A stretch of DNA of 64,000 nt. Origin: Prorocentrum cordatum. Taxonomy: Eukaryota. This document shows positions 1 to 64,000 of the stretch, piece after piece. Both the position numbers and the translations under genes were made by a program. Location of the stretch: the NCBI GenBank assembly GCA_963575745.1, contig CAUYUJ010000009.1, positions 1 to 64,000 on the forward strand, written 5' to 3'. Within the stretch, counting starts at the first letter, position 1, and each line of letters begins with the position of its first letter. The notes below the pieces were generated by a model, which saw only the letters and a program-made list of their open reading frames with translations, had not been told where the DNA came from and made no database searches.

Positions 1-2879
1 TTTCGGCTCCGTGCGTCTTTGTTATTGCTCGAGGGTCCAGGAGGCTCCTCCGGGGTCCCCGCCGAGAAAAAAAATGCACACGTCCGAGCGATGCCAGGGC
101 TGATACCGGGTCCCCGGAAGTCTTGACCCACGCCTTGGAACTGGCTGCTCAAAGCGGCCGGCTGTCTGACGGCCCCCTGGCCCAGCGAGGCGCAGCGTGG
201 AAACGACCGCAGCGGCAGAGGGTCAAGAGCTGCGGGATGCACGGCGCCGAGGCTGGGCTGAAGGGGCAGCGACGCAGGGGTGGCCTTGCCAAAGCGCCGC
301 ACCATCCTTGGCGGCGCGCAGAGGGCGGTAGAGGGAGGGGGGAAGACTTTGTAGAAGGAAGCTGCCTCTTGGAAGGCGCGGGCCTTCCATCTGCAGACAA
401 GGCTCGCGCCTTCTAAGAAGCAGGGGTGCTTCCAAGAATCCTTCCCCCCTCCCCCTTACCCCCCTCTGCGTGCGGCCGACGCTAGATAATTCGACGGTCC
501 GCGGTGGTGCCGACCATCTCACGTCGGCTCTGCTTGACGGGTTTTCCAGAGCGAACGTTGGTTGGAACCGCGGGCGTCCTTGCCCATCATAGGGAAACGA
601 GCTCTGTACACCGACGCGTTTTCCGACCCTGCCCTGAAATTCGCACAAGAACGCGGACTCTGGTGTATACGGGATCCTGGGGTATACATGTTTCGTTGTT
701 TCCCTTGGAAAACGGGGGAGAAATATACACCGCACCACCCCGACGTCGTCCCCGACCCTCAAAAAAGTCTGGGGATTGATACAAAACCCGCCACTGGTAA
801 TGTATATGTGCCAGTTTCCGAAGTCAGCCCACGCGTCCTTCGGGATGCTTGGCCACACTGCTTGCCGCCTCTGCTGCCCGACCCCTGTGCCTCCCGCTGC
901 CCTCACACAGAGCGAGAGAGCGCCGCGGGTCGGAGGCGGACGAAGGAAGTCTGCGGGTCGAGGCCGACGGAGTCCTGCCCCGCTTCGCGGCCATCGCGGG
1001 GAGAGGACGAGGACGGGGAGAGAGGAAGGGGAGGGGGAGGGGGAGGGGGAGGAAGAAGGATGAAAAAACATGGTTGCAGGATCCATTCTCCAGAGGTCTC
1101 TGGAGGTCTCCCGGGGTCCGTGGAAGCCTCCGGGAGGCTCAGCGGCCGCGGCCCAGGAAAATCGGACCAGCCCTTCAGGGCGTCAGTGGTTTGGAGCGTT
1201 TCCTCTTCCAAGCCCCTTCTTCCCCTTCGGGGGGAGTTTTCATTGCTCCTTGTCAATTAACACCCCATCCCCCACCCGACTGTGGGCCAAGCTGGACCAC
1301 GCCAACCACCGCCCCCCCATCTCTGTCAAAAAACCATACAGAATGAACTCTGCCTCCAAATCTCGAGCATGCGCGGGCGCCCCGCGACAACTCTGAGTTT
1401 TTGACAGGGACGGCGGGGGTGCTGTCATGCTGTTTGTTGCGAGCGAGTTGCACGCAAGCTGACCTTCTCTGTCAAAAAAAAAACATACATCATGCACTTT
1501 GCCTCCGAATCCGGAGCATCCGCGGGCGCCTCGCGACCACTCTGCATTGGCTTTGACAGCGACGGGAGGGGCGCTGGCATATTGTCCTTGCGCGCAGGCC
1601 AAACATCGCTGACAAAAAAACAAAACAGAATGCACCTGGTGACGGCTGTGCATTGGCGCACCTCGCACGCAGAGCGCGCGCCGAGCCCGTGGCGCACCTG
1701 GCGCGGCTGGAGCACGTGGCGCACTTGGCGCTCGTGGAGCACGAGCCGCACCTGCCGCGCCTCGCACGCCTGGGGCTCCTGGCGCACATGACATGCGCGG
1801 CGCTCCTCAGCGATGTGCTGAGACTCGGATGCTACTTGTGTGCTGGGAGGGCGGGTGGGAGTGAGCGAGACGGCTTGCGGTCTTGGGGGGGGCCTCGACC
1901 CCTCCCCCTGTCCCCTCCCCTGGACCTGGCGGAGAGGCTCCGCGAAACGTTAGAGCGTCCAAGACGGCCTCGGCGAGGAAGGCCAAATTCACGGATGTTA
2001 CCCTAGTGTTGGCCACGTGTTTGCCTCCTTGGGGGGACCCTACTGAAGGAGCCCCCTCCTGTGATCGATCTCATCCAAGATGGCCCCAAGATGGCCCCCG
2101 AGGCTCCCAAGAGTGCCCAAAGATGGCCCCAAGAGGTGACCAGGAGGCCACAGGAGGCGCCCAAGAGGCCCCAAGGATGCTCCCAAGAGACTCCCAAGAG
2201 ACCCCAAGAGACCCCAAGAGGCCCCAAGAGGCCCTCCCGAGGCACCCAAGACGCCCCAAGAGGCCTCGGCGAGAAGGCCAAATTCAGTGAGGTTACTAAG
2301 CTGTTGGCCACATCTTGGCCTCCTTGGGGGGGGCCCTACTTAAGGAGCCCTCCATGCCCAAGCCTTGCCCGAAGCAGAGAACGACCCCGACAGGCTGCAA
2401 ACAAAATTGCAAAATCCTTCTGAGTTGCGTTCTGATGCCACGCGATCATGCACAGGCTAGACACGCTGCCCCCCACCCACCTCCCAGCCCCCCTCCTCCA
2501 TCCTCCCCCTCGGCCAATGCGTGGCCAACCACCCTCGTGCTGCACTGGCCATGCCTACTCCGAACTTCTTATTAATCAACCGGGGGGTGACAAACGTGAA
2601 AACGCGGCGCAGCCAACCCCCGCGGCACCACCGTCACGCCCCAGCGGGGAAGGAATCGAACCCCAGACCCCCCCCTGGCACCCCCGCGGACGCGCCGCGG
2701 CCAACCCTCCCGGGCACTCCAAGGGGGGGCGATTGTTGAGCGATCCAGAGCACGCGTTGCAGCGCAAGGCCCAGCGATGTCCGCGCGCGTGCGAGCGTCA
2801 GCCCCTTGCGCTGCTGGACACGTGTTAGCACTCAGCATGCAAGGGGGCTGTACGTATAAGCGCGGCTTCGTTCGCCCAG

Positions 2880-2994
2880 TTACCATCGGCATCACCGTCG
2901 TCCTCCTCCCCATCAGTATCGCCGGCATCACCAAACTCAGTACCATCACATCCAGCATCCTCGTCATCAGCATCAGCAGCAGCATCATCATCAA

Positions 2995-3032
<38 letters not shown>

Positions 3033-3126
3033 GCAGCAGCATCATCATCATCATCATCATCATCAGCATCATCAGCATCATCATCATCAGCATCATCATC
3101 AGCATCATCATCATCATCATCATCAG

Positions 3127-3172
<46 letters not shown>

Positions 3173-3256
3173 GTCCAGCATCATCGTCCTCATCCTCTCT
3201 CCACCTCCGCCGCCTCCTCCTCCTCCTCCTACATCCTCTTCTCATCAACATCATCC

Positions 3257-3339
<83 letters not shown>

Positions 3340-3347
3340 TTCATCAG

Positions 3348-3387
<40 letters not shown>

Positions 3388-3652
3388 GTCACCATCGTCC
3401 TCACCCTCATCTCCACCTCCTCGTCCTCCTCCTCGTCTTCCTCCTCTTAAACGTCCCCCTCCGCCTCCTCCTTTTCCTCCTCCTCCTCATCATCATCATC
3501 ATCATCATCAGCATCAGCATTATCATCATCATCAGCATCATCATCATCATCAGCATCATCATCATCAGAATCAGCATCATCAGCATCACCATCATCATCA
3601 TCAGCATCATCATCATAATCATGATCATCATCATCATCATCATCATCATCAG

Positions 3653-3691
<39 letters not shown>

Positions 3692-4924
3692 TCTCATCAT
3701 CATAACCCTCAGTTTCATCATCAGTTACATCAGTATCATCAGTAGCAGAATCATCATCAGCATCAGCATCATCAGTGTCATCATCATCTCATGATCAGCA
3801 TCATCAGCAGCAGCATCAACATCAGCATCGGCATCATCATCACAACTACCACCGTCATCATCACCATCACCATCATCATCAACATAAACAGAATCACCAC
3901 CATCATCATCATCGTCGTCATCATCAGCATGCTCGTCCTCCTCAACATCATCACCATGATCATCATCATCATCATCATCATCAGCATCATCATCATCAGC
4001 AGCCGTCTCAGCATCAGCAGCAAAAACAGCATCATCAGCAGCAGAATGATCATCGTCATTATGAGCAACGGCAACAAAATCATCAGCATCGTCATCATCA
4101 TCATCGTCAACATCATCAGCAGCAGCAGCATCATAAACATCATCAGCATCAGCATCAGCATCATCATCAGAAGCATCATCATCAGCATCATCATCAGAAG
4201 CATCATCATCAGCGTCATCAGCAACAGCATCATCAGCAGCATCATCATCGACATCAGCATCACCAGCATCATCATCATCATCATCATCATCATCCTCATC
4301 ATAATCATCGTCACCATTCGCACAAGCTGCATCATCATCACCATCTTCAGCATCATCAGCAGCAACATGATTGACAGCATATTGCCATGCATCATCACCA
4401 TCATCAGCATGATCATCAGCAGCAGCATCAGAATCATCATCCTCAGCAGCAGCATCATCATTAGCAGCAGCATCGGCATTGTCACCATCGTCATAATCAG
4501 CATCATCAGCAGCATGTTCATTATCAGCTGAATAATCAGCATCATCAGCATCGTCATCATCAGCATCAGCATCAACATCAGCATCAGCATCAGCATCATC
4601 AGCATCTTCGTTAGCATCACCATCAGCACCCGTAGCTTCACCATCATCACCAACATAATCAGCATCACCATCAGAAGCATCAACAGGAGCGCCATAATCA
4701 TCATCATCAACATCATCATCAGCTGCATCATCATTAGCATCGTCATCGTCATCGGCAGCAGTATCATCATCAGCTCTGCTTCATCAGCATCATCATAGTC
4801 ATCAGCATGGTCAGCAGCATCCTCATCATCATCGCCAGTATCAGCATCACCACCACCACCACCACCATCATCATCAGCAGCAACAGCATCATCAGTATCA
4901 TCATCATCGTCATCATCAGCATCC

Positions 4925-4957
<33 letters not shown>

Positions 4958-4960
4958 GTT
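2880..4960. repeat. Degenerate (CAT)n/(CAG)n microsatellite tract
   Basis: Direct inspection. Confidence 0.95.
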
Positions 4961-5076
4961 CCACTAACGTCTTTCTCATCCTCCTCATCCACCTCATCCT
5001 CCTCCTCGTTCCCGCCCCTCGCCCCGACCGTTCCTCGTTCCTCGTTCCTGGTTCGCTCGACCCTGTGCCACCCGTC

Positions 5077-5136
5077 CTTGACGAGCGCGAAAAGGTCCTC
5101 CAGGCCGTCGACGCCAAACTGCTTGATGGTCCAGGG
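5077..5136 (-). CDS. Micro-exon 5 of host gene; peptide PWTIKQFGVDGLEDLFALVK
   Basis: CAG acceptor at 5139-5137 and a strong GC3 codon pattern. The 3' end is uncertain: GA donor after AAG at 5077, or GT donor after 5062. Confidence 0.75.
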
Positions 5137-5341
5137 CTGGGCCGCGCGACACGCGGGCTCTCCCCCGGGGCAGAGACGCAGACCTCACCCTGCTCCTCTC
5201 TCCTCCTCCTCCTCGTCCTCCTCCTCCTCCTGTTTCTCCTACTCCTCCTCCTCCTCCTCCTTCTCCTCCTCGCTTCTCCTCCTCCATGCTCCTCCATGCT
5301 CCTCCTTGCTCCTCCTGCTCCTCCTCCTCCTCCTCCTCCTC

Positions 5342-6420
5342 GCTTTCGGGGGGTAGGGACACCCACGACCCGAGACTGCGCAGGGTAGGGCTCGCCGTGT
5401 CCAATAGTCCCGAACAGCCATGTCCGTCTGATATACGGTTTGTTTATGGCCCGCTGCCTGGTCGGCACCAGTCCGTCCCCAGGGGTGAGTAGGGGTGAGT
5501 TATTTTGTTTAATCACAGCCGTGGCCCAGTCCAGGGGACCGATGGCGTTTGTGACCGACAACGAGGAAGTTTGTCGGGGTTTTTGGACTAATCTTTTCAC
5601 GGCCTGGACGGGGCCGAATGCCGATTTGTGGAGACGCCTTGGGGAGGTCATTCAGTCGACGGACCGTCATCCTGGTGACCTTGCTGTTTTACAGGTCCCG
5701 TCCCACTTAGAGGCGCAGGAAGTAGTTGAGCGTAACCTGTCGGGGCCCCTCATTGCAGGGAATTGCTTTGTGGATCATTTAGCTGGTACGGCGGTCAGGA
5801 TTTTCGGGGTCTCGAGTGCTCAGCGCTCACGCTTGCTCCAGGTCGAGGCCGATGCCCATTTGATCAGGGAACGTCTTCGTAGAACCACGCTTGAGGCTAT
5901 CAGGGTTGAGGGGAAAAAACAACGGCGCCCTGCTGTTGCTGCTGCTGCTGTTGCTCCCCCCCGCCTCCTGTGGCCGTGGCCCTGTTCAGATCCCAGCATA
6001 TCGTTCGTGAGTGCGGGAAAAAGTGTTCGAGGTGCCGAAGCTCTGCCACAGAAGCTGGGAGAGCGAAGTGGGTAGCCACCGAATGTGTTGAGCTGCTGCA
6101 CGTTTCGAGCTCGCTTCCCAACATTGCCTCTGGGTCGTAATTTATATCTCGCTGGGGGTGTGGTCCACAATTCCCATATTATGTTATATACTAATGTTCT
6201 CGACCTGTGGTTTTGTAAAGCTTGTGGCTGTTATGGCAACCAACAATTGCGTGGTCTTGCGAACGTATGCCCTGCTAGGATGGTCCCTCCCGTCCCGATC
6301 ACTAAGTCTCGGAAGGAGTATTTGGACCGTGTCTCACGGAACCTCTGGCCCAAAGTACTCAGCAAGGCTGAGAAGATGGCTCGGGGGACTTAACGGGGTT
6401 CGAGCGGCGGGGGCCCCCTA
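5342..6420 (+). mobile_element. 5'-truncated LINE fragment (RNase H + Cys/His tail)
   Basis: DPRLRR...GPLPGRHQSVPRGEL...VTDN...VPSH...GNCFVDHLA, then HNSH...WFCKACGCYG...C. A 10-bp tandem duplication (AGGGGTGAGT x2, 5481-5500) shifts the frame. Ends at a (TG)n run. Confidence 0.82.
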
Positions 6421-6569
6421 AGTGGGTGTGTGTGTGTGTGTGTCAGCGGCGAGCGGCGCGCGCGTGCGCCCGCGACTGCCGCCGACGTGGTGGTCTAGCA
6501 GGACCGCCGCACCGCCCCCCCGCCGCTTGCCCTCTCTCTTTTTCTTCGACTCGCTTCGCGATCGGTCTC

Positions 6570-7042
6570 ATCTCATCTCATCCTCCTCCTCCTCGCTTCT
6601 CCTCCTCCCATCTCCTCCCTCCGCATCCTCCTCCTCCTCCTCATCATCATCATCATCATCCTCCTCGAACTCCTCCTCGTTTCAGCTCTCCTCCTCCTCG
6701 CTTCTCCTCCTCCTCGCTTCTCCTCCTCCTCCTCCTCCTTCTCCTCCTCCTCCTCCTTCTTCTCCTCCTCATCCTCGTCATTGCCCTCCTCCTCCTCGCC
6801 CCTCTCGCTCTGCCTTCTTCACCCTCCTCTCTCCCCCGCTCGCTTCTCATCCTCCTCTACTCCTCGTACTCCTCCTCCCCCTCTCCCTCCTCCTCCCTCA
6901 TCCTCCCTCCTCCTCTCTCATCCTCCTCTCCTCCACTCATCCTCCTCCTCCACCTCCTCCTCCTCCTCCTTCCTCCTCCCTCTCATCCTCCTCCTCATCA
7001 TCGTCATCATCATAATCATAATAATCATCTCATCATCATCAT

Positions 7043-7080
<38 letters not shown>

Positions 7081-7087
7081 GCATCAG

Positions 7088-7138
<51 letters not shown>

Positions 7139-7240
7139 GATTACCACCACCATCATCATCATCATCAGCATCATCATCAGCATCATCATCAGCATCATCA
7201 GCATCATCATGGTATTCATCATCATCATCATCATCACCAC

Positions 7241-7277
<37 letters not shown>

Positions 7278-7285
7278 GTCATCAC

Positions 7286-7320
<35 letters not shown>

Positions 7321-8472
7321 GTATCATCATCATCATCATCAGCAGCAGCATCATCATCATCAGCATCATCGTCATCATCATCATCATCATCATCATCATC
7401 AGCATCATCATCGTTATGATCATTATCAGCAGGATCACGCTCAGCATCAGCATCAGCATAATCATCAGCATCATCATCATCATCATGATCTTCAGCATCA
7501 CCACCATCATCATCATCATCATCATCATCATCAGCATCATCATCAGCATCATCAATGTCAGCCTCATCATCATCATCAACATCATCATCACCATCATCAT
7601 CATCATCATCAAATTCATCATCATTAGCATCATCATCAGCATCATCATGATCATCATCATCGTCATCACCATCATCATCGTCAGCTTCATCATCATCATC
7701 ATCGTCGTCGTCATCATCATCATCATCATCATCAGCATCATCAGAATCAGCATCATCATCATCGTAATCGTCATCATCGTCGTCATCATCATCAGCATCA
7801 GCGGCATCATCACCATCATCATCGCACCACCACCACCACCACAACCCCATCATCATCACCACCCACCACCACCACCATCCTCCTCCTCCTCCTCCTCCTC
7901 ATCATCATCATCATCGTCATCAGCATCATCATCATCAGCAGCATCATCATGAGCAGCATCATCATCATCATCATCATCATCAGCAGCAGCATCATCATCA
8001 TCATCAGCATCGTCAGCATCATCATCATCATCAGCATCATCATCAGCATCATCATCAGCATCATCATCATCATCGTTTGCATCATCATCATCATCATAAT
8101 CCGCATCGTCATCATCATCATCATCATCATCAGCATCATCATCAGCATCATCATCACCATCACCATAGTCATCATCGCCATCATCATCAGCAACACCATC
8201 ATCACCATCATCGCCATCATCAGCAGCATCATCATCAGCATCGTGACTTGCATCATCAGCATCATCAGCAGCAGCATCAGCATTATCATCATCGTCATCA
8301 GCATCATCACCATCATCATCCACATCAGCATCATTATCAGCATCATGATCATCAGCACCAGCCTCATCATCAGTATCATCATCATCATCAACATCATCAT
8401 AAGTTGCATCATCAGAATCATCAACATCATCAGCACCAGTATAATCATCATCATCATGATTATCATCATCAT

Positions 8473-8515
<43 letters not shown>

Positions 8516-8927
8516 GCCATCATCAGCATCATCATCGTCATCACCATCAGCAGCAGCATCAGTATCATCACCGTTATCAATATCATCAGCATCATCATGA
8601 TCACCCGCAGCATCATCAGCAGCAGCGTTAGCATCAGCATCATCATCAGCATCATCAGCATCAGAATCATCATCATCATCAGCATCATCAACAGTATCAT
8701 CGTCATCATCATCAACGCCATCATCATCATGATCATCATCAAGATCATCATCATAAGCATCATCATGATCATCATCATCAGCAGCAGCATCATCATCATG
8801 AGCCGTATCATTATGATTATCATCATCATCATCATCACAAGTTGCATCAGCATCACCTTCAGCATAGCATCCTCATGATCATCACCTTCAGCAGCAGCAT
8901 CAGCAGCATCATCATTAGCAGCAGCTA

Positions 8928-8963
<36 letters not shown>

Positions 8964-9041
8964 CATCATCATCATCATAGGTATCGTCAGCATCAACATC
9001 ATCAGCAGCAGCATCATCAGCCCCATCAATATCAACATCAG

Positions 9042-9083
<42 letters not shown>

Positions 9084-9170
9084 TACCATCATTAGCATCA
9101 TTATCATCATTATCATCATCGTCGTCATCAGCAGCATCAGTATCAGCATCAGCATCAGCATCAGCATCAG

Positions 9171-9205
<35 letters not shown>

Positions 9206-9362
9206 GCATCAGCATCAGCATCATCATCATCATCACCACCACCACCACCATCATCCTCCTCCTCCTCCTCATCATCATCATCATAATCATCATCATCCAT
9301 CATCATCAATTTCACCATCATCATCATCATCACCACCACCATCATCAGCAGCAGCATCACGC

Positions 9363-9423
<61 letters not shown>

Positions 9424-9448
9424 TCATCATCAATTTCACCATCATCAT

Positions 9449-9479
<31 letters not shown>

Positions 9480-9490
9480 AGCAGCATCAC
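6570..9490. repeat. (CCT)n then (CAT)n compound microsatellite
   Basis: Direct inspection. Confidence 0.95.
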
Positions 9491-10530
9491 GCCCCTCGAG
9501 CATGTTTGGTGATGCTGCTAGTGGTGCCATGCTACGGGTACTGGATTTGTTGCTGCTCGTCCTGAGCCTCCCGCCTGGCCTGACGTACAGTTGCTGCTGC
9601 TGCTGCTGCCACTCCGCCTGCCACTGCTGATGCTGCTGCTACCGAGCGCGACAACGGGCCTGGCCAGTCGCGCGGGGGAGGCCGCGCAGACCGCTATCGC
9701 GGCGACGGGGAGGGCGAAAAGCGCCGCCGTCGTCGTCGTCGTGGTCGTCATCGTCGTCGACGACCGCCCCGAGACTTTTTAGAGCGCCGCGTCGAAGCCC
9801 GGGCCCTCCACAAAAATTCCTTGGCCGCCCCGCCGCGGGCTGCCGCCCCTGCCGCCGGGCAAGCACGCCGGGCCTGCCTGCCCGCTGCGGGAGGCCCTCC
9901 CGCCAGCGAGTCGCGCGGCCCAACACGGGCCCAGGCACAGGACTCCCGGGGGAGCGAAGAAGGAGGCAAAGGCATCGCCCTGAGATCCTGGCGTCTGTCT
10001 TTCCGAGCCGGGCGTTTTCTCTCTTTTTTTCTTCGGGCCCCGGGACCAATTTTTTGCTGCGTCGGATCTCAGGGGGAAATGAGAGGAGGCAGACCTTCTC
10101 AGAAGGCGGCGGGGCCTCTCAAAGCCCTCCGGTCTTCTGAGGAGCCCTCTCCGCCTGCTCGAAGCGGGCGCCAGAAACAGCGAAGATCTACTCCGTTGGG
10201 GGGGGAGGGGGGGGGCGAGGGCCCGCGCCGATAAACAAAACAAGGAATAAGAAAACGATCACAACTTACAAGTTTTGCTTCGGTCAGGCCAGCGGAGCCC
10301 TCGTGACGGCTCCTGACGGCTCGCTCCAAAGGGCCACCGGGAGGGACACGAGCAAGACCGTTGCGGGCAGCGCTCTCGACACCCGGCGTGAGCTCTCGGC
10401 GTCCAGAAGGCCGCCCGGGGGACGTCCAAAAGTCCACTCGGGGCTGCTCGACGCCGCCCAGACCCCCCTTGCTGCACCGAGGTCGCAGGTGTACCCCCCC
10501 GCCCGGCGTACTGTTGTATATGTAATTTTG

Positions 10531-10571
<41 letters not shown>

Positions 10572-10982
10572 GAGGTGAGGGGGTGAGATCGAAGTGGAAC
10601 GGAGAGCCCCCCTACAGGGAAATCGATTTCGGTTTCGTGTTCGCGCGTGCTGTGCGTGCGGGCGAGGCGAAGCTGCGTGGGCGGGCGAGAGAAAGTCTCC
10701 TGTGGCTGAGGCGCGGCTGGACCAAATGACTCCCTTCCGGGCGGCCGGTGGCCCGCGGTGTCCCGCCGGTGTCCCGATGGTGTCCAGTGTGGCTGGGCGA
10801 GGCGCTGGCGGGACCGAATGACTCCTTCTGGCGGCCGGGTGGCCGCGGATGTCCCGCCGGTGTGTCTCGCTGGTGTCCAGTGTGCTGAGGCGCGGCCGGA
10901 CCAAAGAATCCTTCGGCCGGCCGGGGGCCCGCGGTGTCCCGCCGGTGTCCCGCTGGTGTCCGTCCGTGTCCCGTCGGTGTCC

Positions 10983-11100
10983 CGATGATGATGTTGATGA
11001 TGATTATGATGATGATTATGATGATGATGATGGTGATGATGATGATGGTGATAATGATGATGATGTTGATGATGGCGATGATGATGATGATGATGATGGC

Positions 11101-11149
<49 letters not shown>

Positions 11150-11950
11150 TTGCTGTTGCTGATGATGATGATGATGATGACAACGTCGATTGCGAGATCG
11201 ATTGTGATATCGGTAGTGAGACCGACTGTGAGATCGATTGTGCGATGCTGATGGTGATGATGGCCTTCATGGTGTTGATGTTTGTGATTATGATGACGAC
11301 ATTGATGATGATGATGATGATGGTGATGCTGAGAGATGATAATGGAGATGATGATGGTGATGATGATGGTGAGAGGTGATGACGCTGATGATCTCACTAT
11401 CGATTGTGATATCGATAGTGATATCGATAGTTAGACCGATTGTGAGATCGATAATGAGATCGATAATGCGTTCGATAATGCGTTCGATAGTGAGATCGAT
11501 AGTGAGACCGAATGTGAGATCGATTGTGAGATTGATTGTGATATCGATAATGAGATCGATAGTGAGACCGAACGAGAGATCGATAATGACTTCGATAGTG
11601 AGTTCGATAGTGAGATCGTTTGTGAGATCGATTGTGATATCGATAGTAAGATCGATATTGAGACCGAATGTGAGATCGATCGTGAGATCGATAGTGAGAT
11701 CGATTGTGAGATCGATCGAATGTGATCGATAGTGATATCGATAGTGATATCGATAGTGATATCGATAGTGAGACCGAATGTGGGATCGATTGTGAGATCG
11801 CTTGTGGTGTCGATAGTGAGATCGATAGTGAGACCGAATGTGAGATCGATTGTGAGATCGATTGTGAGATCGGTTGAGAGATCGATAGCCATATCGACTG
11901 TGAGATCGATAATGAGATCGATAATGAGATCGATAGTGATATCGATCGAG
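10983..11950. repeat. (GAT)n grading into a 12-bp GTGAGATCGATW array
   Basis: Direct inspection. Confidence 0.9.
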
Positions 11951-12302
11951 TGCGACGGTGGTCCCTCCCCCCCCCTCACCTCCTTATCACCCGAAGGGTG
12001 GTCTATGCGGTGTATATATATATATATATGGATGCGTGTGAGTGTGCATCTACATCTGTATATACACGACTCTGCTCTGGTCTACCAAATTGACCGTGCA
12101 AGGGCACAGGTCACCCGTGATACTCTTGGCCTTACTCTGGTTCTCATCCTCATTCTCGCTCGCTTGTCGAGGCTACACACAGCACCCTTGCCAGGGGAAA
12201 AAGGAGGAAAGGAGAGACCGTGCACACATGATCGACTCGTCTTCCGACGGGGCAGGCCACGAGACGAAAGCAGTGCGAGTTGTGGGAGGGCATAAGAAAG
12301 AG

Positions 12303-13040
12303 ACATACATACATACATACATACATACATACATACATGCATGCATGCATGCATGCATGCATGCATGCATGCATACATACACACCTACCTACATGCATGC
12401 AGGCATGCATGCATACATGCACACAAACATACATACATACATACATACATACATACATACATACATACATGCATGCATACATGCATGCATGCATGCATAC
12501 ATACATACATCAATACATACATACATACATAAATGCATGTATGATTGTATGCATGCATGCATGCATGCATATATACATACATACATACACAAATGCATGC
12601 ATATACATACATACAACCATACATACATACATACATACATACATACATACATACATGCATACATACATACATACATACATACATACACACACATACATAC
12701 ATGCATACATACATACATACATACATACATACATACATACATACACACATACATACATACATGAATACATACATGCATGCATGCATGCATGCATATATAC
12801 ATACATGCATGCATGCATGCATGCATGCAGGCAGGCAGGCAGGCAGGCATGCATGCATACATACATACACACATGCATACATACATACATACATACATAT
12901 ATACATATTTACATGCATACATACATACATACATACATACATGCATACATACATACATACATACATACACACACATACATACATACATACATACATACAT
13001 ACATACATACATACATACATACATACATACATACCTAACA
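12303..13040. repeat. (CATA)n/(CATG)n tetranucleotide tract
   Basis: Direct inspection. Confidence 0.95.
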
Positions 13041-13509
13041 TACACACACCCGTCAATCCATCAATCCACCCACCCACCCACCCACCCATCTATCCATCAA
13101 TCCATGCAGGTAGGCAGACAGGCAGGCAGGCATGCATACGCGCAGTCCTTAGTTTACCTTACCCCACCTTAAATTACATTACAGCACACTACGCTGCATT
13201 GCAGTAAAGTGCAGCACATGCCATTTCATAGCACACACAGACACATGCATTACATTACCTCACAGTGCCTTACATTTAAAAAATACATTGTATTACATTA
13301 CCTTACAGTACAGTGCAGACATGCGTAGATACGAGAGAGCGTGATCCACCGCCACTTTACTGTGGAAAATTGCCAACCTTTTCCTCTGGAACCCGGGGGT
13401 CGCCCCCCCCCCCCCCTCCGAAAATCCCCCCCCCCCCTGCTGGAACCCCCCCCCCCCCCTCCCCCGGCAAAACCCCCCCTCCCCCTAACCCCTCCCCCCC
13501 CCCCTCCCC

Positions 13510-14462
13510 CTCGAAACGGGGGTCACTACCGGTTCGAACCCCTCCCCCCCCCCCTCGAAAACCGAAGGGGGTCACTACCGGTTCGAACCCCCCCCCCCCC
13601 CCCTCTCGAAAACCGGAGGGGGGGTCACTACCGGTTCGAACCCCTCCCCACCCCCCCACTCACCGCCAGCAAACGACTCCCGGTCCCTACCACCGTCCGC
13701 GCCACATCCCCCACTGTTGTTCCCAGCACCACTGTCCTCACCACCACTGTCCCCACTGGTTCCACCACCGTCCCTTCAGTCCCCACCAGTGCTCCCACCA
13801 CTGTCGCACTGTCCCCACTGTCCCCACCACTGTTCCCACCACGGTTCCACTCTCCCCACTTTCTCCACGGCCCCAACCACTGCCCGACTATCCCCACTGT
13901 CCCCACTGTCCCACTGACTCCTCCGCTGTCCCACTGAGCTGTCCCACTGTTCCCACCACTGTCCCCACTGTCCCCACCACTGTCCCCACTGTACCTCTGT
14001 CCCATTGTCCCACCGCCGTCCTCGCCACCGCCTTCACCACTGTCCCCACCACCATTGTACCCTCCACTGTCCCACTGTTTCCACCTCATTCCCACTGTGC
14101 CCACACCGCTGTCCCCACCACCACCGTCCTCACCACTGTCCACTGTCCCCCCTGTTCCCACCATTGTCCCCACCACTGTCCCCACCACTACGGGCCCTCT
14201 ACTGTCTCACTGTCCCACTGTCCCCACCACTGTCTGTCCCGCTGTCCCCTCACCACTGTCCCACCAACACCGTCCCCACCTCTGTCCGCACCCCCACTCG
14301 GTTTTCGAGGGGGGGGGGGGTTCGAACCGGTAGTGACCCCCCCCCTTTTCATGATGAGCTAGGGGGGGGGGGAGGGGTTCGAACCGGTAGTGACCCCCCC
14401 CGGTTTTCCGGAGGGGGGGGGGGGAGGGGTTCGAACCGGTAGTGACCCCCCCCGGTTTTCCG
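13510..14462. mobile_element. Foldback-like element: three GGGGTCACTACCGGTTCGAACCCC motifs per arm around a CCACTGTCC-rich core
   Basis: Left motifs at 13517-13645, inverted motifs at 14317-14452. Confidence 0.7.
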
Positions 14463-14849
14463 CCAGCAGCGGTAGAACAGGCTCTTTCGTAGATACAGAC
14501 ATGCATGCGTGCGCACACACATGCATACAGTCATATATACATACGTACGTACACACATGCATACACTACGTTAATACATACAGACATGCATACATATATG
14601 CAGGCATACATACGTTCATGCGTACATGCATGCATGCATGCATTCATACATGTATCCATGCATCCATACATACGTACATACATGCATGCATGCATGCAGA
14701 CAGACAGACAGACAGACAGGCAGGCAGGCAGACAGACAGACAGACGGACAGACAGACAGACATATTAGAACCACGCGCGCGCTTCGAGCGCGCGTTGGTT
14801 CTAGCAACCTATAGTTGTAGTCGAAAGTGTTCGGCATCGGAGGACATAT

Positions 14850-15600
14850 ATTGTCACACGGATCGTGCACCTCAGGGAACTCCACCTGCGGCCCCAGAGA
14901 CGAGTCTAGCTCAGGGTCCCTGGGAATCCCCCCGCCCATCCCAGCACACCCCTCACAGGGATCGCGTCCCCCAGGGAGATCCACCTACATCCCCAGAGAC
15001 GAGGTTCGCACAGTGGCACGTCCCTGTCGCGGAACGTGCCTCGCAAGTAAATGCATGTGCGGCACCAGGGGGGAGCTTCATAGCACCGCCCCGCTCGCTT
15101 CGGCACACCTCTCACACGTATCTTGGCCCGCAAGGAGTTCCACGGACGGCCCCAAAGACAGGGTTTGCATCCCGCCCTGCCGCCTACTTCGGCACACCTC
15201 GCACACGGATCGTGATCGTGGCTTACAAGGATCTCCACCCACGGCCTCAGAGGCAGGGTTCGCACTGCGCCCCCCCAAGCCATTGCGGCACACCCCATCA
15301 CGCGGATAGTGCCCACAAGGAGCACCACCTCTAAAGGCCCACAGACAAAGTTCGCACAACGTCCCCCTGCCCATGTCGGCACACCTGTCACGCGAATCAT
15401 GCCCCAGAAGGAGCTCCACCTATGGCACCAATGGGCAGTTTCGCATGGCGTCCCCGCGCTCAGTTCGGAACATGCCTCGCATGGGGCGTGCTCGGAGGAG
15501 GTCCACCTGCGGCCTCAATGGGCATGTTCGCGTGGCCCTTCACGCGGATCGTGCCCCACACGGATATCAGCGCACCCGTGCACGCGTGCCCCGCGGCAGC
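14850..15600 (-). repeat. Diverged, inverted copies of the 89-bp repeat
   Basis: CGGCACACCTCTCACACGTATCTTGGCCC is close to the reverse complement of the 89-bp unit core and recurs in decayed form. Confidence 0.65.
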
Positions 15601-15849
15601 CATCTTTCCGCATTGCCCCGCTGCACGCAGTGTATGAAGAGAGACCCGCGCCCTGCACTGCACAAGACTGCACACGGATGAGTCCAGCACCAAACCAACT
15701 GCTTGCTTATCTATGGCCTTCGACCCGTGCCGCTACTATGCCTGAGTTTGGGGCCAGAGGATTCCTGGATGCATGTAATTCGTGGACTCTTGGCATGCCC
15801 CTCGGGAGCCTCGTGGAGCGAATTTTGAAGCTTCTTGTGGCCTCATATG

Positions 15850-17790
15850 GGCCCTGTGGGGGCATCTTGGGCATCTTCTTGGGCCCTTGGAGGCCTCTTG
15901 GGTCCCTGCTGCGGCCGGTGGGGCCGACTGGTGGCGGAGGACTCGAAATCTCATTTGGAGTTCCGCCCCTTGGACTCCTCTTAGGACCGTCTTGAGCCGT
16001 CTTGGCGCCTCTTGGACCATCTTGGGGCTCTCTTGGGCCGTCCTGGGGCCCTCTTGGAGGCCTCTTGGGCCGTATTGGAGCGCCCTGTAGGGCCTCTTGG
16101 GCCGTTGTGGACGCTGCTAAGACCCAAAAAGCCAATTTTGGCATATTGGGGCCCTCTCGGGGCGCATCTTGGAGCCACCCTAGGACATCTTCGGGGCCTC
16201 TTGACCCGTCTTGAAAGAAGTATTCGGGCGTCTTCGGCCCTGTCAGGCCGTTCTGGTCGAATTTTGGTGACCTCTGGAGCAGTTTTGAGCGGCGGAGGAG
16301 AGGTCCGAGAGACCCCTGAAGGGCCAAGATCCCGCCCGGGCCCCGCCCCCTAGTACCAGCAGCAGCAGCACCAGCAGCACCACCAACAGCAGCACCAGCA
16401 CCAGCACCACTCTCGCGCGACAACTTGCCTGACCGCTCTTGGGGTCTTCTTGAACCCTCCTGGGGCCATTTTGGGGCCCTCTAGGAGCGTTCAGGACCCT
16501 CGAAGACGACTTGGGAGGGCCCCAAGAAGGCCGCAGGGGCGTCCAAGGGGGCCCCAAGAGCAGACAAGCATCGATCACGCGAGCGCTCTCTGGCGTGACC
16601 GCTCTTGGGGTCCTCTCGGAACCCTCTTGTGGCCTTCTTGGAGCCCCCTGGGGCCCTCCTGGGGCCGCTGAGGGCCGCGTCGATGATTTTGGAGCCGCCT
16701 TTGGCCGTGCGAGGGTCCTCCTGGGGCCGCTGTGGGGCCGCCTTGGAAGCCTTTGGGGCTCTCTTGGGGGACTCGCAATGCTGGTGCCATCTTGGAGGCC
16801 TCTTGGTCCGCATTGGACCATCGGAAAGCTGTAAAGGTGAGAACGCGAAAATCCTTCAAAACCTCTGAACAATCTATGAATTCTGCTCTTTGGGGGTCTC
16901 GTGGAGGCCTCGTGAGGGCTCCGGGAGGCATCTTGGAGGCCTCTTCGGGCCTCTTGGGGGGTTCTTGGGGGCCTCCCGGGGCTTCGTGGGGACCTCTCTG
17001 GGCGGAGGGCTCGAATGTCCGTTCGGGGCCCCCGGCTGGACCCTCTCTGAAGTCGCCTTGGAGGTCTCTGGGGCCGTCTTGGAGGCCTCCTAGGCCGTCT
17101 TGGAGGCCTCTCGGGACCGTCTTGGAGCTCTCTCTGGGCGTCTTGGGTCTCTCTTGGAAGCCTCTTGGGCAATATTGCGGTGATCTTGGAGGCCTCTTGG
17201 CGTCTCGGGCCGCCTTGTAGCATTAGGAAGTTAAAAAGGCGAGAACGCGAAAATCCTTCGAAAATGTTGGCTCCAATATGGATTTGGCTCTTTGGGGGAC
17301 CTCGTGGAAGCCTCGTTAGGCCTCTTGGAGGCCTCGCGGGGGCTTCTTGGAGGCCTCTTCGGGCCCCTTGGGGGGTCCGTGGGGGCCTCTCGGAGATCCC
17401 TGGGGGCCTCTCGGGGCCGAGGGCTCGAAATGTCCGTTCGGGGCCCCCAGCTGGATCCTCTCCGGAGCCGTCTTGGGGACCTCTGGGACCGTCTTGGAGG
17501 CCTCTTAGGCCGTCTTGGAGCCCTCTCGGGGCCGTCTTGGAACTCTCTCGGGGCATCTTGGGGCTCTTGGGAGCCTCTCGGGCCGTATTAGGTCGTCCTT
17601 GGCGGTGTCTCGGGCCACCTGAGAGCATTTGGAAGCTGAAAAGGCGAGAAAACCAAGATCCCTCCAAAACCCGTGATCAATCATTGAATGTTGCCTCTTG
17701 GGAGGCCTCGTGGAGGCTCTTGGGAGGCCTCGTGAGGGCCTCTTGGGGCGTCTCGGGGGCCTCTTGGACAGTGCGACGCCAATCCTGGCC
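15850..17790 (-). repeat. GGCCCCAAGA/TCTTGGGGCC low-complexity repeat family (also 2080-2270, 25560-25700, 27320-27560)
   Basis: Recurrent motif with longer internal duplications. Confidence 0.8.
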
Positions 17791-17866
17791 AATCGGGGGC
17801 CGTCGTCGGTGAGAAAAAAAAAACACGTGGGAAAAACACACACCAAAAAACACACACACACACGCA

Positions 17867-17897
<31 letters not shown>

Positions 17898-18875
17898 CGT
17901 GTGTTGTCTTGTATGCATGTTGTGTGTGCTTGTTGTATGTGTTGTGTGTGTGTGTGTTTTGTGTTGTTTTTCCCCACAGTGCGTTTTTCTCCCACACGTT
18001 CTGGCGGTCTCGAAGCGCGTTCTCAAGCAGCCCGGGGCCGTCTTCGGACGAGCTCGGAGTTGTGTAGCCATTCATGGGAGGTTCCGCGGTACCCTTTGGC
18101 GTTTGCTTTCGTTTCCCTTTCAGTTCCCTTTTGGTTCCCTTTGGTTCCCTTTGGTCCCTTTTCGTTCCACGGCGCCGCGCGATGTCATGATGGCGAAGTC
18201 ATGTCCTTCTCATCATCACATCACCCGCATCAATCGACTCATTCGCGCCATCGGAGTTTTGCAAGTAGGCGAAACTTCGTCCGCGCCAAACTCGTTTGGT
18301 CCTTCAGTCTTGAATGAGCGTCTCCCACTGGGCCCAATCCGTGGTGGCGCAAGTAGCGGCCTTGAAATGTCACAACGCCGTCGCGTCGCGTTTAAAGGCA
18401 GCGCGGCACCACCCGCCTTTGATCAGAGGTGGTGGCGAAAGCGGCACCGCGGTCGGCTCTTTTGGCGATTGTCCCTTTGGCCTCCCTTGGAGGGCTCGCC
18501 CACCTCCTTGTGGTGTCTGGAGTTGCGTGCAAATCTACTGCAAAAAACTTTTTCCTCCTCTCTTCCTCCCCCCCTTTTCCTCCTCCTCCTCCTCCTTCTC
18601 CTCCTCCTCCTCTTCCTCCTCCTCCTCCGCCTCCTCCTCCTCCTCCACCTCCTCCTCCTCCCTCTCCTCCTCCTCCTCCTCGTCCTCCGGCCCCTCCTCC
18701 TCCTCCTCCTCCTCCTCCTCCTCCTCCTCCTATCTCAGAGCTGTGCCCCATTTGAGGATTGTACTCTCATGCCAGTAAGCCATAGTTTTTTATTCTCCAT
18801 ATCCTAAGATGGGGTTCTTGGTATTACTTGGACGCCTCCTACTGCCTCTTCCTCCTCTTCTTTCCTCCTCCCCTC

Positions 18876-19165
18876 CTCATACTCAGACTTACTCATACTC
18901 AGACTTATTCATACTCAGACCTACTCATACTCAGACTTACTCACACTCAGACATACTCATACACAGACTTACTCATACACAGACTTACTCACACCCATAC
19001 GTACTCATACACAGACTTACTCATACCAGACTTACTCAGATTACTCATACTCAGACTTACTCATACCTAGACGTACACACGCACAGATTTTCTCATACAC
19101 AGACCCACTCATACCCAGATTTACCCATACACAGACTTACTCATACACAGACTTACTCATACTCA
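18876..19165. repeat. 16-bp tandem repeat TTACTCATACWCAGAC
   Basis: Direct inspection. Confidence 0.9.
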
Positions 19166-20415
19166 GGCATACAGAAGGCCTCAGGAAACCACAGGAGGCC
19201 CCAGGAGGCAACAGGAAACGCCAGGAGGCCTCGGAAGGCAACAGGAGGCCCCGAGAGGCCTCTGGAGCAGGAGGCCTCAGAAGGCAACAGGAGTGGCTCC
19301 AATCCCATGTGTTTTACGTATGCTCCTATCGATTGTGCCTCACCTGGAGCACGATTCTTTGATGTTCTACGTCTGTTTCTATAGATGGTCCTTCTCCTGT
19401 GAACACAATCCTAAATGTTTTACTCATGTTCCTATGTTTTGGGCCTCTCCTGGGGCGCGAATCCTTGGTGTTTTACGCATGTTCCTATAGATTGCTCTTC
19501 TCCTGTGGCTCTAATCCGCAATGTTTTATGTTCGTCTGTTGCTATAGGTTGCGCCCCTCCCGAGGCACGAAACCTTCCTAGGAGGTCCCAGGAGGTCCCA
19601 AGAGGCCCCTGGAGACCCCAGGAAGCCCCAGTAGGTTTCAGGAGGCCCCAGGAGGCCCCAGGCTCATGCACAGAGACGCACTCGCACTACTGAGGCTCAT
19701 TCACACTCCAATTCATTCGCAGTTAGATTGATGTCCAGACCGTCACAACTGAAGCCCGCTAATATTAGAAAGCGTTTGCGCCTAGACATTCACGGCGGGC
19801 AGGCCCATGCGAGTAGATGCACATATGGGGAGCTCCACGCAGTGAATAATCAGTTTACCAAACGCCACAGTTTTTCTTCATCATTTCTATATTTAGCTCG
19901 TCAACCTCCTCCTACTCCTCCTCCTCCTCCTCCCCTTCTCCTCCTCCTCCTCTTCCCCCTCCTCCTCCTCCCTTCTCCCTCCTATCTCATCCCTCCTACC
20001 TCCTCCTCCTCCCACCCCTTACGTTCTCCCACTCCCCCCCCCCCCCCCCCCCCCATCCCGCGCGCAAAAGGCAATAATTAGTTCATCATTTGTTGTAGAG
20101 CCATGGTTTTTCATCATTCTTATGTTTCTTTATTATATGGGCAGCTCCTCCTCCTCCTCCCCCCCCCCTCCTTCTCCTCCTCCTTCTCCTCTCCTCCTCC
20201 CTCTCCTCCTCCTCCTCCTCCTCCTCCTCCTCCTCCTCTCTCTCTTCCTCCTCCTCCTCCTCTCCTCCTCCCTCCTTTTCCTCGGCTCATGCTCCTTCGC
20301 AAACCCGTTCAAAAAAAGAAATACATAGCGGTCCTCGGATTTCAAACCGAGGGGGGGGTCCTTCCAGGTGCGTGCGTCACCTTGGGCAGCGCTGATCCAC
20401 TACCCACCCGGCCGC

Positions 20416-20448
<33 letters not shown>

Positions 20449-21027
20449 CCCCCCAACGGGGGTACCACCGAAGCCACTCCCTGGGAGCCGAGGTCTGCGG
20501 CGTCACCTGGGGCAGCGCTCCGCACTACCCACCAGGCCGTGCCCCCCTCAAACGAGGGGAGACCACCGAAGCCACTCCCTCCAGGTCCTCGAGCACATGC
20601 CAGGCAAGAAATACAAGAAAAGCAACTGCCAGGCATCATTGCTGAGGACATGTGACATCATCTCTGGGCGGCGAAATGCCAGTAACCTCGCGGCGCCACT
20701 TCAGAACGGACACTTTCACGAACACTCGTCGATCATCTCCGCCGCCGCACGAAAGGCCGTGGGTCTGTTTCGTGTCTGTCCCTCCGAATGAACTTGCTCC
20801 AATCCGAGAAAGCTCGCTCTCACGAGCTTGTAATGAATCCCCCTTCGAGGTCCCGCTTGGCCCCCGACGCACCAAAAAGTACCAGGCCTCGTCCGGCGGG
20901 CGTCCTCCCGATATCAGTTCGTTTTCCTCGGGCTCGGATGTTAAAGTCTTGCTCCGTCCTCGTCCCCAGACAAACCGCAGTCGTGATCTATTCCCACGAC
21001 CCAGCACGAAGCACCATCACAGCCTCA

Positions 21028-21848
21028 TACTGGACACTACTGGTGGTGCTACTGGACACTACTAGTGGTACTACTGGACACTACTAGTGGTGCTACTGGA
21101 CACTACTAGTGGTACTACTGGACATTACTAGTGGTACTACTGGACATTACTAGTGGTGCTACTGGACGCTACTACTGGTGCTACTGGACACTACTAGTGG
21201 TACTACTGGACACTACTAGTGGTACTACTGGACACTACTAGTGGTACTACTGTACACTACAGTTGTAGCTACTGGGGCACTACTAATGGTGCTACTGACA
21301 CTACTAGTGGGTGCTACTGAACCTACTAACTAGTGGTTTCTACTGGACACTACTATTTGGTACTACTGGACACTAGTGGTACTTACTGGACCACTACTAG
21401 TGGTGCTAACTGTACATACTAGTGGTACTACTGGACACTACTAGTGGTACTACTGGACACTACTAGTGGCACGACTGGTCACTACTAGTGGTACTACTGG
21501 ACACTACTAAGAGCACCACTAGTAGTGTCCAGTAGCACCACTAGTAGTGTCCAGTAGTACCACTGGTAGTGTCCAGCAGTAACACTAGTAGTGCCCAGTA
21601 GCACCACTAGTAGTGTCCAGTAGTATCACTGGTAGTGTCCAGTAGCACCACTAGTAGTGTCCAGTAGTACAAGTAGTAGCGTCCAGTAGTACCACTAGTA
21701 GTGTCCAGTAGTACCACTAGTAGTGTCCAGTAGTACCACTAGTAGTGCCCAGTAGTACCACTAGTAGTGTCCAGTAGTACCACTAGTAGTGTCCAGTAGC
21801 ACCACCAGTAGTGTCCAGTAGCACCACCAGTAGTGTTCAGTAGTACCA
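21028..21848. repeat. 22-bp tandem array that inverts at ~21511, forming a large palindrome
   Basis: CTACTGGACACTACTAGTGGTR on the left; YACCACTAGTAGTGTCCAGTAG on the right. Confidence 0.92.
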
Positions 21849-23540
21849 CGAGGGGGAGGAGGATCAGGAGGCGGAGGAGGAGGAACTGAGGAGGAGGAGG
21901 AGGAGGAGGAGGAGGAAGACCTGGAGGACGAGGGCGAGGTCGAGGAGGAGCAGGAGGAGGGGGAGGAGGAGACCGACGACGGGGTGGGCTCCCGCAGGCA
22001 CCCACGCCCGCAGCGACACCAGCACCGACGCCCGGGCCGACGAACAACTCCCACTCCGGCGCTGCAAAGGGGGGAGGGGGAGGAGGGGGAGGAGGAGGTG
22101 AAGGAGGAGAAGGAAGAGGAGGAGGACGGACGGGAGACGACGACGAATAAACGACGACGATGAGGAAGGACGAGGGGGAGGTAGGCTAAGAGGAGGAAGG
22201 AAGGAGGAGAGGAGGAGGAGGATGGGTGAGGTCAGGACGAGGAGGAGTGAGGAGGACGACGACGAGTGAGGAGACAGGAGGAGGAGGAAGGGGGAACCAA
22301 AAGGAACCAAAAGGGACCAAACGGAAACCAAAAATGCAACCATTTATGGTTCCTTTTTTGGTTCCTTTTGGGTTCCTTTTGGTTCCCTTTTGGTTCCTTT
22401 TGGTTCCCTTTTGGTTCCCCCCTCCTCCTCCTCCTCGTCGTCCTCCCCCTCCTCCTCCTCCTCCTCCTCCTTCCCCTCCTCGTCCTCCTTACGGACGGTG
22501 AATGTGGTCACGCAGTCGTCGTCGTCGTCGTCGGCGGGGCTCTTTTGGCCCCGCCCCCGCAGGCGGCGAGGCCAGCGTCGAGGCCGGCGTCGGCCTGCTT
22601 TCGGCCCAGCTGTTGCCGATGCTCTGAGAGGTGAGCTGTCCGGTTGGGCGCGGATGTGGAGGAGGAGGAAGAGGAGGAGGACGAGGAGGAGGAGGAGGGA
22701 TCCAGGATCCACACGCTTTTTCCGTGTTGCGACCGTGGCCGGAGCGGGACTTGCGATCTGGAGTGTTGTCGGACAGCATGTCCGATGCCGCTGCCTTGAA
22801 AAAAAAACAGTATTGATTTGTGCCCATTTCTCCCGAGTTGATCGTCGCGGCCAGCCCCATCCTTGCCCAACAGCAATCGCTGTCGGATAACGTTCCCCGC
22901 ATTTCGGTCCTCACCGAGCGCGCGGGAGAAAGTTCGTGAGGGTGGAGCGCATTGGAACCATGAGTAGGTTAGCTCCCGCCCAGAGGGGGAGGAGGGCGGG
23001 CAGGGGGAGGACCGAGGATACCTTTCCTGGGTTTCCTCCTCTTTCTCCTCTTCGTCGTCGTCGTCCTCCTCCTCCTCCCCCTCCTCCTCCTCTCCCTCCC
23101 CCTCTTTTTGTCTTCTCACCTCTGACTTGCCCCTTGCGCAGGCCCTTGGAGAGTCCATCCGTCAGGAGGGTCCATGTAACCTAAATGGGGTCTGCGCCTG
23201 GTCTTCTCTCTGCCGCCCTGCTCCTGTCCTGATACGTCTGTTTGTGCATGGCAGGAGAGCAGACCTCCTCGCGCCTACACGGCATCTCGGATTAGCGTCC
23301 CGATTGGATGCAACACTCGGGCCAGATAGTACGTGGGCCTCGCGGTCTGCATTCGGGTCAGACAGTACAATGGCCTCGCGCGTCTCGCTCGGGCCAGACA
23401 GTACGTGGGCAGCGCGCGCCTCACTCGGACCAGACAATACCCATGGGCCTCGCGCGGCGAGCTCGGGCCAGACAGTGCCCATGGGCCAGCGCTGCGCCAG
23501 CCGCCCCGTTCGGGCCCCCGCCCTGCCCGGAGGAGGGCCC

Positions 23541-23562
23541 CGTGTAGCCGCTTTGGTCCAAG
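23541..23562 (+). other. Degenerate relic spliced leader upstream of the nested gene
   Basis: GTAGCCGCTTTGGTCCAAG vs GTAGCCATTTTGGCTCAAG is 15/19, ungapped, all four differences transitions; 86 nt before the ATG. Confidence 0.55.
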
Positions 23563-23648
23563 ATCCCTTTGCGATACGTCCAGCGACGCCAGCCAGAGCG
23601 CGACTGGCACCCCCGCCCCGCCCTGTTCGGAGGAGAGCCGCGGCCGCA

Positions 23649-24911
23649 ATGGATGCTGAGTTGGAGAATATCAAGGCTACTCTCGTCGTTGATAAGAGTT
23701 CTCGGAAAGCGGCCAAGCGCGCCTTGAAGGCGTTTCAGGTGCAGGACCCCAACATCGATGCTGAGTCCGAGGAGGGCGTGCGCAAATAGCCAATGGCCTT
23801 TGGCGATGCTCGCCGCTGCTTCCGCTCGTTGCGAATCGTTTTCCCGCTGCAGCGATGGCCTCATTTCTGCGCTTCCGCTGGTTGCGAATCGTGCCCCCGC
23901 TGCAGCGCTGGCGCAATGTCCAACCCATGCCACAGCGTGCAACGCGCCGCTCAACGCGCGGGGGCGGATTTGGCGTTGAAGACGGTCCTCGCCTCTCGGA
24001 GCCCGCCTGAGCAGGTCACATGGGACAAGTTCAGCGGGTGGGTGGACGAGGCCTTCACGGAGGCGCCGTTCGAGGCCAAGTACTGGTGTGCGTTCAAAGC
24101 GACCCATCCTGATATACTCAACAACGCGAAGGTCACCTTGGTCTTCGTCGTCGTCGTCGCCCTTTTCCTCCTCCTCCTTCCCCTCCCCCTCTGCCTCCTC
24201 GTGGTTCCCGTCGCCGCCATCGCCCCCGTCAGGTGAAGAAGTTCGGCCCCGTCAACATTGCCACCATCGGGGGGAACCTCCCAGCTGGGATCAGCGCCGA
24301 CGACGTGTGGCTCTTTGACCCCAAATGCCTTCACGTCTTCAGCGTCGGAACCCATAAGATCAAAATCCGCACGGGCGCATGGAGCTCCTGCCCGGCGGCG
24401 TCAGGGGGAGCCCGCCCGCGGTTGGCGCTGCCGGCGCAGTCGGCGGCCCCCGCGGCGCTACCGGAACCGCAGGAGCAGTCGAAGGAGCAGCCAGCGCCAC
24501 AGGAGCACGTGAAGGAGGAGCCGAAAGCCCAGCCAGCCAACCCCGCCATGCCCAAGAACCGGGCCATCACCTCCGTGCCGTCAGACCCCGACAAGCGGCA
24601 TTGGTCCGAGAGGCTCGGCCATCAGGTGGTGGAGTCCGTGTCGAAGGGACAGTGGTATTGCAGCGATCCTGTGGTGCCCGGTAACGTCATGCATTGCCTC
24701 AGGGAGTACAAGAGGCACGTCTTGAATCTGGCTCCGAGTAGGACGGAATGGCCTCAACATGTTACGCGGTTCTTCTCTTACGTTTGCAACGAGATCTGCA
24801 AGACCACGCACTTGGATATCTTGAGCGTTCTTGTGGGCGAGCTCCGCAGCATCCACCAGAAGGCGCCGACCTTGCTCGACGACGGCGCCAAGGCGATTCG
24901 TTGGCAACTGG
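23649..24911 (+). CDS. Nested antisense spliced gene (or recent pseudogene), unknown product; about 3 exons
   Basis: ATG 23649 (MDAELENIKATLVVDK...), exon 2 ~23982-24131, clean phase-0 intron 24132-24232 (AAG|GT...CAG|GTG), exon 3 from 24233 with GC3-rich codons. First intron boundaries and 3' end are uncertain. Confidence 0.65.
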
Positions 24912-25751
24912 GTGGTATGTTTTCGACCAGGAGAAGGAAAAGTAGGAGGAGGAGGAGGAGCAGGAGGAGGAGGAGGATACCAAGAGACCCGACGTAGTAC
25001 CCGAAGATAGCCCCAAGAGGGTACCAAGAGAGATCCGAAAGCCCCGAGAAAAACTCCAGGATGGCTCCAATGTTGCCACGAACGGCCTCCGGGAAACTGC
25101 AAGAGAAATCCACTTTTCCTCTGCTCGCCCTCCTCCCTCCTATCCCACCAGCCCTTTGAGCGTGAGTGGTTTAGAGAGCTCTCTCTGTTCTCACCCCCCC
25201 TTCTTCCCCTTCGGGGAGGGGTTTACCCCTCCCCCTACCCCCTCCCCCTGGGCCTGGAGAGGTCCTTTCGCGGGTCGTCAGGGGGGTCATTTTCGACTCC
25301 TGCTAAAAAACGACACCCCTCACGAGGATTCTGGCCCCGACGGGGGGGGGCAGAATAAATGCCCCCTCTTCTTTGAAGCCAAAATCATTGATTTTACTAC
25401 GGTTTTGGCTTCATTTTGGCCTTCTGAGGGGGCAGCGCTAATTAAAGCTCCCCTCTTCTTTCAAGCCAAAATCACTGATTTTACTAAGGTTTTGGCCCCA
25501 TGTTGGCCTTCTGAGGGGGCAACGCTAATGAAAGCTCCCCTCTTCTTTGATCGATTTCCTCCAAGATGGCCCCAAGAAGCGCCCAGGAGGCACCAAGAGG
25601 CCCCAAGATGGCCCCAAGAGGCCCCCAGGAGGCCCCCAAGAGGATCCCAAACGGCCCAAAGAGGCCCCCCCGAGGCACCCAAGACGCCGAAAAGCCCATC
25701 AGGACGACCCTCTACTCGCCTGGGCGTCGTTTCTGGACGGGCAGGAGGAGG

Positions 25752-25935
25752 GGCCCGAACGACTCACACCAGGACGAGGGGCCCGAACAACTCACACCAC
25801 GAGAAGCCCGAACGACTCACATCAGGACGAAGAGCCCGAACGACTCACACCACGAAGAGCCCGAACGACTCACACCAGGAAGAAGGGCCCGAACGACTCA
25901 CACCATGACGAGAAACCCCAAACGACTCAAACCAC
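25752..25935. repeat. ~24-30-bp tandem repeat GCCCGAACGACTCACACCA.GA, about 7 copies
   Basis: Direct inspection. Confidence 0.85.
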
Positions 25936-28321
25936 GAGGAGCGCTTTCTCTCCCTCCTCCTCCGCCTCGTCCGTCTCCCGCTCCCACCACAAGGAGGATG
26001 TACAAGGAGGCGGGAGGAAGGAGGAACAGGGGAGATATGCGGGGGCAGGCGGAAACACGCCTGAAAAACACGACTGTCGGCATGCTTCGCTAGAGTTGCT
26101 GTTTTGAGATGGGCTGGTGGGGATACGCGAAGCGTGAAGAATCCACTCTTCCTCTGCTCGCCCTCCTCCCTCCTATTTCTGATCCTCCCTCCTCCTCCCC
26201 CTCCTCTGCCTCCTCCTCCTCCTCCTCCTCGTGTCCTCCTCCTCCCTCCGTCCCCCTCCTGCCGACTATCCACTCGCTTTTCCCCCGCGCGCTCCTCAGC
26301 TCATGCCTGATTCTGCTTTGCAACCGAATCGCCCTCTCGCAAAAAAAAAAGGGACGCGGGGAACCACGGAGGGGGGGACGGAACGGGAGGAGGGGGAAAT
26401 GACAAACAGCAAGGAGGAGAAGGAGGAGGATGAGGGTTTTTGTTGTCTGCTGCGCGAGCTCGCAGTTAGCGCACGTGCCCAAGTACAATGAATGCGCGAG
26501 GACGTCGAGCTCGCGGCAAGCCGCCAGCGGCGCCAGACGCCCCGAAGAAGCCGTGACTGAAGCCGAATGCCACAGAGAGCGCAGACCCTGGGCGCAATGA
26601 CATTAGAGGAGGGTGGGACGCATCGAAACGACCAGAAAGGAAGTGGCGCACCGAGCCACCGCGCGCAGGCACCCGAACAATAGCTAAAAGCGCAAAGGCC
26701 GACGAACGCCAAAGCGAGCAACTTGCAAGGGTGGACCGTTGAACGAAAATTGGCAGGAGGACGGAAAAGGAACCAAAGGGAACCAATTATTAAAAAAAGG
26801 TTGAGTATATCGCCTCGTAACAACCTCCCATGAACGGCTACACAATCGGAGGGCCTCCAGCGCGCCAGCAGGGCCCCGGGCAGCGCGGGCCCCACAGGTG
26901 TGGTCGGGCTGCTCGACCGGGGGCCGACCGGACCCGGTGCGCCGTTAGATGTATAGAGGTAAGTAATCACAAATAGGTAGAAAGAGAGAAAGAGAGAGAG
27001 GGGGAGGAGGAGGAGGAGGAGGAGGAGGAGGAGAAGGAGGGGGAGGGAGAGGAGGAGGATGAGGAGGACGGAGGAGGAGGAGGAGGAGATGAGGTAGGGG
27101 AGGAGGAGGAGGGGAGGAAGGGAGGATGAGGCGTTTTTCTGCAGTAGGTAGTACTTTCGGTATTCGTTATATTGATTAGGATGTATGGAACGTCGGAGGA
27201 TGATTGATTTTATTATGTCTTCTTCTGAGGTATTTGAGGCGGTCGGATTACTATCTACGATTTATATCTCGTATTATGCCTTGTGGTTAGTGCCATTGTT
27301 TGTTCCCTTTGGGGGCGCCTTGGTGGCCTTCTGGGCAGGCTCGAGAGCATGCACCCTTGAGCCGTCCCTGGGCCCTCCGCTCTTGCGAGCACCTTGGGCG
27401 GACTCGGGCCCGTCTTGGGCAGCCTCGGGGCCCTCCTGGAAGCCCCTCTTGGAAGACCTTCTTGGAAGCCCCTCTTGGAAGACCTTCTTGGAAGACCTTC
27501 TTGGAAGCCCCTCTTGGCAGCCTCGGGGCCCTCATGAAAGCCCCTCTTGGGCCCGTCTTGGGCTGCCGCTTATAATAGACGAGCGCGTTCCACTACTCGG
27601 AAAGACACCACTCGCAAATGGCCTGGATCCCCCGCGGAGGATCTACGACAAATTAAATCAAAGCGGACACGTGCTTTTCAGACGTTTGCGAGTAGGCACT
27701 TTGCGAGTAGCGGAACGCGCTCGGTGATATAAGACAAGGACCTCATGCCATACTGAAGTCATCAGGCGATGCTTGCCTCTGCAACGGGGAAGACGGGTGC
27801 GCGGCTTGATCGGACTGGGACGGCAGGCCTTCAAGCGCATCGCAACCTCCGAGTGATCATCTTCTCCTCGCAATCCTCCGATGGCCATCCCAGAGTGTCC
27901 AAGAGCTTCCTCTGACAGCTAGCCCAAAAGAATGCCCCGGCAGCAAAAACATAAGAATCAGACCGCGAACGCTCGGAACGGAAAAGCACGAAAGGCCAGC
28001 CCATCCCAGTCGCCGCCATGAGCGATGATCACGCAAGCCCAGTGTGACCGGATGGATGTGCCCACGTATCTTACCAGCCTCGAACTTATACCTATCCCTA
28101 AGATTGACACGCCAAAAGGCGATGACAATCTTAGGGATGCGCCCTCAAAAAACTAAGGGAATCCCTAGGATTGGCATCGCGATGAGGAGATGCCCAGCGC
28201 AGGGATAGGGATATGTTCCAGGCTGGTAAGCATCTGAAAAATGAGCCCCTGCGACCCTGGAGCCGAGAGCTGCTGCAGGCCCGAAGCGCCAGCGCCGCGG
28301 ACGCGAAGCGCAACCCCTGCA

Positions 28322-28457
28322 CCTGGCCATCGCTCGGACGTCCATTCCCTGTGTTATTTTCGGTTTCGTGCGTGTTTTTTTAGTCGGATGACCCAGGATG
28401 CTCCTCAATAATCCCCGCCGAGCAAAAGTGCACACGTCCGAGCGATACCAAGGCACT
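28322..28457. mobile_element. ~135-bp MITE-like dispersed repeat (other copies at 1-100 and 60607-60740)
   Basis: 13-bp perfect inverted repeat ATCGCTCGGACGT/ACGTCCGAGCGAT; internal sequence shared by the three copies. Confidence 0.7.
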
Positions 28458-28513
28458 GCGGACTCAGGTCGTCCAGGGGTGTCCGCTGTGCCGGACGCAG
28501 GAGGCCGCGAGAA

Positions 28514-28669
28514 TTAAGTCGGGCCTGTCCCCCATACAGGGGGATTTTCGACGGAAAAAAAATACCTGGAAAATACTCCAAGATTGTAAAAAAAAATCGG
28601 AAAATCCTCCCAAGGCTACTTTTTACGATTTTTGAATATTCCTCCTGCAGAGGGACGGGCCCGACTTAA
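28514..28669. mobile_element. MITE-like element with TTAA-ended terminal inverted repeats
   Basis: TTAAGTCGGGCCTGTCCC ... GGGACGGGCCCGACTTAA (17/18 inverted match). Confidence 0.75.
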
Positions 28670-28990
28670 CGCGAGAGGAGGAAAGAACCGAGGGACGCCC
28701 CTCCGACAAGAGCGGACGACAGGGAACCATTTGGAGAGCAGGAAAACCACCCCCGAAATCCGCCGGCCCCCTTGTGGGGCCACCAGGCTGTAGGACCGTG
28801 ATTCGCAGTTTCCTGTACCAGTCGTAGGTTGTAGTTTCCAGTGTTACAGTTCTGCTTCTTGCTGGTTACTGTAACTAGTTGACTTCTTGCTGGTTACTGT
28901 AACTAGTTGATTGACCGCGCGAGGGGGGGGGAGGCCCAAACAAGATTTTTAGCGTCTCCTGGGCGCGTTGTCTGAATTGCTGGGGGGCTC

Positions 28991-29595
28991 GAAATCGACA
29001 CCCCTCACGCAGATCCGCGGGGTCAGGGTCCAAAAACACAGGGATTTGCCACATTTCTGAAAGTCGGTGCCACCCCTCACGCAGATCCGCGGGGTCAGGG
29101 TCCAAAAACACAAGGGATTTGCCACATTTCTGAAATTCGGTGCCACCCCTCACGCAGATCCGCGGGGTCAGGGTCCAAAAACACAGGGGATTTGCCACAT
29201 TTCTGAAATTCGGTGCCACCCCTCACGCAGATCCGCGGGGTCAGGGTCCAAAAACACAGGGGATTTGCTACATTTCTGAAATTCGGTGCCACCCCTCACG
29301 CAGATCCGCGGGGTCAGGGTCCAAAAACACAGGGGATTTGCCACATTTCTGAAATTCGGTGCCACCCCTCACGCAGATCCGCGGGGTCAGGGTCCAAAAA
29401 CACAAGGGATTTGCCACATTTCTGAAATTCGGTGCCACCCCTCACGCAGATCCGCGGGGTCAGGGTCCAAAAACACAGGGGATTTGCCACATTTCTGAAA
29501 TTCGGTGCCACCCCTCACGCAGATCCGCGGGGTCAGGGTCCAAAAACACAGGGGATTTGCCACATTTCTGAAATTCGAACCCATCACGCACATCC
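28991..29595. repeat. 73-bp tandem minisatellite, 8 near-identical copies
   Basis: Unit CCCCTCACGCAGATCCGCGGGGTCAGGGTCCAAAAACACAGGGGATTTGCCACATTTCTGAAATTCGGTGCCA recurs at 73-nt spacing. Confidence 0.95.
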
Positions 29596-30539
29596 ATCGC
29601 AAGGCGTGGTAACCCAAACTGCGAGAACTCCCTCGGCCCTTTCATCGCAAGGTGTGGTAACCAAGCCCTTAAACCATACACGTCTTACCAATCGCCAGGT
29701 GTGGTAACCCCTCTTGTGATCAGTTGGTTTTGCTGATTGCGACTCGGCTTCGCATGAAGTTTCGATACTGCTTCACGACAGCGCCAAGGCCTCATGACTT
29801 AGCTCTTCCATGGCCCATTCTCCGAGAGAGGGGGCCGGCGGCAGGGGGCGAAGCCCTTACGGATTAGACACCCCGCCGGGCAAAGCAGCTCAGCGAGCGC
29901 ACGCCAGCCAGGAATCGAGCAGGGCAGGGCCGTCCTCCTCCTCCTCCTCCTCCTCCTCCTCCTCCTCCTCCTCCTCCTCCTCCTCCTCCTCCTCCTCCTC
30001 CTCCTCCTACGCCGATTCGGGGGCCTCGCCGCCCGCGCACTCGCGATGCCGCTCGCGGAGGCCACGTCTTTCCGCGTCTTGGGCTGCAGCCAGTCCGCGG
30101 GGAGCGGGGGGGAGGGGGCCTCCCCTGGGCCAGGGCGTCGGGCTGCTCTGGAAGAGGAGCCGAAGGGCGCGGCAGTTTCACGCAGCGTCGGCGCGCGCCA
30201 AGGTCCTTGACGCCGTGTCGATCGTGCAACGTTGCACCGATCGCGGCCCCGATCGTTCAAGGCTGAATTCCGTGGGGCTCGGTGGCGCTACCGTGTCCCC
30301 TCGGTGCTTCCGCGTCGTTTTGCCATGCAGAGTTCAACCTTGAACGCCTGCGGCGGCGACGCCGGCGCGCCATCGCCGCATGAACCTACCGAAGCGAAGC
30401 ACCCTCCAGCGCGAGCCCCCCGCCCTTTGGGAAGAGACGACGGGTGGAGCGAAACGAACGCTCACAGTAAAAGCGCTCAGCATCGCGAGGCTGCCGTCCA
30501 CAAACAGCCAGCCCTGGATGATGCCTTCAGCGGGGACGC

Positions 30540-30735
30540 TTAAGTCGGGCCTGTCCCCCTACAGGGGGATTTTCGACGAAACATACAAAATACCCGAAAA
30601 GTAGTCAAACAATAGTCCAAACTAGTCTGGGGACTATCTTTGGAGTATTTTGTTTGACCTGTTGGGGGGCATTTTTGGGGGTATCTTTTTATTTTTCGTC
30701 GAAACTCTCCCTGTAGGGGGACACGCCCGACATAA
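30540..30735. mobile_element. Second copy of the same MITE family
   Basis: TTAAGTCGGGCCTGTCCCCCTACAGGGGGATTTTCGACGAAA ... TTTCGTCGAAACTCTCCCTGTAGGGGGACACGCCCGACATAA, ~45-bp imperfect TIR. Confidence 0.75.
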
Positions 30736-31201
30736 AGGGTACGCCCCAGGAAGCCCATGCTGCACGCTGCCCGTCGTGGCACGAGGGCGCACGCGGCTGC
30801 CCGAGGGTCGGCCGGCGCGGCAGGCGCTCGACGAGGGGCGCCCCCACAGCGCCCGCCCGAGGAGTGCGCTCGAAGGGCAAAACCATCGGTCCCCCTCCTC
30901 CTCCTCCTCCTCCTCCTCCTCCTCCTCCTCCTCCTCCTCCTCCTCCTCCTCCTCTTCTCCCTCCTCCTCCTCCTCCTCCTCCTCCTCCCTCCTCCACCTC
31001 CTCTCCCTACTCCTCCTCGTCCTCCATTTCCTCCTCATCCTTTTCCTCCTCCTCCTCATCACCATCCCATCATCCTCTCCCTCCTCCTCATCCTCATCCT
31101 CTCCTCATCCTCATCCTCCTCCTCCTCCTCATCCTCATCCTCATCCTCATCCTCATCATCCTCATCCTCATCCTCATCCTCATCCTCATCCTCATCCTCA
31201 G

Positions 31202-31288
<87 letters not shown>

Positions 31289-31377
31289 TTGCCGCATCCT
31301 CCTCCTTTTCCTCCTCCTCCTCCTCATCAGTATCAAAATCATCATCATCCTCCTCTTCCCCCTCCTCCTCCTCCTCG

Positions 31378-33308
31378 TTTTGGCACGCTGCAGGATGTTC
31401 ACACGGTGGTCTCGCGATGGGGAACTTCCCTCAGTGGAAGTGAGTCCTTGTATGGGGCCTATAGAGAGGGAGCTTGGAGGGAGGGTGTATCCCAACATCG
31501 TTGATGAGTCTTGGGTTTACACTGGTCCTCCTCCTCCTCCTCTTCCTCCTCCTTCTCCATTCCTTTCCTGATGGATACTTCCTACCTGTCGCACACCGAG
31601 GTCTGTCGGAAGTGTGGGCAGGCCGTTTCGCCGGAGACTCCCTTACCATTTATGGGCCTGAAGCTTATAAACTGACAACAGTTTAACAGATGGAGGGCGG
31701 GTCGCTTCCAAAATGTGGCTCTCACCTTGACGCGACGAACATTCGTCAAAAAATATTGCAGGAGCTTCACGAGGGCGGGTCGAATCCAAAATGTGGCTCT
31801 CGCCTTAGCGCCGCGTGCACTCGTCTTAAAATTGGCAGGATCACGGATTGAGGGCGGCCCGTTCTCAAAATGAGGCTCTGGCGTTTGCGCCGCGCACATT
31901 CGAGTTCAAACATTTGCAAAAGCGTCACAGATTGAGGGCGGGTCGTTCAAAATGTGGCTCTCGCTGTGGCGCCGCGCACACTCGTCCTTCGAAATTCGCA
32001 AGAACTTCCCGGATTGAGGGCGGGTTCTTTTCAAAATGTGGCTCTCACCTTAGTGCCACGCACATGCGTTATCAAAAATCCCAGGGGCTCGCGTATTATC
32101 ATGGTTTACCCTCCGGAAATTGTGTTTCCAGCGATTCATGATTGCAAGAGCGCAACAGTTACGTTGACTCGCAGTGTTAAGTCCCAGGAGTGGTTTTCTG
32201 GCACGATTCAGGATCGACAAGACGCAACAACCAGGTTGTCTCGTAGCGTTGAAGTCCTGCGAATGATATTCTGGCACGCATCAAAACTTTACACACGGTT
32301 GTCTCCCGACGGGGCAACCCCCCAGTGGAAGTGGATCTTGGTATGGGGCCTATAGAGAGGCAGCTTGGAAGGGCGCCTACGAGGGCGAATCCGAACATCA
32401 TTGATGAGTGTTGAGATTGCACTGGTACTCCTCCTCTTCCTCCTCCTCCTCCTCCTCCTCCTCCTCCTCCTCCTCCTCCTCCTCCTCCTCCCCCTCCTCC
32501 TCCTCCTCCTCTTCCTCCTCCTTTTCCTCCTCATCATCCTCCTCCTTTCCTCACCCTCCTCATCCTCCTCATCCCCTTCCTTCTCCTCCTCTTCCTCCTC
32601 GTTTTGGTACGCGTCCGGACTTTCACACGGTTGTCTCCCAACGGGGCACTTCCCTCAGAGGACATGACCCCTTGTATGGGGCCTATGAAGAGGCAGCTTG
32701 GAAAGAGGGTGTATCCCAACATCGTTGATGAGCTTTGAGTTTACACTGGTCCTCCTCCCCCTCCTTCTCCTCCTCCTCCTCCTGCTCCTGCTCCTCTTCC
32801 TCCTCCTCCTCTCCTCCTCCTCGCTCCTCCTCCTCTCCTGCTCCTACCTCCTCCTCCTCCTCCTCCTCCTCCTCCTCCTCCTCCTCCTCCTCCTCCTCCC
32901 CCCTCTCCTCATCTCCTCCCTCCTTCCCTCCCTCCCTCCCTCCCTCCCTCCCTCCCTCCCTCCCTCCCCTCCCTCCTTCCCCTCCCTCCCTATCCCCTAT
33001 CTCCCTCCCTCCCCGTCCTCCTCCCTCCCTCCCTCCCTCCCTCCCCTCCTCCTCCTCCTCCTCCTCCTCCTCCTCCTCCTCCTCCTCCTCCTCCTCCTCC
33101 TCTCTCCTCCTCCTCCTCCTCTCCTCCTCCTCCTCCTCCTCCTCCTCCTCCTCCTCCTCCTCCTCCTCCTCCTCCTCCTCCCTCCTCCTCCTCCTCCTCC
33201 TCCTCCTCCTCCCCTCCTCCTCCTCCTCCCCTCCTCCTCCTCCTCCTCCTCCTCCACCCTCCTCCTCCCTCCTCCTCCTCCTCCTCCTCCTCATCATCAT
33301 CAATCATC

Positions 33309-33366
<58 letters not shown>

Positions 33367-33387
33367 TCACACACCATCATCACCATC

Positions 33388-33424
<37 letters not shown>

Positions 33425-33469
33425 TCACATCATCATCATCATCATCATCATCATCAGCATCAGCATCAG

Positions 33470-33501
<32 letters not shown>

Positions 33502-33547
33502 ATCATCATCATCATCATCATCATCAGCATCATCATCATCATCATCC

Positions 33548-33583
<36 letters not shown>

Positions 33584-34390
33584 GCATCATCATCATCATC
33601 ATCCTCCTCCTTCTCCTCCTCCACCTCCTCCTCCTCGTCCTCCTCTTCCCCTCCTCCTCCTCCTCCTCCTCCTCCTCCTCCTCCATATCCTCGTTCCTTC
33701 CTATGCCTTAACAGTAACTTCTGTCGCACCCCGAGGCAAGCTGTTAGGGCGGACCGGGCGTTCCGCCTGAGACTTCATCACCAGTATGACCCTGATGTCT
33801 CAACATTGGCAACAGCTTCACAGATGGAGGGCGGCCCGTTCTCAAAATTAGGTTATGGCGTTAGCGCCGCGTACATTCGCTGTAAAGATGAAAGAACTTC
33901 ACAGATTGAGGACGGCCCGTTTTCAAAATGTGGCTCTCGCCTTAGCGCCACGTAGAGCCAGTGTGAAAAATCAACAGCTTCACGGATTGAGGGCAACTCC
34001 TTTTCAAAATGTGGTTCTCGCCTTCGTGCCGTGCACATTCGTTTGAAGGTTTGCAAGGGTTTCACGGGCTCCCATGATCAGCATACCACACATGGTGTTT
34101 TCGACGGGTTCAGGGTTATGAGGGCACAACAATTACATCGAATCGCGGTGTTGAAGTCCCAAGAATGGCGTTATGGCACGGCTCATCTTCGTCAAAACAG
34201 TCCAGTTGATCCGTGGTGTTGGACTCCCGAGGACAATGTTTTGACACGCTTCAGGGTGTTCAAACGGTTGCCTTCCAACGAGGCAGTTCCCTCTATGGAA
34301 GTGAACCCTTTTAGGGCCACGGAAGAGGGAGCTTGGAGGGAGGGATGATGACAACATCGTTGATGGCTCTTGGGTTTACACTGGTCGTCC
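31378..34390 (+). repeat. Dispersed ~150-bp (CCT)n-tailed repeat (4 copies) plus a duplicated block carrying ~60-85-bp subrepeats
   Basis: ...TATGGGGCCTATAGAGAGG..GCTTGGA...CAACATCGTTGATG...TTTACACTGGTCCTCCTC at ~31378, 32269, 32602 and (more diverged) 34240. GATTGAGGGCGG...CAAAATGTGGCTCTC subrepeats at 31690-32060 and 33820-34030. Confidence 0.75.
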
Positions 34391-34927
34391 TCCTCCTCCG
34401 CCTCCTCATCCTCGTCCTCATCCTCATCCTCATCCTCCTCGTCCTCCCCCGATTCCGACTCCGACTCCGACTCCGATTCCGACTCCGACTCCGACTCCTC
34501 CATATCCTCCTCACTAACTCACTCACTCACCCACCTCCACGGCGCACGCCGCGGTGCCCAGCACCTCCACAGCGCGGCCGCGCCGACGCGTCGCGCGGCG
34601 CCGCGCCCGCCTAACCGCAACAGAGTGGGCGACCAGGGACCCGCAGGAGAGGTGACGAGGATCCAAGGCCCTGGAGCATCTCCTTATCCTCCTCCTCCTC
34701 CTCCTCCTCCTCTTCCTCCCTCCTCCTCCTCCTCCTCCTCCTCCTCCTCCTCCTCCTCCTCCTCCTCTTCCTCCTCCTCCTCCTCCTCCTCCTCCTCCTC
34801 CTCCCCCTCCTCCCCTGTTCAGCCTTTCAGCCTTTGATTGCAGGATCCCACGTGGTGAGACCAGCAGCAGAGAGAGAGGGCGAAGCAGAAACGGGTGGGG
34901 GGGACAAGATTTGGGCAACACAGCATC

Positions 34928-35930
34928 TCAACCCCTCTGGATGGGGATGGTGGAAGGGTCTACCCCCCGCTTCAGGAGGGATAGACTAGTGGCAGCATCT
35001 CTGTTCGCTGGCCGGCCGAGGCACTCGCCGGCCAGCCTCAAGATTTTAGCTCTGCCAAACCCTCCACACGCCGCACAGTTGTACACCCGCAGATTCTGGA
35101 CGGATTCGATGCTTCCCCAGAGACGATGGGTCGAGTGCGCCTGACGAATTATCCTGGGTGTTCCCGCGCAACGCGCTAGGACTAGACCTGTGCAAGCCCG
35201 CGCACGGGAAAGACAAATCTTACACACAAAACCTTTTGCCACAGTGCTGGGCCTGGTGACCATTCGGGCTCGGCACTATGAGCAGCCCCTCAGGTTTGGC
35301 CCTGGGCATAGCTTTACAAGCCTGAACGTCAGGAAAACGCCTCACTGCACACTGTCCGAGCACCCTAGCAGTGAAGCGGGCGAGGGAAGCAGGCCGCACG
35401 GCCTGCCTGGCCCCCAGCTCCTGGGGGCGCCTCGAGTGCGGTAGCTCACTGGCGGCCTTCTTGGACAGGGAATACACAGCACGGTTGCCGCGCCACGCCC
35501 AGGCTGGACAGCCGAGCGCCGCCGCCTGAGCACTGCTCTTGTGAGCAGGGTCCTTGAATGACTCCACCGCGTCAGGTCCTCGGCCCGACAACAGCGCAAA
35601 AACCTCGTGCCAGAATTCCCCGAAGGACAAATCCGCGCAGTCCTGGAGACACCCTCGGGACCAAACAGAAATCAAAGCTTGACCATCTATTCCCACTTCT
35701 AACTGCTCAGGCCCTGCATGCCTGAGAATCATTAGAAGAGCATATAACTCAGTCCCATATATATATATATATCCTGCATGGGGCGAGGGAAAGGCCCAGA
35801 CGCACTGGCCAAATATCACCCACATCGTTCATCATGGCGACGGCCCGACCCGCTCTGCTGCGGCGCCGCAGTTGCGGTTCGAACACTGAACCATCGGAGC
35901 AAATCTTACCTGAAACGAAACCGTCAGGCG
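34928..35930 (-). pseudogene. LINE ORF2 RNase H domain and Cys/His C-terminal tail
   Basis: SDGS, ELYAL, IDGQ, KDPAH, RGN motifs, then CKIC and HSTH...CAACGGFG...C. Interrupted by a (TA)n run near 35758-35772. Confidence 0.82.
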
Positions 35931-36899
35931 GGGGAACAATCCACCTCCACCTGCCCAGCGTCTTGGGAACAGGGGTCCTGACCGTAGGGGGGGAAAGGAG
36001 GCAACGAGTGAGGAAGGGGCCACCAGGGCCCCCTTGTTCCCACTCAGGCAGCTCCTTCTTCAAAACCCTGGTCTCGGCGAAACAGCTGATTCCCAGGACA
36101 ACCAAAAATTCGATTAAACCTGCCCCCTTGCGGGAAACCACAAAGCTGGCCAGCCCCGCTCAGAACCCGACGATCCTGAAATAACTCTAACTGGGTGACC
36201 AATCCCCCAGGCACATGGGTAGCCAACAACGAGGCCTCCAGGGCCTCCCCTTTCTTCCTGAGCTCCTCGCAGACCTGGGCAATTGGCTCCAGCATGGGCC
36301 TGGCGTGGGCGACGCCGCCGCGCCCCCAACGCAGGTCGCCCCAGCAACTCTCCTTAGTTGCTATGTCCACGAGGCGCTTGGGATTATGACTCCTAAGCTT
36401 GCGGAGGTCCATCGGCAACTCAGCCGGCACAACCCACTTGGAGTAACTCACAGGACCCTACTTAATCCTCTGAAGCGCGCAGATAACAGCCCCCGTGGGA
36501 CCTCTAACACCCGACCAGGACAACCCAGGACACTTCTGAACGTACAACCTGAAGACCTGCCCCATCTGCTGCTTCGGAGCCCACGAGCCCCAAACCGCTT
36601 CGCCCCAGAACACCAGAGGTGCCGAAGTGCCGATATAAACTGGGTCAGCGGCCTCATTGCCTGAGAGAGCGAACTGAATAGTTCTCGCACGCCCTCGCGT
36701 TGGCCCAAAAATGCCTTCGGCGCCGATCTGAGGCACTGCAGGCGCCTGTCAGAAAAGGAAAAGAAGAAGAGGAAACAAGCAACACCACCACAAAAAAAAA
36801 AAACTGCCAGCGGAAGCGCACCCGAACGCGAGACCGACGTGAGCTTTTTGAACTGGGAGTTGAGCGAACGGTACCGACCTGCCCTCAATCTGACCCTGC

Positions 36900-37840
36900 A
36901 CGTCCGATTTTTCTGGGCACGAGCAGCCCGACCCCGAATCGAGCAATCACAACCGAGATTCCGAACCGAATGCTCCGATTTGAACCCGCACTGCTTATGC
37001 CCTGCGCAGATGCCAGCAGATAATTCAGCAGTAGAGGCCACCAATGTACCTGTACTTCTAGAAATAATAAGCTGTCTGGCCTCGAGGCCGTCGCAAAGTT
37101 CGCGCGCGGCCTTGACGGCCGAGCCCCTGGCTAACTTGGCAGTTGCTATCACCTGAACCGCGATGTCATCGACCACGTTAGAGAACCTGCACAGACAGTG
37201 CCCCCGAACCACATTATCTAGCTCCGAAAGAAGAAGGACCCTCAATGAGGCCGCTGCATGTCCGCATCCTGCCAAGATAGTTGCATATACCACTGAGGGC
37301 CCGGCAACGAGAAGGCCCATTAGTAGCACGCGCGGGCAAAAATAAACGACCAAGCACACACGCAGGCGGCACAAAGGGAAACTGCGCCGCCGAGCAGCCG
37401 CTCCGAGCTGAAGATGCTTCACCTTCTCGTAGGCTTTGGCAAGATCCACCAGCACGTTCGCCACCGGAGGGAGAAGAAACAAAAAAATGCGCCGTCGCAC
37501 GCTCCGCTACAAACGCTTGCCCCCAAACTGCTCTCTCACAAGACTCCCCTTTCGTCCCATAAGAATGACTCCTCTTATGCCCCCGCCCCCACGCGGCTGC
37601 TACGCGTCTAGCACATCTGCTCCACAACCGAACCGTCACACTGAGAAGCGCAATGAGCCTGTGACCCTCGTCATCTGGCTTCGGCAACGCTGGCTACAAG
37701 GCAAGAGAAATCTGCGACGGCACCACCCCGCCTCGGAGCATCCAGCCCCACAAAGCGTTCAGCGCCAGCAAACATTCGTCAGATAGCAGAAGAAAATCAC
37801 GAGGTCCAAGCCTGTCGACTCCACGCGCCGCCCAAGCTTT
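36900..37840 (-). pseudogene. LINE ORF2 reverse transcriptase domain
   Basis: PKPDDEGHRLIALLSVTVRLWSR, VDLAKAYEKV, ILAGC, NVVDDI (YxDD equivalent), VRNLG; split by frameshifts. Confidence 0.9.
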
Positions 37841-38739
37841 CATCTTCTTAACTACTTATCTGATATCTTCGGGGCTGAAGTCCATGACGGGGCTGGGGAA
37901 GCCCTTCAAAATGTCCCCCAGCTTCTGGAACACGCCTGCTGGATCTTCTAGGGGCCTGCTGCTAGAGCCACTAGAGTCCCATATGCGCCCCCATTCCTGG
38001 AGGTTTTGCTCTATGAGGTCTGCGGGCCCAGGCGGAGCTTGTCCTTGTCGGGGCACCACAGGGCGCCAACCTACAGGGGGCTTCGTGCACTGGTGAGCTC
38101 GGCCTGCTCCTGCCTGCACTGCCTCCTGGACAAAACCCCGCCACTGCTTAGCACGCGAGCTGGCAAACTGCGCCTCCAGCTTCTAAGCGCAGCCTCCAGC
38201 ACGCCCATGCAAATCATATAGAGCCCCAGCGTCGCACCAAGACAGATACCCTGCATCGAGATACCACATACTCTTCCACTCTTCAGTCCCACGCATCTCA
38301 GGGGCGCCGCGGAGTATCTTGGCGAACAGCGCCGCAGCTCCCACAGCATCCTTAACAGAGCCCTGGGCTCGAATTCTGGACAGCTCCCGGGCACAATTCC
38401 CCCACCTCTTCCAAGCCCTGCTGACTGGGCAGGCCGCAGGTTAAGGGCCAGAGGAGGGGGGAAGGGCAGGGATGGTTTTGAGCTTCCAGCCCCGCCCCCG
38501 TCCAATATATCGTTTTCGCTCAGCCTCGGGAATTCCATGCACTGCCAGAAGCTCATTCTCTAACAACCGGATAAAATTTCCGAAAACTGAATTCATCTGA
38601 CGCTGGTCTCCTCCTTCCCCCATACTCTGACGTACTCCGTTCCATTCCTCAGAAGGTGCAGGAAGTGGGCCATGTGGGCGCTCTCGAGGAAACTTGCGCG
38701 GTGCCTGCAGGACTGTGGGGGATCAGCTTGCCTCTGAGC

Positions 38740-39470
38740 CTCAGCAACACAGGGCGACGAGGCTGGACAGGCGCATTCGACGCCACCGTGCAAGAGACCA
38801 CTGACGGCGCCAGCACGTCAGAGACCACGAAGTAATCTAACGTCCGCCATTCTCGCTTACCTGCCGTGCAAGTAGGAGATGCTGGGGCTACGATACGACC
38901 TCGAAGTTTACTCGCCCATCCAAGACGCCCCAGTAGTGCTGGCGGTGCATTCCAGTCTCCCCCGATCAGGAACGGCAACGAGGCGGCATGCAAAAACTCA
39001 CCCAACCGACTCAACAGCAGAGCCCCTTCCGATCCAAATGGATCAGAAGTCGGCAAATACACCGAGACGGCCAAGAACCCCCCAAGTATCACTGGATTGT
39101 TCCATTTCACCAAGACACGATGCGGATACTGAAGGGGTTGAGGTCGCCCAGGAGGATTTCCCATTCCAATGCAAGCTGGGACCCCAATAGCAACTCCCCC
39201 AGAGAGCGCCCCAGCCTCTGTGGTGCGCGAAGGACTTACCGCTGCCAGCAGCCCTTGATCACGCAACATCTCCTCGCAGTCGTGCTTCCGATCCTGCGAG
39301 ACTCCTACTTCTTGCAAGAGAAAAATGTGGGGCCCTCTGGGAGACACACTCGACTTGCCACCCCGGAGAGCCTGCCGAAAAAGTGCTTCTTTTCTGCGAG
39401 CCTGCGCCTAGGCCTCGATGTACGACAAGCACGGCTTCCAGCTCGTGGTGTTGACCGTGCGAAGGTACAG
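38740..39470 (-). pseudogene. LINE ORF2 apurinic endonuclease (EEP) domain
   Basis: Motifs TVNTTSW, FLLQE, SGGVAI, VSVYL, IGGDWN, PTC, TLDYFVVS. One in-frame stop near 39408. Confidence 0.9.
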
Positions 39471-39480
39471 GTCTCCTAGG

Positions 39481-40622
39481 CTAAAGCCCAGGCCTCCTGG
39501 GCCCTGCTTTCTCAGTGGCCGAGCCCTTGCCGTTGGCGCTGCTGCTGCTGCTGCTGCCCTTGCTGCTGCTGCTGCCGCCCTTGACACAGGACTTGGCCTT
39601 CTGAAAAAGCTCATTGACTGACGGAACTGCGGCCGAACCTGCCGTAGCCGCTGGGCTGGCCTGGGCTCCTGCAGCCACTGGCGCTGCTGCTGCCTACGCC
39701 GCAGCCGCCGCAGGGCCAGCAGTCGCCACTGGTGGAGCCTGAGCTGGCTGGCCAACTCCCCCATCACCTGTAGCATCCTCTTCATCTCGTCTACGACGCT
39801 TGGCCTGCATCCTCTGGTTGAAGCGGCGCTGTTCCTCGACCATCTTGACACACTTCTCCTGCATGGAACCGAAAGCCTCCTTGGTCACCTCCTGCACCAT
39901 TGCCAACAAGGCCGCCTTGCGACTGTTGAGTTCGTCCTTCTCACCCTCGCTATTCTCGATGCCTTCCAGATCCAATCCGATCAGGCCGTTACCATCGAGC
40001 TCGATAGTTTCACCGGCAAGGAGGGCTTGGAGGCTGATGCGCTGAGCTTCGCTAGCAACACACGCATCCTTTGTGGCGACCACTTCAGATGCGAGCTTGG
40101 CCACCGACTCTTTGTATATCTGCTCACACCGCTCGAATGTGTTATACGCATCTGCAGCCCGCTCTCGTGCCTGTTGCGCCTGGGACTCCAGGGTTTCAGC
40201 ACTCCGTGACTGCGGCCTCCATCTGCTGGCGGGCCTGCTCCATCGCGTACTGCGCCACCCCGACCGAAGGTGACTGGGGCTTCGCTGCGTCTTCGAGCTG
40301 CTTGATGATCGCCTCCAACTTCCAAGATGCGTCATCGTCTCCGATGGCCGCCATGGACTTCTCCCAGTTGCAGTCCCACAGCGCGAGGCGGAGGAGCGCC
40401 CCCGCCATAGTTGCCAGCATCACCGCGAGCATGTTGAAACGCATAGCTCCAAACTCCCGACGGCTGGGCTCCTGATGCTGCTTGAACCTCTTTGCGCTGC
40501 GCACCACAGTGCTTGCACCAAGTCCACCATCCTTCGTTCTTCGAACAACTGCATGTTGTGCACTTCCACTTCTGCTGCCAAGACTTCTTCTTCCATCCAG
40601 CACCATAATCACGTGGGGCCAT
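39481..40622 (-). pseudogene. LINE ORF1 (RanBP2-like zinc finger + coiled coil), frameshifted
   Basis: First ATG after the SL (40622) gives MAPRDYGAGWKKKSWQQKWKCTTCSCSKNEGWWTWCKHCG. Continues through ORF pieces 40196-40612, 39694-40335 and 39481-39678 with helical E/Q/A/K-rich sequence. Confidence 0.75.
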
Positions 40623-40793
40623 CAGGCGGGAAGAACGAGCGTGGAAGAGTGAGGGATGAGGTCCCTCAACCTGAGAAATATGGAAAGCCGTGGGCACCTC
40701 GTGCCCCAAGCAACCTGAAGAGCCGGTCGCTACGGAGGGGTCCAAAGCTAATCGCTGGACCTCGGGCGTTTATAGCCCTTCGCAACGTTTAGC

Positions 40794-40815
40794 CTTGAGC
40801 CAAAATGGCTTCGGA
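40794..40815 (-). other. Dinoflagellate spliced-leader (DinoSL) copy at the LINE 5' end
   Basis: Reverse complement TCCGAAGCCATTTTGGCTCAAG matches DCCGTAGCCATTTTGGCTCAAG at 21/22. Confidence 0.95.
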
Positions 40816-41200
40816 TCCTCCTCCTCCTCCTCCTCCTCCTCCTCCTCCTCCTCCTCCTCCTCCTCCTCCTCCTCCTCCTCCTCCTCCTCCTCCTCCTCCT
40901 CCTCCTCCTCCTCCTCCTCCTCCTCCTCCTCCTCCTCCTCCTCCTCCTCCTCTCCTCCTCCTCCTCCTCCTCCTCCTCCTCCTCCTCCTCCTCCTCCTCC
41001 TCCTCCTCCTCCTCCTCCTCCTCCTCCTCCTCCTCCTCCTCCTCCTCCTCCTCCTCCTCCTCCTCCTCCTCCCCTCCTCCTCTCCTCCTCCTCCTCCTCC
41101 TCCTGCCCCTCCTCGACCTCATCCTCCTCCCTTGGGGACTGGGGTGTGCACGGGGGGCGCGGCGGCGCCCGCGTCGGCGGGGGCGCCCTGGGGCCGCGGC

Positions 41201-41249
41201 CTTTCTGAAGTACTTGTTGTAATAATAAGCGAGGTGCGACTCGTGGAAC
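41201..41249 (-). CDS. Micro-exon 4 of host gene; peptide (S)FHESHLAYYYNKYFRK
   Basis: CAG acceptor, 49 nt (1+48, phase-compatible with exon 3), GC donor (AAG|GCCGC). Confidence 0.88.
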
Positions 41250-42052
41250 CTGGTCGCCAGGAGGGGGGGGGGGGGGGCGACGGGATGAAAGGGGGCGAGG
41301 GGATGAGGGGTGTGCAGGAGGTGAGGAGGAGGAGGAGGAGGAGGAGAGAGGAGGAGAGGAGGAGGAGAGGAGAGGAGGAGGAGGAGGAGGAGGGGGGCAG
41401 GGGGAACGAGGAGGGATGCGGGAGATAGGGGATGAAGGGGAGCGACGGGGGTGCACGTAGGGGGGTGAAGGGGAAGGAAAAGGGAAGAAGGACCGATTAG
41501 AGAGAGGGGGGGGCGGAACGAGGGGGCGGGGCGAGGAGAGGAAAGGGAAGAAGAGGATGACAGGGGGGAGGACAGGAGAGGACAGAAGCGGACTGGAGAG
41601 GGCAGGAGGAAGGCAGGACACGACATGACAAGATAGAAGGGGGCGAGAAGACGAGGGGTGCTGACATAATAGAGGGCGCAGAGAGATGAGAGGGGTGAAG
41701 ATGAGAGGAGCGAGGCAAACAAGGTGCGTTCGCGCTACATCTGACATCATAACCATCCCGCCAAGTTCGTCCAATTGTTTCAACTTATGGTGTATTCGCC
41801 GAGTGTGCGATCTTAAGTGGAAGTTGCGGGACTTGGTACATCGCAATCGGCGGGAGAGGGCTTTACACAGTGGAGAGGGAGAGAGAGAGAGAGAGAAAGT
41901 GGGGTGAGAGAGAGAGAGCTGACAGATACACAGACAGACAGACAGACTGACTGACTGACTGACTGAAAAACTGATTGAATGACTGACAGAAAGACTCTGC
42001 GCTCGAAACCTCTCCGCATAGAAAGCTTAGCAACGAGGCATGCACGGCGACC

Positions 42053-42091
<39 letters not shown>

Positions 42092-42272
42092 ACGACAGCG
42101 ACAACGGCGACGGCGACGGCGACGGCACGACGGCGGCGACGGCGACGGCGGCGACGACCACGACCACAACCACGACCGCGACCACGACCACGACGACGAC
42201 AACGACGACGACGACGACGACGAGTATGACGACGACGACGACGACGACGACGACAACGCGATGCGAGGGAAC

Positions 42273-42316
42273 GACTGGCGGTCAGGGTCATTCACGTCCT
42301 TGCGGAAGGCGTGCAC
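42273..42316 (-). CDS. Micro-exon 3 of host gene; peptide VHAFRKDVNDPDRQ(S)
   Basis: CAG acceptor, 44 nt, GT donor. Leaves a split TC codon that is completed by the G opening the next exon. Confidence 0.88.
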
Positions 42317-42618
42317 CTGTGCGCCCGGGGTTTGCGCTGGCGTCGCGAGGGCCGCCACGGCAAAGAACCACAAGGGCCTGTTTTTTTATTGCTCGCGATA
42401 ACGGGCGTGATCGGGGAGGGCGGGGGTTTCGTTCCCCCACGCCACATCACGGCGGGGGGCCGCCGGGAAGCTTGGGAAACCCTCGGAGAATTCGTAAGAC
42501 ATCTTTGCGACTGCGGGCAAAATAGCGTGACGAGGTCCAGGGGGGGAGGGAGAGGGCCGCTATCGCCCAGACACTCAACAAAAAATGCACACATAACAAG
42601 CACAAGAACAACAAGAAT

Positions 42619-42706
<88 letters not shown>

Positions 42707-43437
42707 ACAACAACAACAGCAACAGCAACAGCAACAGCATCAACATTCATGTTAAGACTATTCGTTTCTGTCTGCTCGTTTGCCATTCAACACGTATATC
42801 CAAAGCCCTCTGTACCCGCCCTCTTCGTCTTCGATCATATCACACCCTCCATGGAGGTAGATCTTCCTTACCTGCCACGTGCATATAGTGCAGCTCCTAA
42901 AAGAAGGGAAGAGAGGACGGATGGAAGGGGGACGGAGAGAAAACACGTAGCAGAACCAGACAGGCAAACCGGGCGGGCAGACCCTAGCCGGCGGGGCGGG
43001 AAGGCGGGCCCAGGGGGCCAGGTCGAGCAGGCGGGTTGCTCAAGCGACCGTCTGGCATGAATCGCGAGGAAGTCTGGAGCGAGAGCGCGATTCCAACGCA
43101 AACGCGCGATTCTTGAGTAATTTGCAAGCGAGTCTCCAGCCAGAGCACGACTCCAGACCGCCGAGAGAGCGATTCCTGAATAAATTGTAAGGACGTCCCA
43201 ACGAAAACGCGATTCCTGAGTAAAATGCAAGGAAATCTCAGGCGGGAGCGGGGATCCTGACTAACTGGTGAGGTAGTCTCACGCTTGAACCGTTGTTGTT
43301 GTTCTCGTAATCCGGGTGCCAAAAACGCATTTTGAGCCCCGTGACCTTCCCTGATTAAAAAAGGGTGCGAGCCCTGGGAGAAGCACTTCAATAATGGTCA
43401 CCAGAAGGGAGGGATCAACCATAATTACAACAACAGC

Positions 43438-43496
<59 letters not shown>

Positions 43497-43679
43497 CGAG
43501 TCCCGTGTGTCAGTCAGAACGAGTTCCCCACACCCTCGATACCCGCCCTTTTTGTCTTCGATCACACCCCCTTTGGGGGGGACTATTTCTCTTTGCGGGG
43601 GGCGGCGGGCTTCGACAGACGGGCAAACCTGAACGGGCGGATGATACTGGAGAAAACCCCAATCATAATATGTTTAAGG

Positions 43680-44005
43680 CCTTAGGGCTATTGGGCTATA
43701 AGGCTATAGGGCTAGAAGGCTATGGGGCTATAGGGCTACAGGGATACAGGGCCATAGGGCTATATAGGGCTATTGGGCTATAGGGCTATGGGGCTGTAGG
43801 GTTGTAGGGCTATAAAGCTATAGGGCTATGAGGCTATAAGGCTATGAGGCTCTTAGGGCTATAGGGCTATAGGGCTACAGGGCTATAGGGCTATATAGCG
43901 ATACCGGGCACCTGGGCACCCGGGCACTTGGGCACCCAGGCACCCGGGCACACGGGCACCCGGGCACCCGGGCAACCGGGCACCTGGGCACCCAAGCACC
44001 CGGGG
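43680..44005. repeat. GGGCTATAG array followed by CGGGCACC array
   Basis: Direct inspection. Confidence 0.85.
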
Positions 44006-45269
44006 GGCAACCAGTGAAAATCGGCGGCAAACCGAACCTAACCGTATAAATCCGCTAGGGCCCCTACAGAGGCAAGCTCTGATTGGGGAACAATCCTTCG
44101 TGGGCGTACATGTGCCCGCCATTGGAATTGATGTGGGCCCTGCAAAAAAAGGAGGGGGAGAACGAGGGAGAGCGGGAGGAAGGGAGGGGGAGGGACGAAG
44201 GAAGAGGGAAAACGCCAGGAGAGAAGGAGCGAAGAGGGGTGCGGTTGATTAGAGGCAGAGAGAGAGAGAGAAAGACAGATAAGAGAGGTAGAGAGAGAGG
44301 GGAGAGAGAGAGAGAGAGAAACAACAAAAAAAAAAAAAAAAGGAGGGAGGAGGCAGGAGAGGGGAAGGAGAAGGGAGGAGGGAGAAGAGGGAGAGGGCAT
44401 AGGGCAGAGAGGCTTAAGGATGAGGGAAGAAAGGAGGGAGAGAGAAGGGAGGAGAGGAGGGAGGAGGGATGAGGGAGAGGGAGGAGGAGCAGGAAGGTAA
44501 GAGCGTGAACGTTCGAGGAAATCAGGAGAAAGCGCCATTCCTGAAGGAAGTCTCGGGCGGGAGCCCACGACGGGCGGGCGATCCCCTGACGGGCGGGTCG
44601 GGCGGGTGGGACATTCAAGCGGGATGCCTGAGTATGGCGAGAGCGCGATTCCAAAGTATATTGTGACGGCGTCCTTGGCGCAGCGTGCTTCCTGAGCGTC
44701 GAAAGCGCGATTTCTGAATAAATTGCATGGAAGTCAGAGGCTAGAGCGCATTTCCTGAATAACATGTGAAGGGTTCTCTGGCGGGAGAGGGGGTCTTGAT
44801 TAAATTGCGAGGAAGTCTTGACTCAATTGCGAGGAAGTCTCAAGCGGGAGCGCCGTTCTTGAGTAAATTGTGAGAAAGTCTCAGATGGGAGCGGGGGTCC
44901 TGACTCAATTGCAAGGAAGTCACAGGCGGGAGCACCGATCCTGAGTACCTTGTGAAGAACTCTCAAGAGGGAGCGGGGGTCCTGAGTAAATTTTGAGGAA
45001 ACCTCAGGCGGGAGCCGTTGTTGTTGTAATCCGGGGGGCCAGGGGCGCAGTTTGAGCAACAAGACTTTCCCTGTCAAGGACACAAGGTGCGAGCGTCGAG
45101 AGGCACATTTTGATTAAGAAAAACAGTATGCACCAGTGAGAGGGATCAACAATAACTATTATTCAGAAATGAGAGTTCAACAACAACAATCAAAACAACA
45201 ATTATCCCAGTGCGACCCTACCTAGGAGTTGGAGCCCCTAGGAAAGCAGCATTAGTAGTATCAGTAACT

Positions 45270-45728
45270 CTAAGCTTGAGCTGAGCTAAAGCTAAGCTAA
45301 GACTAAGCTGAAGCTAAACTAAAACTAAGCTAAAGCTAAGCTAAAGCTAAGCTAAAACCAAGCTAAAGCTAAGCTACAACTAAATTAAAGCTACGCTAAA
45401 GCTAAAGCTAAGCTAAAGCTAAGCTAAAGCTACAGCTAAGCTACAGCTAAGCTACAGCTAAGCTAAAGCTAAGCTAAAGCTAGGCTAAAGCTAAGCTAAA
45501 GCTAAGCTAACTATAAGCTCAAGCTGAAGCTGAAGCTAAAGCTAAGCTAAAGCTAAGCTAAAGCTAAGCTAAAGCTAAGTTGAAGCTAAGTTAAAGCTAA
45601 GCTAAAGCTAAGCTAAAGCTAAGCTAAAGCTAAAGCTAAGCTAAAGCTAAGCTAAAGCTAAACTAAAGCTCAGCTAAAGCTAAGCTAAAGCTAAGCTAAA
45701 GTTAAAGCTAAGGCTAAAGCTAAAGCTC
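45270..45728. repeat. 11-bp GCTAAGCTAAA array
   Basis: Direct inspection. Confidence 0.92.
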
Positions 45729-46513
45729 CCAGGGGACTGGGGGAACCGCAGGGCGGGGACCGGGGGAACCGCCCGGGGCGTGTAGCACTGCCCGGCCCCT
45801 TTAAGCTAAGAGAGTAAGAACCCTCTAGGCAGAGCCTAGGTAGGGAACAACGACAACAACGAAAATCAATGTGAGACTGTTCGCTCTTACTGGCGCTCGT
45901 GTCTTGCATTCTGTATACCCCAGCCCTCGATACCCGCCCACCTCGTCTGCGATTGCACCACCTTTCGGGGGGAATATCTTCCTTGTCGGCCAATGACAGA
46001 AGAGCAAAAAAGTCTCGAGCGAGAGCGCCGTTCCTGAGTTCGGGGGCCTCTCTGGTCAGGGGCTCTCGGAATACCCATGGACAAATATCAAACGGGAGCT
46101 CTCGTCGCCGTGTCAGGGCCTCCACCAACTTGCCCGAATTACGGGAAAATCTCGAGCGAGAGCGCCGTTCCTGAGTTCGGGGGCCTGTTTGCCCAGGGGC
46201 TCTCGGTGTAAATCGTGAGGAAGTATCGAGCAGGAACCCTTGTCGTCGTGGCTGGGCCTCCGCCAACTTAATTGAATTGCGAGGAGGTCTCGAGCGAGAG
46301 CGCCGTTCTTGAGTCGCCAGGGTGTCTCGGGGTAAATTGTGATAAAAAATCGAGCGGGAGCCGTTGTTGTCGTAGCTGGGCCTCCAGGGGCCAACATATG
46401 GGGTCAAGCTAACGCTCGAGCGGGAGCCTCGTTTTCAAAGAAAATGTAGCCGGCGTCGAGGCGAGAGCGCGCGGAACCGCTTCCGGAGATCAACGACAAC
46501 AACCACAACAACC

Positions 46514-46588
<75 letters not shown>

Positions 46589-46595
46589 TCAACAA

Positions 46596-46646
<51 letters not shown>

Positions 46647-49600
46647 AACATCACCGGGAAGGCGTGGGCTGGTGACGGCTGTCGGCCGTCACGGGGAGGA
46701 GGAAGAGGAGGAGGAGGGTGTGGGAAGGAGAAGGAGGAGAAAGAGCAGGAGGAGGAGGAATGGGAGGACAAGGACAAGGACAAGGACATCCGCATCAGGG
46801 GCTTGCGACGTCAGAACACCTGCGCTGGTGCCTTGCGCGCTTCCGTCAGAATCCCCTGGCGATTGATTGTGCAACAGTCCTGCCTTCTCGCTGGGGCCGG
46901 CAGGAGGAGGAGGATGAGGAGGATGAGGAGGAGGAGGAGGATGAGGAGGATCAGGAGAAGGAGGATGAGGAGGAGGAACATCGACCGATTGTGGGTCGCC
47001 AGCGGCGCCCAGCGTTAAGGCCGGCCGCGCGGTCGCCGCCGGTCGACGCGACGCGAGCCTGCCGTAGCTGGGCGGGGTACTGTGCAGGTCCGGAGGACAG
47101 GTGCGCCAAAAAGTGCTCGAAGAATCCCAGGATGGCATCAATAGGGGGAAAACAAACCTACCTCGCTTTTGACCACCCTCGCTTCCAAGAGATACCAAAC
47201 GATGCCAAATTGCGGCCTGTACTGGTCAGGCCGCTTGACGAGGAGGCGCGTGGTATGGCTTGGTTTTGCCTGGAAGCGAAAGCGGGGTAGGTAATTCACG
47301 CTCTGAATCAAGTGTCTCCAAGGCGCCCTGGGCGGCTCCAAGTTTGAGAGTCCGCAGAAGACAAGTAAGCAGTGCGGCTGCAGATGCTCTCCCCTTTTCG
47401 CCCAGACGATGTAAGACGATATGAGACATCATGATTAAACCGACTGGACGTAGAAGACAATAATACGGTACCACACGATTCATTGATATGAGCCGCTGAG
47501 ACGACACAAGACGATATGAACCGATAAGACGAGATAAGACGATAGTAGACAATCAAACTATAGAATACAATAGAGCAGCAGAAAACGATATAGCTATACA
47601 AGACGATACAAGACCATGTAAACCGATGTGAAGCGGTGCGCGCGCTGAAAATTCAAAACGAAGACCCAATTGCGCACAAGAGGGGGCCGAGAAGGCCCAA
47701 GAGCGCCCCGAGGGGTCCCCAAGCGGCGCTTTGGGGGCCCATACGGGGGACACTAAAAGAGGACCCCCCTCTTAGGTCGATATCCTCCCAGATCCGCCCT
47801 CCGACTGTAAAGAACACTCTACCCCCGGAGGCCTCATCGAGCAAAGCCGCCACGCGACTGCGAAGCTCAACAAAAGCGAAAGACAAGAACAAGGCTGAGG
47901 AGGATGAAGACGATGAGAACAAGCACGAGAAGGAGGAGGGATGACGCAAGCAAAGGAGTAGCAGGAGGAGGAGGGAAGACGGGGAAGGATGAGGAGGGGA
48001 GAGGAGGGGGGAGGATGGAGCAGGAGGATGCTTTTGCAGCAGCGCTGCAAGCAGTCCACAGGGCGAGACCCCCGAGGCAAAAACGACTAAAAACATCAAG
48101 CCAGCCTCTGACCTGGCTGGTTCGAGCCTGCGGCCCCGAGGAGACGTTGGGCAACGGCCGCCCGACGCCTCGCAGTGCGCTTGCGTGGACCTGTTGCTTC
48201 TACGCTTTGAAACGAACGTGCGCGAAGAGAGGCCCGCGTCGTGCTCGCAGATTGACGACTGTCGGCTCGTCGAGCCCGCGCCCCGTACGAACGACACAAG
48301 CCTCCCACCATCGATGGAGAAAGAGGAGGGAGGAGGGGGAGGGAGAAGGAGGAGGAGGAGGAGGAGGAGGAGGAGGGCAGGAGGAGGCGGGTTAGGGGGT
48401 ATGAGCCTCTCAGCCCCCCCGGGACAGGCGTCCCCCACGGCAGAGAAGCACACATTTCTGCACGCACCGCCTCCTGCGCCCGCCGAGGACCGAGAAACCG
48501 TGATGTTTAGAGAGCAGCTCGCGGAAGCTCCTGCTCGCCCCGCCAAACAGCGCGCCCGAGGGCGCCACAATACGGCCATCGTGCTACCCTGGAACAGCGC
48601 CACGCGAGGAGCAGAGGGGCTGTTCCGGCCGCGGCGAGCCTCGACCACGACGAGGCTCCACGACCTGAATCTCAGGAGCGGTCGGATCAGCGTCTCGACC
48701 GCCGCGCGCCCATCGGAGGCGACGAGTCGCCCCCCTACGGCGCACGGCGGGCGCTGCGCGGGCGCCACTTGGGCGCCGCGTGAGCGCTGGCTGCGCGCTG
48801 CTGGGCGCTGGCTGCGCGCTGCTGGGCGCTGCCGAGGGCGCTGCTGGGGCGCCCTTCGGCGATCCGCCACACCGTGCCTGCACGGTGTGGGCGCTGCCGG
48901 CATGGCCAGGTGCTGCTCTGTCCGGTCGGACTCGACCAGACAGGACCCGCGAGGGGACACAAGACCCGTCCGAGCGCCACGTTGCCACAGGAGTGTGGGA
49001 GGCGCAGGTCGCGAGACTCGGGAGCGGCCAAGAGGGGGGTGTCCAAGAGGCGGGGGTGCAAATCATGACCGGCGGCATGTGCGCGGCCCAGCGGGGGGGG
49101 CCTGGGACGTAATGAAATAAGAAGAGGCACCATGAAATCTGCGGAGATAGAATGGCCCGCGCCATGATATCCACCCCCCCTAGTCGTCACCCCCCGCTGA
49201 TGCTCGTCCGACGCAAGCGTGTCACTGATACTCCTGATTCCTCCCGAGAGGGCGCACTCTAACGAATTCAACACGCTCCCGTACTCTAAGCAACACAACG
49301 CGTTGCACGATCGCAGGCGTATTGACGCACTGCGCGAGCGTAGGCGCGCGCGCGCTCCGCGCGCCAGTGAGTTCCCGTGCTCTGAGCAACACAGCGCTGC
49401 ACGGTCGCATGCGTACTTGTGCACTGCGCGAGCGGAGGGGGGGGAGGTCCCTGCGCCGACCCCAGGAATCCGCGCCGACCACCGAGAAATCATCTGCGTG
49501 CGCACCACTCCGGCGATCGCACTGCTCAGGCGATCGCATCACGGCCCGAGCGCACCACTCGGGCGATCGCAGACACGGATCAGGGGGGGGGGGGACTAGC

Positions 49601-50252
49601 GACGGGCCCCGTTTTCATGGGAAACCGCGGGTTCCCGCCGCCGAGCGAGGCGACGCTGGCCGCATCTTGGGGAGGGCACCTCCCCCGATCCATGAACTTG
49701 GCGACCGCGCGCCAAATCCATGGATCGCTAATCCACGTTTCCGCGCCCCCGAACTACGGAGTGCACTGCCCAGGCCCGCGGAGGGCACCGTCGGCGCCCG
49801 GGACCCCAGTCACGTGAACTTGTGCGCCTGGCGGCTGGCCCTCCGGGCACGGCCGCCGGCGCCACGGAACGCTGTGCTGGGTGGTGGAGGCCACGAAGCG
49901 CTGTACTGGGTGGTGGAGGCCACGAATGCGGGCGGTCCCACCGGGGCCTTCGGTGGCCACGAAGCGCTGTGCTGGGTGGTGGATGGCGCATGCGGCTCGG
50001 GAGCCTGCAACGGGGCGAGGGCAGAGTGCCTCCCTGCAAATCGGCGGAAGTGCAGAAACAAGGAGAAACGACACCACCACCACCAGGGAGCACCAGCGGG
50101 ATGGGCCAGGGGGGGCCCCCCTGGTGATCCCCCCCTCTCGCTCGAGACGTCCCTGATCCCCAGCTCGAGGAGGAGGAGGAGGAGAAGGACGACGACGACG
50201 ACGAGGACGAGGAGGAGGAGGGGAAGAGGGAGGAGGAGGAGGAGGAAGAGGA

Positions 50253-50283
<31 letters not shown>

Positions 50284-50524
50284 AGGAAGAGGAGGAGGAG
50301 GAGGAGGAGGAGGCCTCCTCGCTTGAGGTGACCCCCACCGGTGGTGATGGTGCCGCTCCTCCTTCCCCCCAGAAAGGCTGACGCCTACTGCGCGAACCGA
50401 CGTTGGGCGTGGCGTCCCGGCACGCCGCCCTGCAGGCGCGCCTGGCTCGCCAGGGGCAAACGGACCCATTAAAAGTGCGCGCCTCCTCCCCCCTCCTCCT
50501 CCTCCTCCTCCTCCTCCTCCTCTC

Positions 50525-50637
50525 CTCATCATCATCATCACAGCAGCAGCAGCATCATCATCATCATCAATCATCATCATCATCATCAGCATCAGCAGCA
50601 GCAGCAGCATCATCAGCATCATCATCATCATCATCAA

Positions 50638-50678
<41 letters not shown>

Positions 50679-50744
50679 GCATCAGCATCAGCATCATCAT
50701 CATCATCATCATCATCATCACCATCACCATCACCATCAGCATCG

Positions 50745-50795
<51 letters not shown>

Positions 50796-50869
50796 GCATC
50801 GTCATCATCATCAGCATCAGCACCAGCATCATCATCATCATCATCATCATCATCACCATAACCATCATC

Positions 50870-50900
<31 letters not shown>

Positions 50901-51053
50901 ACATCATCATCATCATCATCAGCATCATCATCATCATCATCATCATCAGCAGCAGCATCAGCATCATCATCATCAGCATCATCATCAGCATCATCAACAT
51001 CATCATCATCATTATCATCATCGTCGTCAGCATCACCATCATGATCAATCATC

Positions 51054-51084
<31 letters not shown>

Positions 51085-51975
51085 AGGTCATCGTCATCAT
51101 CAAGGTCATCGTCATCATCATCAGCATCATCAGTGTCATCACTGCATTAGTAATAAGAGTGATAATCACAAAGTATTTAATACAAATAATCATCATCAGC
51201 AGCATCAGCATCATCATCATCACCATCATCGTCATCATCAGCATCAGCAGCATCATCATCAGCATCATCAGCAGCAGTCATCATCATCAGCATCATCATA
51301 ATCATCATCAGCATCATCATCACCACCACCACCATCATCATCATCATCACCATCAGCATCATCAGCATCATCATCAGGATCATAATCATAATCGTCAGCA
51401 TCATCATCATCATCATCAGCAGCAACTTCATCATCTGCATCATCAGCAACCTAATCGTAGTTATAATCATCATCACAAGAATTCTCATCATCAGCAAAAT
51501 CACCAGCACCAGCATCATCATCATCATCATCAGCAGCATCATCAGCAGCATCATCAACATCATCATCATCATCAGCATCAGCATCACCATCATCGTCGCC
51601 GTCATCATCAGCATCATCATCATCAGCAGCAGCATCATCATCACCACCATCAGCATCATCAGCATCATCAGTGTCCTCATCAGCATCATCGTCATCATCA
51701 GCAACACCATCAGCATCATCATCAGCAGTCATCATCATCATCAACAACATCATCATAACCAAAAATATCATCAGCATCATCGGCATCAGCAGTATCGTCA
51801 TCATCAGCATCATCAGCAGCATCATCGTCAGCAGCATCATCATCAGCAGCATCAGCAGCATCATCATCATCAGCACCACCACCATCAACAGCAGCATCAT
51901 CATCACCACCACCATCATCAGCAGCAGCAGCAACAGCAACGTCAGCATCATCATCATCATCATCACCATCATCAA

Positions 51976-52013
<38 letters not shown>

Positions 52014-52235
52014 ACATCGTCAGCATCATCATCATCATCATCATCATCATCAGCATCATCATCATCTTCATCTTCATCTTCATCTTCATCTTCATCCTCC
52101 TCCGCCTCATCCTCCTCCGCCTCCTCCTCCTTCTCTTCCTCCTCCTCCTCCTCCTGATGATTCCTCCTTCTCCTCCTCCGCCTCCTCTGCCTCCTCCGCC
52201 TCCTCCTCCTCCTCCGCCTCCTCCTCCTTCTCCTC
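50525..52235. repeat. (CAT)n then (CCT)n compound microsatellite
   Basis: Direct inspection. Confidence 0.95.
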
Positions 52236-52349
52236 CCCTCGCGCGTCTGCGGAGAGGACGTCAGCGGCGAGCGTCCTGCCTCCGCCGCGGGGCGCCTTGT
52301 TCGCATGGTTTCTTAAACAGTTGGTTGCGAAACTGTCCCGCCGAAAGGG

Positions 52350-52725
52350 ATGGGCGCGCAGCGCAGAAAGGCCAGCATCGAAACGCAACGCGCGACGAAG
52401 TGCACCCCAGAGCGGCTGCGCAGAACGACCTGCGCGGCGCAGAAGTGGGCGCGCAGCGCAGAAGGGCCAGCATCGAAACGCAACGCGCGACGAAGTGCAC
52501 CCCAGAGCGGCTGCGCAGAACGACCTGCGCAGCGCAACAGGTGTGCGACTGCCAGCCGGAGGAATACGAATGCATGCTGATTCACGCAGAACGGCCTAAG
52601 GAAACGAGCGCGCCAGGGGCGGCGGCGGAGGCGAGCGACTGCCAGCCGGAGGAATCAGCATGCATGCTGATTCACGCAGAACGGCCTGAGAAAACGAGCG
52701 CGCCAGGGGCGGCGGCGGAGGCGAG
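52350..52725. repeat. Two adjacent pairs of ~90-bp direct tandem duplications
   Basis: GGGCGCGCAGCGCAGAA...GACCTGCGC x2, then GCGACTGCCAGCCGGAGGAAT...GGCGGAGGCGAG x2. Confidence 0.85.
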
Positions 52726-54475
52726 GCAGGGAAGCCTGGCGCCGATCGAAGAATGCCGCGCGGAACTCCGAGAAACCATGTCTACGCAGTGTTTCTTGAT
52801 GTTCGATGGCTGTGCTCCTCGCTCTGGATGCGCACCCCCAGTATAAGGATCATGGAGGGAGGGGGCGCTCTCAGAGGCCCTTCGGATGCAACTCCTGGGA
52901 GGTCTTCGTCAGAACGAGTAAGGGCAAGCCAAGGCCGGCCCAAGCTGGATCGATCCCGGGACTAAGCCGGATCAAGCGGGATAAATCCGGATGCAAGCCA
53001 GACTGGGCAAGTTTCCGACCAGGGATAAAACCAAAACTCATAGCAAGGATGCGCCATGAGGATGCAAGACCCTTGGATGCCTCTTCGAGCGCGGCGGGCC
53101 ATCGAAAGCAGTCAAGGATGGACCGAGGAGGCACAGATGCCAGGGTACCCTTGGGAAGGTTGCCCATCCTTGCCGTACGCTTCGACTGTAGACCGGCGCC
53201 GATTCAGAAGTCGGCCTCCCACGGGTTCCGGGTGTTGCTAGAAGTGCCCCTGGCCCAAGGCACCCTCAGCTTTTCGCTCGATTCTGAAGCCCCTGGGGCC
53301 CTCTGAGCCTCGTGAGGGGTGCTCTGGAGGCCGTAGGGGCCTCTTTCGAGATCCTGGGGGCACCTTGGGCCAAGGGCACTTCTGGCAATACCCGAGGGTT
53401 GCACCCCTCAGCAGCCCCCTGGCACTGCCCCCGCCCGCGCGCCGCCGGCCCTGGCTGGAACCCTCGGCTCTCCGGCGACGCCCCGCCGCAGCGCGGTCAG
53501 CTCACCGACACGACGCTGCACCGCTCGGCGCCCAGGCAGCTCGCGGCGGAGCCAGGCGAGCCCGCGCACGTGCTCGAGCCGATCGACACCTGCGGCGGCA
53601 GGAAAGGAGCGGGTCTGACGCGAGATGGCCTGGCGACCCTACGCGGTGGCGCACGCGGAACGCCAGCGCGGCACGCTGCACTGGAAGCGAGGTCGCCAGC
53701 GCGTCACCTTGCACGGGGCGCTTGGGCGCCAGTGTCGGCGAAGTGGGCCCTGTTTCTCTGCGTCGATCACCTTCGGCGACGAGCTCGTAGAGGCGTCGCC
53801 GTGGAGTGCACCCGTGCTGGCGTGAACGAAGCCAGGCGGCGGCCTCTGGGGGCCAGAGATCGTGCGGTGGCGGACCGTGTGGTGACCCCGAGCTCCCGAA
53901 AGACCTCACCGCGCGGTCCGTCACCGCACGGCTGGGGACTTCGGAGGTCCCAGCCGCCCGAGAAGTCCTCGGAAAACGACCCAAGTCCCAAATGGTTGCG
54001 GTCACTACGAACCTGAGGGAGAACGATAGGGTGGGACCGGCTCAGGGAGAATTTCGATCTGAGATCGGCGACACGTCGCCTGTACATCGGCGATGGACCC
54101 CGATGGCGAAAATCCGGACGTTCCAGGGCGGGGCGGGCTTTCGGGCTCCCATCAGCGAGCAGTGAGCGATCGGGGGTCGATAATGCATCCCCCCCTGAGC
54201 CTATCGCCCCCCCTAACTAGAAGAAGAAAAAACGGCATAAACATCGACTGTTGGCGCTCTGCGAGGAGCGCCAGAAGTTTATGTTTATGCCGTTTTCCCT
54301 CTTCGACTATCGCAGCTCCTGGCTCGGCGGTGGACAAACCTCCCTGCAGCAAACCTCCCTGGAGCGAAAACGGCCGGGACCGAAACCGACGGACATGGAC
54401 CCGCAAGAATGACGGCCGCGACGCCCTCTCGCGAACCGAACGGCCGATTCGCTAACCGACGTGTCAGAGGAGGTC

Positions 54476-55065
<590 letters not shown>

Positions 55066-56419
55066 TTCTGTTACGACGTATAACAATACGAATACGACTA
55101 ACCTCCGACTGGCTTCCGGGCGACGCAGCTCGGCTCCCTGGCGACTGTCGGCGGCGATGCGGGCACCCCCTTGGAGCACCGCTCTCGGCGAGGCGCCTCC
55201 GCTGGGAGGCATCGCGAGCCTGGACAAACCGCAGCCTTCAGTCCTCCTCCTCCTCCTCCTCCTCCTCCTTCTTCTTATTATTATTAGTACTAGGATTACT
55301 ATTATCAGTCGTATTCTTCTTAGTGTTACTATTACTATTATTATTAGTAGTATGATTATGTATCGTCTTATTATTATTATTAGTATTCGTATTCTTCTTA
55401 TTAGTCTTAATAGTATTCCTACTGCTCTTGTTATTAGTATTATGAATTAAGAATATTCACAGTATTGTTCTTAGTATTCTTATTCGTAATACTAGTCGTA
55501 TTAGTATGTCTCTTATTTTTTATGGTTTTGATGCTTCTTCTTATTAAAACTATTATTAGTATCATTGTTATTAGTATTATGTGTATTGTTCGTATGTGTC
55601 TTCTTCTGAGTATTAATAGTGTGATGATTAGTATTATTATGCTTCGTACTAGTCTTAATAGTATTATTGGTGTTATTCTTAGTAGTATCATTGTTATTGT
55701 TATGATTCGTCTTCGTCTTAGTATCATTATTATTATTCACCTTCTTAGTCTTGGTATTAGTATTATTAGTGTTCGCCTTTGTCTTCTGGTTATTAGTAGT
55801 CGTCTTCTTATTGTTAGTATGCGTCTGCTTCTGCGTATGCTTATTATTCGTCTTATTCCTCCTCCTCCTCCGCCTCCTCCTCCTCCGCCTCCTCCACGTC
55901 CTCCTCCTCCTCATCATCACATCCTCCTCCTCCTCCTCCTCCTCCTCCTCATCCTCCTCCTCCTCCTCCTCCTCCTCCTCCTCCTCCTCCTCCTCCCTCC
56001 TCCTCTTCCTCCCTCACCTCCTCCTCCTCCTCCTCCTCCTCCTCCTCCTCCTCCTCCTCCTCCTCCCAACGTTGTCCCTGAGAATCCCTACAGTAGGAGC
56101 TCGACCACACGGAACCTTCCACGAGAAGCCCAAGCCTGAGACCACAGGACGTCCACACTGCTTCTGGTGAAGCTACGTCACGCCTTCCATCGCAAAACCA
56201 TCGAAACCGAAGAAACCCAGGGCACCCTGGAGGCAAGCGGGGTTTCCCTTTGCACGGGCCTCCTCTGTACTGCTGTGGATGCCATGACAATGGACTCCCT
56301 AACAATCCTATCACTGAAGTAAAGGTGTGCTTAAAATGTTTGAAACATTATCCCGGCGAAGGGCCCAACCATGTGCAGCTGTGTGTAACGCAGGTGTGGG
56401 TATCGTCCTCGGTGAACCT

Positions 56420-57935
56420 CCCTCTGAGACCACGACGCGTGTGACGGGTGTGCCAACATTGACACGGGTACGCCATGCGGACGCTGCCACAGGAGCCGTC
56501 GGTGCAGCCCCATCTGAGGCCACGAAACGCGTGAGGGCTGCGCCGAAATGCAGGGTGGAACCACGTGCGGGCGCTGCCACCAGGGCCTTTGGTGGCCGCG
56601 AAACGTGGAAGGGGCGCGCCGAAATGGAGGGGGAACTGCATGCGGAACCTGCCACTGGGGCCCTAAGTGGAACACTCCATGGGGCCACGAAACGTGTGAG
56701 GGGTGCGCCGACATGGAGGGGGAGCTGCATGCGGACTTGCCACGGGGGCCTTGAATGGAGCACCCTATGGGGTAACGAAACGTGTGAGGGTGCGCCGAAA
56801 TGGAGGTGGACCTGCATGTGGACCCTGCCACTGGAGCCTACGGCGGAGCACCGTATGGGGCCACGAAACGTGTGAGGGGTGCACCGAAATGGGGATGGAA
56901 CTGCATGCGGGCCCTGCCACTGGGGCCTTCCGCGGAGCACCCTATGGGGCCACGAAACGTGTGAGAGGTGCGCCGAAATGGAGGTGGAACTGCATGCGGA
57001 CCTTGCCACTGGGGCATTCGGCGGAGCACCCTATGGGGCCACGAAACGTGTGAGGGGTGCGCCGAAATGGGGATGGAACTGCATGCGGGCCCTGCCACTG
57101 GGGTCATCGGCGGAACACAACATGGGGCCACAAAACGTGTGAAGGTGCGCCGACATGGGAGTGGAATTGCATGCGGACCCTGCCACTGGGGCCTTCGGCG
57201 GAGCACCCTATGGGGCCACGAAACGTGTGAGGGATGCGCCGAGATGGGGGTGGAACTGCATGCGGACCCTGTCACGAGGGCCTTCGACGGAGCACCCTAT
57301 GGAGCCACGAAACGTGTGAGGGGTGCGCCGAAATGGGGGTGGAACTGCATGCGGACCCTGCCACTGGGGCCTTCGGCGGAGCACCCTATGGAGCCACGAA
57401 ACGTGTGAGGGGTGTGCCGAAATGGAAGTGGAACTGCATGCGGGCCCTGCCACTGGGGCCTTGGCGGAGCACCCTATGGGGCCACGAAACGTGTGAGGGG
57501 TGCGCCGAAATGGGAGTGGAACTGCATGCGGACCCTGCCACTGGGGCCTTCGGCGGAGCACCCTATGGGGCCACGAAACGTGTGAGGGGTGCGCCGAAAT
57601 GGGGGGAACTGCATGCGGACCCTGCCACTGGGGCCTTGGTGGAGCACCCTATGGGGCCACGAAACGTGTGAGGAGTGCGCCGAAATGGAGGTGGAACTGC
57701 ATGCGGACCCTGCCACTGGGGCCTTGGGTGGAGCACCCTATGGGGCCACGAAACGTGTGAGGGGTGCGCCGACATGGGGGTGGAACTGCATGCGGACCCT
57801 GCCACTGGGGTCTTGGGTGGAGCACCCTATGGGGCCACGAAACGTGTGAGAGGTGCGCCGAAATGGAGGTGGAACTGCATGCGGACCCTGCCACTGGGGC
57901 CTTTGCTGGAGCTCCCTATGGAGCCACGAAACGCT
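56420..57935 (+). repeat. ~89-bp tandem array, about 17 copies
   Basis: GGGGCCACGAAACGTGTGAGGGGTGCGCCGAAATGG...GCATGCGGACCCTGCCACTGGGGCC...GGAGCACCCTAT recurs every 86-89 nt. Confidence 0.95.
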
Positions 57936-58381
57936 GTAATGGGTGGGTGAAACGCAAGGAGGAGGGAGGAGAGGGAGGAGGAGGGAGGAGAGGGAGGGGG
58001 GAGGGGGCAGCGGGAGGCGGGAACGCGGGGCGCTGTCTCTTCAAAACGAGGACCCAACACCACAGGATGGTTGGGAATAACCTCAAAATGTTTAGATCAT
58101 GTCTCTTACATGCTGAAGACATGGTTTAAACTTGTGTTGGGCATCTGGACACTATTTGGCTACATGCTGCCTCTCCACTGATCGTCGTCCACAACTGCAC
58201 CGACTCACCCCGCGGTGTGGCCACCGCACCGTTTGGAGGCGGGGCGTCCCAGGCCTGCCCGCGGTGCGGCCGACGTTGCCGGCGCAGCCAGCGCAGGCCA
58301 CGCTGCCGAAGCCGCCGGCGATGCTGCCGCCGACGAGCCTGCTCGCCAGCGACTGCGTGATCCGCGGCGTGCCATCCTGGA

Positions 58382-58535
58382 GGGGGCCACACGCGAACCC
58401 TGCCCCCATGCCCCCCACGATTTCTGAGGGGGAGGGTGGGGGTCACTTCGTCCGGGAGCTCCCGAGCGAAGTGAACCCCACCGTCCCCCTCAGAAATCGT
58501 GGGGAGCATGGGGGTAGGGCTCGCGTGCGGCCCCC
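58382..58535. repeat. 154-bp loopless imperfect palindrome
   Basis: Two 77-nt arms centred on GGGAG|CTCCC with about 8 mismatches and no gaps. Confidence 0.9.
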
Positions 58536-59079
58536 CACTCCTGCGCAAACGTCCACCGGGTGTCCACCGAGAGGCGGAGGCCACGGCGGCTCGCGAGGCC
58601 TCCGACGCGCCCGCTCGCCGCCGGCCGCGCGGTCTGCGGAGGGCCACGCTTCGGCACCGCCCACCGGGCGTCGTCCGAGGTCTGAGGGCCACGGCGGCCC
58701 GCGAGGGCGCGACTCGCCGCGCGCTCGCGCCGCTCGGGCGGCGGGCCGGGCCTCCGCTCGGGGCGCGCCTCCGCCGCGGCCGGGTGGACCTTCCGCGTGG
58801 CCCGCGGCTGGCGCCGCGGCGGGTCCCGCTTGCGCACTCCTGCGGCCTGGCTCGTGCCCGTGTGGGCCGAGCGTCTGCTCTGCACCGCTCTCCTGAGCCG
58901 CTGGACGAGGAGCCCGAGCTCCTGGGCATAGGCCGGCATGGTGGCACTCGTCCGGGCGATCCCTGGGCCGATCCGGCTGCGGAGAGGGGAGGGGGGGGAG
59001 ACAAGGGGGCTGGGCCAGAGCTTGAAGACCCCGCTGTTTCCAACGGGTGGGGTACAGTGCACCAACATGACCCAAGCCA

Positions 59080-59350
59080 CCATGCGGACCCTGCCACGGG
59101 GGCCTGCGGTGGAGCTCCTGCTGGGAAACCGACACGCGTGAAGGCTGTTTAGAGATGGACCCGAGTCCGCATTCGGGCCCTGCCAATGGGGCTGCCAGTA
59201 GGGCGTTCGGTGGAGCTCCCAATGGTACCACGAAACATTGGAGGGGTGTGCCAGAATGAACCCGAGTCCGCATGCGGATCCTGCCACTGGGGGGGGCCTG
59301 CGGTGTAGCTCCTTTGGGGGCTTCGAAACGTGTAAGGCGTGTGGCGAAAC
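59080..59350 (+). repeat. Diverged copies of the 89-bp repeat
   Basis: CATGCGGACCCTGCCAC, GGTACCACGAAAC and related motifs at ~89-nt spacing. Confidence 0.75.
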
Positions 59351-59667
59351 TGTGATATGAATCATGATGGCGGTCAGGAGCACGAAGGCGATGATGCTGA
59401 CGACGATGAGGATGATACTGATGACAAGGATGGGGATGACGAAGGAGAACAGGGGGAGGAGGAGGAGGAGGAGGAGGAGGAGGAGGAGGAGGAGGAGGAG
59501 GGAGGAGGAGGAGAGGAGGAGGAAGGGGAGGGAAGGGAGGGGGAGGGGAGGGGGGAGGAGGAGGAGGGGGGAGGAGGGGGGGGGGAGGGGGAGGAGGGGG
59601 AGGAGGGGGGAGGAGGAAAAGAAGAGAGGAGGTGGAGGAGGAGGAGGAGGAGGAGGAAGAGGAGGAG

Positions 59668-59702
<35 letters not shown>

Positions 59703-59978
59703 AGTGAGGCGCGGCGCTGAGGATTGGAAACGAGGACCCGACACGCAGGAGGGTCGGAAACAAACAGAACAAGCATGATGGGGGGTATCTGGGAGCCAGC
59801 GTCTGGCCCCTGGGACCGCTCACGATCTGGGATGGAGGCTATTGGCCCTGAGAAAGGGCCAAGGGTCCCGGGGGCCCAACCAGCAACGACGACGACGACG
59901 AAGACGACGACGACGAGGCTGACGACGACGACGACGACGACGACGACGAGGCTGACGACGACGACGACGCCGATTCCA

Positions 59979-60035
<57 letters not shown>

Positions 60036-60449
60036 ACGACGACGACGACGACGACGACGAACGCCAATCAATCATCGGGCTTCCCCCGCTTCACCCCGCG
60101 CCCTCTTGCGAGTGTCTCCCCCCCAAGTACTGCTCCAGCGCTGCTCCCCCCCCGCCCACTGGCGGCGCTGGCCGCCAGGGGCCGGCATCGAGGCACAGAG
60201 GCACCGAGGCATCGAGGCATCGAGGCATCGAGGACGAAGCGGAGGTGAGGGGGGCGAAGGCGTCGAGGCTCCGAGGAGGGGCATCGAGGAGTCGTGGCAT
60301 GTGCAGGGGCACCGCGGCGGGGAGGCGCACAGCACTGCCCGCGGCGTCGGGGCAGGCAGCGAGGGCCGCGCCAGGAGGCCCGTGGGCCGCCCCGCCCGAC
60401 GAGGCGGCCATCGCCCCGAGGGACACGCGCACGGCGCCGCGGGGCGCGC

Positions 60450-60491
60450 CAGGAGGTGGAGCTCGTAGCGCAGGCTCAGCAGCGTCCAGTC
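60450..60491 (-). CDS. Micro-exon 2 of host gene; peptide DWTLLSLRYELHLL
   Basis: CAG acceptor, 42 nt, GC-ending codons, GC donor (CTG|GCGCG). From recall, resembles the EDW.LLSLR.ELHLL motif in the C-terminal part of dinoflagellate proteins annotated hnRNP U-like; not verified by search. Confidence 0.88.
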
Positions 60492-61029
60492 CTGGCGGGG
60501 GGGCTGCACAAGCCCCAGCGTCCTCGCGCCTGGGGGGCTGGCCGCACCAGGATCGCATCGGCGGGTCGAACTCCAGACCGGCCCGAACATCGCACCGGAA
60601 AGGGTCTCGCCATCGTTCGGACGCCCATTCCCGGGGCGTTTTCCGATTTCGCGCGGCGCTTCTTCCGTCAGATGATCCCATATGCTCCTCGATGGCCCTC
60701 GCCGAGAAAAAATGCACACGCCCGAGCGATGCCAAGGACACACCAGGGTCGGCAGGGCAAAGTCGGACCGGATCGGAAGCCCGATCGCGTCGGGCCGGAT
60801 CGGAGTCGAGATTGGCAGGGGTCCCCCTCTCAGAGGGAGGCGGCCCTGACACCCTCGCGCTGCGGAAATAAAGCACGGCGGAGCTGTGGCAACAGCCCAC
60901 AAGCAACTCCGACGGCAGGCCCCCGAATGAGAGGATGGTCAGCTTGCCCGGGAAGATCCTCCTGCTACCTCCTCCTACCCCCTCGTTGTCCTCCTGCCTT
61001 ATCCTTTTGTTCCTACCTGTCTGCTCATC

Positions 61030-61566
61030 CTCTCTCCTCCTCCTCCTCCTCCTCCTCCTCCTCCTCCTCCTCCTCCTCCTCCTCCTCCTCCTCCTCCTCC
61101 TCCTCCTCCTCCTCCTCCTCCTCCCTCCTCCTCCACCACCTCCACCTCCACCTCCCCTCCACCTCCACCTCCACCTCCTCCTCCTCCTCCTCCTCCTCCC
61201 TCATCATCCTCCTCCCGCCTCCTCCTCCTCCTCCCTCCTCCTCCTCCTCTCCTCCTCCTCCTCCTCCTCCTCCTCTCTCATCATCATCATCATCATCATC
61301 ATCACATCATCATCATCGAGCATCATCATCAGCATCAGCATCGCATCAGTCATCAGCATCAGCATCATCAGCATCGCATCATCAGATCATCATCAGCATC
61401 ATCATCATCATCATCATCATCAGCATCAGCATCAGCATCATCATCATCCATCTTCATCATCATCATCATCATCAGCATCAGCATCAGCATCAGCATCAGC
61501 ATCATCATCAGCAGCATAAGCATCATCGTCATCATCATCAGCATCATAATCATCATCATCAGCATC

Positions 61567-61615
<49 letters not shown>

Positions 61616-61741
61616 GCAGCATCAGCATCATCATCGTCAGCATCATCAGCATCATCATCAGCATCATCATCATCACCATCACCATCATCATCATTCCTCA
61701 TCATTCCTCTCATTTCCTCGTCACCACCACCACCACCACCA

Positions 61742-61837
<96 letters not shown>

Positions 61838-62155
61838 TCACCACCACCACCATCATAATTGTCCTCCTCCTCCATCCTCCTCCGGTCTCCTGACTCCTTC
61901 TCCTGCCTCCTCCTCCTGACTCATCCTCCTGTCTCCTCCTCCTCCTCCTCCTGCTGCCACCTCCTCCTCCTGCTCCTCTCCTCCTCCTCCGCCTCCGCCT
62001 CCGCCTCCGCCTCCGCCTCCTCCTCCTGCCTCCTCCTGCCTCCTCCTGCCTCCTCCTCCTCCTCCTCCTCCTCCTCCTCCTCCTCCCTCCTCCTCCTCCT
62101 CCTCCTCCTCCTCCCTCCTCCTCCTCCTCCTCCTCCTCTTCCTCCTCCTCCTTCT
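61030..62155. repeat. (CCT)n-(CAT)n-(CCT)n compound microsatellite filling most of the first host intron
   Basis: Direct inspection. Confidence 0.93.
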
Positions 62156-62251
62156 TCCCATGCGTGGAGGCGAGAGGGAGGAGGATGAGGACACCGGATC
62201 CCAAAACAAACCCCCGTGACTGCATCGGAGTCGAGGGGCGGGAACAGGTTC

Positions 62252-62305
62252 CTCGTAGACAAAATTGCCGTACAGCGGCTTGCCGTTGCCAATGTCGTCA
62301 AGGTC
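62252..62305 (-). CDS. Micro-exon (first of 5 seen) of a giant-intron host gene; peptide DLDDIGNGKPLYGNFVYE
   Basis: CAG acceptor at 62308-62306, 54 nt, phase 0, followed by a GA donor (GAG|GAACC). Joins in frame to the exon at 60450-60491. Confidence 0.85.
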
Positions 62306-64000
62306 CTGAGGACTGGGCGGGACCGGGGGGATACGGATACGGATGTGGATGAGGATATGGATAATTACGGATACGGATACCCTTGCGCGGTGTGGCCCCG
62401 GCGGGGGCTGGGGAAGGCTGCGCAGCAGCGAGGAGGGGAGCGACCACCTCCTTGATCCATCCCCCCGTCCTCCTTCTGAGCCCACTATGAAACCACAGCG
62501 TTAAACCACCTTCTTGAAGTACCCCCTAAACCACATTCGTCACTGCAGCAGTGTAGTAAAAGTGTGCGAAATTATTTGTTGATGAAAAAAGGATGTGCGT
62601 CGCTTCTTGCTGTCTCTGTTTTGGGCTACGACGTTACCAGTCGTTGAAGTTCCCTGCGCTGCTGGTGGTTTCAGTGCTCCAATGGTGCCAGCGCTGTACA
62701 AACGCGAGCATGTTAGCAGCGGGTGAGACGCAGGCGCGCACCGATGTCCCATGCCACCGCGAGGCACTCCCCTCCAGTTGCAGGCACGCCTGCCAGCAGA
62801 CCGGTTGCGGTGCGAATGCCCCCCGTGAGCACCACGAGCGAGGCGAGCAGTGCGGCGAACGTCTTGAGGACCATCTTTGAGAGGGTGCCAGAGCCACGTG
62901 TGAATACGGAGTGAGCTTGATGCAGATGTGCTCTGGTCAGCACGACCTGAACCAGGATGCCTCACTGGATTGTTTTGACTGTCTGGGCGCCTCGGCTGGA
63001 TCAATCTTCGGGATGGGTCTCGACACGCAGCTACGCAGCAGGACGACCGAGTACGACACGCACGGATGATTATGTAGGTGGCGACATCCGGACCCTGCCC
63101 CCGCCAACCATCGACTCTCCTGAATAGATGAGAGGCGGGGTTACGATTCGGATTCCGCCACGTGTTCGACGCATTCCCAACCCTAACCCCTGCCGCCCAT
63201 CGAGCTGTCTCTGGATCGCTCCTCGGCGAGGGTAGGGCTCGGATGTCACCGCCGATAATGTGGCCGATTCCGGAAACCCTGAGACCAAATGTGCCATTAT
63301 GTATTTCAAAACCCGTTGCGATCTGGAAAGGAATTGCGTCTACCTTCCGAGGGTGTGCTGGAGCTCCATAGTGTGCGAATCGTCGGTGAGGGCCGAACGT
63401 CAAATCCACTATTAAATCTGCATCGCGAACCATAGGCCTGTTCATTTCGTGGCGAACGATAGGATCCCGAAAGCGTGTTCATCTCTCGGGGGCGCATCCT
63501 TTACTCCAGCGCCCCTCCCGCCGCGCCTCCGCCGGCGGAGCCGCCGCCATCCTGCTTCCGCCGCCTTCCGCCGCCCCTCCCGCCGCCCTTCCGCCGAGGA
63601 GGAGACCGCGACGCCTCCGACCCTCGCGGAAGCAGGGCCCTGTCTGGAACGCCCCCGTGTGACTTCGGGTGCGAGGGCCTGGAAGTCTCCTTCAAAGATG
63701 CGTCACGCATGGACTCGTCACACGAGCTCGCGCGCTTGCGACGGAACCGAGAGACAGCAGCAGCGCCGAGCGGGCGGCCCCCGGGTTGCAAGGAGGCGGG
63801 GGCGTCCTCACCAGACGAACAGCACACTGCTTGAGTTTGGAGCACTCACTTGAACGTCTAGCTATATTTCGGCGGCGAGCGAGGGGGGGAAGCGAGAAGG
63901 AGAAGGCCATCCGAGAAGGCAGCGGGCCTTCTCAGAAGCCCTCGCGCCTTCTGAGAAACTTTCCGAGCCTTCGGGGAAGGCCTGGGAAACTCCGCAGAAG

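What the first reader, a model, noticed from the sequence alone, without database searches (positions are those of the whole stretch)
34815..40815. Full-length LINE whose 5' end is exactly the dinoflagellate spliced leader: a retroelement that appears to transpose via a trans-spliced mRNA
Seen: on the minus strand a pure (GGA)n tract ends abruptly at TCCGAAGCCATTTTGGCTCAAG (21/22 to DinoSL). It is followed by a 171-nt ATG-free leader, ORF1 (ATG 40622), then EN, RT, RNase H and a Cys/His tail, then (GGA)n again. Known: the SL is added to dinoflagellate mRNAs by trans-splicing, and genomic SL relics mark retroposed mRNAs. Inference: the element's RNA was SL-capped and reverse-transcribed to its first nucleotide. 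Because the SL ends in AG, each new copy carries its own trans-splice acceptor. A copy lying sense inside a host intron, as here (~385 nt downstream of exon 4), could be cut out of host pre-mRNA as a full-length capped transcript with no promoter of its own.
Basis: partly seen in the sequence, partly recalled or inferred. Interest (0 to 1): 0.92.

Follow-up and report, generated by a model that had tools for sequence, protein, structure and literature searches.

The report
Dinoflagellate LINE copy beginning with spliced leader
A dead but complete copy of a dinoflagellate jumping gene (a LINE) starts exactly with the spliced-leader tag that these algae put on their messenger RNAs and sits inside a simple GGA repeat, which links LINEs to the mass copying of messenger RNAs back into dinoflagellate genomes.

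Summary
On the minus strand, (GGA)n is followed by a 21/22 DinoSL, a 171-nt ATG-free leader, an ORF1 remnant, EN, RT, RNase H, a Cys tail and (GGA)n again. The copy is structurally full length (6.0 kb) but dead: at least 6 frame changes and 4 in-frame stops.

A second, distantly related and intact LINE (L145, a dinoflagellate contig inside a bacterial MAG) has the same layout: (GA)n, SL, leader, zinc-ribbon ORF1, EN-RT-RNase H, (GA)n. So SL-headed LINEs nested in purine microsatellites recur.

The trans-spliced-mRNA reading is the most likely one (about 0.5) but is not settled. The first 52-65 nt after the window's SL form a discrete, structured module that is over-represented in one DNA run. 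It starts with GC and resembles, by eye, sequences that follow the SL in published Fugacium "SL genes". It could therefore be a copy of unspliced SL RNA, making this an SL-RNA/LINE chimera (about 0.3).

The claims of a self-renewing acceptor and a host intron are untested. No host exon could be verified.

RT-type genes with SL relicts are implicit in print, so this is a new variant of a known kind.

The parts
40816..41130 (-). 5' flanking (GGA)n microsatellite, taken to be the target site
   Evidence: TRF gives period 3, 106 copies and 94% matches. The sequence was read.
40794..40815 (-). DinoSL copy, 21/22, with position 5 A instead of T
   Evidence: It is the only match in the window, and 0 of 100 shuffles gave one.
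40742..40793 (-). Conserved 5' module directly after the SL. It starts with GC, and similarity in other genomic copies ends at 40742 or 40729. It is either the start of the LINE 5'UTR or the intron part of an SL RNA.
   Evidence: read laying shows loose ends at 40742 and 40729, 4 contigs each. SL plus these 52 nt folds at -29.3 kcal/mol, z -3.19. A by-eye match to the Fugacium post-SL sequence is described.
40623..40741 (-). Rest of the ATG-free leader. It contains TCCGTAGC (SL nt 1-8) at 40736-40729 and a TTTCTCAG|G site near 40671.
   Evidence: One X1 contig joins 40794 to 40674.
39500..40622 (-). ORF1 remnant. The ATG is at 40622, the frame is open for 96 aa to 40335 and then shifts. It holds a C-x2-C...C-x2-C motif, WKCTTCSCSKNEGWWTWCKHCG.
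   Evidence: Pfam finds no significant zinc ribbon here. The end coordinate is approximate, set by analogy with the 370-aa ORF1 of L145.
38733..39236 (-). APE-type endonuclease domain
   Evidence: Pfam PF03372, E 2.5e-8. tblastn to P0001 residues 109-278.
36811..37700 (-). Reverse transcriptase core, split over two frames
   Evidence: tblastn to P0001 residues about 590-944. phmmer gives 609 hits at E<=1e-3. Motifs read by eye..GHRLIALL.., VDLAKAYEKV, VVDD.
35568..36000 (-). RNase H domain, split over two frames
   Evidence: tblastn to P0001 residues 1208-1347, E 8e-5. The Pfam RNase_H match of P0001 lies at 1239-1386.
34934..35077 (-). C-terminal Cys-rich tail
   Evidence: tblastn to P0001 residues 1523-1570, E 0.002.
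34816..34930 (-). ORF2 stop codon (34930-34928) and short 3'UTR. There is no A-run.
34687..34813 (-). 3' flanking (GGA)n microsatellite. It is the 3' tail, the other half of the target, or both.
   Evidence: TRF gives 42 copies and 93% matches. The sequence was read.

Best explanation
This is an old, inactivated but structurally complete copy of a dinoflagellate APE-type LINE. It has a short ORF1 and an ORF2 with endonuclease, reverse transcriptase, RNase H and a Cys-rich tail. The likely history is as follows. The LINE's transcript was processed like any dinoflagellate mRNA and received the 22-nt spliced leader by trans-splicing at an AG|G acceptor just upstream of GCTAAACG. The element's own proteins then reverse-transcribed this capped mRNA to its first nucleotide by target-primed reverse transcription. 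The target was a (GGA)n tract whose pyrimidine strand was nicked, which left the SL as the first 22 nt of the insertion and (GGA)n on both sides.

Shown here: the anatomy, the exact SL boundary, the family being multi-copy, and the same layout in a second, intact LINE. Inferred: the trans-splicing step, the targeting of purine microsatellites, and any later use of the SL copy (its terminal AG, or its T-rich core as a promoter) to express the new copy.
For: - The SL 21/22 sits exactly between (GGA)n and the leader. It is unique in the window and absent from 100 shuffles.
- The domain order EN-RT-RNase H-Cys tail is collinear with P0001. There are no terminal or internal repeats.
- Independent case L145: (AG)n, then SL 21/21, then a 93-nt ATG-free leader that starts with TC and so is not a donor. 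ORF1 follows with Zn_ribbon_RanBP (E 1.4e-7). ORF2 is intact, with EN (2.7e-9), RVT_1 (2.1e-11) and RNase_H (4.8e-6). It ends in a short 3'UTR, A6 and (GA)n. Its ORF2 is only about 27% identical to the window's, so the layout recurs across distant family members.
- L145 also holds a degenerate internal SL relic at 3937-3957, upstream of ORF2. Four of 300 shuffles gave a match within 4 edits. This suggests more than one round of SL addition in that lineage.
- The leaders of the window and of L145 show no significant similarity to the SL-RNA introns of loci L125, L126, L131 and L137.
- One X1 contig joins the 22 SL letters directly to 40674, skipping 119 nt of leader. An alternative SL addition site would give this, though it rests on a single contig with a side under 30.
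- In Fugacium, the sequence that resembles the window's leader start follows 1, 2 or 3 SL units and has different upstream flanks (Suppl Table 1 of PMC6616646). Repeated trans-splicing plus retroposition predicts such a ladder.
- Closest named relatives of the RT are dinoflagellate proteins from Prorocentrum cordatum and Polarella glacialis (3 of 10 looked up).
Against: - No RNA evidence was available.
- Only two elements could be examined. L145 was found by searching for the SL, so it says nothing about frequency.
- SL plus the next 52-65 nt behaves as a unit of its own. Four contigs each lose similarity at 40742 and at 40729, with heterogeneous continuations. The 5'-most bin has summed depth 163, against 5-42 in the other bins, although the tool warns that depth must not be used to rank parts.
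- The 74-nt unit folds stably, and the fold ends at 40742 (z -3.19; 2 of 200 shuffles as good).
- The unit starts with GC, a legitimate dinoflagellate donor.
- By eye it matches a Fugacium sequence that its authors call an SL-gene intron: 16 of 19 positions anchored at the SL junction with one 2-nt gap, then AGGTC..ATTAG..TTT..GACC in the same order. A copy of unspliced SL RNA would explain all of these points.
- There are no truncated relic ladders in either LINE, so there is no sign that this copy's lineage cycled through SL-bearing copies.
- Pfam RVT_1 does not hit the window copy directly.
Confidence: 0.5

Rival explanations
1. SL-RNA/LINE chimeric retrocopy. When the reverse transcriptase reached the 5' end of the LINE RNA it switched template to an unspliced SL RNA (exon plus intron, about 74-87 nt) and copied that to its cap. 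This is how L1 makes U6/L1 chimeras (recalled, not checked in a paper here). The SL at the 5' end would then not show that the LINE RNA was trans-spliced.
For: - Loose ends at 40742 and 40729 (4 contigs each, continuations agreeing only 0.57-0.61) and summed depth 163 in the last bin.
- SL plus 52 nt folds into an SL hairpin and a long stem that pairs the AAG|GC junction with UUAGCUUUG. The fold ends at 40742 (z -3.19).
- The module starts with GC. The text of PMC6616646 says SL-gene introns start with GU or GC (passage).
- By-eye similarity to the post-SL sequence of Dino.SL-1-UN11, SL-2-UN1 and SL-3-UN1 in that paper's Table S1.
- The module lies inside the insertion, between the two (GGA)n flanks, so it arrived together with the LINE.
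Against: - The Fugacium 'SL genes' are heterogeneous. Many table rows start with CT, AT, TT, TC or CC despite the text.
- The rows that resemble the window have unrelated upstream flanks and SL ladders, which suits retrocopies better than functional SL genes.
- The module has no U-run or terminator like those of the clear SL RNA genes in L125, L126, L131 and L137, and it shows no significant similarity to them.
- L145 shows SL followed by a non-donor leader.
- Chimeras are rare events in the systems where they are known (recalled).
Confidence: 0.3
2. The SL-containing module of about 75-87 nt is an inherited part of the LINE family: a shared 5' signature comparable to Pr77 of trypanosomatid retroposons. 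It would have been captured once from an SL RNA or an SL-capped RNA. Transcripts would then start at or near SL nucleotide 1 and be born with an SL-like 5' end, without any trans-splicing in each generation.
For: - Module-level conservation and over-representation.
- A single SL with no relic ladder in 2 of 2 LINEs.
- Both insertions begin at SL nt 1 or 2.
- Song et al. 2017 propose that the T-rich core of DinoSL relicts can act as a core promoter (passage, PMC5585692).
- Pr77 is a 77-nt 5' sequence shared by trypanosomatid LINEs and SINE-like elements that drives transcription (abstract, PMC8190864).
Against: - No transcription data were available.
- L145's leader is unrelated to the window's module, so no common module beyond the SL itself is shown.
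- The upstream flank is a microsatellite, with nothing resembling a promoter tested.
- This is the least parsimonious of the readings.
Confidence: 0.12
3. The adjacency is a chance event or an artefact. The LINE landed next to a pre-existing SL relic or SL gene, or the assembly joined unrelated pieces across the (GGA)n repeats.
For: Long (GGA)n tracts on both sides are the kind of sequence where assemblies fail. Only 21 of 294 laid contig pieces are 99% or more identical, and no listed piece spans the whole stretch.
Against: - The SL, the leader and ORF1 are contiguous, with no repeat between them.
- The same order occurs in L145 from an unrelated assembly.
- There is no SL-RNA-gene spacer or second SL in the window.
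- The chance of a 21/22 SL match in 128 kb is about 5e-7 (own arithmetic).
Confidence: 0.05

Closest known systems
DinoSL-relict retrogenes, also called 'recycled cDNAs' (Slamovits & Keeling 2008, recalled; Song et al. 2017, PMC5585692, passages read)
   Same: A genomic copy of the spliced leader marks the 5' end of a sequence copied back from RNA. Song et al. report the GO class 'RNA-dependent DNA replication' enriched among genes with DinoSL relicts, so RT-type genes with SL relicts are implicit in print.
   Different: Here the tagged unit is the retroelement itself, complete from SL to 3' end. It has a defined insertion boundary in a microsatellite, no poly(A) and no truncated relic ladder. 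The passages and abstracts I read did not describe a LINE with the SL as its terminus. PMC5585692 states that what mediates the reverse transcription is unknown, and PMC6050394 states that the type of retroelement responsible is unknown.
Trypanosomatid L1Tc/ingi LINEs with the Pr77 5' signature (PMC1874656 and PMC8190864, abstracts in the search listing)
   Same: These are APE-type LINEs in another lineage where all mRNAs are SL trans-spliced. A discrete module of about 77 nt at the 5' end is shared by many elements.
   Different: Pr77 is an internal promoter that gives unspliced transcripts, and those elements do not begin with the SL. The element here begins with it.
SL-gene-specific retrotransposons SLACS/CZAR/CRE and NeSL-1 (recalled)
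   Same: These are retrotransposons physically joined to spliced-leader sequence.
   Different: They insert inside SL RNA gene exons and use a restriction-like endonuclease. Here the flanks are (GGA)n on both sides, the whole SL precedes the element and the endonuclease is APE-type.
U6/L1 and other snRNA-LINE chimeric retrocopies made by template switching (recalled)
   Same: A small nuclear RNA copy is fused to the 5' end of a LINE within one insertion. This is the model for the main rival.
   Different: It has not been described for SL RNA as far as my searches went. Whether the module here is SL RNA at all is unproven.
Microsatellite-targeting non-LTR retrotransposons (PMC4640811 abstract; Dong, Kibi and Koshi recalled)
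   Same: The same microsatellite lies on both sides of the insertion, in 2 of 2 elements here.
   Different: The abstract describes this mainly for elements with a restriction-like endonuclease, whereas these are APE-type. Targeting is inferred here from two copies only.

Membership tests
APE-type non-LTR retrotransposon (LINE) | Apurinic-type endonuclease N-terminal to the RT in one polyprotein | tested here: met
   Pfam PF03372 scores E 2.5e-8. The region is collinear with the EN-RT-RNase H protein P0001.
APE-type non-LTR retrotransposon (LINE) | Reverse transcriptase domain | tested here: met
   phmmer gives 609 hits at E<=1e-3 and 69 at <=1e-10. Of 30 long hits, 26 carry RVT_1 at E<=0.001, some of them below Pfam's curated cut-off. 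Pfam RVT_1 did not hit the window's own frameshifted pieces.
APE-type non-LTR retrotransposon (LINE) | No long terminal repeats | tested here: met
   blastn and tblastx of the element against the window found no non-self match at E<=1e-5 apart from five tblastx fragments of 14-21 aa.
APE-type non-LTR retrotransposon (LINE) | 3' tail and target-site duplication | tested here: inconclusive
   Both flanks are (GGA)n, so the tail, the target and any duplication cannot be told apart.
APE-type non-LTR retrotransposon (LINE) | Dispersed multi-copy family of diverged copies | tested here: met
   294 contig pieces of run X1 were laid at 80% likeness or more. Identity classes: 21 at >=99%, 28 at 95-99%, 75 at 90-95%, 170 under 90%.
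APE-type non-LTR retrotransposon (LINE) | Placement in a named LINE clade (L1, I, Tad1, R1, and so on) | not testable with these tools
   No reference clade sequences are held. A PDB sequence search of L145 ORF2 gave only RNase H1, and the Atlas gave unnamed EN-RT-RNase H clusters.
DinoSL-tagged retrocopy of a trans-spliced mRNA | Genomic SL copy at the 5' boundary of the retro-copied unit | tested here: met
   The same holds in L145.
DinoSL-tagged retrocopy of a trans-spliced mRNA | The SL is followed by mRNA sequence, not by the SL RNA's own intron | tested here: inconclusive
   In the window, a GC start, a discrete structured module and by-eye likeness to Fugacium 'SL gene' sequence leave this open. 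In L145 the SL is followed by TC and there is no significant likeness to SL introns.
DinoSL-tagged retrocopy of a trans-spliced mRNA | Truncated relics (CCATTTTGGCTCAAG) stacked behind the SL after repeated cycles | tested here: not met
   The window holds a single SL only. L145 has one terminal SL and one distant, degenerate internal relic.
SL-gene-specific retrotransposon (SLACS/CZAR/NeSL type) | Insertion inside an SL RNA gene, with the gene's halves on both flanks | tested here: not met
   The flanks are (GGA)n on both sides.
SL-gene-specific retrotransposon (SLACS/CZAR/NeSL type) | Restriction-like endonuclease C-terminal to the RT | tested here: not met
   The endonuclease is APE-type and N-terminal.
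snRNA-LINE chimeric retrocopy (U6/L1 type) | The 5' part equals the organism's full-length small RNA | not testable with these tools
The module was not found in 256 held loci or in metagenome contigs.
Microsatellite-targeting LINE | The same microsatellite abuts both ends of independent insertions | tested here: met
   The window has (GGA)n at both ends and L145 has (GA)n-type repeats at both ends. In both, the purine strand is the sense strand. This is n = 2 only.

The most novel reading that the evidence does not exclude
Dinoflagellate LINEs of this group have no conventional promoter. They carry the spliced leader, or a whole SL-RNA-derived module, as a heritable 5' end. That end either restores itself in each generation through the AG at its end, or lets transcripts be born already looking SL-capped. 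They home into purine-rich microsatellites, and they are the machinery that wrote thousands of SL-tagged retrogenes into dinoflagellate genomes.
Probability: 0.15. Interest if true: 0.85.

Novelty: new variant of a known kind. Interest (0 to 1): 0.6.

Why it matters
Dinoflagellate genomes hold thousands of retrogenes marked by SL relicts. The papers I could read say that the enzyme source is unknown (PMC5585692), and one of them favours LTR elements (PMC6050394).

A LINE whose own full-length copies begin with the SL shows that a LINE reverse transcriptase copies SL-headed RNA to its very 5' end. That makes LINEs a concrete candidate for the retrogene machinery and turns the question into a testable one: compare insertion sites, microsatellite flanks and 3' ends of retrogenes with those of these LINEs.

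It also contrasts with the other large trans-splicing lineage. Trypanosomatid LINEs use the internal promoter Pr77 and make unspliced transcripts.

If the 5' module proves to be SL RNA, this would be a case of SL-RNA/LINE chimeras, which my searches did not find described. It would also be a warning: a genomic SL followed by GC or GU need not mark a trans-spliced mRNA.

Tried and rejected
- **Own genome:** not held.
- **Sequencing runs:** one DNA holder, X1, with share 0.24. No RNA holder was listed, so expression could not be examined.
- **Read laying:** X2 laid nothing. X3 laid 6 short pieces on low-complexity parts. Depth figures carry the tool's warning.
- **Second copy in the window:** none.
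- **Metagenome contigs:**
  - A degenerate 25-nt pattern from the leader gave 0 matches.
  - The 25-protein alignment A1 was too diverse to use.
  - The 5-protein alignment A2 gave 4 short loci, L141-L144. None reaches a 5' end and none has an SL within 4 substitutions.
- **Viral contigs:** A2 gave no relative. The SL scan gave 119 stretches, none with LINE homology.
- **Genome contigs:**
  - The SL 21-mer gave 20 stretches, and only L132 has LINE homology: 1 of 138 loci held at the time.
  - L145 ORF2 found only itself.
  - P0134 and P0020 found nothing.
None of the 111 new loci has LINE homology.
- **Protein set:** none of the 159 held proteins contains a translated SL.
- **Host gene:** 377 ORFs of 90 aa or more lie outside the element. 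I dropped 160 as low complexity (top three residues 50% or more) and scanned 217 with Pfam. There was no family apart from one sub-threshold acidic low-complexity hit.
- **Rfam on 34000-41600:** only sub-threshold chance hits.
- **Clade placement:** not possible.
- **Leader against SL-RNA introns of held loci:** nothing significant. The best p was 0.18 for the window and 0.04 uncorrected for L145.
- **The 65-nt module against the 256 held loci:** only itself.
- **Papers:** PMC2734150, PMC1838650 and the PNAS DOI are not held, so the original SL RNA gene descriptions were not seen.
- **Fugacium sequence:** it could not be aligned by a tool, because sequence from a paper may not be typed into a call. 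That comparison is by eye only.
- **Considered and rejected:** an SL-gene-specific element (wrong flanks, wrong endonuclease), and an LTR element (no repeats).

Full report
**What is there**

On the minus strand a (GGA)n tract (40816-41130; 106 copies, 94% matches) ends at TCCGAAGCCATTTTGGCTCAAG (40815-40794). This is a 21/22 match to the dinoflagellate spliced leader. It is the only match in the window at up to 3 mismatches, and no match appeared in 100 shuffles.

A 171-nt leader without ATG follows, then an ATG at 40622. Downstream, the region is collinear with residues 109-1570 of P0001, a 1577-aa EN-RT-RNase H protein from a metagenome:

- endonuclease at 39236-38733 (also Pfam Exo_endo_phos, E 2.5e-8)
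- reverse transcriptase at about 37700-36811
- RNase H at 36000-35568
- a Cys-rich tail at 35077-34934

The stop codon is at 34930-34928. A 3'UTR of about 112 nt follows, then (GGA)n again (34687-34813). There are no terminal repeats and no second copy in the window.

The copy is dead. The seven collinear HSPs lie in frames 3,1,2,1,2,3,1, one of them holds four in-frame stops, and ORF1 stays open for only 96 aa.

**What family it belongs to**

Pfam RVT_1 does not recognise the frameshifted RT pieces. A full HMMER search with the 352-aa RT piece nevertheless found 609 proteins at E<=1e-3, 69 at <=1e-10 and none at <=1e-30.

I scanned 30 long hits with Pfam at E<=0.001:

- 26 carry RVT_1
- 11 carry Exo_endo_phos
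- 5 carry RNase_H

Of 10 top hits looked up, 3 are named Prorocentrum cordatum proteins, and one of these is also named for Polarella glacialis. One is a 67-aa fragment, 77% identical, from a transcriptome set labelled Pyramimonas. The other 6 are unnamed. Ten further hits had no organism names.

In DNA run X1, 294 contig pieces align at 80% likeness or more, and 170 of them are under 90% identical. This is therefore an old, diverged, multi-copy, dinoflagellate-type APE LINE with an RNase H domain. Placement in a named LINE clade could not be done.

**A second, independent case**

Exact-match scans for the SL gave 119 stretches in IMG/VR and 20 in GTDB genome contigs. Of the 138 loci held at that point, only one has LINE homology. 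That locus is L132, and its whole contig is L145. It is a 9096-nt GC-rich contig binned in a bacterial MAG. Its layout is as follows:

- (AGAGAGAC)n/(AG)n at 1-115
- SL, 21/21, at 117-137
- a 93-nt ATG-free leader that starts with TC
- ORF1 of 370 aa with Zn_ribbon_RanBP (E 1.4e-7)
- a 686-aa ORF with no Pfam family
- an intact ORF2 of 1422 aa with EN (2.7e-9), RVT_1 (2.1e-11) and RNase_H (4.8e-6)
- the stop codon, a 3'UTR of about 36 nt ending in A6, then (GA)n

Its ORF2 is only about 27% identical to the window's. The layout 'purine microsatellite, SL, leader, small Cys-motif ORF1, EN-RT-RNase H, same microsatellite' therefore recurs across distant members, once in an apparently functional copy.

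L145 also has a degenerate SL relic at 3937-3957, upstream of ORF2 (a match within 4 edits in 4 of 300 shuffles). This hints at an earlier SL-bearing stage in that lineage.

All further attempts to find more cases failed. The sample is therefore n = 2, and L145 was found through its SL.

**How the SL got there**

The LINE RNA was trans-spliced like any dinoflagellate mRNA and was copied to its 5' end. The points in favour are:

- the exact boundary at SL nt 1 (window) or nt 2 (L145)
- a G after the SL, as after Symbiodinium 3' splice sites (legend passage, PMC4083563)
- L145's non-donor TC after the SL
- no significant likeness of either leader to the clear SL RNA introns (SL|GTAC...U-run) in loci L125, L126, L131 and L137
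- one X1 contig in which the 22 SL letters are joined directly to 40674, next to a TTTCTCAG|G site (a single contig with a side under 30, so weak)

**The complication**

The first 52-65 nt after the window's SL behave as a unit of their own.

- In X1, four contigs lose similarity at 40742 and four at 40729, with heterogeneous continuations.
- The 5'-most bin has summed depth 163, against 5-42 elsewhere. At 40681 and 40717 the depth is 12.9. The tool warns against ranking parts by depth.
- SL plus 52 nt folds into the SL hairpin and a long stem that pairs the AAG|GC junction with UUAGCUUUG. The fold ends exactly at 40742 (-29.3 kcal/mol, z -3.19).
- The unit starts with GC, which is a legitimate dinoflagellate donor.

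Supplementary Table 1 of PMC6616646 lists Fugacium kawagutii 'SL genes'. In four of its rows (UN11, SL-2-UN1, SL-3-UN1, DinoSL_like-2-UN2) the sequence right after the SL resembles the window's. By eye, 16 of 19 positions match when anchored at the SL junction with one 2-nt gap, and later the strings AGGTC, ATTAG, TTT and GACC follow in the same order. I could not run this alignment with a tool.

There are two possible readings of this. If that Fugacium sequence is a real SL RNA intron, the window's element is an SL-RNA/LINE chimera made by template switching. If it is the 5' end of a retro-copied RNA, it supports the mRNA model strongly. In favour of the second view, those rows have unrelated upstream flanks and 1, 2 or 3 SL units. 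Many other table rows start with non-donor dinucleotides, although the text says all downstream sequences start with GU or GC.

I put the mRNA model at about 0.5, the chimera at about 0.3, an inherited SL-containing 5' module (Pr77-like) at about 0.12, and chance or artefact at about 0.05.

**Microsatellite flanks**

Outside the two flanks, (TCC)n-type tracts of 24 nt or more on the plus strand cover about 1.1 kb of the remaining 58 kb, or roughly 2%. Landing in one by chance is therefore unlikely. L145 repeats the pattern with (GA)n. In both, the sense strand of the LINE is the purine strand.

This fits nicking of the pyrimidine strand and priming on a purine-repeat RNA tail, but that is inference from two copies.

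As a lead only, I looked at the 20 distinct SL sites in GTDB contigs. Six are SL RNA genes and 2 lack upstream sequence. Of the remaining 12, 4 (L120, L123, L132, L134) have a microsatellite abutting the SL. L123 is a bacterial contig and is probably chimeric. Row UN05 of the Fugacium table has (GA)n directly upstream of an SL.

**What is not supported**

The idea that each copy carries its own acceptor and can be cut out of a host intron remains a hypothesis.

- No RNA run was listed (see Tried and rejected).
- None of the 217 flanking ORFs scanned has a Pfam family. 'Exon 4' could not be verified by any tool.
- Neither LINE has the truncated relics that re-splicing at the internal AG would leave. 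That is compatible with splicing at the terminal AG, but equally with descent from a master copy without an SL.

**Literature**

I ran seven searches (one search failed). I read passages with 'find' in PMC12014239, PMC3229502, PMC8045281, PMC7245778, PMC6050394, PMC10235124, PMC3942190, PMC7789003, PMC5585692, PMC5776459, PMC6616646 (plus its Table S1) and PMC4083563. For PMC1874656, PMC8190864 and PMC4640811 I saw only the abstracts in the search listings.

None of the passages or abstracts seen describes a LINE whose terminus is the DinoSL, or SL-RNA/LINE chimeras. Song et al. 2017 do report 'RNA-dependent DNA replication' enriched among DinoSL-relict genes, so RT genes with SL relicts are implicit in print. 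The original SL RNA gene papers were not available, and unseen supplements may bear on this.

**Verdict**

The element is a new variant of known things: a LINE combined with an SL relict. Its interest to a specialist is moderate to high. It points to LINEs as the retrogene machinery, and it raises a sharp, testable alternative between a trans-spliced LINE mRNA and an SL-RNA chimera or captured module.

Noticed in passing
Loci L001-L119 (IMG/VR contigs, mostly giant-virus MAG bins): AT-rich giant-virus-like contigs encode exact DinoSL 21-mers at gene starts. Of 132 distinct SL sites, 121 have AAAA[AT]TGA 37-52 nt upstream (median 49), against 1 of 132 downstream. The motif recalls the Mimiviridae early promoter (from memory). 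It looks as if viral genes are transcribed with a built-in host spliced leader. One literature search listing showed no title that says this, and I opened no paper for it.
   Followed up: partly
L145:3937-3957: A degenerate second SL relic (GGCGTGGCCTTTTGGCTCAAG) lies inside the intact LINE, between a 686-aa ORF of unknown function and ORF2. It is followed by tandem repeats of about 180 nt at 4100-4760.
   Followed up: partly
L120:1-59, L134:1-56, L123:1-52, L168 (SL on the minus strand; locus coordinates not worked out) and row UN05 of Table S1 in PMC6616646: SL copies that are not LINEs also abut microsatellites at their 5' side: GT/GC-rich, (GACA)n, (TCA)n, (GCAT)3 and (GA)n. L123 is otherwise a bacterial contig, so that junction may be an assembly chimera.
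   Followed up: partly
L130 (SL on the minus strand, at the contig end; the forward-strand SL matches are listed at 12-28 and 42-58): One SL is followed by two truncated relics (CCATTTTGGCTCAAG twice). This is the classical relic ladder, which neither LINE shows.
   Followed up: no
window 40736-40729 (minus strand): TCCGTAGC, identical to SL nucleotides 1-8, lies 57 nt after the SL. It ends exactly where four X1 contigs lose similarity. The chance of any SL 8-mer occurring in the leader is about 0.04 (own arithmetic). This is unexplained.
   Followed up: no
window, whole: There is a strong strand bias of GGA/TCC microsatellites: 1497 nt of (TCC)n-type tracts against 243 nt of (GGA)n-type on the plus strand. 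Other long repeats are (TCA)n at 33291-33603, (ACA)n at 42602-42745 and (CGACGA)n at 42054-42258.
   Followed up: no
window 21028-21852 and 10984-11243 (with 7038-9279, 2960-3173 and 50705-51047): A 248-nt inverted repeat, 92% complementary, has arms 297 nt apart. A dispersed repeat of about 230-260 nt is present in both orientations. Translated fragments such as ..RNGALARDF.. recur upstream of the LINE. This looks like another repeat family.
   Followed up: no
P0003 (67 aa): The closest relative of the window's RT piece (77% identity over 66 aa) comes from a transcriptome set labelled Pyramimonas sp. CCMP1952. It may be dinoflagellate contamination of that data set, and it hints that a close family member is transcribed somewhere.
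   Followed up: no
PMC6616646, text versus Table S1: The text says all sequences after the SL start with GU or GC. Several table rows (UN04, 05, 07, 08, 09, 10, 13, 14, 15) start with CT, AT, TT, TC, CC or AG. Many of these 'SL genes' look like transcribed SL relicts.
   Followed up: partly
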